Origin: a virus
Length of the DNA: 64,000 bases
Reading direction: 5' to 3' (one strand)
IMG/VR virus record: IMGVR_UViG_3300042397_000787
Shown: piece after piece, positions 1 to 64,000 of the stretch
Layout of the letters: the number at the start of each line of letters is the position of its first letter
Position numbering within the stretch: the first letter of the stretch is position 1
The notes under the pieces: generated by a model
The model's input: the letters and a program-made list of their open reading frames with translations, nothing else
Databases searched by the model: none
What the model was told of the DNA's origin: nothing
Program-made: the position numbers and the translations under genes

Positions 1-567
1 CCAAAGACGTTCATCTTCAATACACACAACTTCGCAGACGATAAACCCACTGGAAGATTTGTCTTTTTCGACCTTGATGTTATCATACAAAATGATTTGT
101 CGCCAATCATCACTTATGACCTAGAGAATCCCACCAAGTTGCGTTCATGGTGGCAAGACCCTCGCCCCATGAAGTCTCGTAACTTTAAGTTGTCACATGG
201 TGCATATACTAATGGTAGTTGCATGGTGTGGTCAGATGATCAGACCGAATGTATTTGGCAGGATGTCCTAGAACATCAAGAGCGTATTTGGTTTACCTTT
301 ACAGACGGCACAGATAATTATCACAGTTGGCGATGGGGCGACTTTAGTAATACTCCTCTATGGAAACATTTTCCTAATACCTTTGCATACTCATACAATA
401 GAGGTCGAGACTGGCAAGAAGGTGATTTAGAAGTCGCTAAATATAGAAAAGACTGCATTCTTTGTGTATTCAACGTGGACTTATTGCCGTTTCAAGACAA
501 TCACAGAGGTAAAGTAAAACAAGAAACGCTCGTTGATCCAGACTTATTAGAACATTGGAATATTTAA
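1..567 (+). CDS. Glycosyltransferase-like protein (GT-A fold, DxD), 5'-partial
   Basis: Frame 1 is open from base 1 (PKTFIFNTHNF...GRFVFFDLDVIIQNDL), giving a DLD motif, then NGSCMVW and YSYN. Paralogous to the next ORF. Confidence 0.7.
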   Translation, partial: PKTFIFNTHNFADDKPTGRFVFFDLDVIIQNDLSPIITYDLENPTKLRSWWQDPRPMKSRNFKLSHGAYTNGSCMVWSDDQTECIWQDVLEHQERIWFTFTDGTDNYHSWRWGDFSNTPLWKHFPNTFAYSYNRGRDWQEGDLEVAKYRKDCILCVFNVDLLPFQDNHRGKVKQETLVDPDLLEHWNI

Positions 568-1250
568 TGATTGATATCTACACAGTGAAATGGGGATACA
601 AATATGGTCCTGAGTATGTCAATAAATTGTTCGAGCAGTGTAAGGAGCATATTACGGGTGAGTTTGAATTTCACTGCATAACGGAACATGAAGTGGGATT
701 GAACCCAGAAATAATCATTGTTCCTTTGCCTACAGACAACTATTATGAGAAGTGGTGGAACAAGTTATATTTGTTTGATCGACATTTTATTCGTAAACAG
801 GGTGAGAAATTATTCTTTGATTTGGATATTGACATTCAACAAAACATCGATTGTATCGTTGAACATGATCCAGAAGATAAACTTACTTTCATTCGAACTC
901 ATTGGCACAACCTAAACAAAATGAAAATCGATACTAAAGATATTCCTCATAAGTATACAGACTTGAATTCAAGTGTGTTAAGATGGAATGACAAATTAGA
1001 TGTTGATAAAATCACCAAGTTCGTTAGAGATTACCCTGACCAGATGTTTTATTATTATCGGGGTCTCGATAACATGTTCGGTCATCAAAGAGAACGTCTT
1101 TTAAAAATAGACTATTTTCCAGACGGCTGGGTATACAGTTATAATTATGGGTATATGTGGCCTGCCGATACTAGAGAACAAGTTCTCAGAGAACAGCCAC
1201 TAATTTGTTTGTATGATTCAATGGAAAGACCACAAGATGCTAAACTATAA
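567..1250 (+). CDS. Phage glycosyltransferase-like protein (GT-A, DxD)
   Basis: KWGxKYGPEYVNKL, WWNKLYLF, FFDLDIDI, NSSVLRW, YSYN motifs typical of T4-like phage GTs. ATG overlaps the upstream TAA (TAATG). Confidence 0.75.
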   Translation: MIDIYTVKWGYKYGPEYVNKLFEQCKEHITGEFEFHCITEHEVGLNPEIIIVPLPTDNYYEKWWNKLYLFDRHFIRKQGEKLFFDLDIDIQQNIDCIVEHDPEDKLTFIRTHWHNLNKMKIDTKDIPHKYTDLNSSVLRWNDKLDVDKITKFVRDYPDQMFYYYRGLDNMFGHQRERLLKIDYFPDGWVYSYNYGYMWPADTREQVLREQPLICLYDSMERPQDAKL

Positions 1251-1893
1251 TTTTTTGAATAATTACCGTAATTGGGGTGAAGGTCTAGAAAAGATCAGCC
1301 ATGAAATGCCATGGAAGCATGAAGATTTTCGTAAGTCTTTAAATCCTAATACGATGGATGCCGCCATTTGGTTAGTTGAAGAACTGAAAAAACATGTTGA
1401 CTTTACCAAAAAACTTGATATAACAATTCTAAACTCTTGGCTAGGATTTCCTCTTGTTCCACTGCTATGCGAAAATCTAAGTGTAAAGAAGTTGAACCTA
1501 ATTGATATTGATAAAGATGCCTTAGAACTATCTAAGGTTTTCAATAAGTATTATACAGAAAAAGATATCGAACTCAGCCACCTTAATTGGGATGTACCCT
1601 TTGCATACCACGATATCAATTCGCTAAACACAGATGTGGTAATTTCACTTGGTTGTGAAACCATGTACCCTTTGAAGAATATGACTACTGCAAATTCAGA
1701 TTGTATTTTTGCGTGTCAATCATCTAATGTGTTTCGCGAAATGTATGGCATCAATTGTGTTCCGACCCTTGAAGATCACATAGAAAATGTCGGGGTTAAA
1801 GACGTTCTGTATAGCGGAAACATTAATCAGTTTTATTGGTCTTGGGATGGTAAAGTAGACTTTGATAGATTTATGGTCATAGGAAGGAAGTAA
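1237..1893 (+). CDS. Class I SAM-dependent methyltransferase-like protein
   Basis: ITILNSWLG (degenerate motif I), LNLIDID (motif II), VVISLGCE. Start chosen at the ATG overlapping the upstream gene. Confidence 0.5.
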   Translation: MLNYNFLNNYRNWGEGLEKISHEMPWKHEDFRKSLNPNTMDAAIWLVEELKKHVDFTKKLDITILNSWLGFPLVPLLCENLSVKKLNLIDIDKDALELSKVFNKYYTEKDIELSHLNWDVPFAYHDINSLNTDVVISLGCETMYPLKNMTTANSDCIFACQSSNVFREMYGINCVPTLEDHIENVGVKDVLYSGNINQFYWSWDGKVDFDRFMVIGRK

Positions 1894-1894
1894 T

Positions 1895-2620
1895 ATGGGA
1901 AGAGCGAGAGTTGTTGCACCTCCACCCGAGGATTATATACCAGAACCTTTAGTATCACTACCACCTCCTCCTGAAGAAATAGTTGTTGAAGAGTGGACCA
2001 ATGGAAACTTCCAAGAAGAAATTATTGAAGTTGAGATTGATGAACCTTCTCAAGAAGAACTTGATAGAGAAAAAATCGCTCAAGAAAAACATGAAGAATT
2101 ACAGAGACAAAAACTTGCAGTAGAAGAAGAAACAAAAGTGGCAGCAGAAACAGTTGCTAAAGCAAAAGAGATTTTAGAAAACCCTCCTGTGAAAATTGAG
2201 ACAGTAACAGAAACAGTTATAGAAACCGTTCATGTAACAGATCCAAAATTACTAGAAGAGTTGCAAGCAATTAAAGACGAAAATGAAAAACTTACCAGAG
2301 AAAAAGAAGTGGCAGAAAAGGCAAGGGAAGATCAGATTGTAAAAGCGCGACAACAGGCAACTGACAGACAAGTCACTCAGTTGAATATGGTTGAGGCAAG
2401 AAAACCTACTTTACTTAGTAAAGTAAAAGATTTCTTTCGACGCAGAAGAATCAAACTTGCTACCGTTTCTCAGGCGAACTACGAACAGGCAATTATCTAC
2501 CAAGCATCGGTTGCCGTTCCAAAGATGCTAGACGAAATTGAAAAGATGCACGAAAGTTTGACTATTCTAGAAGAACTTCTAGCGAAAAACAAAGAACGTC
2601 AAAAGATTAAAGTTCGGTGA
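1895..2620 (+). CDS. Hypothetical Pro/Glu-rich coiled-coil protein
   Basis: 241-aa ORF preceded by GGAAGG; E/K-rich heptad-like pattern. Confidence 0.6.
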   Translation: MGRARVVAPPPEDYIPEPLVSLPPPPEEIVVEEWTNGNFQEEIIEVEIDEPSQEELDREKIAQEKHEELQRQKLAVEEETKVAAETVAKAKEILENPPVKIETVTETVIETVHVTDPKLLEELQAIKDENEKLTREKEVAEKAREDQIVKARQQATDRQVTQLNMVEARKPTLLSKVKDFFRRRRIKLATVSQANYEQAIIYQASVAVPKMLDEIEKMHESLTILEELLAKNKERQKIKVR

Positions 2621-3254
2621 AATCTACACCCGTAATATCTTCAACCATTGATTTCCAGAGGTCCTCATGGGGAACGACATAACCGAGAGTGAGGCGCTTG
2701 CTTCGGCTCCCAGCACAGTGATAGAAGACCTTATCAGTCTCACTACGCCTACCGAAGTAACCGACCTTGACAGACCAACCCTTGGGGTCCCAAAGAGTGA
2801 CCATTTCTTTTGTTATTGGATCTAGATACCTAAAGTAGCCGCCATTCTCTTCTGTATTATAAGAAAGAAGAATGTTGTAGCCGCTTGCATTCCAGTTTGT
2901 GTGCCAGCCCATAAATCCATTTTCTGGATAATAAACATGAACCGCATTGTTTTTGGCACCTAGAAACGAAATTAATTCACGATTGAGTTTCTGTTGCTTC
3001 TCGCGGTGAGTGGTCGGGACAGAATCTACCATTCCGATATCACAACAGAAAGCGGTTTCTGGATACCCCTCATGTTCACCATCTTTACCGACTAACTCAT
3101 TCATATACTTTTCAGAAGTGCCAGTGTCGATATCAAATCCTCGACGCCTATCTGGCTCTCTCAATTTGTCGTGGTCTGTTTGTGAGAAGAACCACTCCGC
3201 ATAAGGAGTAAGAATTTCCAGAAGTTCTGGATTAATATTTTTAGAAACCTTCAT
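2607..3254 (-). CDS. Putative 2OG-Fe(II) oxygenase/cupin-fold protein
   Basis: YYPENGFMGWHTN ... FYHCA ... RLTLGY resembles the Hx(D/N)...H...R jelly-roll pattern. ATG at 3254 overlaps the upstream stop. Confidence 0.5.
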   Translation of the reverse strand: MKVSKNINPELLEILTPYAEWFFSQTDHDKLREPDRRRGFDIDTGTSEKYMNELVGKDGEHEGYPETAFCCDIGMVDSVPTTHREKQQKLNRELISFLGAKNNAVHVYYPENGFMGWHTNWNASGYNILLSYNTEENGGYFRYLDPITKEMVTLWDPKGWSVKVGYFGRRSETDKVFYHCAGSRSKRLTLGYVVPHEDLWKSMVEDITGVDFTEL

Positions 3255-3952
3255 TATTTGTCCAATACGGATGACGGCAACGTGTAGTGATAGATGACAA
3301 TCTCTTGTCCTTGCAATTCTTCTTGTTTGTACCCGATGACAAAATTCCACCTTGCATCTGGATCAGGAAATCTTCCTGTTTTTACACCCATATCCCCGTA
3401 TGTCAATAAGCGCCACATTGTAAATGTGTCCCACTGTAGTGCTTCTTTTGGATAGTGTTGTCTATCATAACTAGGTTCATTCTGCTTACAATATTCGCCC
3501 CACCAAGCGCCCATCAATTTCAGTGTTTGTGAATTATTGCGGTAGACGAATAGACCGCAATGCTCGGTCATTTCTTCTGTATCAGATAGCTTTGTTAGGG
3601 CTGCATTATATGGACGATTTGCTGTAAAAATCACATCTATATCATCTGGAATCTGATCAAAGATTTTTAGAATATCGTCGTGTTGAACTTCTGTATCACA
3701 GTCCATATAAACTGTCAAGTCATATGGAGTTTTATCTAGCGCCCAGAGTTTGGCTCTCTTGTGATATGGAACACCATCTGTAATAATGTTCTCGAAGATT
3801 TCTTCATCACCTGGTTCTATCCATTCTGCATGAGTGAATAAAGTAATCTTTGCTTCTGGCCAATAGTCTAGAAGTGATAGTGCAGAGTTTTTCGCGGCTC
3901 TATAGTAACCTCTACGAAGCGATGCTACATAAACGAATCCGTTATTCTGCAT
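3254..3952 (-). CDS. Glycosyltransferase (GT-A/GT8-like)
   Basis: GFVYVAS, RAKLWAL, TPYDLTVYMDCDTEV (DxD), HCGLFVY, RWNF, IYHY. Confidence 0.7.
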   Translation of the reverse strand: MQNNGFVYVASLRRGYYRAAKNSALSLLDYWPEAKITLFTHAEWIEPGDEEIFENIITDGVPYHKRAKLWALDKTPYDLTVYMDCDTEVQHDDILKIFDQIPDDIDVIFTANRPYNAALTKLSDTEEMTEHCGLFVYRNNSQTLKLMGAWWGEYCKQNEPSYDRQHYPKEALQWDTFTMWRLLTYGDMGVKTGRFPDPDARWNFVIGYKQEELQGQEIVIYHYTLPSSVLDK

Positions 3953-4409
3953 TCTTTTCTTCTTCCATGATCAGCATGGTAGCATATGCCATAACTTCAA
4001 GCGCAGACTTCGATCTACGTATCTTAGTTTTCATTACCTTGTTAGTTGAATTTTTGATGGTAAGAACTTCGAAGGCTTCTAACTTAGCTTCGAAAAGAGT
4101 CTCATCTTTACGGCGCTGTAGATCGACCTTCGATCTTTCCATGCGCTGGCGAACTTCTTCGGTGCGGCGCTCTTCGCGAAGTCGAGTATTTTCATCAATA
4201 TCTTCTTCAGTAAACTTTTCCATAATAGCAATATAGTCTGGATTGCCACCTTCACCCGACACAGATGCTGGCAGTCTCTTACCATCTGGATAGATGATAA
4301 TTACCATTACTTGCTGTAGTTCTTTATTTAGCCAAAAGGGTTCTTCGTAGTCTTTTGTTTCGGCAATGATGGCCGAATCCAATACGATGGCGTCTTCATT
4401 CACAATCAT
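3942..4409 (-). CDS. Hypothetical protein
   Basis: 155-aa ORF with GGAG RBS, coupled to the downstream GT gene. Confidence 0.6.
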   Translation of the reverse strand: MIVNEDAIVLDSAIIAETKDYEEPFWLNKELQQVMVIIIYPDGKRLPASVSGEGGNPDYIAIMEKFTEEDIDENTRLREERRTEEVRQRMERSKVDLQRRKDETLFEAKLEAFEVLTIKNSTNKVMKTKIRRSKSALEVMAYATMLIMEEEKNAE

Positions 4410-4453
4410 TCAACTCTCCATAAAAAGAAATAATATAAAGTATATAGTATAGT

Positions 4454-5884
4454 TTAAGCGGTACGAATCCAAAGAGATACTGTTGATACTGTATCTTTAG
4501 TTGCTTGAATTGTATCGCCCGCATATGTACCAGAATATGTTCCAGAATAGGTTCTAGAGCCAGAATACCCACCCGAATATGTTCTTGAACCGGCAAATGA
4601 GTTTGCATATGTGCCAGAATAAGTTCTGGAGCCAGAATAACTGGCGGAGTAAGTTCTAGAACCAGCAAATGAACCGGCAAAATTTGTTGGTTCCGATACA
4701 TATCCTGCATTCGAATATGTTCTGGTACCAGCAAATGTTCCGGTAAAATTGGTTGATGCTGATACATAGCTGGTTGAGTATGTGCGCGAACCAGCGAATG
4801 TACCACCAATAAAACCACCGTAATATAGAATATAGCTGGCAGAATATGTTCTAGAACCTGCAAAGGGTCTAGTCCCCGCGAAGTTGGTTGCATAAGATCC
4901 AGAATATGTTCTAGAACCTGCAAACGTTCTAGTACCAGAGAAGTTAGTCACATAAGATCCAGAAAATGCTCTAGACCCAGCATATGTTGTGCTGTAAGTT
5001 CTGCCTCCGGCAAAGGTATTTGTATATCCCGCCGGGGTATATGTTCTAGTTCCAGCATATGCTGCATTAGAATATGTTCTGGTACCACTATAGGCGCCGG
5101 TATAGTTTTCAGACGCGACTTGTTCACGAGTATCAGAAGCTGAACCCATGCTAACCCAAGTACCAGGAGATGGCGATGATGCTTGGATCTTATATGTACC
5201 AATACTGGTGCTGATAATACGATTTCTGAAATAAGGAATCATTTCCTGAATTTCAGTATCGGTCATTTGCTTTACGTTATTGCCACTATATGTTTTCAGT
5301 GGACGAAGATCGGCATTCGGTGATGTTGTAGCCGCAGTCTTCTGCCAAATATAATAAGTTGTGTTACCACCATTTGCAACATCGGTGATGGTGTAACGTG
5401 AGGTCCATGTACCGCCACTTGGCGCCGAGCCAGCAAGACGATACTGTCCCGCAGTATACTCTGATTCAGTAACCATTGCTGTGACCGCTTGGTCAATAAT
5501 ATCATTGCGGATCTGAGCGTCTGTCATTTGCTGAATTGCAGTGTCATATTGCAAAGGACGGTTTGTGATTGTACCAGCATCCTCAGCAGTAATTTGCTTT
5601 GCATAATACGTTACGGTGGCTATAGCACCAGTAGCTGGGTGAGTACCAGTCGCTTCTGTTCTATCCGTATCAGCAAAAGTGCCGATTGCGGTACCAGAAA
5701 GTGCGTTTGCTGTATCAATATTAAGGTCAGCCGTATTAGAACCATTGCTTGCCGCGCCAGCAAATCCTACTGTGATTTTATTTGCAATATAATTTTTGAC
5801 TTCCGTATTTGACATGGTCTGCAAACCCTGAAAGTTTGCAGAAGTAATCGGTGTAGCAGATGCTTTGAGCTTTAACGGGTTCAT
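4454..5884 (-). CDS. Putative virion structural/fibre protein with C-terminal (F/Y)-x-G-(S/T)-R-T-(Y/F)-S repeats
   Basis: T/A/S/G-rich 476-aa ORF at the end of the baseplate operon, with more than a dozen GSRTYS/GTRTYS units. Confidence 0.6.
   Translation of the reverse strand: MNPLKLKASATPITSANFQGLQTMSNTEVKNYIANKITVGFAGAASNGSNTADLNIDTANALSGTAIGTFADTDRTEATGTHPATGAIATVTYYAKQITAEDAGTITNRPLQYDTAIQQMTDAQIRNDIIDQAVTAMVTESEYTAGQYRLAGSAPSGGTWTSRYTITDVANGGNTTYYIWQKTAATTSPNADLRPLKTYSGNNVKQMTDTEIQEMIPYFRNRIISTSIGTYKIQASSPSPGTWVSMGSASDTREQVASENYTGAYSGTRTYSNAAYAGTRTYTPAGYTNTFAGGRTYSTTYAGSRAFSGSYVTNFSGTRTFAGSRTYSGSYATNFAGTRPFAGSRTYSASYILYYGGFIGGTFAGSRTYSTSYVSASTNFTGTFAGTRTYSNAGYVSEPTNFAGSFAGSRTYSASYSGSRTYSGTYANSFAGSRTYSGGYSGSRTYSGTYSGTYAGDTIQATKDTVSTVSLWIRTA
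4515..5105 (-). repeat. Imperfect coding tandem repeats (GTTCTAGAAC/GTTCTGG core) encoding FAGSRTYS-like units
   Basis: Recurrent gaatatgttctagaacc-like words on the + strand. Confidence 0.85.
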
Positions 5885-5895
5885 TTTTTATAGCC

Positions 5896-6378
5896 TTAAT
5901 TTAGTCTAGTGCCGCTCGAATCAAATACCAACAGAGGTGTAAGTGAATACCAATCTGTAGCATCCTTAGCAACAAAAGTGGCAGATGATCCAGCAGCCAC
6001 CGTTACAGCAACGTTAACCGTTCCGCCGTTAATCTTGTCTGATACGTTTGGATAAACTAGTAGATTTGTTGCAGTAGTATTAACAAGTGTATAGGTCAAC
6101 GAGGCTTCGGCTGTTGGAAGTTTGACACCTGCTCCAGAACCCACTGTAGTGATAATATTATAAACATCCGAAAGTTCTGTTGCTCCAGACTGGTTTGTTC
6201 CTGCCGCAGAAACAGTAGCCGAGATGGAAGGCTTTAGATCGCCCGTTAGAGTAAGATTACCAAACGTGGGATTAGACCCGGATTCATACTTGTCAGTATT
6301 CAGATTGTTGAAGTTATTATCAACTTCGGTATTTGTAAGTGGCGACCCCTTTACGGATCTAAGTGTAATTGTGGCCAT
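5896..6378 (-). CDS. Virion structural protein (tail-fibre-type N-terminus)
   Basis: MATITLRSVKGSPLTNTEVDNNFNNL is a common phage fibre/baseplate attachment N-terminus. A late promoter lies upstream. Confidence 0.6.
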   Translation of the reverse strand: MATITLRSVKGSPLTNTEVDNNFNNLNTDKYESGSNPTFGNLTLTGDLKPSISATVSAAGTNQSGATELSDVYNIITTVGSGAGVKLPTAEASLTYTLVNTTATNLLVYPNVSDKINGGTVNVAVTVAAGSSATFVAKDATDWYSLTPLLVFDSSGTRLN

Positions 6379-6380
6379 AT

Positions 6381-6614
6381 CTATCTACCTTGGTTCTGTA
6401 ATATTTGCTGCAACAACAATTTGATATCTAGCATCTCTTGTTTCACACTATTTATATCATTTTCAAATTGTCGAAGCTGATTTGTTTGTTCTCGAACTTT
6501 GTTTTTTCTAGCTTTGTATGCTGATAATCCAGCAACATCGGTAGAAATAATGGCTTTTGAATGGCCATCTCTAACATATTTAGTTGTGTCGTCCAGATGA
6601 TATCTTTGTCCCAT
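6381..6614 (-). CDS. Small hypothetical coiled-coil protein
   Basis: 77-aa ORF (VRDGHSKAIIS ... coiled-coil C-terminus) directly after the VrlC-like gene. Confidence 0.6.
   Translation of the reverse strand: MGQRYHLDDTTKYVRDGHSKAIISTDVAGLSAYKARKNKVREQTNQLRQFENDINSVKQEMLDIKLLLQQILQNQGR
6449..6456 (-). promoter_or_regulatory. T4-type late promoter TATAAATA
   Basis: Exact consensus on the - strand, 70 nt upstream of the 5896-6378 gene. Confidence 0.55.
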
Positions 6615-6615
6615 G

Positions 6616-9600
6616 TTATACCTGTAGAGCTATTGCACGAAGTTCACGACATTTTGGAACAACACTGGTTTGATTTGAAAGAAGAACTACTTTAACTGCG
6701 AAAGTTTTGTAGCCCGTGTAAGTTACGCCGTCAGTGGTATATTCCAATACGCCATCACCATTCAATTCGGTCGATGGAATATCATATGTATACTCAATGA
6801 AACTGGATGAAGTAACAGTCGGCGGAGTAGTTGTTAATTCGATCCAATCTTTTTCTTCAAACGGTGCTGGATCACTTTGATGTAGGAATCTGCCATATAC
6901 CTTTACATCTGTTCCATTTGGAACATACTGACTTAGATATACTCTAAGGTCTTCTGCTTCCTGCCCGTCATCTAGAACAACTTGACGAGAAACATACTTA
7001 GACCTTGCTTCACCGATACCAATATCTTCGTCTGTTGCATCATTGTTAACATCATTTGCGATTGCAATCATAGAACATTTTCTAAGGTCGATAACAGGTG
7101 AAACCGTAGAAGTCTGTGATGACATGCCCAGTTGAATTTTAAACGACTTATCTCCGTCGAGATCGTTTTGCTCATTTGAATATGAACGAATAGCCGCATC
7201 GATAGTCAACTCTGTGGTTTTATCTGGCACAAAATTCTCATACGATGTCGATGCTTCTGTTTCGGAACCAGTATTTGCCGTGGCAGAATACGAAAAAATA
7301 AGTTGACATGGAGTATGATCCATATATGCAAGATTTGCACCCAATGCATTCAACACTTTATCCTCAAGTTCTGCTATTAGAGCATGAGAAGTGCCGTTGC
7401 CTACTCGGTCATTGACAGTGAAGTTCCCGCTCTCAACATAAATCTTAGCAACGTTGTATAGAGTATCGTAAGTATGAGCAAAGCCGGAATTGAGAGTAAC
7501 ACCGATATTTACATTCGATCCACCAGTCATAGTCAAAGTTGGATTGCTGGTATATCCAGCGCCGGGATTTGTCACTGCTACATTAGTCACTGCACCGCCG
7601 GTAACAGTAACTGCAACCGTAGCATTGGTTGTTGCACCACCGCCCGAAAGTGTGCGGGCAACAACTGTTGTAACTGTGTATGTTAGACCGGTTAGCGTGC
7701 CAGCAGTAGTTACGATTGCGTCACCAGATTGAGTTGTCAGCGTGAATCCAGTAACAGCACCAACCGAACCTGTAACAGCAGAAACCTTATAGACAGTTCC
7801 TGTCGCATAACCAGATATTGTAGCAGTACCACCCAGAGTACCAGTGATAGTTACAAGATCGCCAACAACAAGTTTTGAAGCACCGCAAGTAAACTGGCCT
7901 GCAGTTCCAGAAACAGCAACAGTTGCGACAAGGGCACTACCATAACCAGTGCCTGCGTTGATTATATTAAACGAGAATCCATGAATTTTATCACCCGGAG
8001 AAAATTGAGAACTTGAGAAGGAATGAAATTTTGCGTAATCGATATCATGTGTATTCAGTGCGACCGTACCAGTTGTGCCGATTGCAAAGTTTGCTCTCTG
8101 TAAACTAAACTTAATATCTTCTGCCTGATATGCGGTCCAAGTTCTGTTGTTCGCGGATGTAAATAGAACACCGACATTAGGCTGCTCTGAAATACGAGTT
8201 GTTGTGTTAAGTTGGTTTTCACCCAATTCAGAAACCCAAATTTCATAGTTGGGATCATTACCCGCTGGCAGAAGAACAAAGCAATACTCGGTATTGTTTT
8301 GTAAGAATACGGGAGATGGGAAAGTAAACTTAGTTGACGTAGCACCATTTTCGGCATCGATGTTTACCTGACCAGGGGATAGTGTTACTTCACCGAAAGG
8401 AATTACTCTATCACCCGGATAACCATTTACCACTTCTCGTAGTTGCAGGGTAATAGGATTTGTGGTAGATTTTTTCTTAAAGTAGGTATCTATTGAAGTC
8501 ACATAACATCCAAACGGCACCTCAGAAACCATAAACGTCTGTGCGATTGGATCGGGAGCTCCGAACCTAAAATCAAACATTGATAAGTCGAAGTCAAACA
8601 TTGGTAGATCTGGCACAACGGGTGGTTCAGGTTGAACAACTGGCGGTGCCGGCGGTAGCGGAGCAGGATCTGGAGCAGTTACAGTAACATTAGTTACCTC
8701 AGTGACGTTATTGGTAACGTTGGTCACAGATGTATTATTGATATTTTGTGTAACCTGAGTGACTTCGGTAACATTTGTGGTATTATTGATTGTAGTAAAT
8801 GTATTATTTACCACTGTTGTTTGAACAACACCAACCGCTCTTTCACCTAGTCGATTTGTTGTCGTATTGCTATCGGAAACCGATCTACTATCCGACAGAT
8901 TTGAGGTTGCCAGATTAGCAACTCTTGTAGAAATAACAGTATCTTGAACGCTTTGTGATAAACCATTCGCAGAGAATGTCATCGAGGCAGCGGTAGTAAT
9001 AAACTTGGGTCTGTTTTTAGAATCATCGGTAAGTCTGAATAGCTTTTCTCCGACGCGGAAAGTACCAGCAGGAATTCTGAATTGACCAAAGCATTCACCA
9101 GACGCATTTGTGATCAGTGGGTCGCCATAATCACCAGTTGCTAGTGATGTATTTTGAACAGAATTTGTTGCGCCGCTAACAACACCAGATAACGGACGAC
9201 AATGAGCCTCAACAGTGGCACCGTCAAAGAATGGATATACACGAGTAAGCGGCTTCATTCTCGTTGCTTTAAACGTCACAATAATAGAACGCATAAACGG
9301 AATGATAGAAGTATTTGTTACTCTAGGACCAATTCGTTGAGTTTGTGTTTCCGGCGTTACAGTAAGTTGAACGCCCTGACGAGTTTGTCTTTGTTCTGTT
9401 GTCGTTGTTACGATAGCAATATCTTCTTGGAATAGAGTATCGCCTCGTATGGCAGTGTTACCCGCTGCCGTTTGTGTGTTTGTAGTAACTCTACCCGTTC
9501 CGGTATCTTGCCAATCTTCCCACTGAGTGCCCCATGCATCAGCAAGAGTTTCCCAAGCATCATAGTTACCATCAAAATTAGCAGAAATATCAGGAAGAAC

Positions 9601-12600
9601 AGAAGTGTCTGTCCAGTTATCAACAGGAGGATCGAGGTCTATTTCACCGATATATGTGAACAGAAGTTCACCGGTGCAATTACGGAACTTAGATGCTTGT
9701 AACTGACTCATCATCGTAAATTCGGTATACGGTAGTGTCAGTAGATCGCCTGTTTTTGTAATATTAGACGAGTTTGCAGAATCATACTGTAGGTCCACAT
9801 TTTCCATGAAGAAGAATGGACGCATTTCTTTTGCGTTTGGATCGATAGCAATATGGTATTCATTACTTAGAACATTACCGACATTATGTCCGGTGAATGC
9901 ATCTACAAGAATACCGTTCTTAAAGCGATCTAGGCCGTTGGTATCAGTAATACTCAAATCACTAGCAGATTTTTCTAGTAAATTTAGCGAAGTGTAGTAT
10001 TCCAGTCGATTTAGTCGCTGTTCTAGCTGACCAATATCGCGCATTGTATAACGACGATTATCAATTGCCTTATACTTAATTCCATAATCCGGTCTACCCA
10101 CAGATTTAGCAACGTTGGGTGCCAGAGAAGGATACGGAGGAATGTCTATAACCGCGATAGATAAAGAATTCTCCGGTTCTACTGGTTCAAGTGGACTTAA
10201 AGAAGATACACCATATACAGAGGAAAATACACCCTCGTCGTCCATAACAATTCTATCTTTACGTCCCAGATAATACTCAATGTCTGTAGTAAATTGTTCT
10301 GTCGGGAAAGGTGTTATAATAGCTGCGCCAGTAGGACCACTAGGTGAAGAACCTACTGCAGGATTAACTGTCGCTGAGCCAGGGCTTGTCGTGAATGTAA
10401 TAGTATCATCCCAGCGAGGACGAAAATCTAGTGTGTCGCGAAGATCATATGTGACCCCGGAAGTTGTAGAGGTATAAATTGGAATTTGTTCTGTGCGAAT
10501 TTTGCCCGCTGGTGTAGTTTCGTCATCTACAGGATATGAATCAACGGTGTAGAAGTTGTATACAGTAGATGGAGAACCGCCATGAGTAAAATAGTCAAAC
10601 GTGACAACCAACTTTTTATCTGTTAGCGTAAGACTTGCACCTGGTTTTTTAACAATTCTGGCGTTTGCATAGAAGCCGTCTCGCTGACCATTATCGAAGT
10701 TAAACAATGAAGTTACATCTGTTCCGCTTGCCTGAATATCTGCCGCGGCATCATCGAAATCACCGATCTTGACCGTGCGAAGTTTGTAACCATCAGACGC
10801 GCCTAAATTATATGTACCTGTGGTGTTGCCACTATCTTCGGTATCTAGAACAACTACGGCGCTTTCTTTAAGTTCTTTAGTTACTTTATTTGCGCCAGCA
10901 ACTTGTACCTTACAGTGAACGCGAATGTTTGTGGCCGCGCTGATTGCTCCAGGGAAAGTTATTGTAATCTGTGTTCCAGTATTAGTTACAGTTACACTAG
11001 CAGTAGATTGTAGATTTAATACTGAACCAATTTCATATGCCACACTATTAATAGTGCAAGCGGCCTTGGTAGTAATTAAGATATTATCTAGAATTTCTGT
11101 GTTAGTCAGTGTTCCAACAGTAAACGGAAAACTCTCAGGTGAACTTACCGAGAATGTAATAGTGTTGCTGCCATCAATAGTGTCATCAAATTGTTTGCTA
11201 TAGACAAAACTATTGTCAACAGAAACAGGATTTGTAGTCTTCAATGCTCTAGCAGGAAACTTGAAAAGAAGACTGTTAAATTTGCTTTCGTAAATATAAG
11301 CCTTACTATCGACGAGAACAACATCCGCATGACCATCGGCAGTGGTATCATAGTAAACGCCCTTAACATCTTCAAAGTTAAATGAAGATGTCATTTGAAT
11401 GTCGTAGAGATACATGCGGAATTGCGTATTATATGCGCCAGGTGTACCAGTCTCGTGAACGATGTGGCGAACTCTAGCTGTACCGATTTGCGATCCTGGT
11501 GCCGCCGTGGCAGATTGTGCGCCACCTGTTGGAGAACCAGAAGTACCAATAGCATTTGCGGCAGTGCCGCGAAGAGATACGGTATCACCCGCTGCAATAT
11601 CCCAGTTACCGCAGAAGTTGTCAACTAGAATATAGCTACCAAATGCAGTAGAGATAGGAACTTCATTTACAACCTTTGTTGTATTACCTTTCGGAACAAC
11701 TACATATTCTGTTTGTCTAGTTTCGTATGCATAACCGCGAACATATGCTTTACCTGCTTCGATACCAATTGCTAAAAGTGTCTCGTCACCACCGGCTGCG
11801 GGGGTTGTCGCATTATATGGTATTAGACCACCATTGGTTCCGGTGTCGAGATGTTCCTTGATTAAAATAGGAAACGCTTTTACAGTATAGTTGCCCGATT
11901 CATCGAAAGTGCGTTTTGCAAGATTGCGACCAAGGTCGGCATAAATGCGGTCTTCGCTCATAACATTTTGTAACTGACCAGCAACAACTGTTATATACTC
12001 AGAGAACTCGTCGCCTGGCGTGGCATCAAGCGCATATTTAACCAGAGATGCGGTCGTTACATATCTGTCGGCACCTGGCGCGGCATAGTTGAATGTACCT
12101 TGTGCGGGATCCAAAAGATCGGGGTCAGTTTCATGTGTGACGATACTTTCTACAATCTCAAAACCAATTCTAAAATAGGGGTATGCATTATATTTTAGTA
12201 GTTCGAGAGTAGTTTTAGTAAAAGGAAGAAACTTACCATCTAGAAAAATAATACCATCATCTAGAGTTACAAATGACCCTCTACCATAATAATAGTTGCC
12301 TTCTTCAAAAGTATCATCTACTACAAAAGTATCGGTAACTTGATCGCCAGTTTCAGATTCTATTACGCGAATTGTTTCACCGGGAGAAAAGTGAACTGCG
12401 TCCGTGGATCCATCACCCGTAAGATATCTTAAATAAAGTGTATTAAGATCGGGTGAGTCCTCCTCCGAACCGCCGCTCACATAAATAATTTCTGCTTGTA
12501 TCGAAGATGTTAAGCCAATTACTTTAGCACCTACATAATCCTCAATATCTTGAATCAAAAATCCAGAAGCATCTTCATCTAGAACTTTAATGAAGTCCCG

Positions 12601-12819
12601 TGCGGTGTCTAGTTTGAACTCACACCCGGTAACTACAGACCCATTTTTAAAAACATGGTTGCCGAATTTTCCAACCTGATCCTGAAGAATAGATTGAAGT
12701 TGTGTTAATTCTCTTGCCTGAACAGCATAACCCGGCTTGAACAGAATTCTATTGTAATTGTTTGCAATCGCATCCGCAGCATCATCATAATACGGGGATA
12801 CATTTAAGTCCAAGGCCAT
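6616..12819 (-). CDS. Large virion structural protein, VrlC/DUF4815-like
   Basis: LNVSPYYDD...YNRILFKPGYAVQARELTQLQSILQDQ N-terminus; RRYTMRDIGQLEQRLNRLEYYTSL, DRFKNGILVDAF, DPIAQTF motifs of T4-like cyanophage-type baseplate-associated proteins. Confidence 0.8.
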   Translation of the reverse strand: MALDLNVSPYYDDAADAIANNYNRILFKPGYAVQARELTQLQSILQDQVGKFGNHVFKNGSVVTGCEFKLDTARDFIKVLDEDASGFLIQDIEDYVGAKVIGLTSSIQAEIIYVSGGSEEDSPDLNTLYLRYLTGDGSTDAVHFSPGETIRVIESETGDQVTDTFVVDDTFEEGNYYYGRGSFVTLDDGIIFLDGKFLPFTKTTLELLKYNAYPYFRIGFEIVESIVTHETDPDLLDPAQGTFNYAAPGADRYVTTASLVKYALDATPGDEFSEYITVVAGQLQNVMSEDRIYADLGRNLAKRTFDESGNYTVKAFPILIKEHLDTGTNGGLIPYNATTPAAGGDETLLAIGIEAGKAYVRGYAYETRQTEYVVVPKGNTTKVVNEVPISTAFGSYILVDNFCGNWDIAAGDTVSLRGTAANAIGTSGSPTGGAQSATAAPGSQIGTARVRHIVHETGTPGAYNTQFRMYLYDIQMTSSFNFEDVKGVYYDTTADGHADVVLVDSKAYIYESKFNSLLFKFPARALKTTNPVSVDNSFVYSKQFDDTIDGSNTITFSVSSPESFPFTVGTLTNTEILDNILITTKAACTINSVAYEIGSVLNLQSTASVTVTNTGTQITITFPGAISAATNIRVHCKVQVAGANKVTKELKESAVVVLDTEDSGNTTGTYNLGASDGYKLRTVKIGDFDDAAADIQASGTDVTSLFNFDNGQRDGFYANARIVKKPGASLTLTDKKLVVTFDYFTHGGSPSTVYNFYTVDSYPVDDETTPAGKIRTEQIPIYTSTTSGVTYDLRDTLDFRPRWDDTITFTTSPGSATVNPAVGSSPSGPTGAAIITPFPTEQFTTDIEYYLGRKDRIVMDDEGVFSSVYGVSSLSPLEPVEPENSLSIAVIDIPPYPSLAPNVAKSVGRPDYGIKYKAIDNRRYTMRDIGQLEQRLNRLEYYTSLNLLEKSASDLSITDTNGLDRFKNGILVDAFTGHNVGNVLSNEYHIAIDPNAKEMRPFFFMENVDLQYDSANSSNITKTGDLLTLPYTEFTMMSQLQASKFRNCTGELLFTYIGEIDLDPPVDNWTDTSVLPDISANFDGNYDAWETLADAWGTQWEDWQDTGTGRVTTNTQTAAGNTAIRGDTLFQEDIAIVTTTTEQRQTRQGVQLTVTPETQTQRIGPRVTNTSIIPFMRSIIVTFKATRMKPLTRVYPFFDGATVEAHCRPLSGVVSGATNSVQNTSLATGDYGDPLITNASGECFGQFRIPAGTFRVGEKLFRLTDDSKNRPKFITTAASMTFSANGLSQSVQDTVISTRVANLATSNLSDSRSVSDSNTTTNRLGERAVGVVQTTVVNNTFTTINNTTNVTEVTQVTQNINNTSVTNVTNNVTEVTNVTVTAPDPAPLPPAPPVVQPEPPVVPDLPMFDFDLSMFDFRFGAPDPIAQTFMVSEVPFGCYVTSIDTYFKKKSTTNPITLQLREVVNGYPGDRVIPFGEVTLSPGQVNIDAENGATSTKFTFPSPVFLQNNTEYCFVLLPAGNDPNYEIWVSELGENQLNTTTRISEQPNVGVLFTSANNRTWTAYQAEDIKFSLQRANFAIGTTGTVALNTHDIDYAKFHSFSSSQFSPGDKIHGFSFNIINAGTGYGSALVATVAVSGTAGQFTCGASKLVVGDLVTITGTLGGTATISGYATGTVYKVSAVTGSVGAVTGFTLTTQSGDAIVTTAGTLTGLTYTVTTVVARTLSGGGATTNATVAVTVTGGAVTNVAVTNPGAGYTSNPTLTMTGGSNVNIGVTLNSGFAHTYDTLYNVAKIYVESGNFTVNDRVGNGTSHALIAELEDKVLNALGANLAYMDHTPCQLIFSYSATANTGSETEASTSYENFVPDKTTELTIDAAIRSYSNEQNDLDGDKSFKIQLGMSSQTSTVSPVIDLRKCSMIAIANDVNNDATDEDIGIGEARSKYVSRQVVLDDGQEAEDLRVYLSQYVPNGTDVKVYGRFLHQSDPAPFEEKDWIELTTTPPTVTSSSFIEYTYDIPSTELNGDGVLEYTTDGVTYTGYKTFAVKVVLLSNQTSVVPKCRELRAIALQV

Positions 12820-12833
12820 GTGTAACTTCTCTC

Positions 12834-14393
12834 TTAAAAGTTAATAACTGTTCTAATCTTTTCTACTTGATCTGCTTGTCTATTAATGGGAAGGCGATTT
12901 TCTATATAAAGAATTTCACCTGTAGTATTAATAACATCCGGACTAGTTAGACTATTTATAGTCAATCCAGTAACGCTGGTTCTATTATTTGTCAAAACAG
13001 AATCTACTGTGATAACTGAAATCACGGGAAGAAGATATACTTCATCTGTAGCTTCTTTAATCTGAGCAACAATAAATCTTCCGCCACCGTCTGTCGAAAT
13101 GGAATCATCGTTTGAATAAACGGTGGTATCATCAACTGTAATTACATAACAGGTAGTGCCAGTGTCTGCCATAAAATTAGCCAGTTCATCGTCCAATGGA
13201 TTTTTAACTATACCAAGTTGACGATAATCGTTATTGTAAAAATAATCAGTTGTGTCATTTGTCAAATTGACTGAAAGACAAACTGTTTTGGCATAAAGTT
13301 CTTTAACAGGATTTGCGCCATGTCCATAATATGGGGAAACAGTTGCAGTGGCGGTAGCACCAGAGCCAAAGCCTAGAATATTATTAAATGATATCTCTGC
13401 AAAGGTATATCCTGTACCCGGGTTAGTAACATCAACACGTTCAATTCTACCCAATTCATCTACAAATGCCACTGCTTCCGCGCCAGATCCGTCACCGGAT
13501 ATGGTAACAAGAACGTCTCCTGAAGAATAATTCTGTCCAATTTGCAGTAAATTAATTCTATCTACAGTGCCTGGAACTGCGGCGGCTTCAATACTTTCTT
13601 GAACCAGAGATACTGGAATACTACCTAGAGATACTTCTGCGGTAGCACCAGCACCCGTTTCATTATCTACAATTTCAATATATGCAAATGAATAACCATA
13701 ACCCTGATTGGTGATGGTGATATCTGTAATTTCATCGTCGGTAACTACAGCCACAGCCGTAGCTCCTACCCCGTCACCCTGGATAAGAACTGTTGGCAAA
13801 TCTTCTGAATCGTATCCTGTTCCTCCAGAAGTTACGGTGATATCATCAATTTCACCGTTGATATCGTATAACGGAACACCTACTCCTGCCATCTTACGAA
13901 CTGGAATAAAATCTGGAGTAAGAAACTTCAATTGATCTGATGCTTCGACTCTAAACATGTATTTCCACACATATCCATCTGGAAGTATGAATGCATTGGT
14001 AACATCTGTGCTGTTAGGTTTATTAAAACTGGGCGTGCCACCGTTATTATTTAAACATTTGTATACGCGCATATCATCTGTCAGGACATAGAAGTCCTCG
14101 GTTGACAAATCATCTACATCATCGTAATGATCATAAATGGTACCAGCTACCCAATCGATACGACGAATCATCATAACAGCATCCGAAGCTTGGACACGCT
14201 TAACAAACATCATATTCCTATGTGTTTGGCTATTATAAGACTCGGTATCGAGTGGGGTTTCTGGTGTGCCGACAACTGGCCATTCTGTGGTTTTACCCAC
14301 AAAGAAATAAAAGAAGTCGTTCTCGTTAACTACGTCACGATAGAAACTTCTTGCTAGTTCATTTCTAGCCAATGTTCTTAGCAATAGAGCCAC
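12834..14393 (-). CDS. gp8: Baseplate wedge subunit gp8
   Basis: RIDWVAGTIYDHY, FYVLTDDMRVYKCLNN, DGYVWKYMF, DYRQLGIVKNP, GEILYIENR. GTG start. Confidence 0.85.
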   Translation of the reverse strand: MALLLRTLARNELARSFYRDVVNENDFFYFFVGKTTEWPVVGTPETPLDTESYNSQTHRNMMFVKRVQASDAVMMIRRIDWVAGTIYDHYDDVDDLSTEDFYVLTDDMRVYKCLNNNGGTPSFNKPNSTDVTNAFILPDGYVWKYMFRVEASDQLKFLTPDFIPVRKMAGVGVPLYDINGEIDDITVTSGGTGYDSEDLPTVLIQGDGVGATAVAVVTDDEITDITITNQGYGYSFAYIEIVDNETGAGATAEVSLGSIPVSLVQESIEAAAVPGTVDRINLLQIGQNYSSGDVLVTISGDGSGAEAVAFVDELGRIERVDVTNPGTGYTFAEISFNNILGFGSGATATATVSPYYGHGANPVKELYAKTVCLSVNLTNDTTDYFYNNDYRQLGIVKNPLDDELANFMADTGTTCYVITVDDTTVYSNDDSISTDGGGRFIVAQIKEATDEVYLLPVISVITVDSVLTNNRTSVTGLTINSLTSPDVINTTGEILYIENRLPINRQADQVEKIRTVINF

Positions 14394-14406
14394 AGTTTAT
14401 TACCTA

Positions 14407-14850
14407 TTATTCTACAGTGACCGTCCAAGTGATTGTCATCGAGTCACCTGCAGCCTTGTTGATAACTGCAAACTCGGTACGGCAAAGCATTGTGCCCGCC
14501 GAAGAAGCGTTGAAAATACCTGCTTCTGTAACAGCACCCGTGCCGGTACCAGCTGGGAATGTAGCAACATATTCTACGGAGTTGCTTGTAACTGTTGTAG
14601 AAAATAGCGTGACACGACCCAGTTGTGTTTGTAGGGCTGTATCACCTGCGGCTGGATCGTTTGTACCCGAGCCGATTGCCATGTGAGTCATTGCTGTTTC
14701 AGTGGCGTCCTTCATGCGTGATGCGATGTAGTCTAGGCCCGCGTCAACAACGAGGTTGGTTACATTAAGTTCTTGCTTAAGGTTGCCTGCATTGTCATTG
14801 ACAACGATAGATAGCTTACCTGTAGCTGAAAGGAAATCCTTATTTCTCAT
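14407..14850 (-). CDS. Putative tail/baseplate structural protein
   Basis: NLVVDAG...HMAIGSG...TEAGIFNA...VINK pattern seen in phage tail-collar-like proteins. Confidence 0.55.
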   Translation of the reverse strand: MRNKDFLSATGKLSIVVNDNAGNLKQELNVTNLVVDAGLDYIASRMKDATETAMTHMAIGSGTNDPAAGDTALQTQLGRVTLFSTTVTSNSVEYVATFPAGTGTGAVTEAGIFNASSAGTMLCRTEFAVINKAAGDSMTITWTVTVE

Positions 14851-14873
14851 GAGTATTATACCTTCTTCTTGTG

Positions 14874-17800
14874 TTAAATCGAATTGTTACTTCCAACGTA
14901 ATCGCCTGCTTCATAAGCGCCGGAAGTGTAATCGTATGACCAGTAGTCTTGTGTATTTATATTGCCAATTTCGCTTACTGTGGAAGTTTCTACTAGATTT
15001 TTACTGATACTAGAGTGTGTGTCTTCCATAATATGTAGCGTGGATTGAGCAGCCTTACCCGGCTCAACGACTTCAATATTTTCATTGACGCCGTTTGGTA
15101 AACCATCGCTAGACGCCTTATTTACCGAAAGCGAATTACTGTCCGAGATAAAAATACCATCGGTTACTGTTTTAGTAAATGAAGTTTCCACAACATCCGT
15201 GATAATAGGATCATCGTCTGGAACTCTAAACACAGGAGTAATTGAGTCAATGGTTTCAGTTACAGTCACCGTCTCATTGATTAACTTGGTGATTACCATA
15301 TATGGTATACTATCACCCGAGGCCACCGTTTCTGTTAGTCCTTTAGCCACTCGAATGGATGCAGTATCAATAGCAGATAGAATAATATCCGCATCTGTGA
15401 TATAATCTTCGGCAAAATAATCGCCAAGAATATATGGTGCGGCGGTGTCAATGGTTTTATCAACATATTTGTAGAAGTGAGATGTAGAACTGTCTGACAT
15501 ACCCATAGTGGATTCACTAACGGTTCTCATGAAGCCGAAATAGATATCTTCCGAGGTAAGTGGAATATCAAGTAGTGTTTTACCGACATCAATAGCATCG
15601 ATACTATCACTTGTTACCGGAACATCAGTTACTCCTTTGCCCACATCGTTGATAACTAGCTCTGTGAACCCATTGCTTATGTCGGATAGAGACTTACCAA
15701 CATGTGATGCATGTTCTTCAGTAGTAAGATATGTATCATTAAGCGTCTTCCTAAAGTCTACTGCAATATCATAACTTACACCAAGAATTTCTACTGCTCG
15801 AACAATTTCAACTGGGAATTCATAGAAGTGAATTGGTTGACGAACAACTTCAAACGAAGCCCCAAGCTCTAGGGTGCTACCTAGTAATAGTTCACTGAAT
15901 ATGGCCATGCCGGCAGGGTGAACTGTGTTTTTCACCATTGTCATCCAGTTAACAGATGGCACCTTTGAGCGAAGAACATACGAATAATTCTGGTAATAGT
16001 AATTGTCTTGGAGTTTATTAACATCCGACAACATACCTTGACGATTCTGGAATCCTTCTTGTATCGAAGTTATTGCTCCTGTGGAGAAGCGAAGGACACA
16101 ATTTGATCCAGATGGCGATGTTATCGTAGCTGTAAATGTCTGTGCTTCAAATCCACTACCACTTGAGAAGATTCTTACCTTTGTAGGTCTTCCTTGAGCA
16201 TTGACGCTATCAATAATAACACTGGCTCTATTATCTACACCGAACTGGACGTAATCACCCGCGAAATAATTTAGAGCCGTATCTGGGAAACTGAATACAT
16301 ATTGCCCAGTTGATCCGCTTTCGGAAATTGAGTATACTTCACCCTGTAAGAAGCCGTAATTTGGGGTGCCAGAAATACTAACAATGTCTACGGTATCTGT
16401 AATGCTACGAGTAAGATAACCATACTTATCTGTTAACTCATCAATATAAACAAACGACCTTATGGTATCGGTGCTAAAGGATACGATAGTGGATTCTTCT
16501 GCGTATCCAGTACCTCCGGTTAACATCGAAACATATTCAATACCACCGGTAGCATTTAGATACGCTTGCGCTGTTGCTCCAGTAGCCCCGATGTCGGAAA
16601 TAAATGTGATTGCGGGAATTGCATTATAGCCACTACCGGGTGCATCCATGGCATCGATGAAACGTTGTTCGTCGCCAGTACCTGCAGAGGTAAAATTGAT
16701 AAAGTATTCTTTAGAAAGCACATGAAAATTACCGACACCCACATTGGTAAGATCCAATTCATTATATGAACTAATAGCTACATAATCGCTGGCAAAATAA
16801 GTATCATCTAAACAATATCTTGGATCACTATCGATTAAAGATTCCGCGAGTTTGATTGTATTGTTATTAATTTTAATAACATAATACACACCGGAATCAT
16901 CCAGCCCTCCGATTTCGGTAGAATCTGCCTTATATACAACCAGATCGCCAGTATTATAACCATGTGCCGCTATCGTTATGGTATTAGTAGAAATGTTTAC
17001 ATTGGCACTTTTAAAAAAAGTTCTTGTAGGAACTTGTTGCAACGCAATTTTGTCACGATACAATCGAAAATATCTACTGTCAATTACTTTAACAAAATAT
17101 TGTCTATATGGAATTAATCCGCCAATTGCCGTGCCTTCCATAGGATCATAGATAACACAATCGCCAGTTGTAAACCCATGGTCCGGAATTAAAAATCTGG
17201 CATATATGTCAAAGTTTTCAGCCGGATCGAAGTCTCTAGAAGAAACTGCCGGGTCACCTGTTATTGCCTTGATTTCGCCATCGACAACAAGGGGTCTGGC
17301 ATTTGCGCCTGCACCCGGGAGAATGATAACATCATTTTCTTGTTGCTTAACATAAAGTTCATATGTTGGAACAGTAGAGTATGCTAGTCTCGTTACTTCA
17401 TCAACTATAATATTGTATGTCTCAAACGTAGAAACACTACCAATATCAATGTGCGAGTAAATCTTGGCCCTTTTACCCTTTAAATCAAACGGGTCTAATG
17501 AGATAGTATCATCTGTTGTGATACGCATCTTTTCGCGATTTACCCATATACCATCAGATGGCTTTAAAACATAAGTTGATGGATAGATAATATCAACATG
17601 TTCGTTGAAGAAGGTTCTAAAAATGAATAGAATACTTTCTTCTGACCCCTTTGCTTCATAAAACTCTCTAATGAATTTTATAAGGCGACGATCCGTAATA
17701 AGTGAATCTTTAGGAAACATCTGTAGATATTGTTCACGGAACGAAGGAATAAAGGCATCAAGTGTATTATTGATATCCGAAAATGAGCTGGCATTCAATA

Positions 17801-17942
17801 GGACATTATTCACCTCTCCATCCTGATCTAGAAACTCATAGTATTTTTCTAGAAAAAGGACGAATTGTGGGAATTCTGCTTTAATATAATCTGGAACTTG
17901 ATTTGTAATCAAATATGCCAGAGAATTTTTGAAATCCGACAT
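14874..17942 (-). CDS. gp7: Baseplate wedge initiator gp7-like protein
   Basis: QVPDYI..EFPQFVLFLEKYYEFL, FYEAKGSEES, LQDNYYYQNYSYVL, VHPAGMAIF; lies between gp6 and gp8. Confidence 0.75.
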   Translation of the reverse strand: MSDFKNSLAYLITNQVPDYIKAEFPQFVLFLEKYYEFLDQDGEVNNVLLNASSFSDINNTLDAFIPSFREQYLQMFPKDSLITDRRLIKFIREFYEAKGSEESILFIFRTFFNEHVDIIYPSTYVLKPSDGIWVNREKMRITTDDTISLDPFDLKGKRAKIYSHIDIGSVSTFETYNIIVDEVTRLAYSTVPTYELYVKQQENDVIILPGAGANARPLVVDGEIKAITGDPAVSSRDFDPAENFDIYARFLIPDHGFTTGDCVIYDPMEGTAIGGLIPYRQYFVKVIDSRYFRLYRDKIALQQVPTRTFFKSANVNISTNTITIAAHGYNTGDLVVYKADSTEIGGLDDSGVYYVIKINNNTIKLAESLIDSDPRYCLDDTYFASDYVAISSYNELDLTNVGVGNFHVLSKEYFINFTSAGTGDEQRFIDAMDAPGSGYNAIPAITFISDIGATGATAQAYLNATGGIEYVSMLTGGTGYAEESTIVSFSTDTIRSFVYIDELTDKYGYLTRSITDTVDIVSISGTPNYGFLQGEVYSISESGSTGQYVFSFPDTALNYFAGDYVQFGVDNRASVIIDSVNAQGRPTKVRIFSSGSGFEAQTFTATITSPSGSNCVLRFSTGAITSIQEGFQNRQGMLSDVNKLQDNYYYQNYSYVLRSKVPSVNWMTMVKNTVHPAGMAIFSELLLGSTLELGASFEVVRQPIHFYEFPVEIVRAVEILGVSYDIAVDFRKTLNDTYLTTEEHASHVGKSLSDISNGFTELVINDVGKGVTDVPVTSDSIDAIDVGKTLLDIPLTSEDIYFGFMRTVSESTMGMSDSSTSHFYKYVDKTIDTAAPYILGDYFAEDYITDADIILSAIDTASIRVAKGLTETVASGDSIPYMVITKLINETVTVTETIDSITPVFRVPDDDPIITDVVETSFTKTVTDGIFISDSNSLSVNKASSDGLPNGVNENIEVVEPGKAAQSTLHIMEDTHSSISKNLVETSTVSEIGNINTQDYWSYDYTSGAYEAGDYVGSNNSI

Positions 17943-17945
17943 GTA

Positions 17946-19811
17946 TTAAGTTCCGATAATATTAATTGTTGTACCTGAGATATAATTTCCAGCACCAGAA
18001 ATAGTAGAAGTATCTTGTGCTAAAACTAAATTCTTATTTGCATACGGGGTGACCGCATACGTATAGGAAATATCCTCATTTACTGGTGCCATAATGATGT
18101 CCGGTGATGAACCTTGTGGCTTAATATAAATTCTAAGATAAAGATCCGTACCAGAAATAGTATTAATATACAAACTAGGTATCAAGATTTTACCTGTTTG
18201 ATACTCTATTGTTCCTACGGCAGTTGATATCAGGACATTAGTATCATCATACAAATCTAATACACCCGGCAGCGAATCATCTTCGGTATAACTGTCTCGA
18301 AGATAACATGTTACTTGCTTGCCCGATGGTAATATCGTGGTAAAAAGGTTTGATCTTACACTATTGGGCGCGATTGTAGTATTATATGCAAATGAAATTC
18401 TATTATTTTCGCCCGTGAATGGCTGATATGCTCTATGTAGATTCATTTCTATATTGGTGGCATAGATAGAAGTTGAAACAGAATTTAATAATTCTAACAA
18501 TTCTGAATAGTAAAAGTTCTTTTTTACTTTAGAAGTTGTATTTACAAAATAACTCGCCAAGTATTCAGACATAGTATTCTGAATAACAGACGCCGACACG
18601 GATGTATTATTTTTTAAATATCTGGCTGTTATATTAAAACTAACATACAGATATGAGGGGTCCACAAATACTGGCTGAATTCCAACGACACCTCTAGGCT
18701 TTAGAATGTCCCGTGCAATAGATGTCTTATCGGATTCCGTGATAACACTATTTGGCAGAGGCTCAATTGAAACGAAAACTTTACCGTAAATAGGAGGGTC
18801 ATTATCTTCTCCTCCCCAAACAGTTATCGAATTGATGTTGGCGTATTGACTCTCGATCAGTGCTGTATAGTCCTCAGCGGTTACGGCTCTATTCTTTGTA
18901 GCATTGAATTTAGGTGCAATGAAGCGAATTGAATCAGTTGATTGGGCTTCTGCACCGCCAAATGCAGCGGCGGCCGAAACAGAAATTATTTCTCCTGTTC
19001 CAAGAATTACAGATTTTGCGGATAATCCTGTGACAGAGTTTGCGCCTATCCCACCACTTACAATATAGTCTATAGTAACAATATTACCGACTGTTAATTT
19101 TTTACCCAAAACGTTATCACCAAAACGAACTTCAATTAATCCATTTGCATTTTCTTCCACAAAGAATGCTCTTGAAGTTTCCGTGAGTGAAACGATGTTC
19201 TGATTTTGAACGAATGTTTGAAGGTCTAATTCAGATGAAGATGTTTGGACTCTACATACTATTGTAGAAGTGTCCACATTTCTATTTAAAAGTTCGAACG
19301 GACCAGACACAGTATCTGCCGTAACGGTAAAGAAGTTATTGGTTCTTACACCTTCGATTAGAGTTACAACGAAAGTAAAAGTTCCGTCTGCTTTTGTTGC
19401 AGTAATATCGTCTTCAGGATAAAATGTATACGTAACACCATCTGAACCAACTCCCTTAAACCCTAGGTTTTTACTTAGAGTTGCCGTGCTGGATGTATAC
19501 GATGTCGGAGGAGTTATTTCAATTGTGGCCTCAACTCTAGCGGAACGAATTGAGCGAGGATTATATCCAAGAGACTTAGAAATCGAAACGACAGACGATC
19601 TTTTTACCGCACTGTCTATGAACATTTCATTTGCGAGAAGGTGGGCAAGCGTTGCGTTATAGTGAGTATTATACGCAAGTAGGTCAATTAAAACCGATAG
19701 ACCAGATCCATCAAAGTTGTAGTCCGCAAACTCAGTTTGACTTTGTAGATATGTCTTTAGATTTTCTCTAATGCCAAAGAAATCTAGTTCGGTAACATTT
19801 AATTGAGCCAT
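17946..19811 (-). CDS. gp6: Baseplate wedge subunit gp6
   Basis: LDFFGIRENLKTYL...DYNFDGSGLSVLIDLLAYNTHY, RFGDNVLGK, RAVTAEDY, WGGEDNDPPIYGKVF. Confidence 0.92.
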   Translation of the reverse strand: MAQLNVTELDFFGIRENLKTYLQSQTEFADYNFDGSGLSVLIDLLAYNTHYNATLAHLLANEMFIDSAVKRSSVVSISKSLGYNPRSIRSARVEATIEITPPTSYTSSTATLSKNLGFKGVGSDGVTYTFYPEDDITATKADGTFTFVVTLIEGVRTNNFFTVTADTVSGPFELLNRNVDTSTIVCRVQTSSSELDLQTFVQNQNIVSLTETSRAFFVEENANGLIEVRFGDNVLGKKLTVGNIVTIDYIVSGGIGANSVTGLSAKSVILGTGEIISVSAAAAFGGAEAQSTDSIRFIAPKFNATKNRAVTAEDYTALIESQYANINSITVWGGEDNDPPIYGKVFVSIEPLPNSVITESDKTSIARDILKPRGVVGIQPVFVDPSYLYVSFNITARYLKNNTSVSASVIQNTMSEYLASYFVNTTSKVKKNFYYSELLELLNSVSTSIYATNIEMNLHRAYQPFTGENNRISFAYNTTIAPNSVRSNLFTTILPSGKQVTCYLRDSYTEDDSLPGVLDLYDDTNVLISTAVGTIEYQTGKILIPSLYINTISGTDLYLRIYIKPQGSSPDIIMAPVNEDISYTYAVTPYANKNLVLAQDTSTISGAGNYISGTTINIIGT

Positions 19812-19812
19812 A

Positions 19813-20211
19813 TTATCTGCTTCTTCTTAGAATAGTTGAAAAGTTAAAAGGACCTTCGATACCAAAGACATAAAAAGTAATGTTTACCGTAAAAGCATTT
19901 GCATCATATTCAGGAATAACCTCTATGTCTTGCGCTCTAACTCTTGGCTCATATTTGTTAATCAATATTTCAAGTTCTAGTTGTAATCTATTGGCCGTAA
20001 TAACATCGATATTTTCAAACAATAATGCATATATGGGAGACCCTAATTTAGGTTGAAAAGGTCGCTCATAAAATCTAGTAAGCACTAGAGTTTTAAGAGA
20101 TTGTTTAACTGCATTGACATCATATTTCTTCGCAACATCACCCGTTACAGGATTAGCTGCAAACGAAAGATCGAAGTCCGAGTATATTCTGTTTACTTGT
20201 TTAATAGCCAT
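19813..20211 (-). CDS. gp25: Baseplate wedge subunit gp25
   Basis: YSDFDLSF..NPVTGDV, AVKQSLKTLVLT..YERPFQP.LGS, YEPRV. Confidence 0.92.
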   Translation of the reverse strand: MAIKQVNRIYSDFDLSFAANPVTGDVAKKYDVNAVKQSLKTLVLTRFYERPFQPKLGSPIYALLFENIDVITANRLQLELEILINKYEPRVRAQDIEVIPEYDANAFTVNITFYVFGIEGPFNFSTILRRSR

Positions 20212-20216
20212 AAGTA

Positions 20217-20224
20217 TATTTATA
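20217..20224 (-). promoter_or_regulatory. T4-type late promoter TATAAATA (leaderless start of gp25)
   Basis: Exact consensus, 5 nt upstream of the gp25 ATG. Confidence 0.75.
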
Positions 20225-20231
20225 CATTAAA

Positions 20232-21116
20232 TTAGCCTCTGAGACCAGGCATTTGATCAAATTGTCCTTTAGTTTTATACGGTGCGTCCCTGTAGAAACT
20301 TTGTGCCCAACCCCTAACTGCTAATGTTGAGGGTTGTCTTAATCCAATATGAATCCATGGAGCCTTGGATGGGTCACTACCCTTTCTGGGCGCCGGCGCC
20401 CATTCGTAAAGAAGTTGGTCATAAGGAATTTTTAATCCTGCAATAATATTTGCAACCTCACGGTGTCTACCCCCTACATATCCACAACTTGCGAACTGCA
20501 TATCAATACCCCAGCCAACATTATGGGCTGAGCCATTTGATTTTGAGCGTAGAGTTGATGTAATCACAAACCCGTTGCCGAAACGCGCTCTAATAGGATC
20601 AATACAAAGAACAAAAAGATCGCGCAAGTTTTGGACTATTTGATATGCTGTCCATCTTCTTTCAGCAGCAGTTTTTCCGCCCATAGGAATACTAGCTGCG
20701 CCGCCTAGGGCTGGGTTCAAGACATCTCGTAAAGTATAGTAGTGTGATAGCCTAATGTCCTTTGCCATTGCATTGTAGTTACCAGATGAAGGAATTATTG
20801 GTAGCTTATTTCCTTTAAAATCTGTATCGGTCTTTCTAAGTCCCGCGGCGGGCGGCACTGGAGTTCCTGGTTCAGTAGATGTAGGTGCTCCACCTTCGTC
20901 ACCCATAAAACTGGGACTGCCGTCGCTGTTCGCTTCCGCACAACCAGGATCCTCATTTGCAGGTTCATTTGTACCCGGCGCTTGAGTAGTTTCTGTCGGT
21001 TGCGCGGCGGGTGCGGCTGCCGGAGCAGTAGGGGCGCCGCCGGCTGGAGGCGCCGTCGTAGTTGCTGGCGTATTAGAGTTTGCTACGGGTGGATTTGTTG
21101 GTGATGTTTCTGCCAT
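20232..21116 (-). CDS. gp5-associated protein with peptidase M15A-like (Zn) domain
   Basis: P/A/T-rich linker, then LSHYYTL, ITSTLR, SAHNVGWGIDM (SxHxxGxAxD-like) and WIHIG. Confidence 0.7.
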   Translation of the reverse strand: MAETSPTNPPVANSNTPATTTAPPAGGAPTAPAAAPAAQPTETTQAPGTNEPANEDPGCAEANSDGSPSFMGDEGGAPTSTEPGTPVPPAAGLRKTDTDFKGNKLPIIPSSGNYNAMAKDIRLSHYYTLRDVLNPALGGAASIPMGGKTAAERRWTAYQIVQNLRDLFVLCIDPIRARFGNGFVITSTLRSKSNGSAHNVGWGIDMQFASCGYVGGRHREVANIIAGLKIPYDQLLYEWAPAPRKGSDPSKAPWIHIGLRQPSTLAVRGWAQSFYRDAPYKTKGQFDQMPGLRG

Positions 21117-21125
21117 ATATTCCTC

Positions 21126-24100
21126 TTATGCCAACGATGTATAGGGGTTTAATGCCGTATCGTCGTTGATTGTCGCTTGTTCGTTGAAGGAGATGCCACC
21201 CGCTGAATTTAGAAGCTGACTACTACCACCTGCGCCCGCCGAAGTAAGGCCATCTGAACCACCGATAATAGGTGATGCTGAGACAGATACTGGTTTTTCA
21301 ATAGGAATTGGATTTGCAAGTGTTGCAATCTTAGCGCCAGTTGCTTCGCTTGCTGGATCAGCCGAGTTGGCATTACCGGCGGTGACCGCCGATCCTGGTT
21401 CAGTAACAGAAGCAGATGTAGGACCAGATATCGGAAGATCGTGAGTGCTTCCACCATTAGTACCAGTATCAGTTCCAGTTGCTCGAAGATTTGTGCTACC
21501 AGCATTCAGTGTGGAGACATTTGCAGTTGTGACATCAAGAGTTGGTGTATCAATAGGTGAAGACGCAACAAGAGGTGCCTTAAGATTGATATTTCCTGTA
21601 CCTTCAACGTTGACGGCTGCGCCAGACTTGACGTTGGTTGCTGCCGCAGAGTTGACATTCACGGCATTACCAGACTTGACATTAACTGAATCCGCTGCTT
21701 GTGCGTTTATTACATTTGCGGACTTGATATTTGTAGAAGCAATGGATTCTGTATTAACAGAACCAGCAGACTTGATGTTTGTATTGCCAAGAGATTCGAT
21801 GTTTGTATGTGTACCAGACTTACTATCGATAGTTACTGCGGCTTTGCTCAAGATTGAACCATCTGTGTCTTGGTTGATATTGCCAATAGATGTATGATAA
21901 GAAACTCCAGATACCTTAACGTGATAATCGCCCTTAGATGTTACTTTATAACCGCTTGCGGTAAGGTTATGAGTGCCATCAATTGTCGAATTGAAGTTGC
22001 CTGCACCATGTATTTGCATGTCGCCTTTATTATCGTGCGAGAATACACCATCGTTTCTAATGAAGATGCCGCCACCTACAGATAGTCCAAAGTGACCAGC
22101 AACGTTTAAGTTGAAGTCATTATGAACGTCCATGTTGACTTTACCGTTCATAGTAAGATTTGCATCACCCATAATCATAACATTACATTCACCTGCAACG
22201 TGAACATTGGCGCGGCCCTCAATTAAAATATATCCGTTATTATCGATAATTGTATAGTTATCACCAACAACGCGAGTTACTTGTGTTCCGTCAGGACCGA
22301 TTTCATTAAATGAGCCTGATTTATGAGCGGTGTGAATACGTTCGGCACCGGGGGTATCGTCGATTTCTTGAACGTGACCGGATTCGGATGCAGTAACCTT
22401 GTTGAAAGGATACTGAGCGGCATACGCGGTCTTAGGTTGCGACCAAGATCCACCGTTTCTACCCGCTTTTGGAATGTCTCTTTTACGAAGAGCATTTTTG
22501 GCTGCAGGTGATGCACCAGAACTTAAACTCTCTTGATTTGCACCCTGTGACGTTGGGTTATTTTGAATATGAGGTGAATTTATACCCACCGCAAGAGGAT
22601 TAGTATCTGGTTTACCACCGAGAGACTTCTTCGGATATTGGCCTCTTGGATCGCCGAACCCGTTTTGGGTATCGTTTGTAACGGGAATATTGGCAGCATC
22701 GGGCGGAGCTTGCGTCAATGACTGCGCGGTATCTGCCGCGGCTGGATGTTCTACGCTATCTGCTTGTAGCGGATTTGTATTCGGAGGAGCTGTTGCGATA
22801 GGCGGAGCAACTCTCGTGACTTCTTTTTGTGAAGACGCAAATCCTTTTTGATCTTCTACAATTGTAGTTGTTACTACAGAACCATCGCCATATTTTTCGG
22901 TGACAACAGTTGTCGTTGAACCGTCTGTATTTGATTTACTTGGTCCTTGTGCCGCAACTGGAGTATTATTACTAAAAGTTTTCTTGACTTTCTCAAGATT
23001 TGTAGTATACTCACCCGCGATTCCAGACTTAGCACTTATAAGGTCGTTTGATAGCGCAGTATCTGGCCCAAGAGGAGCATTATTAGTATCTCTAACCCAT
23101 TTATTATAGTTGAAGATGATGTCTTTTTGTTCTCTCTTTAGAGAAGTAATAACATCAAGCCATGCTTCTGCGGTAGGAAGATCCCACTTAGCTGTTGATG
23201 TATCGCCCGCGGAAACCTCTTGCGTCAATTCAACAATGTCTCGCATCGTGGATTCAATTTCGCGAGTTAATTGGGCGTCAATACTTTCCTGCCATTCAGG
23301 TCTGTTGAGAGATATAATGTATTTTGTTCTATCTGGTTGATAGTTTATTGGTTTTAATCCATCGACCTGTATTGCGTAGTTACCCCCAAACGGAATAACT
23401 GTGGCAATTATTGGAATCTCTCTGAGTGGCAGCGCCCCACTATTTTGAGGATAAAGAGCATTTCCAAGATTTTGTTCAAACGTTTTAGGAGTTTTCGGAG
23501 TATAGTTATTGATACGTTCTTGCTTAATTGCACCGTCAATAGCAGAAATCAGTGTCAAATACTGAGGAGTTTTAGTATCGGTCTTATCAATTAAGTTTAC
23601 AGACGCAATGGGTGTTCCCTTGGTAGATAGTGTAACAACACCATTAGATGCTGTCCATTGATATGAAACTTCGACTGAGCCATATGTAGACTTCATTGGA
23701 TTAGGGTCGACAGGTGGCGAAGAAGCCTGCGTTGGTCCTCCTACCGCGGCCGCAATTTGCGTGGACGGTAGCGTAGGAACTGCGTCTGCGGACGCCGCAC
23801 CTGTTTGAGGAGTTGGAGGAACAGAAGCGGGCGATACCGGCAAGAACGACGAAACAATTTCACCTTCTGCTGGCTTTTCGGTAGTGGTAGGCGAAGAACT
23901 GCCTAGCATTCCTGAAACATTTGATGCTGCATTCGACAACGCACTTGTAACGTTGCCCGTGGCAGAGTTGAGTGCTCCTTGTGCGTTACCAGCTATACCC
24001 GAAACTGCGCCAGTTGCCGCTGATATAGCGCCCGTAACATTTGATACCGCAGAAGCGCCAAGGGCGGCGGCTGCGGCAGATGGATCGCTTGCACCGGCTG

Positions 24101-26339
24101 TTATCGCGGTGAGATTATTAGCAAGAGCAAGACCAGACACTGCGGTCGAACTGGAATTGAGTATGTCACTTGCGGCCGCAGATGCTTGTTTCTTCAATGA
24201 TTCCATCGATGCAGAACCTGCACTACTAATCAGAGAAGTCAGTTCTGGTTTACTTACACCGATTGCACTAATAGAGGCTGCTTTTGCTTGCTCGAACTTA
24301 TCAAGCAATCCAGGTTTAGCACCTGTTTGTTCTATTAGCGTTGTATTGAGTGCTGGAATAGCTGCACCCACATTCCCCATCTTATTAGTTTCGGATGCGA
24401 TCAGATCAGAAATTTTTGCGGGGTCAGTGACGCCATCGATTGCCGCACGAAGAAGTGCCGTTGCACCCGGAGGACACATACCTCGACGATTTAATTCATT
24501 GATTACCGCAGTCTGTGAATCGTTGGCTAGACCAAAACCGGACTTTAGAGATTCACCAATAAAACTTAACGATGCTGGATCAACTTTGCCGCTTGCACCA
24601 GCTGCACCGAGTGCAGCACCTACTGCTTCTGTGGCAGTATTTTCAACATCGGCTGCCAGCGAAGTAATCTGTTTTGCAAGCGATGTATTAGATACCTTGC
24701 TTACCGCAGAGGTTATACTATTTTTAGACGCAAGACTACTAATAGATGGAACTTTGCTGGTAACTCCGCTAACTTTAGATGAAATGCCCGATATAGATTT
24801 CAGTGCTGAAGTAGTATTTGCTGGCAATATACTTGACGCTGCGGCCAAAGCATCTTTAGCCTTATTGATTTCACTGAGTTTATCTTTGATTGTTGATGCT
24901 GCTATTCCCAGTCCAGCATCTAGTATGCCACCAATATCAGCAGGAATAATTCCATTTTTAACTAGTCCAGAAATGACTCCGTTTATATTTTTACCAGATA
25001 GAACATCAGCCAGATCTTTAGCAGTTTCTATTAGAGCCTTGGTACTGATTTCTGTTGTTGGTGCTCTTACGCCGGATTTTAGTAGGGGCTTATCGCTATT
25101 AGTTTCTTTTGGTTTTTCAGCTACCGCGTTATATCCAATATCGTACCAATACTTAGAATTGATGCCATCTGAATTGGATTTGATAACACCTTGGGCAAAA
25201 CTAATAGCATCATCTAATTTTCCACAAAGGGCGACGGAAAGTAAGCCCGCTACAGTTTCTTTAGAAGTGTCTACGTTTACAATCTTTGCATTACTTAAAT
25301 CTACGTATGCCTTCTTTAAATAATAATATGCTGCTTTATCTTGCATTTCTTCCGATGTCACGAAAGAAATCATGCTTCTTACGGCAGCCTCATGATTTAG
25401 AGGAATAGGATTGTATAAGAAGAAATACTGGATATTATTGCCGGCTTCTCTCTTGTAAGGCGCGAAGTCATAATCACCAGCAGTATCTTGAACTGCCTCT
25501 GCGTATGACTTAACTCTTTCGGCGGCACCAGGGCGACTGCCATTAATCTGAATACAATCTTCTGCCCATTCTTGTATTTCTGGTTTTAGAAAATCAATAT
25601 CAATAAGTTGTGATATCGTCATTCTATATGCGCCGTATTCACCGCGATTGTGAACCTTACGCCATATGTTTCTCTTACCACCGACAACATATTTTCTAGA
25701 AATTGCTTGTTGACATGCAGTAAGAACTTTTACACAGTCCTCTTTTGTCAGTTTACCTGGCGAACCGATATCTGGTAATTTTGCGGCAGTAGTTTGATAT
25801 CCAGAACTTACCTTAGAAGTTTCAATCGTAGTAGGAACAGCCTTTAATACTTCAGTTGCTGCTTTAGAAACATTGAGAGGAACATCTGCAATCTTTAATG
25901 CGCCGGTTATCACGCCGGAAATATTTCCATTTGATGCCGCAGTAAGAATGCTTAACCCATTTGATAATAATTTGCTAGTAGTTTTATCGATAACTCCACT
26001 CTTAGTAAGAGTTGCCAGTAACTTATTGGCATTAGAAACTGTATTTCCCGGTAGAGATGACGAAGAGACATTAATCTGTTTAGTTAAACTATTTGCACCT
26101 GTCTTTGAGAGCAAACCTACTGCCGCCAATCCACTAGTTACCGCAGATAAACTCGGAGTTTTTCCTTGTTCGATTGTGTTTGCTAGAGACAACCCAGACT
26201 TAACTGCCTTGGCTTGATCTCGTGACAAAACGCCAGCTGAAGACAGTGCATTTACCGTTGATGATAAATCAGGAAGTTTACCAGTTTTGACAGACTTGAC
26301 TGCCGATGTAATTAGACTGGTTGCTTGTAATAATGACAT
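21126..26339 (-). CDS. gp5: gp5 C-terminal part (beta-helix spike) with long low-complexity and lysozyme-like N-terminal region
   Basis: YPFNKVTASESGHVQEIDDTPGAERIHTAHKSGS..EIGPDG...VVGDNY followed by VxGx-type repeats. Confidence 0.8.
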   Translation of the reverse strand: MSLLQATSLITSAVKSVKTGKLPDLSSTVNALSSAGVLSRDQAKAVKSGLSLANTIEQGKTPSLSAVTSGLAAVGLLSKTGANSLTKQINVSSSSLPGNTVSNANKLLATLTKSGVIDKTTSKLLSNGLSILTAASNGNISGVITGALKIADVPLNVSKAATEVLKAVPTTIETSKVSSGYQTTAAKLPDIGSPGKLTKEDCVKVLTACQQAISRKYVVGGKRNIWRKVHNRGEYGAYRMTISQLIDIDFLKPEIQEWAEDCIQINGSRPGAAERVKSYAEAVQDTAGDYDFAPYKREAGNNIQYFFLYNPIPLNHEAAVRSMISFVTSEEMQDKAAYYYLKKAYVDLSNAKIVNVDTSKETVAGLLSVALCGKLDDAISFAQGVIKSNSDGINSKYWYDIGYNAVAEKPKETNSDKPLLKSGVRAPTTEISTKALIETAKDLADVLSGKNINGVISGLVKNGIIPADIGGILDAGLGIAASTIKDKLSEINKAKDALAAASSILPANTTSALKSISGISSKVSGVTSKVPSISSLASKNSITSAVSKVSNTSLAKQITSLAADVENTATEAVGAALGAAGASGKVDPASLSFIGESLKSGFGLANDSQTAVINELNRRGMCPPGATALLRAAIDGVTDPAKISDLIASETNKMGNVGAAIPALNTTLIEQTGAKPGLLDKFEQAKAASISAIGVSKPELTSLISSAGSASMESLKKQASAAASDILNSSSTAVSGLALANNLTAITAGASDPSAAAAALGASAVSNVTGAISAATGAVSGIAGNAQGALNSATGNVTSALSNAASNVSGMLGSSSPTTTEKPAEGEIVSSFLPVSPASVPPTPQTGAASADAVPTLPSTQIAAAVGGPTQASSPPVDPNPMKSTYGSVEVSYQWTASNGVVTLSTKGTPIASVNLIDKTDTKTPQYLTLISAIDGAIKQERINNYTPKTPKTFEQNLGNALYPQNSGALPLREIPIIATVIPFGGNYAIQVDGLKPINYQPDRTKYIISLNRPEWQESIDAQLTREIESTMRDIVELTQEVSAGDTSTAKWDLPTAEAWLDVITSLKREQKDIIFNYNKWVRDTNNAPLGPDTALSNDLISAKSGIAGEYTTNLEKVKKTFSNNTPVAAQGPSKSNTDGSTTTVVTEKYGDGSVVTTTIVEDQKGFASSQKEVTRVAPPIATAPPNTNPLQADSVEHPAAADTAQSLTQAPPDAANIPVTNDTQNGFGDPRGQYPKKSLGGKPDTNPLAVGINSPHIQNNPTSQGANQESLSSGASPAAKNALRKRDIPKAGRNGGSWSQPKTAYAAQYPFNKVTASESGHVQEIDDTPGAERIHTAHKSGSFNEIGPDGTQVTRVVGDNYTIIDNNGYILIEGRANVHVAGECNVMIMGDANLTMNGKVNMDVHNDFNLNVAGHFGLSVGGGIFIRNDGVFSHDNKGDMQIHGAGNFNSTIDGTHNLTASGYKVTSKGDYHVKVSGVSYHTSIGNINQDTDGSILSKAAVTIDSKSGTHTNIESLGNTNIKSAGSVNTESIASTNIKSANVINAQAADSVNVKSGNAVNVNSAAATNVKSGAAVNVEGTGNINLKAPLVASSPIDTPTLDVTTANVSTLNAGSTNLRATGTDTGTNGGSTHDLPISGPTSASVTEPGSAVTAGNANSADPASEATGAKIATLANPIPIEKPVSVSASPIIGGSDGLTSAGAGGSSQLLNSAGGISFNEQATINDDTALNPYTSLA

Positions 26340-26351
26340 TAAATGCTCCGA

Positions 26352-27380
26352 TTATGCTTTAGCAGACAACATTGCTGGTGTATATTTTTTAGAGAATTTA
26401 TCAACTTTGGCGAAATTTTCTCTACCAAAGGCAGAACCGGTGCTAAAGTTGTCTCTGCCTCCAGTTGCATCAGTAATGATTTTGTTTGCTTCACTCTGAC
26501 TTCTCGCCGTTTTTCTGCCTCGAACCACTCCTCCACCCAAGCCTCGATATTGATAGAAGGCAAAAAACGCCTTAACCGCCACATCTTGATCAGTAATCAA
26601 CAAATCTGGATTAGCTATGATATCAACGCCGATAATTTGTTTAATCGCGGCATAGTTTGCTCTACCCGTCAACTGATTTAGACCCTTGCCTCTGTAATTC
26701 CATCCGTCGGTTCCGCCTTTATTACCATTTACGGTAGCATAGATGAAGTTGGCCAGACCCTGTGGATTATTGGCATATTTAACTGCCTGATCTGCTCTTT
26801 TCGGCCACACTTGTCTAATTCTTGCTGCGGAATAACCCATTTGTTCTGCCTTAGGTTTAAGACCACATTCTTTTTCTGCAAGTGCGACAAATGCGATACT
26901 CATATAGTCATCATAACCAAGACTTTTTGCTGTTTGGAAAATCTTTTGGGCCATTCCTTTGGCACTACCGGATACTTGAATATCTTGTGCGCCGTCTGGT
27001 GCACCTGCTGGATCAGAAGCACTGTTGCCACCTGCTGGTGCGCATGGATCACCTGCCGGACCGCCAGGTACCGCACCGACCGTGCCAAAAAACATGGGGT
27101 GCTGGCCGTCTGAGCCATCTGCAAAGAAACCTACGACCCACGTTCCGGTCACTACGCCGTTCGCCGAGCCGCCGACCCCAGATATTGAGGGATTATTTGC
27201 GGGCATAATTGGGACAGCCCACGGCAAATCTTCTGTCGGTAGTAGCTCCGTGCTATCTATGTGATAACCCATGATACGAACACGGCATCTTCCGATGCGT
27301 AAAGGATCGTCGCGATCTTCGACCACGCCGAACCACCAGTAAAACTGACCAACATTATTAGTTGTTCTATTATCCATCAT
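26352..27380 (-). CDS. gp5: gp5 N-terminal OB-fold fused to a GH19-family muramidase/chitinase-like domain
   Basis: WWFGVVEDRDDPLRIGRCRVRI.GYH...LPWA...GTWVVGFFADG (gp5 OB); ECG...LANFIY...DGWNYRGKGLNQLTGRANY (GH19). Confidence 0.85.
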   Translation of the reverse strand: MMDNRTTNNVGQFYWWFGVVEDRDDPLRIGRCRVRIMGYHIDSTELLPTEDLPWAVPIMPANNPSISGVGGSANGVVTGTWVVGFFADGSDGQHPMFFGTVGAVPGGPAGDPCAPAGGNSASDPAGAPDGAQDIQVSGSAKGMAQKIFQTAKSLGYDDYMSIAFVALAEKECGLKPKAEQMGYSAARIRQVWPKRADQAVKYANNPQGLANFIYATVNGNKGGTDGWNYRGKGLNQLTGRANYAAIKQIIGVDIIANPDLLITDQDVAVKAFFAFYQYRGLGGGVVRGRKTARSQSEANKIITDATGGRDNFSTGSAFGRENFAKVDKFSKKYTPAMLSAKA

Positions 27381-27402
27381 AGTATAAGTAACTCCATTAA
27401 TC

Positions 27403-27410
27403 TATTTATT
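27403..27410 (-). promoter_or_regulatory. Late promoter variant AATAAATA upstream of gp5
   Basis: One mismatch to consensus; followed after 5 nt by the ATG of a mini-ORF (MELLIL*) that overlaps the gp5 start. Confidence 0.55.
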
Positions 27411-29019
27411 TGCTTGGAGCCGGGGTTGGAGCCGGTGAAGGAGGATTAGTTGTTGCTGGCGCGGCGGCAGGAGCAGCCGATGCTTCTTCGGCTACAAGTT
27501 CTTTCAAATAAGAATCCTTAGCAATTTCGCAAATCATATTATGTCTCAATTTTGTAATTTGATGATGTATCGCAGTTATCATATAATATCCACTTATCCA
27601 TATATCTCTAACACTGTCCTCATCCGTTTCACCATTTCTACCAGACCCCACGGAAGGATAATCAAAATCTACGATTGTACCAACTTCCATGTCTGTTCTA
27701 CCTGGAATAGTAATTTTCATTTTCATAGTAGAAATGTCAGAAAACAGACTGTTTCTTTGCTGAACATATTTCTCAGGATGAAGATTCATCAATTCAGGAT
27801 CCGAGCTATCTAGAACACCAGGATGTATAGACTCAATAAAAACTTTACTGTCGGATGAGCGAATGACTGTAGCCGGAAAAATTGAATTATATTTCTTGCT
27901 TTCATCCAGAACTAGACCCGTTTGACCGGGCGCAGATTTATAACTACCTAAATGAGGATATTTCTGAAACTCAAACCCGTGATCGTATGACGTTGCCACA
28001 TATTCTTTCTTGACTACATCTAATGTGAAAAGAGAGCTTGCAAAATGCCCCAAGTCTTGACCTTTAAGAACATCAACGTTTGATAGAAACTCTAGATTTT
28101 CAACGTGAGAATACGCCAAACGAATTGCATTTTCTCCTAGTTGTTCTGCCTCATATTTCTTACGATACTTCAACTTCGACATAATAAAGCCAACTGACAT
28201 CTGCGATCTAATTAGATCGTTTATAGAACACATGTAAAAACCTTTGGTCGTCTCATAAAATAGAAAAGTCGGAGCATCGGTAACATTTGTTCCCAATGCT
28301 CGTTTTGATAGATAACCCATTATTTGAAATGGTGTCCACATAGGAGGTAATAATGAAACCTTAGAAGTATGTGGAGTATCGCCGATAGTAAAGTCAGATT
28401 TGGGAGCAGTTGCCGCTGTGTTTTTATCGTTCAAGTATCTAGGAATATCCTTGAACGAATCCTCAAAAACTTTGGCTGCTATTTCATCTGTTGTACCTTC
28501 ATACTTCTGGCACAAATATGAAATATTATCTACCATACCTTCCATCGAAATGAAGTGCAGAGAATACAATTGTTCTTTGTCTTCATTCGACAAAAATCTA
28601 TTCTTGATAGCATATACAGCAAATGATTTTTGTATTTTATTTGTTGGGTCGTAGGGCGCCTGAGCTAACTGAGGAGTAGAAATATCCAGAGTTAATATTT
28701 CGTCGCCTATCAAAGGAACCTTTTCTATCAAGTTTTGTGTGTCACGGATAATCACATTTCCATGTAAACAAGGAGAAAACATATCTTCATAGATATTGAT
28801 TTCGACCACGAAGTCTCTAATATCAATAATGCCGCCGTTAGTAACTAGCAACACCTCGTTGTAAATAACATCACCCGCTTTTTGTAGAATTGCAGGATTC
28901 AGATCAGCAAAGGCCGACTCATCGAAGTCTTCTTCATTTGAAAAGAGATCCCCATCGCCTTCATATTCAGGATCTCCCTTGGGCTTAGATGCACCCAAAA
29001 AACTAAGAAAGTCTACCAT
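27406..29019 (-). CDS. Putative baseplate hub protein (gp27-like position)
   Basis: EINIYEDMFSPCLHG, PLIGDE, FLFYET..GF, ITIPG...GTIV, SGYYMITAIHH; lies between gp53 and gp5. Confidence 0.6.
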   Translation of the reverse strand: MVDFLSFLGASKPKGDPEYEGDGDLFSNEEDFDESAFADLNPAILQKAGDVIYNEVLLVTNGGIIDIRDFVVEINIYEDMFSPCLHGNVIIRDTQNLIEKVPLIGDEILTLDISTPQLAQAPYDPTNKIQKSFAVYAIKNRFLSNEDKEQLYSLHFISMEGMVDNISYLCQKYEGTTDEIAAKVFEDSFKDIPRYLNDKNTAATAPKSDFTIGDTPHTSKVSLLPPMWTPFQIMGYLSKRALGTNVTDAPTFLFYETTKGFYMCSINDLIRSQMSVGFIMSKLKYRKKYEAEQLGENAIRLAYSHVENLEFLSNVDVLKGQDLGHFASSLFTLDVVKKEYVATSYDHGFEFQKYPHLGSYKSAPGQTGLVLDESKKYNSIFPATVIRSSDSKVFIESIHPGVLDSSDPELMNLHPEKYVQQRNSLFSDISTMKMKITIPGRTDMEVGTIVDFDYPSVGSGRNGETDEDSVRDIWISGYYMITAIHHQITKLRHNMICEIAKDSYLKELVAEEASAAPAAAPATTNPPSPAPTPAPSK

Positions 29020-29023
29020 TATA

Positions 29024-29518
29024 TTACCTTGAAATCAATGTCTGGAATTTAGTTACGAATGAGTTAAGATACTTAGGTTCTAAAATCTTGACTTCTCTCT
29101 TAGCATCATTCAGTATTTCTTCATATTCGATATTCGTAACTGCGATTTTATTTTCAGTATAACTAGATTGTACCGTGATGCCCTCATCGTTTTCATAGTG
29201 ATGAACATCGTATAATTCTTCCAGACCGCCATATTTTAGTTTGCTATATTCAATCAAATCTGCACCCGACTTCGGCCATTCTTCTCTAATGTCAACGATG
29301 TTATTTAAAATCATAATAACCCAGTGATATGTGGGTGAACCATAATATAAATCGCTGACTTGCTCGACTGTATATCCTTCAGGAATAGTTACGGTCTCTA
29401 GTTCCGAATAGTGTGTCGCAAACGTATTTGTATAAACTCGTCTGAAAATATCTGTGACATACTTGTATTCATTTCCAATTTTAAGTATATCCGATGGAAA
29501 GTTGCTAAAATATGACAT
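29024..29518 (-). CDS. gp53: Baseplate wedge subunit gp53
   Basis: MSYFSNFP, EQVSDLYYGSPTYHWVIMILNNI, VHHYE, EYEEILNDAKREVKIL. Confidence 0.9.
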   Translation of the reverse strand: MSYFSNFPSDILKIGNEYKYVTDIFRRVYTNTFATHYSELETVTIPEGYTVEQVSDLYYGSPTYHWVIMILNNIVDIREEWPKSGADLIEYSKLKYGGLEELYDVHHYENDEGITVQSSYTENKIAVTNIEYEEILNDAKREVKILEPKYLNSFVTKFQTLISR

Positions 29519-29520
29519 AA

Positions 29521-30720
29521 TTAATATCCCAGCTTTGAGCGTTTGTTTGTAAGAGTTTCGAGTTCGGTAAATTCGAGTCTAATGGTGGCTTCTGTTGGCA
29601 TACCGTTAGTTCCTTGAAAAGTGGTGAACCCATCTGCGCCATAATCGATATTCATTCCTGTGAGGGCACAATTTGATATTCTTCTGACCCAGGTGTTTTC
29701 TGCGCCAGACTTATGATAGATTACAATTAAAAACTCTGACGGATAAATTAAAAATACGCCAGCATTACTAGGTTCTGGATGCATATGTTCAAGAAATGTC
29801 CCAATAATACCACCGACGCCACCCCTGGCCTCCGATTTACCAAAAACTGTTAAACCTTCTTCATATGTTCTGGGTGCAAATTTATATTCAAAACCAAATT
29901 TTCTGAATCCCATATTTTTAAACAACTGCTCTTTATACGGGTTCTCTACTGTTTTTGATGTAGCTTCTTTTAAGTTTGTAACCTGATTTCCGCCAATTGC
30001 ACCTGCAAGACTTGCTAATTTTCTGGCTGCTAATGCACCAACATCGGTACCGACATCTCCTAGTGAGGCTTCTCCACTAAAGTTACCCGTTGCCGCGGCG
30101 CCGACAAAACCTCCTATATCAGCAACATCATAGTTTGCCGAATAACCGTAGCTAAGTTTATCTTGAATGCCTAAAACGATTGCTTTAGATCCCATAATCA
30201 ATCTTCTTGCGCCTATACCATTAAGAGCCGCACCAGCTGCCACCCCGGCAGCTATACCCAGTGCTGCCACCGTGCCGGCTGTTCCAGCCGCACCAGATTT
30301 AAAGAAGTTTGATAACCCACCTTTAGCGCCCATAATACTCTTCAATCCTGCAAGACCAGCAGTACCTAATGTTTCGGCAGCAAGTTTTCCACCTAGTGCG
30401 GCACCAGCGGCTGTTGCATGTTCTGCATCGACTCTTTGTTGGCCTGAAGTTTCAAAAATAGTAGCTCTACCAGAGTCCCTCAATGCATTTGCTGCGGTGG
30501 TACCTTCTCTAACAAGAGGATAAAAAGCTATCCAATGTGTGTGTTCACTTTGGTCGTTAACAGTAGCTAAACTTTCCGGATATGTAAATGTCTTGGACGC
30601 TTTACTTCTTCCACTGAATGGATTGACCATACCCGAAGTGTCTCTATTAAATCTTCCTTCAGGAGAAGGAGAAGAAGCGGACTGCTTTGGGCTTGCCGGC
30701 TCTCTTTTTTGTTCTGCCAT
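29521..30720 (-). CDS. gp48: Baseplate tail-tube cap gp48
   Basis: NPYKEQLFKNMGFRKFGFEYKFAPR, YPSEF, CALTGMNIDY, GMPT...LEFTELE. Confidence 0.85.
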   Translation of the reverse strand: MAEQKREPASPKQSASSPSPEGRFNRDTSGMVNPFSGRSKASKTFTYPESLATVNDQSEHTHWIAFYPLVREGTTAANALRDSGRATIFETSGQQRVDAEHATAAGAALGGKLAAETLGTAGLAGLKSIMGAKGGLSNFFKSGAAGTAGTVAALGIAAGVAAGAALNGIGARRLIMGSKAIVLGIQDKLSYGYSANYDVADIGGFVGAAATGNFSGEASLGDVGTDVGALAARKLASLAGAIGGNQVTNLKEATSKTVENPYKEQLFKNMGFRKFGFEYKFAPRTYEEGLTVFGKSEARGGVGGIIGTFLEHMHPEPSNAGVFLIYPSEFLIVIYHKSGAENTWVRRISNCALTGMNIDYGADGFTTFQGTNGMPTEATIRLEFTELETLTNKRSKLGY

Positions 30721-30724
30721 TTCT

Positions 30725-30762
30725 AATAAATATCCTATTGAGCTTGGTTTGGACTATTTATA
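30725..30762. promoter_or_regulatory. Overlapping late promoters on opposite strands (AATAAATA + at 30725-30732; TATAAATA - at 30755-30762)
   Basis: Motifs lie between the divergent gp48 and gp4 genes. Confidence 0.6.
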
Positions 30763-31217
30763 TGACATACACAAAGGAGACTATGAAAGGTCTCTACAAA
30801 ATACAAAATCCTAAGAAGTATATTGGTGATCCTGGTAGAATTATATATCGTTCTAGCTGGGAGCTAAAGTTTATGAAATGGTGCGATAGTAATCCAAGTG
30901 TATTAGAATGGGGTTCAGAAGAACTGGCTATTCCTTATATTTCACCCAAAGATAATAGAGTCCACCGATACTTTGTAGATTTTTATATGAAAGTCCAAGA
31001 GAGTAGCGGTAAAGTAAAAAAATACTTAATTGAAATAAAGCCTGCTAAATTTGTTCAGCAGCCGAAAATTCCTGCGAGAAAGACTAAACAATTTCTAAAT
31101 GAAGTTATGACTTGGGGTGTAAATCAAGCCAAGTGGAAGTATGCAACTGAATTTTGCGAAGATAATGGTTGGGAATTTATGATATTAACTGAAAAAGAAC
31201 TTGGAATTAAAGCATAA
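30762..31217 (+). CDS. gp4: Head completion nuclease gp4 (TnsA-like)
   Basis: NPKKYIGDP..IIYRSSWELKFMKWCD, WGSEE, HRYFVDF, EIKP, NQAKW..A, ILTEKEL. Alternative start at 30783. Confidence 0.9.
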   Translation: MTYTKETMKGLYKIQNPKKYIGDPGRIIYRSSWELKFMKWCDSNPSVLEWGSEELAIPYISPKDNRVHRYFVDFYMKVQESSGKVKKYLIEIKPAKFVQQPKIPARKTKQFLNEVMTWGVNQAKWKYATEFCEDNGWEFMILTEKELGIKA

Positions 31218-31241
31218 ATATACACTAAGGAGATTTATACC

Positions 31242-31364
31242 ATGGCTAAAGCAACAGGAAATACAAAGACAGTATTCGCACCTCGCCGCAAGGGAGTCAA
31301 ACTAAGCACGATGAACAAGCATAAGCGCCGCAATTTTAAGAAGTATAGAGGTCAGGGCCGTTAA
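31242..31364 (+). CDS. Small basic protein (40 aa, ...KHKRRNFKKYRGQGR)
   Basis: Below the ORF-track cutoff. AAGGAG RBS, CATAAATA late promoter at 31213-31220, TAATG overlap with gp2. Confidence 0.75.
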   Translation: MAKATGNTKTVFAPRRKGVKLSTMNKHKRRNFKKYRGQGR

Positions 31365-31942
31365 TGCCATCAAATAACGCCTTTCAGAAACTTCGTGCGC
31401 AAGTAGGAGATGGACAGAAGTCCATTGACTGGTATATGCGCAACGTTAAGAGCCTCGTGGGCGCAAGAGTTTCTGGAAACACAGTGATGCAATCTGATAT
31501 CGGCAGTCTTACCAGCAAGGTAGAGATTGGTGCGATGTATATGTATTTCTATGACCCGAAGTTTAAAAACGAACTACCGTTTTACGATACTTTTCCTTTA
31601 GTATTGCCGTTCGGTCCAGCTAAAGGAGGTTTCTATGGTATTAACGTTCACTATTTGCCTTACCTGTTAAGAGCAAAAGTTTTGGGTGAATTGATGAACT
31701 TTGCGGATTCCAAGACGCTTACACCAACCAGCAAAATGCGCTTGTCATATAATCTTTTAAATAGTCTACAAACAGCCGCGGAAATTAAACCTTGCATCAA
31801 ACATTATTTGACTACACATGTAAGGTCACAATTCATGAAAATTAATCCTGTTGATTGGAAAGCAGCGATATTCTTACCAGTTGAAGCGTTTGTTGGTGCA
31901 ACTAAAGAATCAGTTTTCAGAGACACTAGGAGCAAGATTTAA
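31364..31942 (+). CDS. gp2: DNA end protector protein gp2
   Basis: GAMYMYFYDPKFK..LPFYDTFPLV, GFYGINVHYLP, IKHYL..HVRS, AIFLPVE.F. Confidence 0.9.
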   Translation: MPSNNAFQKLRAQVGDGQKSIDWYMRNVKSLVGARVSGNTVMQSDIGSLTSKVEIGAMYMYFYDPKFKNELPFYDTFPLVLPFGPAKGGFYGINVHYLPYLLRAKVLGELMNFADSKTLTPTSKMRLSYNLLNSLQTAAEIKPCIKHYLTTHVRSQFMKINPVDWKAAIFLPVEAFVGATKESVFRDTRSKI

Positions 31943-32538
31943 TGGAACAAGCATATAATAGCTTGGCAAATTTCCGCGCGGAGACGAGAAAAAGAGATTT
32001 TGCTCGTTCACATAGATTTGAAGTGCAAATAATTCCACCAGCAGAGTTGATGGGCGACGACGGTAAAAGAGTGCCAGGCGGACAAAGAATGGCCACACAC
32101 TTAACATCTGCCGGTCGTTCAGCCAATCATCTGTCTCTATTTGTAGAAGATGCTATGATTCCAGGAATACTCCTTGGAACTAGACCAGTTAGAATCAACA
32201 ATTTAAATGAACAACGTGCCAGCGCAATTGATTTTGGTGGAGACTCAATTACCTTTACGTTTTTAGTTGATGCGACATGGGCAGCAAAAGACTTTTTCGG
32301 AGATTGGATGCGCGGAATTATCAATAAGAGAACCCGTGAAATTGCTTTCCCGAACAAATATTATGGCGGCATGATAGTAACTGCCTTGAATAATAAAGAT
32401 GAAGTCGTTGCCAAATGGGAAATAGAAGATGTATTTCCAAGATCGATTGCACCCATTCAAATGTCTAATAGTAACACACAGCCTATTAGATTACCAGTGA
32501 CATTTACATATAAAAGATGGTTTGTAATACCAGTTTAA
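31942..32538 (+). CDS. gp54: Tail-tube initiator gp54 / gp19-family protein
   Basis: FARSHRFEV, IPG, ITFTF, FFGDW, EDVFPRSI..I.M, LPVTFTYKRW. Confidence 0.7.
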   Translation: MEQAYNSLANFRAETRKRDFARSHRFEVQIIPPAELMGDDGKRVPGGQRMATHLTSAGRSANHLSLFVEDAMIPGILLGTRPVRINNLNEQRASAIDFGGDSITFTFLVDATWAAKDFFGDWMRGIINKRTREIAFPNKYYGGMIVTALNNKDEVVAKWEIEDVFPRSIAPIQMSNSNTQPIRLPVTFTYKRWFVIPV

Positions 32539-32556
32539 TTAATGAAGGACTAAATT

Positions 32557-33243
32557 ATGCCGTTGCCAACTATGACTACTCCGACTTTCAGAGTAAAGTT
32601 GCATTCTTTATCAAATGAAATTGAGTTTCGCCCCTTTCTCGTAAAAGAGGAAAAGATACTTATCTTGGCTCAAGAATCCAACGAGCCAAAAGAGATGATA
32701 AAGGCTATGCAAGATATTGTTACATCTTGCTCTAATGGAAATGTGCAGGGCAGAGACTTGCCGTTTTTTGATCTACAGTATGCATTTATTCAATTACGCT
32801 CCCAGTCTATTGGCAGTGTCACTGATTTCGTTTTGATTTGCGGTGAATGTGGACACAAGACTGAGACTACATTAGATTTGAATTCGTTGACAATCGATTT
32901 TCCCGAAAATCATACGAATAAGATAATGCTTTCAGATGCCGTTGGCGTGATTATGAAATATCCAAAGGCAGAAATTTTAGTCGATGATGAAACTCCAGCA
33001 TTCAATCTTGTCGTAGCGTGTATAGATAAAATCTTCGACCAAGACGAAATCTACAACGCAGAGGATGAAGGTCCAGAAGAAGTAGAAAAGTTTATTAACA
33101 GTCTTTCGACACAGCAGTTTGAAAAGATAGTAGAATTTTTCCAGACTTCACCAAGACTTGAAAAGACAATTGATTATACATGTGTTAAATGTGAAACAGA
33201 AAATACGGTATTAATAGACGGTGTAGAAAATTTTTTCGAATAA
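32557..33243 (+). CDS. gp26: Baseplate hub assembly protein gp26
   Basis: MPLP...P, FRPFLVKEEKIL..A, FDLQYAFIQLRSQSIG, two CxxC, GVIMKYP, ends G.ENFF. Confidence 0.9.
   Translation: MPLPTMTTPTFRVKLHSLSNEIEFRPFLVKEEKILILAQESNEPKEMIKAMQDIVTSCSNGNVQGRDLPFFDLQYAFIQLRSQSIGSVTDFVLICGECGHKTETTLDLNSLTIDFPENHTNKIMLSDAVGVIMKYPKAEILVDDETPAFNLVVACIDKIFDQDEIYNAEDEGPEEVEKFINSLSTQQFEKIVEFFQTSPRLEKTIDYTCVKCETENTVLIDGVENFFE
33228..33237 (+). promoter_or_regulatory. Candidate -1 programmed ribosomal frameshift site (A AAT TTT / T TTT TTC)
   Basis: Two overlapping X XXY YYZ heptamers in the gp26 frame. The -1 frame is open into gp51. Confidence 0.6.
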
Positions 33244-33263
33244 CCCTTTCTCATGATAATTTG

Positions 33264-33419
33264 ATGAATCATTATAAGACAAACTTTATTTTAATGCAAG
33301 AACACAAATACAGTCTGTCAGAACTTGAAAATATGATGCCATGGGAAAGGGAAGTTTACATTGGATTGTTGATGACCCACTTGAAGAAAAAAGCAGAACA
33401 GAACCAACAGGATTATTAA
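33264..33419 (+). CDS. gp51: Baseplate hub assembly catalyst gp51 (probably expressed as a gp26-gp51 frameshift fusion)
   Basis: Translated by hand: MNHYKTNFILMQEHKYSLSELENMMPWEREVYIGLL...; not in the ORF track; no RBS before its ATG. Confidence 0.85.
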   Translation: MNHYKTNFILMQEHKYSLSELENMMPWEREVYIGLLMTHLKKKAEQNQQDY

Positions 33420-33422
33420 GAA

Positions 33423-35792
33423 ATGGCCAGTAACTTACAAGGACTATCAGATAGACTACAGACTGCCCCTAATAATGGGCCAGATCCTGTTGTCGACCGT
33501 CTGGATGAGGTTATAGGTCAAGCAAAAGACATCAAAAAATTATTGAGTTCGTCTGGTTCTGGCGTGGGGAAAGAAACTCAATTAGAAAAAATTAAGGAAA
33601 CTACGAATCCTTTTTCAGTGACTACTGTGGATGGCGAAAAAGCTGCTAAGATTTTATCCGCTGCCACAGAAAACATAAGCAAAGACTTAGAACAGTATAC
33701 CGACGAAGAACGTAAAATGCTGACCGAACTTGTCAAAGAAATTGGTAAGTTGACAGAAAAGAATCTAGAAGGATTCAATAAAGGTATCAAAGAGGTGCTT
33801 GCTCTTGCTAAAAAGGGACAAGCCGTTGCACAGGCTTCAGGTAATACAGACGCCGCAACTAGATTTGCGAATGCCGGAAAGGCAGCTAAAGAGCAATATT
33901 TTCAAGCAAATGATATGGGTCTTAAAGGAAAAGAAGACACATTTAGAAATCGCTTGAAGCGTGCCGTTAGTGGCAAAGACACGACAACGGGTACTGCAAT
34001 TCCAAAAGGATTTGTAAAAACTCAGCTTGAAGGTGCAAAAAGAGTCTTCACCGGAAAGCCCGGTGATATGAGATATGACCTGTTCACTTCTGATAAAAAG
34101 AAAAGAGCCGAAGCCAGAGATAGTATGGGATTGGCCCAAGAAGCGGAAAAATTAACTGATCTGACTACAGAACAGAAGAAACTACTGGCCGATAGAGGAA
34201 TAGCGCCTGCTTCTGAAAAAGATATATCATATCGTAGAGAGGGGAAACCAGTATCAAAAGATACTATTAATGCCGAACTTCAAAAAGATTACGATGAGAA
34301 AAAGGGTGCATCGGTTATTCTACCAGATAAACCAACTACAGGAGCAGTAGCGGCTGGCATCGAATCTAATGTAGCACAACCTACAAGCGAACTACAAGAA
34401 GATGCGGCTGGAATGTCAGAGAGCCCGGTTGTAGATGCTATCCAAGAAAATACGAAAAAGCTAGACGAAATATCTGATACATTCAAAGAAGCAAATGAAT
34501 TATTCTCTGCAATAAAAGATACGATAGAAAAGATTGCTCAATCGATTGAGAATTCTGGTGGCTCAGATGGACCAGGTGGCGGTGGACCCGTAATCGATAT
34601 CGATTTACCTAGCCGTAGAAATCGCGGCGGAAATATTCCTAATGCTCCAGATGGTAGCAAGAAGTCTAGATCAGAAAGAGCTAGAAGTCAACCGAGAGAT
34701 GCCAAGGGTAGATTTGTTAGAAAAACACCAGCAGTTTCTCCCGGTAGAACGCCTGGTAGGGGCAGAGGTATGCTTGGTGCATTAGCATTAGGCGCTGGTG
34801 CTCTCGGCGCGGGGGCATTGTTTGCGGGTAACGATAATGATGGCGGTGAAAACTTAGCCGGAAATAATGCCACAAATATTGCTGCCAACACTGCAATGGT
34901 GGCAGCCGATCTTGCTCCTATGTCCGGAGATACAGCAAAGCCTGTTACTAAAGCGGGTGAAAAGGCTGCTACTAAAGCGGGTGAAAAGGCTGCTACTAAA
35001 GCGGGAGAAAAGACTGCTACTAAAGCGGGTGAAAAGGCTGCTACTAAAGCTGGTCAAAAGGGTGCAGTTAAAGCCGGAGAAAAAGTTGCGTCTAAGGGTG
35101 TAGCTAAAGTTGGCGCGAAAGCAGTTGGCAAATCGCTATTGAAGAAAATCCCAGGTGTTGGTCTTGTTGCTGGTGGTGTATTTGCTGCCCAACGAGCTAT
35201 GGCTGGTGACTGGACAGGCGCAGGCCTAGAATTAGCATCGGGTGCAGCGGGAACTATTCCTGGTGTTGGAACAGCCGCTTCTGTCGGCTTAGATGCTGCA
35301 CTGGCTGCTAGAGATATGGGCGCCTTGGGTGGCACACCAGAAACACGTGCCGCAGAAGCCGCACAAAGTGGCCAAGCACCAAAGGCGGCAACACAACCAA
35401 AACAAACAGCTAAAGTCCAGGGTAAGCCAGGCGGCGGCATATTCAGCAAAGCAGCTGGATTTATGAAAAGAAATCCACTAATGACTGCGGTTGGTTTAGG
35501 TGGAGTCGGCCTTGCCGCTGTTGGTGCAAAGAAGGCTTACGATTACATGAGCGGTGGCGGAGAAGAAGCTAAAGTCCAGTCAGGACAAAATCCTGATAGC
35601 GGCATCTTAGAAAAGGGGTCGGAACAGGCTAAAGACCAAATGAAAGTCAATGTTCCGCCTCCAACAATCATCAATCAAGGTGGTGGCGGGGGCGGCGCAT
35701 CGCAAAGCTCCCCGGTACCAAATACTAAAACTTATGTTAGAGATGATGAGAGCAGTTGGATGAGATTTGCTCTAAAACGAGCAATGGCATAA
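33423..35792 (+). CDS. Putative tape-measure / gp29-like protein
   Basis: 789 aa directly after gp26/gp51; helical K/E/A-rich N-half, G/A-rich C-half (KSLLKKIPGVG, GTIPGVGTAAS). Confidence 0.6.
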   Translation: MASNLQGLSDRLQTAPNNGPDPVVDRLDEVIGQAKDIKKLLSSSGSGVGKETQLEKIKETTNPFSVTTVDGEKAAKILSAATENISKDLEQYTDEERKMLTELVKEIGKLTEKNLEGFNKGIKEVLALAKKGQAVAQASGNTDAATRFANAGKAAKEQYFQANDMGLKGKEDTFRNRLKRAVSGKDTTTGTAIPKGFVKTQLEGAKRVFTGKPGDMRYDLFTSDKKKRAEARDSMGLAQEAEKLTDLTTEQKKLLADRGIAPASEKDISYRREGKPVSKDTINAELQKDYDEKKGASVILPDKPTTGAVAAGIESNVAQPTSELQEDAAGMSESPVVDAIQENTKKLDEISDTFKEANELFSAIKDTIEKIAQSIENSGGSDGPGGGGPVIDIDLPSRRNRGGNIPNAPDGSKKSRSERARSQPRDAKGRFVRKTPAVSPGRTPGRGRGMLGALALGAGALGAGALFAGNDNDGGENLAGNNATNIAANTAMVAADLAPMSGDTAKPVTKAGEKAATKAGEKAATKAGEKTATKAGEKAATKAGQKGAVKAGEKVASKGVAKVGAKAVGKSLLKKIPGVGLVAGGVFAAQRAMAGDWTGAGLELASGAAGTIPGVGTAASVGLDAALAARDMGALGGTPETRAAEAAQSGQAPKAATQPKQTAKVQGKPGGGIFSKAAGFMKRNPLMTAVGLGGVGLAAVGAKKAYDYMSGGGEEAKVQSGQNPDSGILEKGSEQAKDQMKVNVPPPTIINQGGGGGGASQSSPVPNTKTYVRDDESSWMRFALKRAMA
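34947..35090 (+). repeat. 24-bp tandem repeat (ACTAAAGCGGGTGAAAAGGCTGCT), 4 near-perfect plus 2 degenerate copies, encoding TKAGEKAA
   Basis: Directly visible in the sequence. Confidence 0.9.
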
Positions 35793-35825
35793 AAAAGGGG
35801 CGCTTAGAGCGCCCCTTTCTCTTTT
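35791..35825. terminator. Bidirectional intrinsic terminator
   Basis: AAAGGGGCGCT-TAG-AGCGCCCCTTT hairpin flanked by A6 and T-rich tracts, between convergent genes. Confidence 0.85.
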
Positions 35826-36741
35826 AGTCGTCCGCAAGACTTGCGAAGTAACTCATATTATCATCACTCTTTTCATCATTCCAAGGTGGAGTTTCTTCGG
35901 TTGCCTTAGCAGCCGTCTTCATCTTGGTTTCAACGAAGAGTTCATCCTCTGCATCAAGCGGATTTACCTTCTCTGCGGTAGGCACACGAGTACCACTACC
36001 AAGAACAGTATTCAGCTTGGTCTTGAGTTCATCATAAGACTTGAAGTTTGAGGGATCAAGAAAAGCGGCAAGTGAATGCGTCTGCTTCCAGATTGCTTCT
36101 AGCTTATCCTCATTTTCATCAAGTGGCGTATTACCATCAAATTCTGACTTATCGTAGTTACGATAGCCTTCTACCTGACGAATACGGAGCTTGAAGTTGG
36201 CACCTTCCCAAAGATCAAACGGATTAACCGGCTTCTCATCTTCAAAAGTAGGCTGCATTACGTCCTTGATCTTGTCGAAAATCTTCTTACCATACTTATA
36301 GAGAAAGACTTTACCTTCGTTCTCAGGGTTCGATGGGTCCTTAACAACAAGAACGTTAGAGATATAAGACAAGCGGCGCTTCTGCTTACGAGCGATTTCC
36401 TTATTGGCTTCGATACCCGAATTCCAGAGTTCTGAATTGAGTTCACCAAGAGGATCTGGCTTGTTAATAGTGGTCAACGAGTTTTCGATGTACCACTTTC
36501 CGGTCGGACCTTGAAAGCCGTGATCATACACGCGAACCCAGGGAAGTTCTTCGCCTGGAGGAGCAGGAAGAAAACGAAGAACAGCCTGGCCATTGCCAGC
36601 CTTATCTACTGAAGGCTTCCATAAGCGATCATCATCGCCGCGCTTTTCGTTTGTGGGATTTGCAATCTTTTCGACTTCTTTCATAAGTGAGTCGAAGTTG
36701 CCACGGTTCTTACGGAGTTCCGAGAGAGAATTAAAAGACAT
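35824..36741 (-). CDS. gp32: Single-stranded DNA-binding protein gp32
   Basis: DDRLWKP..DKAGNG.AVLRFLPA, HGFQGPTGKWYIENSLTT, FLYKYGKKIFDKI, NPFDLWEGANFKL, YRNYDKSEF. Confidence 0.95.
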   Translation of the reverse strand: MSFNSLSELRKNRGNFDSLMKEVEKIANPTNEKRGDDDRLWKPSVDKAGNGQAVLRFLPAPPGEELPWVRVYDHGFQGPTGKWYIENSLTTINKPDPLGELNSELWNSGIEANKEIARKQKRRLSYISNVLVVKDPSNPENEGKVFLYKYGKKIFDKIKDVMQPTFEDEKPVNPFDLWEGANFKLRIRQVEGYRNYDKSEFDGNTPLDENEDKLEAIWKQTHSLAAFLDPSNFKSYDELKTKLNTVLGSGTRVPTAEKVNPLDAEDELFVETKMKTAAKATEETPPWNDEKSDDNMSYFASLADD

Positions 36742-36800
36742 ATTTGTATTCCTTACTTTGCGTTATATTGCGTTGTATTGCGTTAATATTTGCGTTGTGT
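36742..36800 (-). repeat. Four AACGCAA repeats in the gene 32 leader (candidate translational operator)
   Basis: ttgcgtt at 36758, 36768, 36778 and 36790 on the + strand, directly upstream of the gp32 RBS. Confidence 0.65.
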
Positions 36801-36950
36801 ATCATAATCATCATAGTCATCGAAATCTTCTTCTTGACTACCAGAGTATTTATACAGGTTTTTGCGGTGCTTACTGGATTTGTCCACACCTTTACGAACT
36901 TCTTTGACACGAGGTTCGTAATCGAAGTCTCTACGCTTAGAATGACTCAT
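36783..36950 (-). CDS. Small hypothetical protein (55 aa, basic N-terminus, acidic C-terminus)
   Basis: MSHSKRRDFDYEPRVKEVRKG...DFDDYDDYDTQRKY; starts right after the gp59 stop; contains TATAAATA at 36847-36854. Confidence 0.6.
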   Translation of the reverse strand: MSHSKRRDFDYEPRVKEVRKGVDKSSKHRKNLYKYSGSQEEDFDDYDDYDTQRKY

Positions 36951-37541
36951 TTAACAGACCACTTGGCCTTTCTCCTTGATCCATAGTTGAGAGAATTTGT
37001 CTTTATCAAACTTGACAAAGACGCGGTACTTTGTTATCAAACGAGATACATCTTTCCATATAAAATCATTTGCTAACACAGTATTATTACTATACACGAA
37101 ATTAAACAATTTGTCAAGAATAATTAGGGTTTCAAGACTAATTTTTTTACCAAGGTATAGTTTTAATGCTAAGGGATGTTGGCCATCACTAATCAATGGA
37201 TCAACATTTGCTTTTTCAGCCTCTAACATAAGTGTAGAAATATCTTGGGTGAACAGATATGTCAACTTCTCTTTTCTAGCCTTCCAGTCCCGATATACGT
37301 TATCACTTTCGGCATCAAATAAACCATTATGTCCATTGACAAAGTTAGCAACGAAATAATCTACCATCTCAGTAAAGATAAATCGTTTCGCCAACTTGCG
37401 AAACAATAGAACATCCTTACGTTTAAGAAATGTTTCTCTCTTACACCTGACACCCGATTTCGTTTTTGTGATATCGTAATCATCAGAAGTAAAATGAAGT
37501 TTGAGTGACATGTAGACACGATAAACTTCGAAAGAGTCCAT
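36951..37541 (-). CDS. gp59: Helicase loader gp59
   Basis: FEVYRVYMSLKLHFTSDDYD, FLKRKD...FRKLAK, YFVANF, HPLALKLYL.KKISLETL. Confidence 0.9.
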   Translation of the reverse strand: MDSFEVYRVYMSLKLHFTSDDYDITKTKSGVRCKRETFLKRKDVLLFRKLAKRFIFTEMVDYFVANFVNGHNGLFDAESDNVYRDWKARKEKLTYLFTQDISTLMLEAEKANVDPLISDGQHPLALKLYLGKKISLETLIILDKLFNFVYSNNTVLANDFIWKDVSRLITKYRVFVKFDKDKFSQLWIKEKGQVVC

Positions 37542-37816
37542 TAGAAGGGTAGCTTTCCATCCTTGCGCTTCAACATATTTAGTTCTTCTGCTTCCGCACG
37601 AATCTTTTCCTTAAGTGAAGTTGTCAATAGAACCGATGCCGATTCCATTTCAATATCATTCTTCACGCAATAATCAACTAGCAAGTCCATACACGGTAGA
37701 CCTGTTGTCGATGCTTGCTTCTCAATAAATTGAGAAAACTCAGTAGAAGTTCTAAACTTCTTCGTAATCAGAAATTCGTTGCTGACTTCATCTACCACTT
37801 GAAAATCCTCGACCAT
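37541..37816 (-). CDS. gp33: Late-transcription coactivator gp33
   Basis: FSQFIEK, MD..VDYC.KNDIE.E, LKEKIRAEAEELNML, KLPF; gp33-gp59-gp32 synteny. Confidence 0.85.
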   Translation of the reverse strand: MVEDFQVVDEVSNEFLITKKFRTSTEFSQFIEKQASTTGLPCMDLLVDYCVKNDIEMESASVLLTTSLKEKIRAEAEELNMLKRKDGKLPF

Positions 37817-38333
37817 AAAATTGTGTTCCACTCATTTCATTTTTATCAAAAAGATACCAACAAGCATTGTCCTTGCCAGTAAACTTACTATCTTCAATCC
37901 ACTTTACTCTACCTATGGCCACAACCTTACTACAATATTGTAGATAGGGTATTGCTTGTTTAGTATGCATCCAATCAGCATCAAAGAGAAGCCATGTAGG
38001 ACGAATACTAGCAAACCTATCAATCAATGGATGAAGTATCCATCGCGACCAAGGCGGATTAGTTATAATATAGCTGGTATTTGCGGGAATGTCAACAGTT
38101 AATGCATCATATTTTTCAATAGACGGGTCTTTAGGATCAATATCAGAAACCAAAGTAGCTACTGCATTACTATCTGTTAAGGTGTCTATATGCCTACAGA
38201 GTCTACCGTCGCCGGCACAAGGCTCAGCGAAGGTAAACTCCGAGGGAAGAAAGGGTAAGAGAGGCTTTACTGCATCCAACGGAGTCGGATAGAAGTCGTT
38301 CTTACGATGTTCAAAGTTACTTCTCTTACCCAT
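37788..38333 (-). CDS. DNA amino-methyltransferase (N6-A/N4-C)
   Basis: DFYPTP, EPCAGDG (motif I), ITNPPW (motif IV). Confidence 0.8.
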   Translation of the reverse strand: MGKRSNFEHRKNDFYPTPLDAVKPLLPFLPSEFTFAEPCAGDGRLCRHIDTLTDSNAVATLVSDIDPKDPSIEKYDALTVDIPANTSYIITNPPWSRWILHPLIDRFASIRPTWLLFDADWMHTKQAIPYLQYCSKVVAIGRVKWIEDSKFTGKDNACWYLFDKNEMSGTQFYGRGFSSGR

Positions 38334-38336
38334 TCT

Positions 38337-38942
38337 TTATCCTGCATAAAATATATGATCACCAATTTTAGCTACTCTACGAAGATTCCAACCTGGACTT
38401 ACATAGTCGGCATGATAGAATAGAACATTTTTTCCTAATACGCCATGATTAGCCCCAGCGAACAATACCTTCTCAGCAACTTTCTTTGACTCAGCATATT
38501 GTTGCGCACTGCGGACACTCTTCTTTCCTTCGCATACCCATGAGAACTGACACACACGTTTTGTTCTCTGGTATACAACGGAGCATACGGATTTAGGAAA
38601 CTTGGGGCTATTTACCCGATTGATAGTGACAGCAGCAACGGCCAATTTGCCTTGAGTAGACTGGTTACCAGCCTCATAATAGATATTGTCTGCGAGACAC
38701 TTCAATTCTCTGTTATTTGCCAGACGAATATTTTGTGTCTGGATTCTTTGTTGTGTTACTTTACGTTGTTGTTCTTGGGCATCTTCTTTGATGTCCTGAA
38801 TTACTTCTCCGACGCCGAGGGAATATTCCCTTGCTTCTCTTTCGATGGCAGTTTCAGCATATGAATTAATTCCATATAAACTATAACTTAATAGTGTAAT
38901 AATCGAAAGAAACTTGAAAAACTTCTTATTAAAGGAAGTCAT
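38337..38942 (-). CDS. Cell-wall hydrolase, SleB/Hydrolase_2 family, with N-terminal anchor
   Basis: CLADNIYYEAGNQ...AVAAVTINRV...FPKSVCSVVYQ..CQFSW, FYHADYVSPGW, IGDHIFY. Confidence 0.9.
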   Translation of the reverse strand: MTSFNKKFFKFLSIITLLSYSLYGINSYAETAIEREAREYSLGVGEVIQDIKEDAQEQQRKVTQQRIQTQNIRLANNRELKCLADNIYYEAGNQSTQGKLAVAAVTINRVNSPKFPKSVCSVVYQRTKRVCQFSWVCEGKKSVRSAQQYAESKKVAEKVLFAGANHGVLGKNVLFYHADYVSPGWNLRRVAKIGDHIFYAG

Positions 38943-39013
38943 CTTATTTCCATTTTTTTGTTATACTTGAGAGGGTATTAACCAGTGACTCCCCACACTG
39001 ATTGTCCGAAGAC

Positions 39014-39059
39014 AAAAAATAACCCACTGTGCTTGCTGGTGTCAGGTCGCACAATGGGT
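39014..39059 (-). terminator. Intrinsic terminator-like hairpin downstream of tmRNA and within the hydrolase leader
   Basis: ACCCATTGTGC...GCACAGTGGGT stem followed by TATTTTTT on the - strand. Confidence 0.6.
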
Positions 39060-39119
39060 CATACAACTATTTAGCATCCGTAGATTCTTACATCACTCAT
39101 TTCATCGTATAAACCAAAC

Positions 39120-39494
39120 AGGTGATAGTTTTATTCTGTTTCGAGGGAAAACTATCAAAAACCCAATGAGATTATGCGGCTAGCGCATATCCTGCAAAGG
39201 CAACGTTATCGTTTGCATTTACGTTTAGTGGCACTTTGCCAAGCAATCAGTCTCGAACCGCCCTATTACACGAAAATCGAATTCCAAGGTCACCCCCATC
39301 AACAAGAAACTCATCTAGGCAAGTACCGCAGCAAAAATCATCTTCTATTATACGCGCTCTTAAATCTTCTAGGTTAGTATACTGAGAGTCACGTATGTCA
39401 CGACAACTGCAAATTACCATAATTTCCTCTTGGTGGAGGTGCGGGGAGTCGAACCCCGGTCTTTCCGCCTTTATTGTTGATTGTCAACAACTGA
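39120..39494 (-). ncRNA. ssrA: Circularly permuted (two-piece, alphaproteobacterial-type) tmRNA
   Basis: Acceptor piece first (T-arm CGGGG-TTCGACT-CCCCG, CACCTCC-A-CCA ending at 39431), then a 133-nt intervening segment, then the coding piece starting GGGGGTG at 39297 (G3:U70 Ala identity pair). Tag frame 39216-39172 = ANDNVAFAGYALAA*. Outer ends are approximate. Confidence 0.92.
39247..39420 (-). CDS. Bfd-like [2Fe-2S] small protein nested in the tmRNA gene (57 aa)
   Basis: GAGGA RBS right after the tmRNA CCA; MVICSCRDIRDSQY...DFCCGTCLDEF has CxC...CxxC like bacterioferritin-associated ferredoxins. Confidence 0.65.
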   Translation of the reverse strand: MVICSCRDIRDSQYTNLEDLRARIIEDDFCCGTCLDEFLVDGGDLGIRFSCNRAVRD

Positions 39495-39499
39495 TAATC

Positions 39500-39530
39500 T
39501 ATTTATACACTAGTTTGCTTTGGAAGTCAA
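39500..39530 (-). promoter_or_regulatory. Composite sigma70 (TTGACT-17-TATAAA) and T4 late (TATAAATA) promoter for tmRNA
   Basis: -35 at 39530-39525, -10 at 39507-39502, late motif at 39507-39500. Confidence 0.75.
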
Positions 39531-39546
39531 CAGTTTTTTATATTCT

Positions 39547-40113
39547 TCACGCCGCAGCATCGATTACAAATGACCAGAATGATGTGCCAGGGTAGAACGT
39601 AGCAGGTTTACCGAGTTGTTGCTCTAGTCGTTTTACGTTCTCAACTACGTCTGGCCAACCGGGTGGCCACACGACTTCTGGCCAGCCCTCCACATAGTCA
39701 TGGCCGCACAGTAGACCACCACTTTTTAGATTTCTCAGTCCATATTGAATGATATGCCAGTCATTTGGATTAGTGTGTGCGGCATCGACAAAGAATATAT
39801 CTGCAGGGTTGTTTACATATTCCGAGTATTTAAAATACGGACAGGCAGCGCGGATGCTATGAATATTTGGTATATCCTTAGTGTTCTTGTGGAACTCACC
39901 ATGGAAATCTGTGTCTGTCTGCGGGGCATAAAATGTGTCTACACAATATACATTTACAGAGGGATGGCAGGACTTTGCCCATGTATATGCGCTACGTCCG
40001 TAGAGACTGCCGATCTCCATGATGACTCCATTCTCTGGAACCTCATTCGCCCATTTCTCGATTTGATGAAGTTCTTGCTCGGTCATCCAACCGGGAATTT
40101 CTAAATTAACCAT
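39547..40113 (-). CDS. Class I SAM-dependent methyltransferase (Methyltransf_24-like)
   Basis: IPGWM, MEIGSLYGRS, YCVDTF, FFVDAAH, LKSGGLLCGHDY. Confidence 0.8.
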   Translation of the reverse strand: MVNLEIPGWMTEQELHQIEKWANEVPENGVIMEIGSLYGRSAYTWAKSCHPSVNVYCVDTFYAPQTDTDFHGEFHKNTKDIPNIHSIRAACPYFKYSEYVNNPADIFFVDAAHTNPNDWHIIQYGLRNLKSGGLLCGHDYVEGWPEVVWPPGWPDVVENVKRLEQQLGKPATFYPGTSFWSFVIDAAA

Positions 40114-40122
40114 TATATTATC

Positions 40123-40467
40123 CTATAGATTAAAATTGATACTCTCTCCGCAGCCGCAGCTACTAGAAGCAAGCGGTGCTTGTATTTCAATGACGCTACC
40201 AATAATATCAACTTTTTTATTAACGGTGCTACCTATAAGATATAGTTCCGACGGTCTATCCAGCCAGAACGTCCAATCATCATACTCTTGTGGAAAGTCA
40301 TCTTCTACGAGTTCGTCAGCACTCTTTACCAAATCCCACTTGTAACTGAACCCGGCACATCCACCTCCTGCGAGAGATAGTCGAACACCTAGTGCGTTAT
40401 TTGAAACTGAGACATTACGAAAATGCTCAAGTGCGGATTCCGTAAACTGTATGCGGTCTTTTATCAT
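40123..40467 (-). CDS. iscA: A-type Fe-S cluster carrier (IscA/SufA/ErpA, HesB family)
   Basis: IQFTESA, GVRLSLAGGGCAGFSY, SSCGCGESI. Start taken at ATG 40467, 5 nt after AATAAATA. Confidence 0.88.
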   Translation of the reverse strand: MIKDRIQFTESALEHFRNVSVSNNALGVRLSLAGGGCAGFSYKWDLVKSADELVEDDFPQEYDDWTFWLDRPSELYLIGSTVNKKVDIIGSVIEIQAPLASSSCGCGESINFNL

Positions 40468-40471
40468 CAAA

Positions 40472-41140
40472 CTATTTATTACGACTCGCTTCGAATAAAT
40501 CACGAGTTTCGATAAGTTTTTTGGCCCAGTTGTCGCGCTTTTCTACAAACACCTGAGGCTCATCGCCATCTACAGCAATCAAGATAACAAGAAAGGGAAC
40601 AGGAATACCAGTTCGTTCTTCATACATGATTGCATATGCAGCGGTCTGCATAAAGTAGGAACTGATATATTCCTTCTTCTTGGGCCGATTAGAAGTCTTA
40701 AAGTCGATTACGGCGCGAATACCATTGTATTCTCCGATACAGTCAACGCGACCAGCCATACGCAGGAAGTCGCTGTATAATGCCAGCTCTTGGCAGTGAA
40801 TGTTATCGATAGGTTCAAGAATTGACTTAAACTTAGTAAACATTTCCTTGTCGAGCAAGGACGCTCTCACGCTATCAAAATCGACTTCTTCATTCTTTAA
40901 ATATGCTTCGGTAAGTGTGTGTATTTTAGTACCGCGAGTAGAAGCCTGCTTAGAAATGCGGTCGGCTTCTTCTTCACCAACGCGCTCACGCCACTTGTTG
41001 ATGCCATCTTTATTCAGAACACCGAGAACAGTGGTAGCAGAGGGATATCCAACACCCGAGGCATTGACATAAACTCTGCTACCATCTTCTCTTGTTTCAT
41101 CTTGGGCGAAATCAGTATAATCATAGATCGTTTTAAACAT
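40472..41140 (-). CDS. PD-(D/E)xK exonuclease (Cas4/RecB-like phage exonuclease)
   Basis: YPSATTVL, WRERVGEEEA, RGT.IH, AGRVDCI, IDFKTS, YFMQTAAYA.MYEE. Confidence 0.85.
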   Translation of the reverse strand: MFKTIYDYTDFAQDETREDGSRVYVNASGVGYPSATTVLGVLNKDGINKWRERVGEEEADRISKQASTRGTKIHTLTEAYLKNEEVDFDSVRASLLDKEMFTKFKSILEPIDNIHCQELALYSDFLRMAGRVDCIGEYNGIRAVIDFKTSNRPKKKEYISSYFMQTAAYAIMYEERTGIPVPFLVILIAVDGDEPQVFVEKRDNWAKKLIETRDLFEASRNK

Positions 41141-41145
41141 ATACT

Positions 41146-41174
41146 CTTATAACATGATTCGCATAGTTTGTCAA
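41146..41174 (-). promoter_or_regulatory. Sigma70-type promoter TTGACA-17-TATAAG
   Basis: Ends 5 nt upstream of the exonuclease ATG; no RBS, so probably leaderless. Confidence 0.7.
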
Positions 41175-41179
41175 GTCTT

Positions 41180-41935
41180 TTATGCGTATCTCTCCTCATA
41201 TTCTAATCTGGCCAGAATATATTCTTTAACCAATTTGGACCTTACTATATCATGAACAGAAAACTCTACAGTTTTGAACGAGGGCATTAGTTCGGCGATA
41301 GCGATGAACTTTTGAAGTCCAGACATATCGGTCTTTTTATATAGATCAGTCTGTCGGAAATCTCCGCAGAATATGATCTTTGAGTTTCTGCCAATTCTGG
41401 TCATAATTGAATTTAATTCCATATCCGTCATATTCTGACATTCATCAACGATGACGATGGAATTATCTAGAGTGATACCACGAACAAATGAAGTGATCAT
41501 AAAGTTCACTGACTTTTGTTCTTGCAATCGCTGAAATGGCTGGATATGATTAAACAAATCCTCGCAGATTTCTACATAAGGTAACTGATAAACTTCTGTC
41601 TTTTCTTTTTCATCACCAGGTAGGTGACCAATTTCTCTTGATGGAACAGCAGAGCGGACTATTACTACTCGCTCAAATACTGTTTCTGGATCTAGTGCTT
41701 CTTCTAGTGCCTTAAAAAGCGCGATGTATGTTTTCCCTGTTCCTGCTACACCGTGAAGTAATATTGCTGCGGACTGTTGATTATAAAGTTCAAAAAATTG
41801 TCTCTGATTAAAGGTTTTTGGTTGAATATTTTTTAGGTCTTCGTATTTTACTTTGCATAGCTTACTCTTCTCTAGGGTTACGGGCGAGTCATTATTTGAG
41901 ACAACTTGTAAGGCGTTTTGTTTTCTTCTTGACAT
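41180..41935 (-). CDS. phoH: PhoH-family ATPase
   Basis: PKTFNQ, GVAGTGKT (Walker A), IGHLPG, RGITLDNSIVIVDECQN, TRIG, GDFRQTDL, DIVRS.LV. Confidence 0.93.
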   Translation of the reverse strand: MSRRKQNALQVVSNNDSPVTLEKSKLCKVKYEDLKNIQPKTFNQRQFFELYNQQSAAILLHGVAGTGKTYIALFKALEEALDPETVFERVVIVRSAVPSREIGHLPGDEKEKTEVYQLPYVEICEDLFNHIQPFQRLQEQKSVNFMITSFVRGITLDNSIVIVDECQNMTDMELNSIMTRIGRNSKIIFCGDFRQTDLYKKTDMSGLQKFIAIAELMPSFKTVEFSVHDIVRSKLVKEYILARLEYEERYA

Positions 41936-41964
41936 AACAGTCCTTTGAGGTTTGAGGTTGATAC

Positions 41965-41996
41965 AAAAAAGGCGACACTGCAATAGCAGAGTCGCC
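41965..41996 (-). terminator. Intrinsic terminator upstream of phoH
   Basis: GGCGAC-TCTGC-TATT-GCAG-TGTCGCC followed by T6 on the - strand. Confidence 0.7.
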
Positions 41997-42061
41997 TAGT
42001 GCCGAGGGAGGCACGATGGATTCGGGAAGAGAAATCGGTATAACTGTCTTCATGTAGTTAT

Positions 42062-42610
42062 TTATTGTGTATCATCTTTCCACCAGCAAGGAATTTCACG
42101 ATTTTTCCATTTTGCCATAGTTTTTTTTGCGCCGATATAATAGTTACGATATGATTGTAAGGAATCACCTTGTACCTTGTATTCATCTGGCATCGCAGGC
42201 GTCGGCTGTGTTAGATAACTTACCGGAATATTTTTGGGTGGCTTGCGAAGAAAATAAACTAATCGGTCGGTCGCATGAATTTTACCATACCGATAAGTGT
42301 ATTCTGCCAGTAGGGATTGGAATAGACATACAAGCCAGTTATAATTATTGTTAGACTGGCGAACCCAGATAGCACTCGGATGATTGATATGTGTTGCTTT
42401 GTAGAGAACTGTTTCAAGGGTGTTGTCTTCCATACGCCAACGCTTGATTGAACGGCCATTCGCAGTTTTGTCTAGGTATTGTTCACCGTCGATTACGCGA
42501 TGTGCAGTAGATAACAGTTGTGCATATTCTAAGATCATCTTAACGACATGCTTGTCATTATGATATTCAGCACATTTGGAAACGTCACGATCCAAATAAA
42601 AGATATTCAT
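42062..42610 (-). CDS. Pyrimidine-dimer DNA glycosylase / DenV-like family protein
   Basis: MNIFYLD...HNDKHVVKMILEYAQLLSTAH, YKATHINHPS..W, EYTYRYGKIH, PAMPDEYK, YRNYY. Confidence 0.75.
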   Translation of the reverse strand: MNIFYLDRDVSKCAEYHNDKHVVKMILEYAQLLSTAHRVIDGEQYLDKTANGRSIKRWRMEDNTLETVLYKATHINHPSAIWVRQSNNNYNWLVCLFQSLLAEYTYRYGKIHATDRLVYFLRKPPKNIPVSYLTQPTPAMPDEYKVQGDSLQSYRNYYIGAKKTMAKWKNREIPCWWKDDTQ

Positions 42611-42616
42611 GATATA

Positions 42617-42886
42617 TTAACTTTCTTCGATAGATTCACGTATGCAGCGTATATGCTCTTTTGCTACACTTGATATTATATCAGATTCCCTCGCAATGTC
42701 AAGACATTCTATAACTTCAATTGGGTCCATTTCTAATAAATCGTCCATCATGTTTCTTTCTGGTGTAACTCCGAAAGCATTGACGCAAAATAAAACAAGC
42801 TCCACATCGGCATCCGTATATAACGGTATGCGATAGCGTCTAGGTTCCTTACGAAATCTATCTGGAAACTGGAGGATGTTATTCAT
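42617..42886 (-). CDS. Hypothetical protein
   Basis: 89-aa ORF; AATAAATA lies 5 nt upstream of its ATG. Confidence 0.6.
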   Translation of the reverse strand: MNNILQFPDRFRKEPRRYRIPLYTDADVELVLFCVNAFGVTPERNMMDDLLEMDPIEVIECLDIARESDIISSVAKEHIRCIRESIEES

Positions 42887-42897
42887 GTTAATATTTA

Positions 42898-44331
42898 TTA
42901 GGAAAAGACTTTTACCATGTATTTCGCCTCGAAATCATCCGCGTCTTTGAAGTTATTCACCATGGGCATACCCTTGATATTAAGACTAGTATTCAATAGC
43001 ATTGGACAGCCGGTTTCTTCATACCACCTACTAAGAAGTTCATACAGTCCAGAGTGTTGCTCTTTTGTCACAGTTTGGACGCGACTTGTACCATCAGCAT
43101 GGACAATAGCAGGAAACTGATCAGGATATTTACATCTTGAAGTATATTGCATATAAGGGGAGTCTTCCCATGACATCTCAAAGTAGTCTCTCGCATGTTC
43201 TGCCAAAATAACTGGAGCGAATGGCCGAAATTTTTGACGCTTTTTAATGGCATTTACTTTATCCTTAATGTCATGTCCTCTTGGATCAGCTAGAAGGCTG
43301 CGATTACCTAATGCTCTAGGACCAAATTCAGCTTGACCATTTGCAACTCCTACTATACTAGCCTTATGCAATTCTGTCAAGAGTTTTTCTACTGGATATT
43401 CTCCTCCCATATCTGCACCTAGATATGGACCCTTCCAGTTCAATTTTTGTCTGTTGTTAGCTGCAATCGCACCCAAAGAACTACCCGAATCTCCAGGATT
43501 AGGCATAATCCAGACATTATCAAAATACTTTCGTGCAATATGATTTGCACTACAGTTTAACGCACAACCACCCATAAGAACGAGATTATTTTGTCCGGGG
43601 TCTTTCATTTTTGCTCGTATCAGAAGTTTTTCGAATTCTTCTTCATAGACTTTTTGAGTTGCCGCAGCGACACTATAAATGTCCAGGTCTCCATCATCTG
43701 GCCTCCACCAGCGACATCCACGATGCAGGTTCTCAGATTTCCAAAGATTTTTTACTTCATCATAATACTTTCCAGGATCACCATATGCTACCATTCCCAT
43801 TAAGATATATTCGTCTTCATTGGGCTTTAACCCAATTCTATCTGTCATAGCAGAATAGAACAGGCCCAAAGACTTGGGATAGTCCATAGACCATTTCTTT
43901 TTGAGTTTACTACCAGAACATTTCCAGATTGATGCAGTATCGAATTCCCCAATAGCATCAATAACAAGAGCGGTTGCATCATCATATGGCGAAGTGTAAA
44001 AGCCAGCAGCGGCATGTGACTCGTGGTGATAAGCAAACTCTACCGGAATATCTTTTAGACCAAAATGTTCAAGATACTGCCTGACACTAAATCGAATCAG
44101 TCCCTGACCGGCTAACAGTCTTCTCATTGCCCTAAGTTTAGGCTTTTCATACCAGTGAATTTTTTCTGGTTTGCCAAATTTCAAAGCAGCATGAATTAAA
44201 TCATCATTTAAGTCTTTGTCGTTTTTGATACCAGAATATCTTTCTGCATGGGAAGCAAACAAAATTTCATTGCCAGAAACAACAGTCAAAGACGCATCGT
44301 GTGCGGCCGCAGATATACCCCATTCAATCAT
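42898..44331 (-). CDS. Carbamoyltransferase (NodU/CmcH/TobZ family)
   Basis: HDAS, HAERYS..KND, HHESHAAAG, IDAIGE, SLGLFYS, GGCALNC, PGDSG, EFGPRALGNRS, FRPFAP, HADGTSRVQTV, LLNTSLN. Confidence 0.93.
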   Translation of the reverse strand: MIEWGISAAAHDASLTVVSGNEILFASHAERYSGIKNDKDLNDDLIHAALKFGKPEKIHWYEKPKLRAMRRLLAGQGLIRFSVRQYLEHFGLKDIPVEFAYHHESHAAAGFYTSPYDDATALVIDAIGEFDTASIWKCSGSKLKKKWSMDYPKSLGLFYSAMTDRIGLKPNEDEYILMGMVAYGDPGKYYDEVKNLWKSENLHRGCRWWRPDDGDLDIYSVAAATQKVYEEEFEKLLIRAKMKDPGQNNLVLMGGCALNCSANHIARKYFDNVWIMPNPGDSGSSLGAIAANNRQKLNWKGPYLGADMGGEYPVEKLLTELHKASIVGVANGQAEFGPRALGNRSLLADPRGHDIKDKVNAIKKRQKFRPFAPVILAEHARDYFEMSWEDSPYMQYTSRCKYPDQFPAIVHADGTSRVQTVTKEQHSGLYELLSRWYEETGCPMLLNTSLNIKGMPMVNNFKDADDFEAKYMVKVFS

Positions 44332-44339
44332 AAAGAATC

Positions 44340-45215
44340 CTATTTTGGTTTTATCAAATAATCATATATTTCGGTAGCAAACATTTTGTGGGCTTCGATG
44401 CCAGCATGTCCATAAGCACATCTTTCACCCTTATATTTATACATTGAGCCAACAGGTACAAAATTCAATCTATCAAATGTATCTTTATAAATCGTTTTTA
44501 GACGTTTAATTAAATCAATGTCTGTTTTTGTTTTTAAGAATTTTAAATTAGAATGCTGACTAGATGGATCATCAGGATAAGGAATGTAGGGATGCGTTTC
44601 TATAAAAATATGTGGTATATTTTCTTGGTGTAAAGCAGTTTGTATTGACCGTAAAATAATCATATTGTTCAGGGCCACTTGATATTCGTTATTAATTTGT
44701 ATCAGTGCATCATATAAGGTCTCTAGTTTATTTAATGTATGTCTATGAGACATAATAAAGTTGTGTAAATTACCTTCTTCATCTATGATCATATCTCTTA
44801 CAGGAGATGTCGCTCCTATAAATACCACATCTCCATCTTTGTAATAACCATTTGCTATATCCGACAGTATATTAAACAATATCTTTTTTTGAGAAGTGCC
44901 TGGTTCAGCAAAGTTCACATATTCCGTGGATAACATATCACTAAGATGTTTTGCGTATGAATATTGATTGCACAATTTCACATATCGGTCATTAGCTGAT
45001 TCCGAACACCTTGGATCTAACATGGCATAAACTTTACTGTATAGTTGTGCGTTCCAGTTGCTGCGCCCATATCTCATTTTCAAAGTATTGACTTCTTTGA
45101 GCGACATATCGAATATATCCGCATCTGCCAATTCGGACCCAGCAGTATTGGAACAGCCATAAAAAATTGTTCTTTTTATGTTGCATTCTTCAATATTATG
45201 GTATCGGATCGACAC
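44340..45215 (-). CDS. SGNH-hydrolase-like protein
   Basis: FYGCSNTAG (block I-like), NFAEPGTS (block II), C-terminal GHAG..AH. Confidence 0.5.
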   Translation of the reverse strand: MSIRYHNIEECNIKRTIFYGCSNTAGSELADADIFDMSLKEVNTLKMRYGRSNWNAQLYSKVYAMLDPRCSESANDRYVKLCNQYSYAKHLSDMLSTEYVNFAEPGTSQKKILFNILSDIANGYYKDGDVVFIGATSPVRDMIIDEEGNLHNFIMSHRHTLNKLETLYDALIQINNEYQVALNNMIILRSIQTALHQENIPHIFIETHPYIPYPDDPSSQHSNLKFLKTKTDIDLIKRLKTIYKDTFDRLNFVPVGSMYKYKGERCAYGHAGIEAHKMFATEIYDYLIKPK

Positions 45216-46329
45216 TTAGCTCATTCCACAAGTTATAAAATTTTATGTCTTTTTTAAGAAATTTTGTTTCTAATTCTTCAATCCAAGAATCTAATTGTAT
45301 CGTTTCATCTCTAACATTTGTAACTTCATTGTCGTCAACATGAGATAGAAGACTTTCTCTGATATTTACCAATTGAATGATATCAGAAGAAAAGTAGGAT
45401 TCATATTTGTCGATGCATATATCTAACTGATCTATTGCTAATTTTTTTATTTCAGGCGTAGCAGCAAAAATATTAAGTGAACGAGGAGAAGTCAATAGCT
45501 GAAATGTAATACCGTCATAATAGTCGCTGTAGTAAACATAATCACAGAATTCCACTAAACTTAAAGCACTGGGCAAACAATAGGTTGCATGAATAGTAAG
45601 TTTACTATCACTAAAATTTCTAATATATTTTACATTTTCCTCAAATGCATTCCATTTTGCACCATGTCTAATATATTCGAATTTGTCCTTAATAGTTTCA
45701 AAGCTAACTGCCCACTTAACTTTTTTTCCTAGAGTTAATAGCTTTTTAGCAACGTCATTGTTTTTAACATCTACCGCCATATTAGATAGGACATAGTAAA
45801 ACTTGTCAGGTAAAATATCAATTAAATCCAAATTTTGCTTCTGTAGTAGAGGCTCACCCCCTAGAAGTTGCACACTAAAAACGTCATCTGCATTCTGTTT
45901 TATAAACTCAAGCAATTGAGCATCGGTATCTTTCGAGTTCTTTTCAAAATTGTCTTGGAGTATAGATGCCCACTTAGAACTAAATTGTGAGTTACAGTAA
46001 ATACAACTTAGGTTACATGTGTTGTCCCATCTTAGATCCAGGGATGTCAATTGAAAATCTGTTGGTTCAGAGAAGTTTTTAGGATTAGTAATCTTTCGTT
46101 GTGATATACTTCCTCCTTTTTCTGCCAAATCACAATAAGAACAATAACTTTCTGGTTGGCCAAGTAGAATATTTTCACGAATTTTATTAGCCTTTTTCCC
46201 TAGTAACATCTCAGAAGGATTGTCTTTTTTTATGTTACCCAAAGGAAAAGAGCCAGCACAACAGAACTTAATATCTCCGTTGGTGTTGAGAAATAATCCA
46301 GTAAAAGGATATTCACAGAATTTATTCAT
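45196..46329 (-). CDS. Radical SAM enzyme with N-terminal SPASM/twitch-like Cys domain
   Basis: FCEYPF...FCC...CSYC; CNLSCIYC; LGGEP. Confidence 0.9.
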   Translation of the reverse strand: MNKFCEYPFTGLFLNTNGDIKFCCAGSFPLGNIKKDNPSEMLLGKKANKIRENILLGQPESYCSYCDLAEKGGSISQRKITNPKNFSEPTDFQLTSLDLRWDNTCNLSCIYCNSQFSSKWASILQDNFEKNSKDTDAQLLEFIKQNADDVFSVQLLGGEPLLQKQNLDLIDILPDKFYYVLSNMAVDVKNNDVAKKLLTLGKKVKWAVSFETIKDKFEYIRHGAKWNAFEENVKYIRNFSDSKLTIHATYCLPSALSLVEFCDYVYYSDYYDGITFQLLTSPRSLNIFAATPEIKKLAIDQLDICIDKYESYFSSDIIQLVNIRESLLSHVDDNEVTNVRDETIQLDSWIEELETKFLKKDIKFYNLWNELSVDPIP

Positions 46330-47191
46330 TAATCAAATACTTATATAGTTCTTCTGCCATCACTTGGTGTTCAGAAATTTTAGGATGACCGAAACCACAA
46401 TATTTTGGATGAGGCTCTAATGCATTCCAATTTCTACCATATTCATAACTCTTAAAATAATAATCAAGTTTCATGATGGAGGGCAAATCTTTACTTTTTT
46501 CTGCTATACGATACATATTTGATTGATAGAAAGTCGGATCTGAAATCCCTTTGAAAATATTATTGTAGTTAGTGGTGACATGAAAACTTTTTACTCTACC
46601 ATTTGTTCGATGGTAGAGATTATCAATATATTGAATTTGCCAGTAGGCATCCCAGCATATTTGATATGTGTTTCCCACGGTAGCTACATAATCTTTGTGA
46701 AATTTCGGCGAGGGCCAATCCGCATGATATGACAATAACGGCTTCTTCGTTATTCCATTCTCATTTAACCAAAACCATCTATTAGCACTTGTTAATCCAA
46801 ATAGAACTAAGTCTTTATCTCCGATTTTCCCAGTGGCCAGGTCTTCCTCATAGCAGTATATTGAATACTCCATGCCTGCTCCACCAAGCCCTCTGTTTAT
46901 CCAAGGAACGCCAAACTTATCTGCCAGCCAACGCGGCCATGCCACTTCTTTGGTACGGCGTATCTGTTCGCCCCAATCCCATCTGCCGTTCTCATCGAAT
47001 AAAGTTTTATCGGAACAATACTTCGGATTATAATATTTTGTATTCCACTCAGGACAGTATAATCCGCCCAAGTCAATTTTTGTTTTATCAACTTCGTATT
47101 CCGTTAACGCATCAACAAAAACATGATCTAGCGTTTCATCACCGGCAGTCATACTACAACCATAAGCAATGATTCTATCGAATTCAATCAT
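46322..47191 (-). CDS. SGNH-hydrolase-like protein
   Basis: AYGCSMTAG, NRGLGGAG, C-terminal GHP...H; paralogous to 44340-45215. Confidence 0.5.
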   Translation of the reverse strand: MIEFDRIIAYGCSMTAGDETLDHVFVDALTEYEVDKTKIDLGGLYCPEWNTKYYNPKYCSDKTLFDENGRWDWGEQIRRTKEVAWPRWLADKFGVPWINRGLGGAGMEYSIYCYEEDLATGKIGDKDLVLFGLTSANRWFWLNENGITKKPLLSYHADWPSPKFHKDYVATVGNTYQICWDAYWQIQYIDNLYHRTNGRVKSFHVTTNYNNIFKGISDPTFYQSNMYRIAEKSKDLPSIMKLDYYFKSYEYGRNWNALEPHPKYCGFGHPKISEHQVMAEELYKYLINE

Positions 47192-47291
47192 AAATGAACG
47201 GGTCCTGCTTTCGGATCTCAGCCAGTCTCTTTTTATACTTTTGCTTTAGAACATATGAATTATATAATCTTTGAATCCATTTAAACAACAT
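47184..47291 (-). CDS. Small basic peptide (35 aa, ...KKRLAEIRKQDPFIYD)
   Basis: Translated by hand: MLFKWIQRLYNSYVLKQKYKKRLAEIRKQDPFIYD; overlaps both neighbours and fills the gap exactly. Confidence 0.7.
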   Translation of the reverse strand: MLFKWIQRLYNSYVLKQKYKKRLAEIRKQDPFIYD

Positions 47292-48453
47292 AAATTTCGT
47301 CCCTATTATTATTTTTACCACATGCTTCTGAGCAAACATAAAGTTTACCGTCAGAGCAGCTTTTCTTCTTCCATGTATCTTTCAGATTTTGATAGTAAAG
47401 ACCATCGACAATTGTTTGAAAGTTGCTAGTATTTAGATTGATGGAGGAAGTTCTTGTTTGAGAATAATGCCATTTTTTAAATTGATATTCATCAATTCTA
47501 TGATAGCTATTATTAATCGCACTATCAAACCAACAACATGGTAGTAAATCGCCACTAGAATTGACATAAAATGTTTTCTTGTTATTAGAATTGCATTTAG
47601 GTTCGATTTCAGTATGCTCTAGTTCACTGGTATATTCTTTTGGACTTCTGAATATCTTTTTAAAATCTTCATGTTCGTCTTCTATGCTCATAAAGATATC
47701 TCTTACATCAACAGCCGTTTTATCCATTCGCTCTACATCATAGTTTCTAAAAACGATGTTTCTTTCGTTGTCATATTGAAAAGACACTCTATATTTTTCA
47801 GATGGTGCCTGAATTGCATATTCAAACTTACCGGTAGCATCATGAACTGGAATACTACTAACACTCTCAAATCCTAGCGGTCGTTTCGCAATAAATTTTG
47901 CTCCAACACTCTCGGCCAAACTTTTAGCGTAATTAACCTGATGTTCATTGTGGGCAAATACTAAAAATTCCCAGACAATATTCGCACCAGTGGTAGTAGC
48001 GGCAATAAAATTATTAAATGCCGTATCCCATTTGACATTTCTACGATATATATGGTTGGTGTCTTCAAGCCCATCTATACTAAAGACGATATCTCCCTTG
48101 TATAATTCTGGATTGAATAACGCGCCCATTTTTTGCCAGAAATCTTCATTTCTAGTGCCACCGTTTGTGTGAAGTCTTATCGCTGATTTAGGCGACACTT
48201 CTCGAATATAGGAAACAATTTCGTGTAGATCCCTACACAATGAGGGATCACCAGAACTTCCGCATAAAATCCACACTTCAACTTTTTCACATACTTCCGG
48301 CGTGAACCAAGTTTTAAATTTTTCTAGACTAATCTGAGATAATTCAATCGTGCTTTTAGTTTTCCCACCCATCCAGTTACGTGTGCATCCGGGGCATGCC
48401 GCATTACAGTTATTGGTGAGTTCGATGTGTAACTCGTAAATATTAGGAATCAT
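47281..48453 (-). CDS. Radical SAM enzyme with C-terminal SPASM/twitch domain
   Basis: HIELTNNCNAACPGC, FSIDGL, C...GDLLPCC...CSEAC. Confidence 0.9.
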   Translation of the reverse strand: MIPNIYELHIELTNNCNAACPGCTRNWMGGKTKSTIELSQISLEKFKTWFTPEVCEKVEVWILCGSSGDPSLCRDLHEIVSYIREVSPKSAIRLHTNGGTRNEDFWQKMGALFNPELYKGDIVFSIDGLEDTNHIYRRNVKWDTAFNNFIAATTTGANIVWEFLVFAHNEHQVNYAKSLAESVGAKFIAKRPLGFESVSSIPVHDATGKFEYAIQAPSEKYRVSFQYDNERNIVFRNYDVERMDKTAVDVRDIFMSIEDEHEDFKKIFRSPKEYTSELEHTEIEPKCNSNNKKTFYVNSSGDLLPCCWFDSAINNSYHRIDEYQFKKWHYSQTRTSSINLNTSNFQTIVDGLYYQNLKDTWKKKSCSDGKLYVCSEACGKNNNRDEIYVV

Positions 48454-49694
48454 CTATATGCTTCCAATTTTTTTGCCCAGTCTGGAAAGTATTCAGAAAA
48501 CTTTTGATTTTTATACTTATCATGTTTTTCTGAAATAACATAGAAATTGCTGAAATGTCTTTCCGAAGGCCTCTCTGACATTAAATGCGTAGTCACATTT
48601 CTTAGCGTATCAAAATTCCATTCATTAGCCTCTTTATATTCAGAAATATAAGATGTGATTTTTTGGATTAGCTCTAGCTTAATTTCTCTGGGCAAATTGG
48701 TTATCTTATAATGATCTGGCTTGTATAACATGTTATACCATATACCAGAATTCACTCCATATCTATTACGTATGAATCTATCAAACTCTGTGATGTGGTC
48801 AATATTAGCTATGCTTATAGTATAACAAAAACTAATCTTTATTGACGGATGTTTCCGACTTAACTCATGAAACTTGTCAATATTTGCAAGAACCACATCC
48901 CATTTTGCAGGATGTCTCATGTATTCAAATACCTGTTCTATTCCATCGATACTTAGTGCAATATCAGAGGTTTGAAACTGAGTGAAAACATCAATCTGTT
49001 TTTGACTAGGAAAAATTGTGCCATTTGTATTACAATGCAGGTACTGGGACTTACTTACCCCAGCTTCAATACACTTATGTAACATTTTCCATGGCTTAGT
49101 AATTAATAACGGTTCACCGCCATAAAAGTCAATTCTTTTAGATTGTAGAATCCATTGTTCAAATTCTTCCCACAATAATGGATTGTCATCCGAGTAACTT
49201 ATTCTCGCGGGCTCGAAGCGGGCAAGAAATTTTCTTTTATCTGCATATTCTTTTAAATATACATCATATTCTTCTGTTTGCCAAGCACTACTGCTATTTG
49301 AGTTGCACGTTCTACACCTTAAATTGCATGTATTACCAAACTTCATGTCAATATAGAACGGCGTTTCTGGGCCCATAACATCAGGATAATCCTGTTCATA
49401 TTTTTCCCACAAATGTTGCTCTCTCAGGCGCTTACTAATTTTTCCTCCAGCATTTTCTTCTTCCCAACAAGCAATACAATTGGGATGCTGAATGCCAGCA
49501 TCTAATGCTTCCAAAATTTCTCGTCTGTGATTGCTTTTCCAAAACTGACTAGGCTTATGCGTATTGAACCGCATCTCCTTGCCATCATCGTCTAATAATA
49601 CGTCTCTTGCCATGCAGCATGTTTTAGCATTGCCCATAGTCTCGGTTGCAATTCCATATTTGGCAGTCAGACAAGTTAATTTTTTGGTAGACAT
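48450..49694 (-). CDS. Radical SAM enzyme with N-terminal SPASM/twitch-like domain
   Basis: TCC...CIACW; CNLRCRTC; YGGEP; NTNGT; SIDG. Confidence 0.9.
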   Translation of the reverse strand: MSTKKLTCLTAKYGIATETMGNAKTCCMARDVLLDDDGKEMRFNTHKPSQFWKSNHRREILEALDAGIQHPNCIACWEEENAGGKISKRLREQHLWEKYEQDYPDVMGPETPFYIDMKFGNTCNLRCRTCNSNSSSAWQTEEYDVYLKEYADKRKFLARFEPARISYSDDNPLLWEEFEQWILQSKRIDFYGGEPLLITKPWKMLHKCIEAGVSKSQYLHCNTNGTIFPSQKQIDVFTQFQTSDIALSIDGIEQVFEYMRHPAKWDVVLANIDKFHELSRKHPSIKISFCYTISIANIDHITEFDRFIRNRYGVNSGIWYNMLYKPDHYKITNLPREIKLELIQKITSYISEYKEANEWNFDTLRNVTTHLMSERPSERHFSNFYVISEKHDKYKNQKFSEYFPDWAKKLEAYR

Positions 49695-50887
49695 TTTTCA
49701 GCCCAAGGATAGGTTTCAAACACATTCTGTTTTCTGATCTTATCAAGTAACTGTTGTTTCATAACAAAATTATTTTGAATAATAGGATTATGTAGATTAT
49801 CGGTTCTGGATTCCAGGTATTTGATGATAAATTCTACTGCTTGTTTATTTAAAGCATTAGTATTTTTCTGAACCTCAAAATATTCCCGCAATTCGTTCAA
49901 TCTAAGATTATAATTATCTTCGGGCATAACATCAGGCTGCAAAAAATCTGGACTATTAACAGGAATAACGGAACAGTGAATTCCAACCGTATCAAAGAAA
50001 CGAATCAAGTCTGCCATTGTATCCAAAGATAAGTTTTGTAATGTTGTGCTTATGGTAGCATGAATGTTTTGATGTTCTTGCATAATGGTTTTGTAAGTCA
50101 ATAAGTTCTTTTCGATTTTTTTCCACCTACCAGGAAATCTAATATATTCAAACGTTGACTTATAACCATCAATACTAAGGCCGAGATGAACTTCTCTAAA
50201 CTGTTTCCAGTAGTCGATAAATTCATACGGGTTGTTCATTCCGTTGGTATTATAGTGTAGCGCAATGTTTTTTGCCGCACCAGTCTCGCATAAAAATTGT
50301 AGTAGCTTAAGGTTTTCATCAATGATTAGCGGTTCACCGCCTATCAAATAAATTTGTTTGATAGTATGAATATGTTGTGACAATACCTCATTGATATCTA
50401 CGGCATCAATCCACTTTGTATCCGACCAACTAGACTGATAATATTGTTTTGCTTCCGGGTGTTCATCTACTTCCTTACGAATCAGAGAACTACTGAACGG
50501 CCCACACATTCTGCATTTAAGATTGCACTTGGCATCCAAATCAAATTCAACTTTTACAATACCAATAGGCTCTGGACTTTTTTCAGCCACAATCCTATCA
50601 TATTCTTTACGAAAGACTGAATTCGCATAATCTCTAAAACTCTTATTACCAGAGTCTTCGATATTCCAGCATCGTGAGCAAAGTTCTGGCTTATTCCCCT
50701 TTAACATTTCATCTCGCAGATACGACATGGTTTTTGTTTTCAGTAATGTATTCACATCATAGTTTTCTTTGTCTTTGATGTTTTCTTGAACTTGTTTTGA
50801 GCCAATCGCATTGCAACAAGGCCTAAATTCCCCGTGTGAGCCAATGCTCAAATTCATCCAGGGATATACGCAAATAGTATCTGACAT
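49676..50887 (-). CDS. Radical SAM enzyme with N-terminal SPASM/twitch-like domain
   Basis: CVYPW...RPCC...CSRCW; CNLKCRMC; GGEP; SIDG. Confidence 0.9.
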   Translation of the reverse strand: MSDTICVYPWMNLSIGSHGEFRPCCNAIGSKQVQENIKDKENYDVNTLLKTKTMSYLRDEMLKGNKPELCSRCWNIEDSGNKSFRDYANSVFRKEYDRIVAEKSPEPIGIVKVEFDLDAKCNLKCRMCGPFSSSLIRKEVDEHPEAKQYYQSSWSDTKWIDAVDINEVLSQHIHTIKQIYLIGGEPLIIDENLKLLQFLCETGAAKNIALHYNTNGMNNPYEFIDYWKQFREVHLGLSIDGYKSTFEYIRFPGRWKKIEKNLLTYKTIMQEHQNIHATISTTLQNLSLDTMADLIRFFDTVGIHCSVIPVNSPDFLQPDVMPEDNYNLRLNELREYFEVQKNTNALNKQAVEFIIKYLESRTDNLHNPIIQNNFVMKQQLLDKIRKQNVFETYPWAEKCLPKN

Positions 50888-52137
50888 TATTGTACCTCGT
50901 TTACGTGATTTCTATTATTACCCAATTCACCCTGATCCAGTTTATTGAATTCTAAACCACAACAAGAACTGCATTGATGACTGCGCATCGAACTACCACG
51001 CTCGAAACTCATCGGTAGATATCTTTGAAAATATGCAGTATTAATAATTTCTTCTAAAGTATGCTTATGAAGATCCAGTGAGTCCATACCACCATTAAGT
51101 TCGATCATTTTAAGCGAGTTATCATTAGGATTTGACCATTGCGCACCAAATCTCCATGGTTCTCCGCCTAGAAAACAACAAGGGAAAACATGACCTGTGG
51201 CAGACAAGAACACTTCGTTGTTTTTCTGGTGTTCATTAATCTTTGCTCGACACATAATACCCAAAGAGTTGTGTTTAATCTTAATTGTTTCGTTGGAGTC
51301 GGGATCATGATTTACTAAAAACTCTTCTGTGTTTTCAGGCATCAATCTACCAAATTCTTCATTTGTGATATATTGTGGAATAAGATTCTTTATTGCTTTT
51401 GCAAAAACAACATCATTTTGATGCTTTAGTCTCTCTTCTTCCGGTTGCTTGATGTAGTATGAGGAACCATCTGGATTTCTAACTCTGTAGTACCCTCTTC
51501 CGGCTGCATCATATCCTTGCCATCTAGTTGTTCTTTTAATATTGAAAGTTCTAAAATTCAATTCTTTTGCGATGGCCTTGGCTTCGTCAATTTGATGCTC
51601 ATTAAAATCAAACGCGATAAAGTCCCATTTAGCTATGCCGCCTGCGGCAGTAAATGCTTTCATATTAGCATGAATTTTAGCAAAATTGGTATTTCTTCTG
51701 TATAGGTGATTTGTGTCCCATAAGCCATCAACAGAAAAAGTTACACCATCATCTCGTTGATTTTCTCCGTTGAGAATTTGACCTAGTTCTTTCCACCAAC
51801 CTTCCGATCTAGCACTAGCATTTGTGTGCATTACTAATGAGAGATATGGGTTATTTTCTCGCAAATACTTGAATATTGGCAAAGTATCTTTAGCAGTAAT
51901 AGGATCTCCATAATTCCCACATGCATACACCCGTCTAAGTTGTGAAACAAACGGAATAGGAAACCATTCTTTGAATTGTTCTAGAGAAATATCTGTTAGA
52001 TTTAGAAGAGGATTGATTTCTTTACCCTGATTGATATAACGAGGACACATAGGACATCCTGCATTACATTTATTAGATAATTCAATGTGCATCGCAGTAA
52101 TATTGCGCCACGATTTGTATAGTGGTTCAACTTGCAT
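50887..52137 (-). CDS. Radical SAM enzyme with C-terminal SPASM/twitch domain
   Basis: HIELSNKCNAGCPMC, CGNYGDP, FSVDGL, C...VFPCC...CSSCC. Confidence 0.9.
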   Translation of the reverse strand: MQVEPLYKSWRNITAMHIELSNKCNAGCPMCPRYINQGKEINPLLNLTDISLEQFKEWFPIPFVSQLRRVYACGNYGDPITAKDTLPIFKYLRENNPYLSLVMHTNASARSEGWWKELGQILNGENQRDDGVTFSVDGLWDTNHLYRRNTNFAKIHANMKAFTAAGGIAKWDFIAFDFNEHQIDEAKAIAKELNFRTFNIKRTTRWQGYDAAGRGYYRVRNPDGSSYYIKQPEEERLKHQNDVVFAKAIKNLIPQYITNEEFGRLMPENTEEFLVNHDPDSNETIKIKHNSLGIMCRAKINEHQKNNEVFLSATGHVFPCCFLGGEPWRFGAQWSNPNDNSLKMIELNGGMDSLDLHKHTLEEIINTAYFQRYLPMSFERGSSMRSHQCSSCCGLEFNKLDQGELGNNRNHVNEVQ

Positions 52138-53533
52138 TTTCAGTTAATTCCTTGCACATGTGGTAAAAATCCTTGTATTCAGGAAAAGTTTCTATTAGAT
52201 TAAGCCCAGGAGAACGTTTGTCATATTCGGAAAAGAACTTATAGAAGTCCTTGCGACCGGTTTCGATTAATTCAGGAGTAATCCTAGGTCCACCAGTCAC
52301 AAAGTAATTTCTTACTCGCTTTAGCTTTTCCCATTCATGTTCATTGAATCCAAACTCCATTCCGTATGGAGTAATACGCTGCTTGATGAAATCAAGGTCC
52401 TCATCGATATATGATACCCATTCTGGCGGAAGAAGATTAATCATCCAATGTGGTGGTTCTTTTAGATACGGCGTATCAAATCCAATACGCTCTTTACCCC
52501 ACTTATCGCGAAGTTCTAATATCTTTTCTAAGAATGGACGGAAAGAAGCAACACACAGAATGTTGTAGGTACACATAAAACTAATGTTTGCTTTTGGAAC
52601 AATTCTTAGATATGTTTCTACGTTCTGCAAGAAAAGATCCTGATCCAGACCTCTGCGCATATATTCTGCCTTCGGTCCCCACGATTCTAGACTTGTGTAA
52701 AGTTTGAAATCCTTAATTTTCTTATTTTCGATCATCGACTTTACTGTTTCAGCAAACTTTGTCACTCGATTATTCGAAACGCCAAGATTACTATTCAAAT
52801 TCAATTCAAGATGCTGAGTACCATCACCCTCTTCAATCAATTTAAACAACTTCATTGTGTTTGAGTTGATAAGTGCTTCGCCGCCCGTCAGGCGAAGAAC
52901 ACGGAGATCCTTCTTTAGGTCAGGCCACCACTTCCAAAATGCCTCGATGTAGGGATTGTATTCGTCATCTCTATACACCTTACTAGTTTCTAGATATTCA
53001 ATCCCATACTGATTATAACTAATGTCATAATTACCATGCTTGCGGATTTCATCTTCCCATAGTGAAGATGCTTGTGGACAGCAATAACCACACTTAAAAT
53101 TACAACCTGCACCAAAACTAACTTCAAGGAAGTAAGGATTGTAGTCTGCATCCCATGCCGTATTCTTAATCATTTCAGTTTCAGCGGCGGCATCTATCCA
53201 ATGACTTGCATTATGAAACATTCTATCGCTAAAATTTTCGCCAGGAAGATTTTCTACGTTCCAGCAGTAGTAACATTCTTCTGGACGTCCGCCCTCAAGC
53301 ATAATTTTACGCTGTTCTTTCTTCCACTTCGTATTATGAAGTGCAGAAGGATTTTCAGCAATTTCTTCTAAAGGAATATGACGAGGGCGAGGATGATAAC
53401 AACTGTGATTGTCGCCCATATGAAGATACAGAGTCTCGTGGCGCCATTTTTGCAGACAAAATCCATTACCCACTGTATTCAGTGTATCTCGGACTTTTTT
53501 TACCTTATTAATATATTCTAAATTATCACTCAT
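52127..53533 (-). CDS. Radical SAM enzyme (CxxKW/HSCxHP subfamily)
   Basis: FCLQKW...HSCYHP...CYYCW; CNFKCGYC; TGGE. Confidence 0.9.
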   Translation of the reverse strand: MSDNLEYINKVKKVRDTLNTVGNGFCLQKWRHETLYLHMGDNHSCYHPRPRHIPLEEIAENPSALHNTKWKKEQRKIMLEGGRPEECYYCWNVENLPGENFSDRMFHNASHWIDAAAETEMIKNTAWDADYNPYFLEVSFGAGCNFKCGYCCPQASSLWEDEIRKHGNYDISYNQYGIEYLETSKVYRDDEYNPYIEAFWKWWPDLKKDLRVLRLTGGEALINSNTMKLFKLIEEGDGTQHLELNLNSNLGVSNNRVTKFAETVKSMIENKKIKDFKLYTSLESWGPKAEYMRRGLDQDLFLQNVETYLRIVPKANISFMCTYNILCVASFRPFLEKILELRDKWGKERIGFDTPYLKEPPHWMINLLPPEWVSYIDEDLDFIKQRITPYGMEFGFNEHEWEKLKRVRNYFVTGGPRITPELIETGRKDFYKFFSEYDKRSPGLNLIETFPEYKDFYHMCKELTENAS

Positions 53534-54962
53534 TAATCAGGCCTTCGCATTCTTCAATAAATTCTATCATTTCTGGAAATGTTTCTTTGAGGTTAGTCTT
53601 ACGCCGCTTATCATGTTCTCTAAAATGCATAGTGAAGTTTTTCTTATGAAGAATTTCTTCATCTTTAGGCATTGGTTCAACTGCCCAGTCATAAAGGCGC
53701 TTTACTTTGTCAATTTCATAATCTTTGAAACCCTTAAATCGATTTGATACGGTCTCTTTGTTTTGCTCCATAAATTCGATACTATTTAGCAAAGGCTGCA
53801 ACATCTCTTTAGATGCCAACTTTAGACTCAGCCACTTAGGATCAGTAAGCATAGGAGTATCAAACCAAACCAACTGTCTATCCGTATTATACTCTTGACG
53901 CAATCTTAAAATATTTTGAAAGTATGTCATCCAATTCGGTAAACATAGAATGTTACATGTCACAATAAAGGTTAGAGAATGCTTTTCACCTTCACTCAAA
54001 AATTGTGTGATGTTTTTATAAAGAACATCAAAATCCATACCTGTCCGAATATACTCTGCCTGTTTTCCCCAACTATCGAGACTACAGAAGAGCATGAAGT
54101 GATCGATTGCATCCTGATCTGTGATTTCTTTCAAGTCATCCATAAACTTTTGCCACTGTCCTTTTGGAGGGCAACAATTGCTAGTAATACTTAGCGTCAA
54201 ATCTGGTTTTGGATTTTTCTTGACATGGTCAAAAATCTTAAAAGTATTCTTATCCATCAAAGGCTCGCCGCCTGTCATACGAAATGTCTTTAACTTGTCA
54301 TATACAGTAGGAAACCACTCCCAGAATGCAACAAGATATGGATTTACAGGAGAATTATCCGGCACCCAACCCTGTTCTTTCATCCAACCATCGTCATTAT
54401 GAGTTCTATCGAAAAGCCGATATGGACCATGCTCTTTAATTTCTTTATGCCACTCTGTAGACAAATGAGGGGAACAATATGTGCATTTTAAATTGCAGGC
54501 CTGATTAAAGTTGACTTCCAAATATTTGGGGGCAGGATTTCCTTCAAACCCAACTGCTAACGCTTCATCGATAATACCCGGCGAGTTAACATCAAAACTG
54601 CGATACGCTCTATCGCTCATATTACCAGTATCTTCGATATCCCAACAGAAAGAGCATTCCGACGGTCTTTCGCCTAGTAACATCTTCTTTCGCTGTTCTT
54701 TCTTGTATTTTGTGTTATGTAAAGCACCTGGATCTGCCGCAAGTTCCTCTAAAGGAACCTTATGGGTTCTAGGATGATAGCAACTATGAGTTCTGCCAGT
54801 AGGAATATGAATGCTGACATTAAACCACTTTGCAAGACAAAAGGAAGGACTTACTTTGTTTAAGCCTTCCAGCATATCCTTAGTGTTGTCAAAGTAAACA
54901 CTCTTGTATGCTCCATCTAGATCGGCAGTTACTTCATCACCGCGTTGATTTTCATCGTTCAT
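53526..54962 (-). CDS. Radical SAM enzyme (CxxKW/HSCxHP subfamily)
   Basis: FCLAKW...HSCYHP...CSFCW; CNLKCTYC; TGGEP. Confidence 0.9.
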   Translation of the reverse strand: MNDENQRGDEVTADLDGAYKSVYFDNTKDMLEGLNKVSPSFCLAKWFNVSIHIPTGRTHSCYHPRTHKVPLEELAADPGALHNTKYKKEQRKKMLLGERPSECSFCWDIEDTGNMSDRAYRSFDVNSPGIIDEALAVGFEGNPAPKYLEVNFNQACNLKCTYCSPHLSTEWHKEIKEHGPYRLFDRTHNDDGWMKEQGWVPDNSPVNPYLVAFWEWFPTVYDKLKTFRMTGGEPLMDKNTFKIFDHVKKNPKPDLTLSITSNCCPPKGQWQKFMDDLKEITDQDAIDHFMLFCSLDSWGKQAEYIRTGMDFDVLYKNITQFLSEGEKHSLTFIVTCNILCLPNWMTYFQNILRLRQEYNTDRQLVWFDTPMLTDPKWLSLKLASKEMLQPLLNSIEFMEQNKETVSNRFKGFKDYEIDKVKRLYDWAVEPMPKDEEILHKKNFTMHFREHDKRRKTNLKETFPEMIEFIEECEGLINE

Positions 54963-56296
54963 AGGGTATTACACCATTCTAAAAATTCTTTGAATTCTGG
55001 AAATACTTCCACTAGGTTGCTTTTGCTTCGTCTATCGTATTCTGGGAAAAACTTAGCAAAATCTCGTCTGGCATTTAGACGATACGTATCATCAATTGCA
55101 TGTTCATCGTTATAAAAGTAATCTCGAATACGTAACATCTTTTGACGTTCTATATCAGTAAACCATTCAGACTCCTGAATGAATTTCAAGTCAGAATCGA
55201 TATACTTACCGAAATCTTTAGTTAGAATATTGATTGTCCAGTGTGGCGGTTCTTTAAGATGTGGAATATCAACAATAATTCTATCTTTGCCCCATTTTTT
55301 TCTAAGTTCCACAATATAATCTAAGAAGTCTCTGAAATACGGTACTACAAGATTATTATACGTTACCATAAAGGACATGTAAGCAGTTGGGACCAATTCT
55401 AGAACGGTGTCAACATTCTTCTTAAACAACTCGTAGTCCAGACCACGCCGAATGTATTCAGCTTGTTTACCGGTGCATTCAATACTGGTAAAACAACGAA
55501 AATTCTTAATCTTATTGTTATCTATAAGTTCTCGAACAGTATTACTTACTTCAACAACTTTTCGATTGGTTACACCGAGATTGGTATTAATCTGCAACAT
55601 AAGGTCAGAATTACCCTCGTCACGCAACGTCTCTAACAGACGATATGTATTGGTGGTCATCAGAGGTTCACCACCAGTAATACGGAAAATCTTCAACTCT
55701 TTTTTTAGTTCTGGCCACCATTTCCAAAATGCTTCCACATAGGGATTATATTCTTTCTCAGAATATATTTTCTTTCCTCTAGTTCCATATGGACTGTCTG
55801 TTAGATCATAGTCACCAAATTCTTCAAGTTCTTGTTCCCACATAGAAGAAAAAGATGCAGTGCAATATCCACACTTGAAATTACACGCATTACTAAAACT
55901 AATTTCCATGTTGTATGGATTTACGTTCTGATCCCATGGAGTATTGCGTAGAAGTTCGGTTTCTTCATTAAGATCAAAAATAGGATTAATTTTATCAATA
56001 TTCTTCAATACGCGGTCGCTGACCTTACCAATCTTTTCAATATTCCAACAATATGAACAACCAGGCGGTTTACCACCAGAAAGCATATACTTTCTAGTGA
56101 ATTTCTCATAAAGTGTGTTGTGAAGAGCGGCTGGATCTTCCTCAATTTCTTCCAGCGGAATAATTCTAGGACTAGGATGATGGCAGCTATGCTTGTCACC
56201 CGAATGCAGATACAGCGCAAGCCATCTCCACTTCTGTGGACAAAATCCCTCGCCTACAGAATTTAGTGTGGTTAAAGCATCATCTATTTCACTCAT
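54959..56296 (-). CDS. Radical SAM enzyme (CxxKW/HSCxHP subfamily)
   Basis: FCPQKW...HSCHHP...CSYCW; CNFKCGYC; TGGEP. Confidence 0.9.
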   Translation of the reverse strand: MSEIDDALTTLNSVGEGFCPQKWRWLALYLHSGDKHSCHHPSPRIIPLEEIEEDPAALHNTLYEKFTRKYMLSGGKPPGCSYCWNIEKIGKVSDRVLKNIDKINPIFDLNEETELLRNTPWDQNVNPYNMEISFSNACNFKCGYCTASFSSMWEQELEEFGDYDLTDSPYGTRGKKIYSEKEYNPYVEAFWKWWPELKKELKIFRITGGEPLMTTNTYRLLETLRDEGNSDLMLQINTNLGVTNRKVVEVSNTVRELIDNNKIKNFRCFTSIECTGKQAEYIRRGLDYELFKKNVDTVLELVPTAYMSFMVTYNNLVVPYFRDFLDYIVELRKKWGKDRIIVDIPHLKEPPHWTINILTKDFGKYIDSDLKFIQESEWFTDIERQKMLRIRDYFYNDEHAIDDTYRLNARRDFAKFFPEYDRRSKSNLVEVFPEFKEFLEWCNTL

Positions 56297-56691
56297 CTAC
56301 GCATCCTTGAGATTTCTTCCATCTGATCTTGATTAATTACTGGTACTGCATTAGATTTATGCATCGTGGCAATACCCCTGATCAGAGTACCAGTATATTC
56401 ATTAGGCTTCTTAGCAAACGTCATACCACCGCTATCTACAGATTTATAACGTTCGCGATGATCGGATTTATACGCTGCTGGCATGGGAGTGCCACGCAGC
56501 TTAGGCTTATACTTACCTTGACGGTATTGCACATATTCGTCAAAGGTCTTAGTCGAAGAACCAAGACGTTTCATCTGCTTATTGTAGTCTACCCAGTCCT
56601 GAGCATACTTACCAGTGATTCCCTTATTTACAGTCTTTCTATTTTTGGTATTTGTTGTAGTATAAGCTGGGCCCAACAGATGCATTGACAT
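56293..56691 (-). CDS. Conserved-looking phage hypothetical protein (GIATMHKSNAVPV)
   Basis: GAGGAG RBS before ATG 56691; first gene of the leftward operon. Confidence 0.7.
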   Translation of the reverse strand: MSMHLLGPAYTTTNTKNRKTVNKGITGKYAQDWVDYNKQMKRLGSSTKTFDEYVQYRQGKYKPKLRGTPMPAAYKSDHRERYKSVDSGGMTFAKKPNEYTGTLIRGIATMHKSNAVPVINQDQMEEISRMRR

Positions 56692-56712
56692 AATAATCTC
56701 CTCAAGACTTTT

Positions 56713-56784
56713 ACAATACAACATATAGCCAAGATTGTCAATAGAAAAATAATGGTTGACATTTGGTCGCGAATCGTCTATAAC
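56713..56784. promoter_or_regulatory. Divergent sigma70-type promoters (TTGACA-17-TATTGT on -, TTGACA-17-TATAAC on +)
   Basis: - strand: -35 at 56741-56736, -10 at 56718-56713. + strand: -35 at 56756-56761, -10 at 56779-56784. Confidence 0.75.
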
Positions 56785-56809
56785 TAGATTATAAGTTATG
56801 GAGATTGTG

Positions 56810-57001
56810 ATGATTCTTGAGATATCTAGAAGTGAAGAGACCCTGCTTAAAGAGTTGGGTGTCACATGGAACGGTTGGCAGTATGAACATGCCGAGTTTC
56901 TTGAAATTAATTTTGAACTAGAAGCGAATGGTATTCCTACCTATTCGTCTTTTGAAGAATATCTTGAAGGCCGTGTGGCATATAAAAGGAAGGTTGCATA
57001 A
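56810..57001 (+). CDS. Small acidic hypothetical protein
   Basis: GGAG RBS before ATG 56810, downstream of the + strand promoter. Confidence 0.6.
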   Translation: MILEISRSEETLLKELGVTWNGWQYEHAEFLEINFELEANGIPTYSSFEEYLEGRVAYKRKVA

Positions 57002-57138
57002 TGAACACCGAAGAACTAGAACAACACTTCCTTCAGATGGAGAAGGAACTATTCGAACAAGAAGTTACTTCGAAGTCGCCCGATACACGCCGTCCCAATC
57101 TTTCGGAGGCGATACCTGAAACTCTTCAATACGGCTAA
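57001..57138 (+). CDS. Possible small hypothetical protein (45 aa)
   Basis: TAATG coupling and AGGAAGG RBS, but overlaps the 3' end of the cyclase gene on the opposite strand. Confidence 0.35.
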   Translation: MNTEELEQHFLQMEKELFEQEVTSKSPDTRRPNLSEAIPETLQYG

Positions 57139-59125
57139 TCATCGAGTCGTAATAATCAGATAGTTCACCTTGCCAGCACTTCTTTAAGTCGCTGGCAAAT
57201 TTTTTGGCTATTTCCCAGTTACCTTCACGATAAAATGTAAGAAACTTCTCATGCTGTTTCTCGCCTGGATGATCGAAGGTTTCCAAGATAGTGAAAATCT
57301 TAGCTGGCAGTGTCTTACCTTTAACTGCAATCAAATCAAGTTCGACTACTTGGTATACATCCCTAACCAGTTCGGCAGTTTGCGGTCCGACGATGAGTTT
57401 GACGCCATAAGACTTGGTTTGACCTTCCAGACGAGCAGCCAGATTAACGCCATCCCCCAAGCAAGTATAGTCAAAACGCTGAGTGCTGCCCATATTACCA
57501 ACAACCACAGTGGCAGTGTTAATACCAAGACCCATCCCAAAAGCGGGAATGCCTTCTCTTTGAACTTCTTCATTGAAAGTCTCCAAATCTTTTAGCATCT
57601 GAAATGATGTTTTAACTGCATCTAGTGCATGTTGGTTATTATCGAGAGGCGCATTCCAGAATGCCATCTGTGCATCGCCGATATACTTATCAAGTGTGCC
57701 GTTATTTTCAAGAATTGCTTTTGTCATGACCGTCATATAACGATTCATGATTGAAGTCAAGCCTTGGACATCTTCACCATAATGTTCTGAGATAGTAGTG
57801 AACCCTCGAACGTCCGTAAACATAATTGAAAGTTCGCGAGACTCTCCGCCAAGTTTTAATAGTTCTGGTTCTCTTTGTAGTCTTGCTACCAAATCTGGAC
57901 TCAAGTAGGTACCAAACTGTTTCTTAATTTGTTGCTTCTGAAGGAATTCGCTAATAAACTTTACAGTGTAGATATGCATATAGATTATTGCAATTGCTAG
58001 TATGTTAAATGTTACATCAAGTAAAATACCGTGTTGCGAGAACAGATATAATGGTAGATAGAAATATCCGCCTAGTAGAACTGCGATAAATATAATCGAA
58101 AATCTAAATCTAGAGAGAATGATCAATGCCAGAGCAAGACCCAGAAACGCCGCAAGATCCGCAATTGCTGACCAATTCGGAATCGAAACAGAATCCCCAT
58201 TTATCAGAGTTTCTAGTAGACTGGCCTGAAGGACATGGGGATGTTGCGCACCTGATGGAGTCGCTACAGGATTTGCAATTCCAGCAGCAGTTACGCCAAG
58301 AATTACAATTTTCCCATCAAGACGAGGAATATCAGAACCTACTTCAACAGTCGGAAATACGTAATTGGGGTTGACAAATACTCTTCCATATTCATCAGTT
58401 TTAATAGTTTCAAAAGAAGGAATTCGTAATGCTTCAACCCCAGTCTGATTTATCTTGGCTTGATACGAAGAGTCTCCTGCAGCTACACGCAGCATCTCTA
58501 GAGCAAATGCGGGATAGTATTCGCCTGATGTTTGAGATAGAAGAGGAACTCGCCTTACAACCCCATCACTCTCGGGTAGGGTCGACGTTATCCCAACACC
58601 GACTGCGGCTTCTTGAAGAGGTGCGATATTACTTAGAACGCACGGATATTGAGGAAGAAATTCAGTTGCTTCTCCATCGCCGATTACGGCAACGCCTGTT
58701 CTCCGAATTGTCGCACTTGCCCGAGAACAAGAATCACTTACCGTCTGACTCAGAACGACTGGATGTGATCTAAGGGTATCGACAAGAACACCGTCAGTCC
58801 CCATACGATCAGGCTCAGGCATAAGTATAGTGCTGCCAACAAGAGCAGCCCCTCTGCCATAAATGTCGCTAATAATTTGAGCATGGACTTCCCTAGGGAA
58901 AGGCCACTGGCCATATTTCTCAATTGCTTTCTCCCCAATATTGATAGTTACAATTTGTTCAGATTGCGTCGGCGAACCGAGCATCAAATAATCATAAAAC
59001 TTCAATCTCGCGGATTCGACCATGTATGGGTTTGATAATTTTACTGCTAACAGCACCGCGAAAGTAATCAATGCCAACCACGGCGAAAGAAGAGCTTTCT
59101 TAGTTTTTTGTATAAGAGTATCCAT
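57065..59125 (-). CDS. CHASE2-domain membrane adenylate cyclase (class III)
   Basis: N-terminal TM, GQWPFPR...DGVVRRVPL...GKIVILG (CHASE2), 3 TMs, then FTDVRGFT, DKYIGDA, GINT..VVVGNMGS, YTCLGDGVNLAARLE (Lys and Thr suggest ATP specificity). Confidence 0.92.
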   Translation of the reverse strand: MDTLIQKTKKALLSPWLALITFAVLLAVKLSNPYMVESARLKFYDYLMLGSPTQSEQIVTINIGEKAIEKYGQWPFPREVHAQIISDIYGRGAALVGSTILMPEPDRMGTDGVLVDTLRSHPVVLSQTVSDSCSRASATIRRTGVAVIGDGEATEFLPQYPCVLSNIAPLQEAAVGVGITSTLPESDGVVRRVPLLSQTSGEYYPAFALEMLRVAAGDSSYQAKINQTGVEALRIPSFETIKTDEYGRVFVNPNYVFPTVEVGSDIPRLDGKIVILGVTAAGIANPVATPSGAQHPHVLQASLLETLINGDSVSIPNWSAIADLAAFLGLALALIILSRFRFSIIFIAVLLGGYFYLPLYLFSQHGILLDVTFNILAIAIIYMHIYTVKFISEFLQKQQIKKQFGTYLSPDLVARLQREPELLKLGGESRELSIMFTDVRGFTTISEHYGEDVQGLTSIMNRYMTVMTKAILENNGTLDKYIGDAQMAFWNAPLDNNQHALDAVKTSFQMLKDLETFNEEVQREGIPAFGMGLGINTATVVVGNMGSTQRFDYTCLGDGVNLAARLEGQTKSYGVKLIVGPQTAELVRDVYQVVELDLIAVKGKTLPAKIFTILETFDHPGEKQHEKFLTFYREGNWEIAKKFASDLKKCWQGELSDYYDSMISRIEEFQVSPPKDWDGVYRATSK

Positions 59126-60554
59126 TACATGGTCCAGTCGTGCATGTTATTTCCATTTTCGCAGAGTCGGCGGCAGTCAAGTTATTTTGTGTGACAGTTA
59201 CACCAATTCCAGGACTATTTAGTAAAAGTTGAAATTGCTTCATAGAAGAACCCAATTGAGTAACCGATGCAGTAACTCCACCAAATGGTGCGCTGATATC
59301 CAGAAAATGGTTAGCAGTTCCCTGTTGTAAGGTACTGATATTATTAGCATTTCCTAACGCATTGATAAACAACGATTTTCCTCCAGCATCTTTTTGTTGA
59401 GCCGAGATTTGATTGCCAAGTCCATTGGTGATAATCTCGGCATATTTGCTGCCTTGTTGTTGCGTCAATGACACTACGTTGTTATCACCAGTAACGGAAA
59501 CTTCTGCTAAGTTCTTGCCGATTGGTGTAGTTGCTGTTCCTTGATTAATAGTAACGCTGTTACCACTACCATTGATAGTCATTGCTTGTGCGCCATTTAC
59601 GCCACGGATTTGGTTCTGCTTAGAGGACTGTTCGATGTAAACAGAATTGCTAGAACCAGTTACATTGATGTAGATAGAGTTTTGTGTGATCGCATTAGTT
59701 TGATTAATCTTCAATGATTGGTTTGCACTGATAGAAGCGAGAGGATATGTCGGTTCAGGTGGTGCAGGTGCAGGAGGTGGCGGCGCAGAAGAACCAGCAT
59801 TCGGTTGAACTGGAGTAAATGCTGTTCCATTCAGCGAGGTACTACCTTGTAACTGATCAATAAACAAAATTGGCGATAATGAAGTATCACCGAGATTGAA
59901 TGATGCAAATCCTAGATTATAGTTACCATCAGCAGGAACAGTAAACACTGCGACTTGCCAACCTGTTGCACCATATGAGTTTGTAGAATAGTTACCTGTT
60001 CCTGGATTCGTAAACCCAAGTAGCGCATAGTTCTGCGTAAGACCATTGACAGTTGGTGTTCCTGGACCGCCAGTAAGAGTTATGATTGAACCATCATTGA
60101 ATGGAACGTAATCGGTCGAAAGATATTGCCACGCAAAGGTATATGTTACACCTGCCTGCAATGCTACGCTTCTTCTAACCCAAGATGCGTTAGTTGGAGT
60201 TGAGTTTCCACCAAGAGATGTAAGATAGGATCTGATACTAGAAATGTCGGATCCTTGTAAACCAAGCGATGTCATGGCAGGGTCGAAGTTGACTGACCCT
60301 GCTCCTGCTTGAACAGCAAGCATGTAAGAACCATATGGCGTAACTGTCCAACACTTACCGCCACCTGGACAATAGTTAGTCATTCCAGTTGTAACTTGAG
60401 AACCTGAACCGTTTGGACTCCAACTGTTTCTTAGAGTTGTTGACCCATTACTGACAGTCCATTCGGTATAGTTACCGTTTTCAAATCCAAGGTTTGTTTG
60501 TGCGAACGCTGGTATCGTAAAGAATAGTAAAAATAAAGCAATTAGTTTTTTCAT
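59100..60554 (-). CDS. Secreted protein with C-terminal curlin-like repeats
   Basis: Signal peptide MKKLIALFLLFFTIPAFA; beta-rich N-domain, Pro linker, then Q/G/N repeats (NSVTINQG, SLTQQQG, STLQQGTAN). Confidence 0.65.
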   Translation of the reverse strand: MKKLIALFLLFFTIPAFAQTNLGFENGNYTEWTVSNGSTTLRNSWSPNGSGSQVTTGMTNYCPGGGKCWTVTPYGSYMLAVQAGAGSVNFDPAMTSLGLQGSDISSIRSYLTSLGGNSTPTNASWVRRSVALQAGVTYTFAWQYLSTDYVPFNDGSIITLTGGPGTPTVNGLTQNYALLGFTNPGTGNYSTNSYGATGWQVAVFTVPADGNYNLGFASFNLGDTSLSPILFIDQLQGSTSLNGTAFTPVQPNAGSSAPPPPAPAPPEPTYPLASISANQSLKINQTNAITQNSIYINVTGSSNSVYIEQSSKQNQIRGVNGAQAMTINGSGNSVTINQGTATTPIGKNLAEVSVTGDNNVVSLTQQQGSKYAEIITNGLGNQISAQQKDAGGKSLFINALGNANNISTLQQGTANHFLDISAPFGGVTASVTQLGSSMKQFQLLLNSPGIGVTVTQNNLTAADSAKMEITCTTGPCNGYSYTKN

Positions 60555-61696
60555 CTTGCACCTGTTTCTTGCATCACAGTTATATTACCCTGTGGTCTAC
60601 CAGTTCCCGATGTTGTCCACTTATCGTCCATAAAGTTATAGACATCTACTAATCCGTTTTGAACGGATACAACTTGTGCTTCGTTACCCTTCTCTAACCA
60701 GATAGTAACTGCCTGTTGTCTGTCATCTGATAGTCGAGTATACACCCAACCGACCTGAACGTTCTTCTTGAATGTCGGCGACACATTAGTATAAACTGTT
60801 TCCGCTGGTTTACTACCTTCGTTAAACTCAGCATAAACTTCTAGAAGTTCTTGTGGTGTTGCTTGGCGAAGCATGGCAACAGTAACTTGTTCTGTATTAT
60901 CATTCGTGCCTGCATCTGGATCCTTATTGTCATCCGATGCTGCTTTTGCTGGGTTAGTGAATTTCTTTAAACTATCTCTAGCAAGTTGAAGTAAACTCTG
61001 ACCATCATCTGTTTCCAACGGAACAATTTGAACGTTGTTATCTAATGTCTTAATCAAAGGATTAATGATTACTGGTGGAGCAGGAGGAGCAAAATTGTTT
61101 TCTACAACTGTTGCTTGGAATGGTTGGTTTAACGTAACTACGCCAGATGCAGTTATTACATCGATTGAACCGTTAGGACATTCGGCAGTTTGTTTTGTGA
61201 TGTCCAATTCGTTATAGCATTCGGGAACCAGCACGACCGTAGAACGACCTGCTTCATCAACCGACATAACGAAGTCTGTGCCACGAACTGCGATAGTAGC
61301 AGTCGGTGTGCGAATGTTTACGCCTCGTGGGTTTGTTTTTGCGACTTTGCCTGATGCGTATCTGACGGTGCCAAGCGCGACCCGAAGTCCAAGTTTGCCC
61401 TTCGTCTTCCCTCCCCCATCATACACAAAGTCATCCACAAGAAGGCGAGAGTTTTCTGTAATATTAACGGTAGTCGAGTCATTGAATGTAATCCTAAATC
61501 TGCCTTGACTGTTTGTTGAAACAGTGTCCATCTTTTGAACTCGTGCACCCTTAGATGCAACTGTAGTCTTGGCGCCACGCTTAATAGCACCACCTCCTCT
61601 GAAATCTGTTATCGACCCAATATCCGCAAAGGCAGGAGTCGATAACAGAAATATCAGTAGAAGATTAGTGACCAGTTTTGATATTAAACGTGCCAT
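60551..61696 (-). CDS. FecR-domain periplasmic protein
   Basis: Signal peptide, D.VST, ITFNDST.V.ITENSRL.VDDFVYD, GTVRYASG, IRTPTATIAVRGTDF. Confidence 0.85.
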   Translation of the reverse strand: MARLISKLVTNLLLIFLLSTPAFADIGSITDFRGGGAIKRGAKTTVASKGARVQKMDTVSTNSQGRFRITFNDSTTVNITENSRLLVDDFVYDGGGKTKGKLGLRVALGTVRYASGKVAKTNPRGVNIRTPTATIAVRGTDFVMSVDEAGRSTVVLVPECYNELDITKQTAECPNGSIDVITASGVVTLNQPFQATVVENNFAPPAPPVIINPLIKTLDNNVQIVPLETDDGQSLLQLARDSLKKFTNPAKAASDDNKDPDAGTNDNTEQVTVAMLRQATPQELLEVYAEFNEGSKPAETVYTNVSPTFKKNVQVGWVYTRLSDDRQQAVTIWLEKGNEAQVVSVQNGLVDVYNFMDDKWTTSGTGRPQGNITVMQETGAR

Positions 61697-62438
61697 TTGA
61701 TCCCACACTATTAATATTGATCACAGTTTCAGATGCACCATACTGTTGTGTTGTTACAGTGTTTAGCGAACCTGTCAGGTTTACATATAGTGAGTGACCG
61801 AATGTTCCACCGAGATCGGTTTGTGTAACATCAAAGTCATTGTAGTTGCCTGTCACCAGAATAGTTTGTGACGCATTTGGTGATAGTGCATCCATGTTGA
61901 TTGTGTTATTGTTACCGTTGAAATCCATCGAGTTGCGGATATTAGCACCCGAACCACGGAAAACAAAAGCATTGTTGTTACCAGTGAACTTGGCATTCAT
62001 GTCGAGTTGATTACATGAGGAGTCAGACTCTTCTGTTCCACAACGAATAGTAGCAGTGTTCAAATCGCCAATTTGACGAATTGTTACATCGGCGATTCCT
62101 TGTGCTCCTGTATCGGATACGACACCCATATAAAGTTGGTTTCCATTGCCTGTCTGTATTGCGATAACGCTCTGGTTATCACCACGTAGGTAAATAGGAT
62201 CAAGAGTAGAACCGATAACGTTAGCAGTACCAGTTTGAACGATGTTAACATCTACGTTACCCCCTTCTTGATCGATATATACCTTATTTGTTGTTGCAAC
62301 AGTATTCGCTTCTGTTTCATTTGGCGAAGTTGTTACAATTGCTGGAGGAGTTGGTGCTGTTGGCAGCACAGTTTGTGCAATCACAGATGTTCCATAACAA
62401 AGAGCAGCGCCAACGAATAAAAACTTACTTAGTTTCAT
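61665..62438 (-). CDS. Secreted curlin-like repeat protein (CsgA/CsgB-like)
   Basis: Signal peptide; repeats IDQEGGN, IVQTGTAN, IQTGNGN, IRQIGDLN, FTGNNN, VTGNYN, LTGSLN. Confidence 0.7.
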   Translation of the reverse strand: MKLSKFLFVGAALCYGTSVIAQTVLPTAPTPPAIVTTSPNETEANTVATTNKVYIDQEGGNVDVNIVQTGTANVIGSTLDPIYLRGDNQSVIAIQTGNGNQLYMGVVSDTGAQGIADVTIRQIGDLNTATIRCGTEESDSSCNQLDMNAKFTGNNNAFVFRGSGANIRNSMDFNGNNNTINMDALSPNASQTILVTGNYNDFDVTQTDLGGTFGHSLYVNLTGSLNTVTTQQYGASETVININSVGSNGTFNIKTGH

Positions 62439-63249
62439 TTGTTGTTTCCTTTTGTTTGAATCTCCATAGATTTTTGGTTTCACCATCCTTGATTAACTCA
62501 ACAACGGCCGTTTCTATGGCAGAACGGATCGCATAACTACCTGCTTCATTACTTGTTTGTTGTCCATCAAATTCAAACGCTTTAGTTGCCATGTCGAAGA
62601 ATGTGAATGCAGTTATCCCCTCAGATGTAGAGAGAACAGTTTTCTCTACAGTAACCGAATTGAGAACTTCACCAGTCTGGACAGAAACTAGACGAAGACT
62701 AACTGTAACTTGGTCTTGTGTGTATTGCTGGTATGGACCGACGCCAAGGAATCTAGCGCCAGTACCACCAGTTTTAATGTTAGAGTTATAGTCAATGATA
62801 CCACCTTCTATGATGATACCTGCAACCTTTAGTGGTGGAAGAGGTTCGGCAGATTCACCTGAAATCTGTTCGCGCATCTGGCGAACAAGTTGACGTTCTT
62901 TAATCAGCGAATCAATACCAACACGCTCAACAGGGATAAACCACTTACCATTGCCCGTATCTTGTAAAGTCTTAATCAGATATGCATCTGCACCTTGGGT
63001 AACCGCAGTAGAGAAACTTGCGAGAGTCGAAGATGGTTTACGTTGACCAGTTCTATCAGTAAATGAATACAACGCAATAGGAATTGGTTGACCATCAAGT
63101 TCTGGTAAATTTTTAAAAAGTTTTGGATTAGCAAAACGCTTGACTTCTGCATCGTCTCTGAATAGATATGATTGGTTAGCAGTAGGATGAAGCGCACCAA
63201 CGCAACCAGAAAGAACGAGTAAAAGTGGAAGGAGAATTAACTTTTTCAT
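62425..63249 (-). CDS. csgG: Curli secretion channel CsgG-family lipoprotein
   Basis: Lipobox LSGC; YSFTDRTGQRKP, FSTAVTQG, WFIPVER, LIKERQLVR, IEGGIIDYNSNIKTGGTGARFLG, DQVTVSLRLVSV.TGEV. Confidence 0.92.
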   Translation of the reverse strand: MKKLILLPLLLVLSGCVGALHPTANQSYLFRDDAEVKRFANPKLFKNLPELDGQPIPIALYSFTDRTGQRKPSSTLASFSTAVTQGADAYLIKTLQDTGNGKWFIPVERVGIDSLIKERQLVRQMREQISGESAEPLPPLKVAGIIIEGGIIDYNSNIKTGGTGARFLGVGPYQQYTQDQVTVSLRLVSVQTGEVLNSVTVEKTVLSTSEGITAFTFFDMATKAFEFDGQQTSNEAGSYAIRSAIETAVVELIKDGETKNLWRFKQKETTNETK

Positions 63250-63258
63250 AACGTCTCC

Positions 63259-63708
63259 TTAGAATGCAAACGTAGCAATAGGAACGACAACAACCGTAGT
63301 ATTGCCATTCTTATCAACTACTGTTAGAGTAACTTCGGTGCCAGTCTTGACATAACTTACAGAGTTACCATCGAGATTGAATGTTCCCGTGGTTGCTGTT
63401 CCGCCTTCTGCGAACAGATTGTTAGAAAGTTGTGTTGCAAGTTGTGCGTAAACCTGAGAGGTAAAGAGTGCCATGAATTTAGCAAGAGGAGTATTTGATG
63501 CCTCTGCCCTTATCAGTGCCGCTTTCGCTGCTTCGGCATCCTTAATTGCCTGCTCACGCGAACGCTCTTGCGCATCGATTGATTGCACATGCGAAGACCA
63601 CCCATAACCAGTAAAGGAAGGTGATTTAAACTGTTGAACAATTGGATCCGCGTATGCTGGACTACTTAGACTTAGTAGCGTCAGGAGCACCATCGCTCGT
63701 TTTAGCAT
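63259..63708 (-). CDS. csgF: Curli assembly protein CsgF-like
   Basis: Signal peptide, QFKSPSFTG, SQVYAQLATQL..NLF, GTFNLDG; directly upstream of csgG. Confidence 0.8.
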   Translation of the reverse strand: MLKRAMVLLTLLSLSSPAYADPIVQQFKSPSFTGYGWSSHVQSIDAQERSREQAIKDAEAAKAALIRAEASNTPLAKFMALFTSQVYAQLATQLSNNLFAEGGTATTGTFNLDGNSVSYVKTGTEVTLTVVDKNGNTTVVVVPIATFAF

Positions 63709-63799
63709 CTTTCTCTTCCTTTTTGTTTTTGTTGTCAGAAGAAAAATTTAAATCAAAGGAAAATACTTTAAGGATCTCAATCTTTAGATTTAGTGTCAT
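63662..63799 (-). CDS. Possible small hypothetical protein (45 aa)
   Basis: MTLNLKIEILKVFSFDLNF... with GAGGA RBS, bridging neighbouring genes. Confidence 0.4.
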   Translation of the reverse strand: MTLNLKIEILKVFSFDLNFSSDNKNKKEEKDAKTSDGAPDATKSK

Positions 63800-64000
63800 T
63801 ACTGTGATCCTCTTTTATTTGCAAAACTACACTCACCTTCTGGTTTAATCTAATCAAATCGTTGTCGAGCATACGAACACGATCAATCAACGCAATCAAA
63901 ATTACGTTTGTCTCACCAATCAACGGCATCAATTTATCAGTTACGAACTTATAAATGAACCAAACAAAATATCCCATACCGACAGATGCGACGATTGGGA
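63777..64000 (-). CDS. Small membrane protein (LIDRVRMLDNDLIRL), 5'-partial
   Basis: Frame open to the window edge; hydrophobic PIVASVGMGYFVWFIY segment followed by a coiled coil. Confidence 0.6.
   Translation of the reverse strand, partial: PIVASVGMGYFVWFIYKFVTDKLMPLIGETNVILIALIDRVRMLDNDLIRLNQKVSVVLQIKEDHSNDTKSKD

Follow-up and report, generated by a model that had tools for sequence, protein, structure and literature searches.

A predicted Bfd-like mini-protein gene nested in the excised spacer of a permuted phage tmRNA gene

Permuted tmRNA genes, in which the acceptor piece is followed by a spacer and then by the coding piece, are known from Alphaproteobacteria, such as Caulobacter (ssrA), and from aquatic myophages, such as Melnitz and the pelagimyophages (PMC9004378; Rfam RF04321, RF01849), and the viral tmRNA gene described here has the same order. 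It also has in common with known permuted tmRNAs the G3.U acceptor stem, the encoded CCA and a tag of the ANDN...ALAA type, and with those of phages a T4-like context, with genes for a transcription coactivator and gp59 downstream. The intervening sequences of tmRNA genes are known to carry cargo: in permuted genes this can be a tRNA-Ala gene or a repetitive element, and group I introns of tmRNA genes can contain homing-endonuclease genes (PMC11915505). No protein gene in a permuted spacer is reported in that 2025 tmRNA database paper, and in the searchable literature the unusual spacer contents noted are the tRNA gene and the repetitive element only, with protein genes restricted to group I introns (PMC11915505). 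Our locus shares with these cases the tolerance of extra genetic material in a segment that the mature tmRNA no longer contains. However, the ORFs of tmRNA introns are mobility genes in self-splicing introns, whereas the gene in our locus encodes a predicted metal-binding mini-protein and lacks its own stop codon. Unlike in known permuted tmRNAs, its frame crosses the RNase P site and ends in the mature RNA, so that a spacer of the kind usually treated as disposable would be the messenger for a conserved protein under selection.

The nearest analogue is offered by the ORFs in excised 23S rRNA intervening sequences, which encode the S23p family in Leptospira and Coxiella; there, too, a protein gene lies in a piece cut from a stable-RNA precursor. 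That case differs in the RNA, in the nuclease (RNase III) and in the protein, and its ORFs are complete within the excised sequence.

The permuted tmRNA gene and its nested reading frame

The window, a stretch of 64,000 nucleotides, is part of a 117-kb IMG/VR virus record, and the genes near its tmRNA locus (gp59, transcription coactivator, SleB-type hydrolase, PhoH) form the context of a T4-like lake phage. The stretch is present in lake-water metagenomes of at least 14 studies. The Rfam model tmRNA_permuted (RF04321) matches the minus strand from 39492 to 39172 with 95.8 bits (cut-off 47), and ARAGORN also called a permuted tmRNA, with the tag ANDNVAFAGYALAA, whose frame ends in a hydrophobic ...ALAA followed by a stop. 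The acceptor piece (T-arm, 3' strand, CCA) comes before the coding piece, and the 7-bp acceptor stem is formed by GGGGGTG with CACCTCC, including the G3.U pair. The features of the locus are as follows.

39500-39530, minus strand: promoter-like TTGACT, 17 nt, TATAAA(TA), immediately before the acceptor piece (by eye; putative function)
39431-39492, minus strand: tmRNA acceptor piece with T-arm, 3' acceptor strand CACCTCC and ACCA, ending CACCTCCACCA at 39431 (Rfam RF04321 alignment, ARAGORN)
39298-39430, minus strand: tmRNA intervening segment (spacer), 133 nt, absent from the mature two-piece tmRNA (unaligned insert in the Rfam alignment)
39425-39429, minus strand: Shine-Dalgarno GAGGA, 4 nt upstream of the ATG (read in the sequence)
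39298-39420, minus strand: conserved 41-codon core of the mini-protein gene, with C4, C6, C31 and C34 (purifying selection, family alignment, AlphaFold2 model)
39247-39297, minus strand: 16-codon tail and TGA, within the 5' portion of the coding piece of the mature tmRNA (read in the sequence)
39081-39297, minus strand: tmRNA coding piece, starting GGGGGTG with G1 at 39297; 3' end approximate (ARAGORN gene limits, Rfam)
39172-39216, minus strand: tag reading frame, ANDNVAFAGYALAA and TAA (ARAGORN, Rfam alignment)
39013-39059, minus strand: terminator-like hairpin with an 11-bp stem, a 16-nt loop and then a T run, 3' of the tmRNA (by eye; putative)

The promoter-like motif, which is kept in relatives, is the sole evident promoter for the tmRNA and the ORF. 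It was not flagged by a simple consensus scan because its second hexamer has no T at position 6, and the hairpin was not flagged because its loop exceeds 8 nt. In RNA libraries, a 151-nt contig from one metatranscriptome matches 39291-39441 exactly, and in contigs from two other libraries the acceptor and coding pieces are linked by another spacer, of 74 nt. These contigs lend weak support, and to transcription only; DNA carry-over is possible, and the contigs show no RNA ends or expression levels.

The spacer begins AGAGGAAATT, followed by the ATG at 39420 of an ORF of 57 codons. The spacer is taken up by codons 1-41, G1 (39297) is the first base of codon 42, and the TGA at 39249-39247 lies inside the coding piece, all exactly as placed in the original prediction, from the tmRNA CCA at 39431 and the GAGGA to the 41 codons in 133 nt. 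As the stop codon is inside the mature tmRNA, one transcript must be both messenger and stable-RNA precursor. The same nested ORF occurs in 12 viral loci and two metagenome contigs. Seven distinct close 123-nt sequences differ at 21 sites, 15 of them in the third codon position (binomial P = 4e-4), and for most pairs of close variants pN/pS lies around 0.1-0.2. Across 14 nested sequences of nine types, all 35 third positions of codons 2-36 vary, with C4, C6, C31 and C34 fixed. The spacer interior folds no better than shuffled sequence (z = -0.33), and conservation therefore acts at the protein level. By its pattern of substitution, the nested ORF is a real, selected protein gene, and the proposal that the spacer harbors a protein gene has proved genuine.

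An alternative is that the spacer is structural or neutral and that the ORF in it, arisen by chance or decaying, yields no functional protein. This would fit a spacer that is hypervariable and dispensable, a tail that is not conserved and a protein that is unnamed in any database. However, the strong synonymous excess, the four invariant Cys and the missing RNA-structure signal in the spacer interior speak against it, as do the 38 distant family members and the confident fold obtained with the family alignment that are described below, and we regard it as very improbable.

Bfd likeness of the mini-protein and Fe-S genes nearby

A phmmer search with the 41-residue core against 1.84 billion proteins returned these 38 relatives, at 41-75% identity, with the family pattern M-x-V-C-x-C-R-x-I ... 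D-D-x-x-C-G-x-C. In the family alignment, C4, C6, R7, I9, D28 and C31 do not vary, and conservation of G32 and C34 is 90% or more. C30, which makes a CC pair at the second motif of the window protein, is not conserved in the family, and the C-terminal tails of family members are unrelated to one another.

The mini-protein had originally been likened to Bfd, the bacterioferritin-associated ferredoxin (PF04324; PDB 4E6K, 6E6R); both proteins have an N-terminal M-x-V-C-x-C motif and, further on, C-G-x-C. The C-x-C ... C-x-x-C arrangement is indeed present (C4, C6, C31, C34), and the Cys pairs are 24 residues apart compared to 32 in Bfd (a 9-residue deletion), outside the usual PF04324 range of about 30-35, which bears out the earlier remark that the spacing is shorter than in E. 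coli Bfd. The window protein has no match to PF04324 at E <= 10, and scans of Pfam and PHROGs with the 57-residue protein gave no meaningful match. Among 41 relatives, PF04324 is the family most often matched (6/41), with all matches below threshold and a best E of 0.048. While phmmer against PDB sequences found nothing, the family profile aligns both Cys motifs to P. aeruginosa Bfd (E 6.3), and hhalign with aligned Bfd proteins of the E. coli type as target (P 3.5e-4, 37% probability, 9-residue gap) places all four Cys on Bfd C4, C6, C39 and C42.

Structure prediction points in a similar direction. AlphaFold2 gave a mean pLDDT of 86.9 with the family alignment and a poor model (pLDDT 60) from the single sequence. 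The sole Foldseek match in the PDB is a Bfd chain, 4e6k_H, and it is weak (E 2.7, TM 0.46/0.55); the top structural match in the ESM Atlas is a cluster with PF04324 in 96% of its members (TM 0.55, 38 of 41 residues aligned). An ESM Atlas search by features gave no usable match, and with VIA-align none of 48,161 chains exceeded Z 2.5. Each of these lines, from sequence comparison or from models, is weak, and they all point the same way; the likeness is consistent and suggests that the mini-protein could be a minimal, deleted Bfd-like domain. Of the original assignment, the four-Cys pattern is borne out; Bfd is the top structural match, with weak scores, and the window protein does not reach PF04324. 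We lean slightly toward Fe-S binding by the mini-protein; it is possible that it binds Zn instead. Unlike Bfd, the mini-protein is acidic (10 acidic versus 4 basic residues in the core), its family is virus-only and tmRNA-linked, and no bacterioferritin partner is known here.

The genes upstream of the tmRNA on the same strand include some related to Fe-S clusters:

39547-40113, minus strand: methyltransferase-like gene, 188 aa, between the IscA-like gene and the tmRNA (PHROG 2675, E 1e-7)
40123-40503, minus strand: IscA/HesB-type Fe-S carrier gene, upstream of the tmRNA (Pfam PF01521, 38.8 bits, cut-off 26.3)
42898-44331 and 45196-56296, minus strand: run of large ORFs that includes Radical_SAM matches (Pfam), and also a carbamoyltransferase

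Seven of the nine large ORFs scanned match Radical_SAM (five of them at or above the Pfam cut-off), and the Fe-S enzyme load of this phage is therefore unusually heavy. In L082, the IscA-type gene directly precedes the tmRNA, and another family member, in L161, also follows an IscA-like gene. The methyltransferase-like gene is found in no related locus and so looks like an insertion specific to the window phage. The IscA-like gene and the Radical_SAM ORFs, as annotated, fit a putative Fe-S role of the mini-protein.

Spacer architecture and proposed translation on the tmRNA precursor

The nested sequence types are those of the window with L082, the L002 group, L172, L100, L105/L108, L168, L170, L171 and L167. 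In all nine, the spacer is 132-135 nt long and holds exactly 41 codons, codon 42 is at G1, and there is no stop before G1, so that what had been noted for the window extends to every nested type. Four acceptor stems (GGGGGTG, GGGGCTG, GGGGGCG, GGGGATG) occur in the eight types that can be paired. The exception is L167 (150-520, on a short contig), whose two acceptor strands, CAGGTCC (3') and GGGGGCG (5'), do not pair. The tmRNA here could be recombinant, or the locus an assembly chimera. After codon 41, single-base indels in the tmRNA place the tail in three frames (57 aa in the window, 58 aa in the L002 group, 66 aa in L082), and the tail is therefore not selected as protein.

By contrast with codons 2-36, only one of the five third positions varies in codons 37-41 of the same 14 sequences. 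The stretch AGTTTCTT is invariant in 14/14, and the octamer AGUUUCUU, invariant at synonymous sites across the nested sequences, is predicted to pair with the Shine-Dalgarno region (A/G-AGGAAAUU), at the 5' end of the spacer. The predicted closing helix of the window consists of two arms:

39421-39428, minus strand: closing helix 5' arm (AGGAAAUU), which includes the Shine-Dalgarno (RNAfold minimum-free-energy and centroid structures)
39304-39311, minus strand: closing helix 3' arm (AGUUUCUU), made up of codons 37-39 plus the first base of codon 40, with the leader GUUGAU between it and G1 (RNAfold; invariance)

A closing helix of 8-11 bp is predicted by RNAfold in the window, L100, L105 and L168, and an equivalent one in the ORF-free spacers of relatives. 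In every spacer type, the predicted helix begins 1-3 nt past the CCA and stops 4-5 nt short of G1, with a UGAU leader between helix and G1. Thus, the ribosome-binding site is predicted to double as one strand of the spacer's processing helix, and the low variation in codons 37-41 indicates that they are under RNA-level constraint. There is one two-sided change in the helix (L105 has U1-A instead of A1-U), and L170 and L171 have C-G where other types have U.G; beyond these changes the two arms hardly vary, which leaves little covariation. The Shine-Dalgarno motif (A/G)AGGAAA is found at the same place in most nested types, with AAAGAAA in L105/L108. L007 has AGAGTAAA there, and in the haplotype L007/L009 the Shine-Dalgarno is weakened to AGAGTA.

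Comparison with close relatives shows how variable the spacer is. Four loci, L018, L046, L054 and L064, have flanks about 95-97% identical to the window, acceptor pieces 98-100% identical (100% in L018, L046 and L054) and coding pieces 98-99% identical, and their spacers are free of the ORF:

L018:2938-3009 (72 nt), L046:2943-3009 (67 nt), L054:2925-3009 (85 nt) and L064:2916-3003 (88 nt): ORF-free spacers

The spacers of these four loci and the window are five mutually unrelated sequences, and in the alignments similarity is lost precisely at the CCA and regained 4-6 nt ahead of G1 (at TGAT, then G1). ORF-free spacers in relatives are 28-122 nt long, and Rfam identified no riboswitch, tRNA or other known RNA within any spacer. 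On these alignments, the spacer behaves as a hypervariable, exchangeable cassette, and the distribution of the mini-gene indicates that it is exchanged between phages and tmRNA types. Since near-identical phages have other, ORF-free spacers, the mini-gene is optional cargo. The expectation that the ORF would be conserved in related phage tmRNA loci was borne out in the nine nested types, with their fixed Cys, but not in these near-identical phages.

The ORF-free spacers of L041 (2922-3009), L056 and L058 contain a T-arm-like GGTTCGAATCC in a stem-closed unit of about 76 nt. This unit could be tRNA-like cargo, but with no Rfam tRNA call in the spacers, the motif is unconfirmed.

Overall, the explanation that we favor, and hold to be moderately probable, is that the excised spacer carries as optional cargo a gene for a Bfd-like, metal-binding (probably [2Fe-2S]) mini-protein of about 40 residues with four Cys, which would be made from the pre-tmRNA, its translation competing with tmRNA maturation. 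Because the ORF has no evident promoter of its own, it would come from the pre-tmRNA transcript. The Shine-Dalgarno would emerge 2 nt after the CCA, and ribosomes would load only while the closing helix is open; as its pairing partner is made about 115 nt later, ribosomes could load during transcription, which is when loading would most likely take place. They would then read the 41 conserved codons and continue past G1 across the 5' acceptor strand; termination, 51 nt into the tmRNA, would come after an arbitrary 16-residue tail has been added. With a ribosome at the acceptor strand, the acceptor stem could not form. In RNA that has folded, the Shine-Dalgarno would be paired, and RNase P (at G1) and 3' trimming (at the CCA) would release the two tmRNA pieces. 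Since the ribosome path crosses the 5' acceptor strand, translation would compete with tmRNA folding and processing on one molecule, and because the RNase P site lies within the reading frame, translation would be physically coupled to the maturation of the stable RNA. The folded or excised spacer would present a paired Shine-Dalgarno and no stop codon. Points against this reading are the one haplotype with a weakened Shine-Dalgarno, the slight covariation in the closing helix, the sub-threshold Pfam matches, the weak structural matches, the possibility of Zn binding and the dispensability of the gene.

A different fate for the excised spacer had been proposed in the original prediction, namely that it is translated as a stop-less mRNA whose product is tagged by tmRNA and degraded, in a switch linking ribosome rescue to Fe-S or iron status. 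The 41-residue product would then accumulate only from the unprocessed precursor or with trans-translation saturated. This logic resembles that of ArfA of E. coli, a ribosome-rescue factor whose mRNA is cut by RNase III and which is regulated by trans-translation, as has been proven experimentally (PMC10107115). As with ArfA, RNA processing would here remove the stop codon from an mRNA and so make its product a substrate of tmRNA; for such a non-stop design, ArfA is a precedent. The fixed phase and the lack of a stop before G1 in nine nested types, though a TGA is one frame away in the UGAU leader, are consistent with the proposed switch, and so is another arrangement of the family, in which the ORF is upstream of the tmRNA and its tail runs into the acceptor piece before the stop (L141, L142, P0012, P0014, P0021 and P0033; the tails of the last four read as translated T-arm and ...TCCACCA). 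Unlike in the ArfA case, however, the Shine-Dalgarno of the excised piece is paired in the predicted closing helix, which should limit initiation. In addition, many family members stop normally upstream of the tmRNA, near-identical phages manage without the gene, and nothing ties the mini-protein to iron sensing. We find the switch doubtful, and we are as skeptical of a nested design that is an ArfA-like sensor or a true tmRNA partner. If the sensor reading were true, the 41-residue product would survive only when trans-translation is saturated or tmRNA processing lags, and the supply of an Fe-S or iron-mobilizing factor for the phage radical-SAM enzymes would be tied to the state of ribosome rescue. 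In a wider sense, phage tmRNA and mini-protein would be parts of a single functional module.

The mini-protein family and phage tmRNA genes

In viral contigs searched with the core alone, a family member was found in 68 loci outside the clade of the window. At 51 of the 68, a permuted tmRNA on the same strand abuts, overlaps or encloses the family ORF, usually with the ORF just upstream, and these tmRNA-linked loci span alpha- and beta-type tmRNAs. Five more loci adjoin tRNA genes, and the remaining 12, two of which are truncated, have neither a tmRNA nor a tRNA gene within 1.5 kb. By comparison, any tmRNA at all is present in only 2.3% of phage genomes (PMC9004378). Besides the nested arrangement of the window and the second arrangement described above, with the ORF running into the acceptor piece, there is a third, in which the upstream ORF has its own stop 3-200 nt before the tmRNA and its tail often contains the tmRNA promoter (L096, L102). 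The order exonuclease, ORF, tmRNA, SleB hydrolase is conserved among the family loci.

The reverse association does not hold. No family member was found within 3 kb of 68 closely related tmRNA loci (hmmsearch with positive controls), anywhere in five larger records, of 36-71 kb, or in Ruegeria phage RpAliso, which has a tmRNA; the link between the family and tmRNA runs one way. No family member was found in 185,579 prokaryote species genomes either, and tblastn with three of them against 50,697 cultured-phage records gave no match, while a word-based homologue search returned two close clusters only. As delimited by these searches, this is an unnamed, virus-only family of minimal, predicted Bfd-like proteins that travel with phage tmRNA genes. 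In a 36-column protein tree, the nested copies cluster (4 changes versus a mean of 11.7 after shuffling), with upstream copies interspersed among them. A single origin of the nested copies may be compatible with this tree, which is poorly resolved, so that moves between upstream and nested positions could not be counted from it.

The tie to tmRNA genes is also what one would expect if the mini-protein were a dedicated accessory of the phage tmRNA, acting in its processing, interacting with SmpB, the ribosome or AlaRS, or blocking the host system, rather than an Fe-S supply factor. The 51 tmRNA-linked loci and the five beside tRNA genes, against the rarity of tmRNA in phage genomes, argue for such a role, as does the lack of family members in the prokaryote genomes searched. 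On the other hand, the one-way link leaves the 68 related loci and RpAliso with a tmRNA and no such protein, the acidic core is unlike an RNA binder, and the conserved gene order could be inherited synteny in one phage group. We consider an accessory role a minor but appreciable possibility, and continue to favor optional Fe-S-type cargo translated from the pre-tmRNA.

Several smaller observations were made at these loci. The permuted tmRNA of the cultured phage RpAliso (L166:1441-1784; OR257569.1, about 2864-3207), with the tag ANENFAPVEMAVAA, is unannotated in the GenBank record. In two upstream-type loci (L096:1501-1668 and L133:1501-1689), the non-conserved tail holds a TTGACA-17-TATAA(A/T) promoter for the next gene, which is the tmRNA in L096 and a gene of unassigned kind in L133. 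A search for CCA-ended mini-tRNAs beside family members without a tmRNA found none. In L155, near-identical T-arm elements ending GGGCCAACCA (L155:1742-1775 and L155:2475-2508) flank a family member without a detectable tmRNA, and they may be parts of an unrecognized tRNA-like or tmRNA-like gene.

Follow-up and report, generated by a model that had tools for sequence, protein, structure and literature searches.

The operon described here is carried by an uncultured freshwater T4-like phage, represented by a 117-kb fragment that is about 71% complete; the window is the whole 64,000-nucleotide stretch of DNA that was analyzed. On the minus strand, from 56691 to 42898, lie 13 translationally coupled genes. 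Eight encode radical SAM (rSAM) enzymes, two encode SGNH-fold paralogues, and the others specify a 132-aa protein, a conserved peptide of 35 aa, and an O-carbamoyltransferase of the NodU/TobZ family. The features are listed below (NF033640 cut-off, 170 bits).

56713..56741, minus strand: sigma-70-like promoter candidate, TTGACA-17-TATTGT (10/12 match)
56293..56691, minus strand: g02, basic protein, 132 aa, first gene of the operon, GAGGAG ribosome-binding site, ATG at 56691 (dN/dS 0.13)
54959..56296, minus strand: g03, N-terminal-twitch rSAM, 445 aa (NF033640 292 bits; dN/dS 0.010)
53526..54962, minus strand: g04, N-terminal-twitch rSAM, 478 aa (NF033640 313 bits; dN/dS 0.029)
52127..53533, minus strand: g05, N-terminal-twitch rSAM, 468 aa (NF033640 280 bits; dN/dS 0.033)
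50887..52137, minus strand: g06, rSAM with C-terminal twitch/SPASM-like domain, 416 aa, CxxxCxxC at residue 24 (dN/dS 0.033)
49676..50887, minus strand: g07, N-terminal-twitch rSAM, 403 aa (NF033640 320 bits; dN/dS 0.044)
48450..49694, minus strand: g08, N-terminal-twitch rSAM, 414 aa (NF033640 291 bits; dN/dS 0.042)
47281..48453, minus strand: g09, rSAM with C-terminal twitch-like domain, 390 aa, CxxxCxxC at residue 16 (dN/dS 0.073)
47184..47291, minus strand: 35-aa micro-protein ending ...RKQDPFIYD, start overlapping the g09 stop and stop overlapping the g10 start (dN/dS 0.11)
46322..47191, minus strand: g10, divergent SGNH-fold protein, 289 aa (AlphaFold2 pLDDT 94, Foldseek)
45196..46329, minus strand: g11, N-terminal-twitch rSAM, 377 aa (NF033640 203 bits; dN/dS 0.071)
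44340..45215, minus strand: g12, SGNH-fold paralogue of g10 (27% identity), 291 aa (dN/dS 0.18)
42898..44331, minus strand: g13, NodU/CmcH/TobZ-family O-carbamoyltransferase, 477 aa (Pfam Carbam_trans_N 127 bits, Carbam_trans_C 180 bits; dN/dS 0.062)
40123..40503, minus strand: IscA-type Fe-S carrier gene, for context (Pfam Fe-S_biosyn, 1.2e-9)

A first-pass annotation had described 13 co-oriented, abutting or overlapping genes, and the junction lengths bear this out. Spacings run −4, −4, −8, −11, −1, −19, and −4 nt from g02 to g09, the first being the 4-nt overlap of the g02 stop with the g03 start; the 13th gene, the 35-aa ORF, then overlaps both of its neighbors, and spacings of −8, −20, and +8 nt lead from g10 to g13. 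The operon is real as proposed, but its first gene begins at 56691 and is not the 190-aa GTG-initiated ORF. The sigma-70 promoter proposed for it lies approximately 20 nt ahead of the g02 ribosome-binding site; position makes it plausible, but 10/12 sites are no commoner in the region than in shuffles (62 versus 56.8 ± 7.4). A T4-type TATAAATA was sought upstream of the cassette and none was found. The g02 product had no match in Pfam and is 65% identical to that of the first gene of a related cassette, L010; it is probably not cassette specific, because its C-terminal third is conserved in cassette-free myophages such as PhiW-14 and ACP17. The IscA-type carrier may be a source of clusters for all eight rSAM enzymes.

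All eight predicted rSAM ORFs were found in place with one CxxxCxxC motif each, and Pfam Radical_SAM matched only these eight along the whole 117-kb contig. Six of them passed NF033640 (N_Twi_rSAM) over the full model, at 203 to 320 bits, and share with its members four N-terminal cysteines, the CxxxCxxC motif, and a GGE motif. In g07 numbering, C6, C24, C70, C73, and the GGE motif were invariant across 16 diverse members; g03 has C19, C38, C80, and C83, with CxxxCxxC at 138. The three architectures described earlier reduce to two, as the "CxxKW/HSCxHP" and "N-terminal twitch-like" classes are one family, all six of whose enzymes pass the model. NF033640 is a catalogue entry for which no paper and no solved or characterized member was found in the literature or among structures. 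By comparison, g06 and g09 match it in the core only (for g06, closest to positions 109 to 268, under the cut-off) and carry their cysteine domain at the opposite end. That C-terminal domain had been called SPASM-like, and Pfam SPASM gave 22.6 bits for g06 against a cut-off of 21.5. The cysteines are present (296, 320, 321, 389, 392, and 393 in g06; 287, 306, 307, 366, 374, and 378 in g09), but because only four or five are conserved across relatives, the domain would fit one auxiliary cluster, as in a twitch domain, rather than two. The g09 domain aligned by hhalign with the N-terminal twitch of NF033640-type enzymes at E = 1.2e-4 and 56% probability.

The rSAM paralogues share 20 to 49% pairwise identity, with g03 and g05 at 49%, and fall into separate orthogroups common to other cassettes. 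The most conserved orthogroup is that of g04, which forms a clade present in nearly every related cassette (42 to 62% identity, 99% support), and that of g08 is widespread (13 rows, 99% support). g05 is 77% identical to L010:7248, g07 has 786 relatives in the database, and g06 groups with g09 (27% identity) and members from L010, L017, and L025; g11 is the most divergent N-terminal-twitch copy, on a long branch. dN/dS ranged from 0.01 to 0.07. None of the MoaA, QueE, NrdG, viperin, and anSME models reached its cut-off against the eight enzymes, placing them outside the housekeeping families, such as MoaA, NrdG, and QueE, to which they might have belonged. The rSAM paralogues are old, intact, and held by strong purifying selection, and the earlier proposal of a multistep tailoring pathway holds.

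A profile of the N-terminal domain gave a single match better than E = 0.5 in the PDB, to residues 164 to 238 of BtrN (E = 0.02), the butirosin 2-deoxy-scyllo-inosamine dehydrogenase and founding twitch rSAM (PDB 4M7T/4M7S). In this marginal match, the four cysteines of the profile line up with BtrN C169, C187, C232, and C235, the spacing being almost identical in the two (18/45-46/3). BtrN oxidizes a secondary alcohol of an aminocyclitol. Its twitch domain is C-terminal, whereas that of the six operon enzymes precedes the rSAM core; its core has no specific kinship to the operon cores; and it acts alone, whereas the operon enzymes form an array of eight. The core of the g04 AlphaFold2 model (pLDDT 93.6) was nearest SkfB, BlsE, and MoaA. 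The predicted fold of g04 leaves the substrate undecided, because its neighbors include both peptide maturases (SkfB, Z 13.6; SuiB; anSME) and sugar or nucleotide enzymes (BlsE, 13.2; MoaA; viperin; DesII).

The SGNH-like assignment made earlier for g10, which had no match in Pfam, is supported by its AlphaFold2 model, all top Foldseek matches of which were SGNH/GDSL esterases, including acetyl-xylan esterases, TesA, and PatB. The fold equals that of SGNH carbohydrate esterases and O-acetyltransferases (Axe2/CE2, PatB, TesA) at a Foldseek probability of 1.0, but TM-scores are only 0.35 to 0.44 on query length, with long insertions in g10. G11, S13, and H269 were invariant in 52 relatives, conserving the Gly-x-Ser nucleophile and catalytic His of SGNH esterases, whereas neither of the customary residues in blocks III (Asn) and V (Asp) is evident; g12 has the same invariant Gly-x-Ser and His. 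No Pfam SGNH model matched the g10 family, which comprises 398 representative clusters, and DUF6071 matched weakly in 2 of the 52 relatives. In four independent clusters the g10/g12 family is fused to DUF6492 (40 to 46 bits; cut-off, 22.9), which we take to be a glycosyltransferase-like domain.

The carbamoyltransferase, g13, has both expected Pfam domains, in common with TobZ, NovN, GdmN, NodU/NolO, and CmcH, and matched GdmN (3.5e-51), NovN (4.3e-51), and TobZ (3e-36) in the PDB. Its 477 aa make it smaller than the solved O-carbamoyltransferases (576 to 702 aa), and an HHESH motif, presumably metal binding, is visible in its sequence. Identity as NodU itself was ruled out (145 bits; equivalog cut-off, 1000). 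g13 is ~50% identical to carbamoyltransferases of related cassettes and about 25 to 32% identical to Nol-like genes of cyanomyophages and pelagimyophages. Most solved relatives act on sugar or sugar-like hydroxyls.

The 35-aa peptide, which had no match in Pfam, keeps a C-terminal [KR]x[DS]PFIY tail in at least 17 related loci, and only this docking-like tail is conserved, the N terminus varying freely. Its gene always lies just upstream of the carbamoyltransferase gene, or of an SGNH gene plus the carbamoyltransferase gene; every carbamoyltransferase seen has it upstream, and it is missing wherever the carbamoyltransferase is missing, as in the rSAM arrays L010, L016, and L034. Homologous SGNH genes flank the pair in other cassettes (hhalign 99%, 8.7e-18). 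DUF5989 (PF19451) proteins, small proteins that presumably accompany SxtK-type carbamoyltransferases, likewise adjoin a carbamoyltransferase gene and have a basic amphipathic N terminus and PFIY near the C terminus. Classical DUF5989 peptides, however, lie downstream (those of bacterial loci L065 and L069, ending APFIYSLF, directly 3′ of the carbamoyltransferase), whereas the phage peptide lies upstream and, unlike them, has no transmembrane helix and thus no membrane anchor; the DUF5989 model found nothing in the phage genome at E ≤ 10. Pairing with such an anchorless peptide also sets g13 apart from the solved TobZ/NovN/GdmN-type enzymes. The peptide tracks the carbamoyltransferase rather than the rSAMs, a pattern of co-occurrence that makes it a likely carbamoyltransferase partner.

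A small conserved ORF within the operon could also indicate RiPP or protein maturation, in which the rSAMs would crosslink, epimerize, or oxidize either the peptide itself or some protein of the phage or host, and the carbamoyltransferase would then cap a hydroxyl. RiPP clusters often contain rSAM paralogues in tandem, and the best structural and profile neighbors include SkfB, SuiB, anSME, and the sactipeptide maturase CteB. We nevertheless consider peptide maturation quite unlikely: the peptide is absent from the three rSAM arrays named above, classical DUF5989 peptides of bacterial loci stand after a carbamoyltransferase gene, conservation is confined to the tail, and domain searches found no RRE/PqqD, protease, or transporter domain.

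rSAM arrays of this kind recur in bacteria and among phages, both in many uncultured ones and in two groups that have been cultured, and a gene-neighborhood analysis, suggested as a check in the first pass, placed them often beside nucleotide-sugar enzyme genes. On a Bdellovibrio chromosome, three rSAMs of the same family adjoin UDP-glucose/GDP-mannose dehydrogenase, NAD-epimerase/dehydratase, and DegT aminotransferase genes; a 337-kb contig combines an epimerase, five rSAMs, the peptide, the carbamoyltransferase, and DegT; viral locus L019 has a UDPG-dehydrogenase/methyltransferase between rSAMs and carbamoyltransferase; and L086 includes DegT and an epimerase. Several observations count against a sugar substrate. 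An epimerase and GT2 were sought on the 117-kb fragment without a match, nor was any nucleotide-sugar gene recognizable there; some bacterial arrays lie amid housekeeping genes and lack any sugar gene in the vicinity; and the commonest neighbors in Bacteroidota loci, PhyH dioxygenases (14 of 110), are not sugar specific. As to the glycosyltransferases once placed at 1 to 4 kb, ORFs at 97-6378 had no Pfam match and the proposed genes no PDB sequence match; the one lead comes from a language model and points to GT8/Nucleotid_trans at 555-1250 of the window.

The PhyH neighbors, together with a WelO5-type halogenase, would suit C-H functionalization of a noncarbohydrate small molecule or lipid (isoprenoid, fatty acyl chain, or polyketide-like), an oxygen-independent counterpart of PhyH chemistry. 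GdmN, the best PDB match of g13, acts on a polyketide, and the GDGT synthase Tes is among the weak rSAM matches. A lipid-type substrate is very unlikely in our view, as rSAMs of PhyH-rich loci share only ~25% identity with the window's rSAMs, viral cassettes have no lipid or polyketide gene in or near them, and the SGNH-DUF6492 fusion and nucleotide-sugar neighbors point to sugars.

Within the phage, the cassette lies between a CHASE2 cyclase/curli operon and phoH, in a variable region close to replication genes, with gp32, PhoH, and a PD-(D/E)XK nuclease in the vicinity. Pelagimyophages, which are also T4-like and have a curli csgF/G operon alongside, carry rSAM gene cassettes as well (Zaragoza-Solas et al. 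2020, PMC7029224), but there in a tail-fiber "host recognition cluster" and described without family assignment, anatomy, or function. Proximity to replication genes, a sole promoter candidate of early type with no late TATAAATA ahead of the operon, and rSAM cores resembling the nucleotide-acting MoaA, viperin, QueE, and BlsE could together signify DNA or nucleotide hypermodification, with a carbamoylated base or nucleotide protecting phage DNA or disrupting nucleotide-based host defense. That proposal seems unlikely given the MoaA, QueE, NrdG, and viperin scores, all far under cut-offs; the nucleotide-sugar genes linked in relatives; and a fragment with no thymidylate-synthase or dCMP-hydroxymethylase homologue. 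Moreover, cassette content varies among close relatives in one genomic slot (L010 lacks the carbamoyltransferase, the SGNH genes, and g11), variation that an essential DNA modification would seldom show.

Among the substrate classes first proposed, glycan or sugar has gained the most support, while DNA and protein or peptide have weakened. A sugar is favored because homologues are linked to nucleotide-sugar genes, because g10/g12 relatives are found fused to DUF6492 and the family's best matches include carbohydrate esterases, because the twitch domain matches only BtrN, and because of the hydroxyls on which most carbamoyltransferase relatives act. We therefore infer, at roughly even chances, that the operon combines radical redox editing, O-carbamoylation, and (de)acylation of a carbohydrate-like, polyhydroxylated substrate. 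Candidates for that substrate are a nucleotide sugar, a glycan residue, and a small molecule of aminocyclitol type. With its CxxxCxxC cluster and SAM, each paralogue would remove a hydrogen atom at a single, specific C-H of the substrate, and the distinct ancient orthogroups would reflect site or step specificity. A second [4Fe-4S] cluster, held by four cysteine ligands in the BtrN-type twitch domain (N-terminal in six, C-terminal in two), would take up or return an electron, so that, overall, a secondary alcohol would become a ketone, or the substrate would undergo epimerization or a dehydration-type rearrangement. The two SGNH-fold proteins may remove or transfer O-acyl groups, and the carbamoyltransferase, with the PFIY-tailed peptide docked to it, would use carbamoyl phosphate and ATP to add an O-carbamoyl group at a free hydroxyl. 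Such a pathway might serve to remodel the host surface or to decorate a component of the phage.

The cassette consists of 13 minus-strand genes between 56691 and 42898, namely, g02, eight radical SAM (rSAM) genes (g03 to g09 and g11), a gene for a 35-residue peptide, two genes for SGNH-like proteins (g10 and g12), and a carbamoyltransferase gene (g13), with junctions between neighboring genes of −20 to +8 nt. The first gene encodes 132 residues and starts at 56691, preceded by GAGGAG, and what looked like 89 nt of noncoding DNA separating g09 from g10 is occupied by the peptide ORF at 47184-47291 (−), which overlaps both neighbors. Each of the eight ORFs reported earlier to carry CxxxCxxC has one such motif, and these ORFs are the sole Radical_SAM matches on the whole parent contig. 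The sigma-70 promoter named by the first-pass annotation is in the right place and matches at 10 of 12 positions, but matches of that quality were no commoner than in shuffled sequence.

The T4-type late motif TATAAATA was not found ahead of the operon, and the structural genes of the window hold five minus-strand copies. The sole coding-strand copy inside the cassette, at 44434-44441 (−), falls in g12, some 100 nt ahead of the point at which the carbamoyltransferase gene begins; it could have arisen by chance or could be a late promoter that serves only that gene. A perfect match to the sigma-70 consensus (TTGACA-16-TATAAT with an extended TG) at 42675-42702 (−) lies inside g14, an 89-residue gene, just upstream of a 182-residue gene (42062-42610) that weakly matches Pyr_excise (DenV-like), and it may mark the beginning of the next transcription unit.

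Six of the rSAM proteins, scored as whole proteins, passed NF033640, the NCBIfam model N_Twi_rSAM ("twitch domain-containing radical SAM protein"; curated cutoff, 170 bits), with scores of 292 (g03), 313 (g04), 280 (g05), 320 (g07), 291 (g08), and 203 (g11) bits. Because all six pass, the first two of the three architectures previously distinguished collapse into one family, and the pair with a C-terminal cysteine domain, g06 (47 bits) and g09 (37 bits), falls below the cutoff and stays separate. In the six N-twitch proteins the GGE SAM-binding motif is invariant, and a four-cysteine twitch domain lies N terminal to the core: C6, C24, C70, and C73 are invariant in three alignments of relatives (A1, A6, and A7) and precede C121, C125, and C128 (g07 numbering). 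Outside the core, these four cysteines are the only invariant residues among 16 to 42 diverse members. When a profile of the N-terminal domain was compared with the PDB, the sole match better than an E value of 0.5 was the C-terminal twitch domain of BtrN (E = 0.02), in which the auxiliary-cluster cysteines C169, C187, C232, and C235 align with the four N-terminal cysteines at near-identical spacing. BtrN is a dehydrogenase that takes two electrons from a secondary alcohol in a sugar-like substrate, and its auxiliary [4Fe-4S] cluster has all four of its ligands among the twitch-domain cysteines.

In g06 and g09 the order is reversed, with the rSAM core first and then a domain of six cysteines, four or five of which are kept across relatives. 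These domains had been called SPASM-like, a description that did not hold: neither has the seven or eight cysteines expected for two auxiliary clusters, the anSME model scored 19 to 21 bits against a cutoff of 349, and the Pfam SPASM model gave a borderline match to g06 (22.6 versus a cutoff of 21.5) and none to g09. The best NCBIfam model for the g06 core was NF033640, which ranked second for g09 (37 versus 43 bits), and the C-terminal domain aligned weakly with the N-terminal twitch domain by hhalign (E = 1.2e-4; probability, 56%). Comparison of g06 (50887-52137) and g09 (47281-48453) with the six N-twitch genes thus raises the possibility that the operon holds two rSAM families related by circular permutation.

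The predicted structure of g04 (pLDDT, 93.6) is an ordinary rSAM partial TIM barrel, and its similarity to solved rSAM enzymes (Z, 11 to 13.6) forms a flat list of SkfB, BlsE, MoaA, SuiB, viperin, anSME, and DesII in which none is decisive. No solved structure was close to the rSAM proteins by sequence, and no informative fused domain was found in longer forms of the enzymes. Assignment to known housekeeping families, which would have undercut the proposal of an uncharacterized pathway, was not borne out, as scores were far below cutoffs for MoaA (37 versus 284 bits), QueE (34 versus 260), and NrdG (22 versus 131); viperin (31 versus 180) and the models for characterized RiPP maturases likewise scored far too low. 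A literature search found nothing on the NF033640 family or on the DPFIY peptide.

The eight rSAM proteins are 20 to 49% identical in pairwise comparisons. In a quick maximum-likelihood tree to which 59 relatives were added, g04 and g08 fell in orthogroups common to most cassettes, g03 and g05 formed a local pair, g07 and g11 were long branches, and g06 and g09 formed their own clade. The paralogue identities and the tree rule out recent tandem duplication. Measured against a syntenic relative, L087 (80 to 92% DNA identity), dN/dS was 0.01 to 0.07 for the rSAM genes, 0.06 for the carbamoyltransferase, 0.16 to 0.18 for the SGNH genes, and 0.11 for the peptide, values that rule out decay into pseudogenes. 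As judged from these comparisons of sequence, the cassette genes are functioning and have distinct roles. We note that L087, the closest relative, has an extra 371-residue gene directly 3′ of its carbamoyltransferase gene (L087 14427-15542; no Pfam match) that is missing from the window, and thus, indel turnover occurs even among near-identical cassettes.

The NodU/CmcH carbamoyltransferase recognized earlier was upheld by matches of g13 to PF02543 (127 bits; cutoff, 24) and PF16861 (180 bits; cutoff, 27), corresponding to a Kae1-like N domain, of which the match spans profile positions 126 to 344 only, and a YrdC-like C domain. Homologues in the PDB are GdmN, NovN, and TobZ. NodU itself was rejected within the same superfamily (145 bits against the 1000-bit equivalog cutoff of NF041651). 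The SGNH-like genes also proved to be well named: g10 was modeled with a pLDDT of 94, and its top 50 Foldseek matches in the PDB are SGNH/GDSL enzymes, including acetyl-xylan esterases and PatB. Pfam sequence models gave no useful match to g10 or g12 at an E value of ≤10. In the g10/g12 family (398 representative clusters), G11, S13, and H269, a putative Gly-x-Ser nucleophile and catalytic histidine, are invariant, in keeping with a predicted SGNH/GDSL hydrolase fold. Four independent relatives of about 590 residues fuse the SGNH domain to DUF6492, which we take to be a GT-A-clan family, and one of them also weakly matches Glyco_tranf_2_4.

Neither the 35-residue peptide nor g02 had a useful Pfam match (E ≤ 10). 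The peptide ends in [KR]x[DS]PFIY plus at most one residue, a tail kept in at least 17 loci behind a variable N terminus, and its gene always lies directly upstream of the carbamoyltransferase gene or of an SGNH gene followed by the carbamoyltransferase gene; arrays that lack the carbamoyltransferase also lack the peptide. At two loci from Bacteroidota, the gene directly 3′ of a 30%-identical carbamoyltransferase encodes a peptide of the classical DUF5989 type (…APFIYSLF). The viral and classical forms have in common only PFIY in the tail and a place next to the carbamoyltransferase: DUF5989 has a transmembrane helix whereas the viral peptide has no hydrophobic span, and the DUF5989 model (PF19451) found nothing in this genome at an E value of ≤10. 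We read the peptide, from its sequence and gene order, as a probable partner of the carbamoyltransferase rather than as a RiPP precursor. Peptide or protein maturation by the rSAM enzymes is an unlikely alternative, as the only small peptide tracks the carbamoyltransferase instead of covarying with the rSAM genes and no gene has an RRE/PqqD match in Pfam, models that a divergent RRE could escape.

Related arrays were found at 13 IMG/VR loci and at 54 loci in species-representative genomes, the latter scanned with a narrower alignment (A2) because A1 was too diverse. The bacterial arrays are mainly from Bdellovibrionota, Bacteroidota, and Acidimicrobiia, and some of the Bdellovibrio type sit amid housekeeping genes. 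The g04-type rSAM is common to many viral cassettes, as are several further orthogroups, an SGNH gene, the peptide, and a carbamoyltransferase with about 50% identity to g13. L010, a close relative whose array occupies the same genomic slot, has seven rSAM genes and no carbamoyltransferase, SGNH gene, or peptide, and thus, the capping module formed by those three is optional. A Haliscomenobacter MAG holds two full viral-type cassettes, from g04-type rSAM to peptide-carbamoyltransferase, on contigs of 183 and 148 kb (L027 and L028); these may be jumbo-phage contigs that were binned with the MAG, or else integrated elements.

Sugar enzymes (epimerase/dehydratase, DegT, and UDP-glucose dehydrogenase) recurrently adjoin related arrays, and one cassette (L019) encodes a UDP-glucose dehydrogenase fused to a Methyltransf_24 domain. 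Among unknown families of related cassettes, the SGNH template was matched by F12 and partly by F50; in profile comparisons, F1, F2, F5, F6, F8, F9, F11, and F19 resembled neither the SGNH nor the DUF6492 templates, and an Atlas search gave only a weak GT2 lead for F2. In Bacteroidota, PhyH dioxygenases are the dominant neighbor family (14 of 110 neighbors across 14 loci, in a tally that does not name the matching genes). Three Bacteroidota loci (L058, L062, and L065) place distant N-twitch rSAM homologues amid runs of genes for 270 to 350 residues, which are taken to be PhyH dioxygenase paralogues. The pairing of PhyH with N-twitch rSAM enzymes may represent aerobic and anaerobic C-H functionalization of one substrate.

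The parent viral contig is 117,295 bp long (estimated to be about 71% complete), and its right-hand 63.8 kb is the window. Baseplate wedge and hub genes, a tail-tube cap, and gp32 indicate a T4-like myophage, the marker genes being of a pelagimyophage-like type; a pelagimyophage paper (PMC7029224) mentions radical SAM cassettes no more than in passing. The cassette had no megablast match among 50,697 phage records. G+C content is 0.34 to 0.38 in the cassette versus 0.40 to 0.45 in the flanks, as expected of a variable island. Downstream lie genes for phoH, a PD-(D/E)XK nuclease, and an IscA-type Fe-S carrier, and a CHASE2 cyclase gene precedes the cassette here and in L010. Next to the cyclase gene, a further operon also lies upstream of the cassette. 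Features of the surroundings are as follows.

57065-59125 (−), gene for CHASE2 and class III adenylate/guanylate cyclase, immediately upstream of the cassette
39547-40503 (−), Methyltransf_24 gene and IscA-type Fe-S carrier gene, 2.4 kb downstream of the cassette
555-1250 (+), one of four tandem paralogues of 225 to 278 residues, the other three being just upstream on the parent contig (51798-54727) and the set overlapping the window start; no Pfam or PDB match

In the best-supported reading, to which we give about even odds, the rSAM enzymes, assisted by auxiliary clusters, would carry out radical redox editing of a carbohydrate-like substrate that would then be (de)acylated and O-carbamoylated. 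Against it, the fragment has no recognizable nucleotide-sugar or GT2 gene, and the glycosyltransferases proposed at 1 to 4 kb survive solely as a protein-language-model lead, the paralogues lying near viral GT8/Nucleotid_trans clusters (score, 0.95; 149 to 153 shared features). A weak resemblance also links one of these paralogues to a gene from the rSAM cluster of Vibrio phage K566. Searches of the 117-kb fragment also found no flavodoxin, ferredoxin, MTA/SAH nucleosidase, PhyH, epimerase, or thymidylate synthase. Modification of DNA or nucleotides is an unlikely alternative to the carbohydrate substrate, and a lipid, or a small molecule other than a sugar, seems the least probable substrate of all. 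A bolder extension, which we hold tentatively and rather doubt, is that the N-twitch rSAM enzymes form a new class of radical enzyme that edits glycans or sugars, with a different carbon oxidized, epimerized, or deoxygenated by each orthogroup, such that interchangeable sets carried by aquatic phages with an optional SGNH/peptide/carbamoyltransferase cap would write a combinatorial, oxygen-independent code on host or virion carbohydrate.

Reduced versions occur in two groups of cultured phages, and the question is therefore accessible to experiment. Ralstonia phage RsoM2USA encodes SGNH-rSAM-SGNH-peptide-SGNH-carbamoyltransferase and a second g04-type rSAM, all annotated as hypothetical, and the order SGNH-peptide-SGNH-carbamoyltransferase is that of the window. 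The peptide in this jumbo phage is an unannotated 36-residue ORF ending in RKQDPFIYK, located between RsoM2USA_201 and _200 (MG752970; L082:6038-6148); the rSAM genes of this phage are _202 and _349, and its carbamoyltransferase gene is _199. In Vibrio phages K566 and K567, four genes show the cysteine pattern of the N-twitch family, the corresponding stretch in K566 being _0303 to _0308. The neighboring proteins in K566 had no match to the viral families, and one of them had a weak match (E = 0.0038) to WbbM, a glycosyltransferase.

Some of the most demanding reactions in the biosynthesis of sugars and antibiotics are catalyzed by twitch-domain radical SAM enzymes. The family described here, which has hundreds of relatives in the databases, has no assigned reaction, and phages that infect abundant aquatic bacteria carry as many as eight different members side by side, each strongly conserved. 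Identification of the substrate would tie a large part of viral "dark matter" to a chemistry, would explain the recurrent pairing of carbamoyltransferases with PFIY microproteins (seen also for DUF5989 in bacteria), and could show by what means such phages alter the cell surface or the virion itself. If there is a chemical code on host or virion carbohydrate, it could control adsorption and superinfection.
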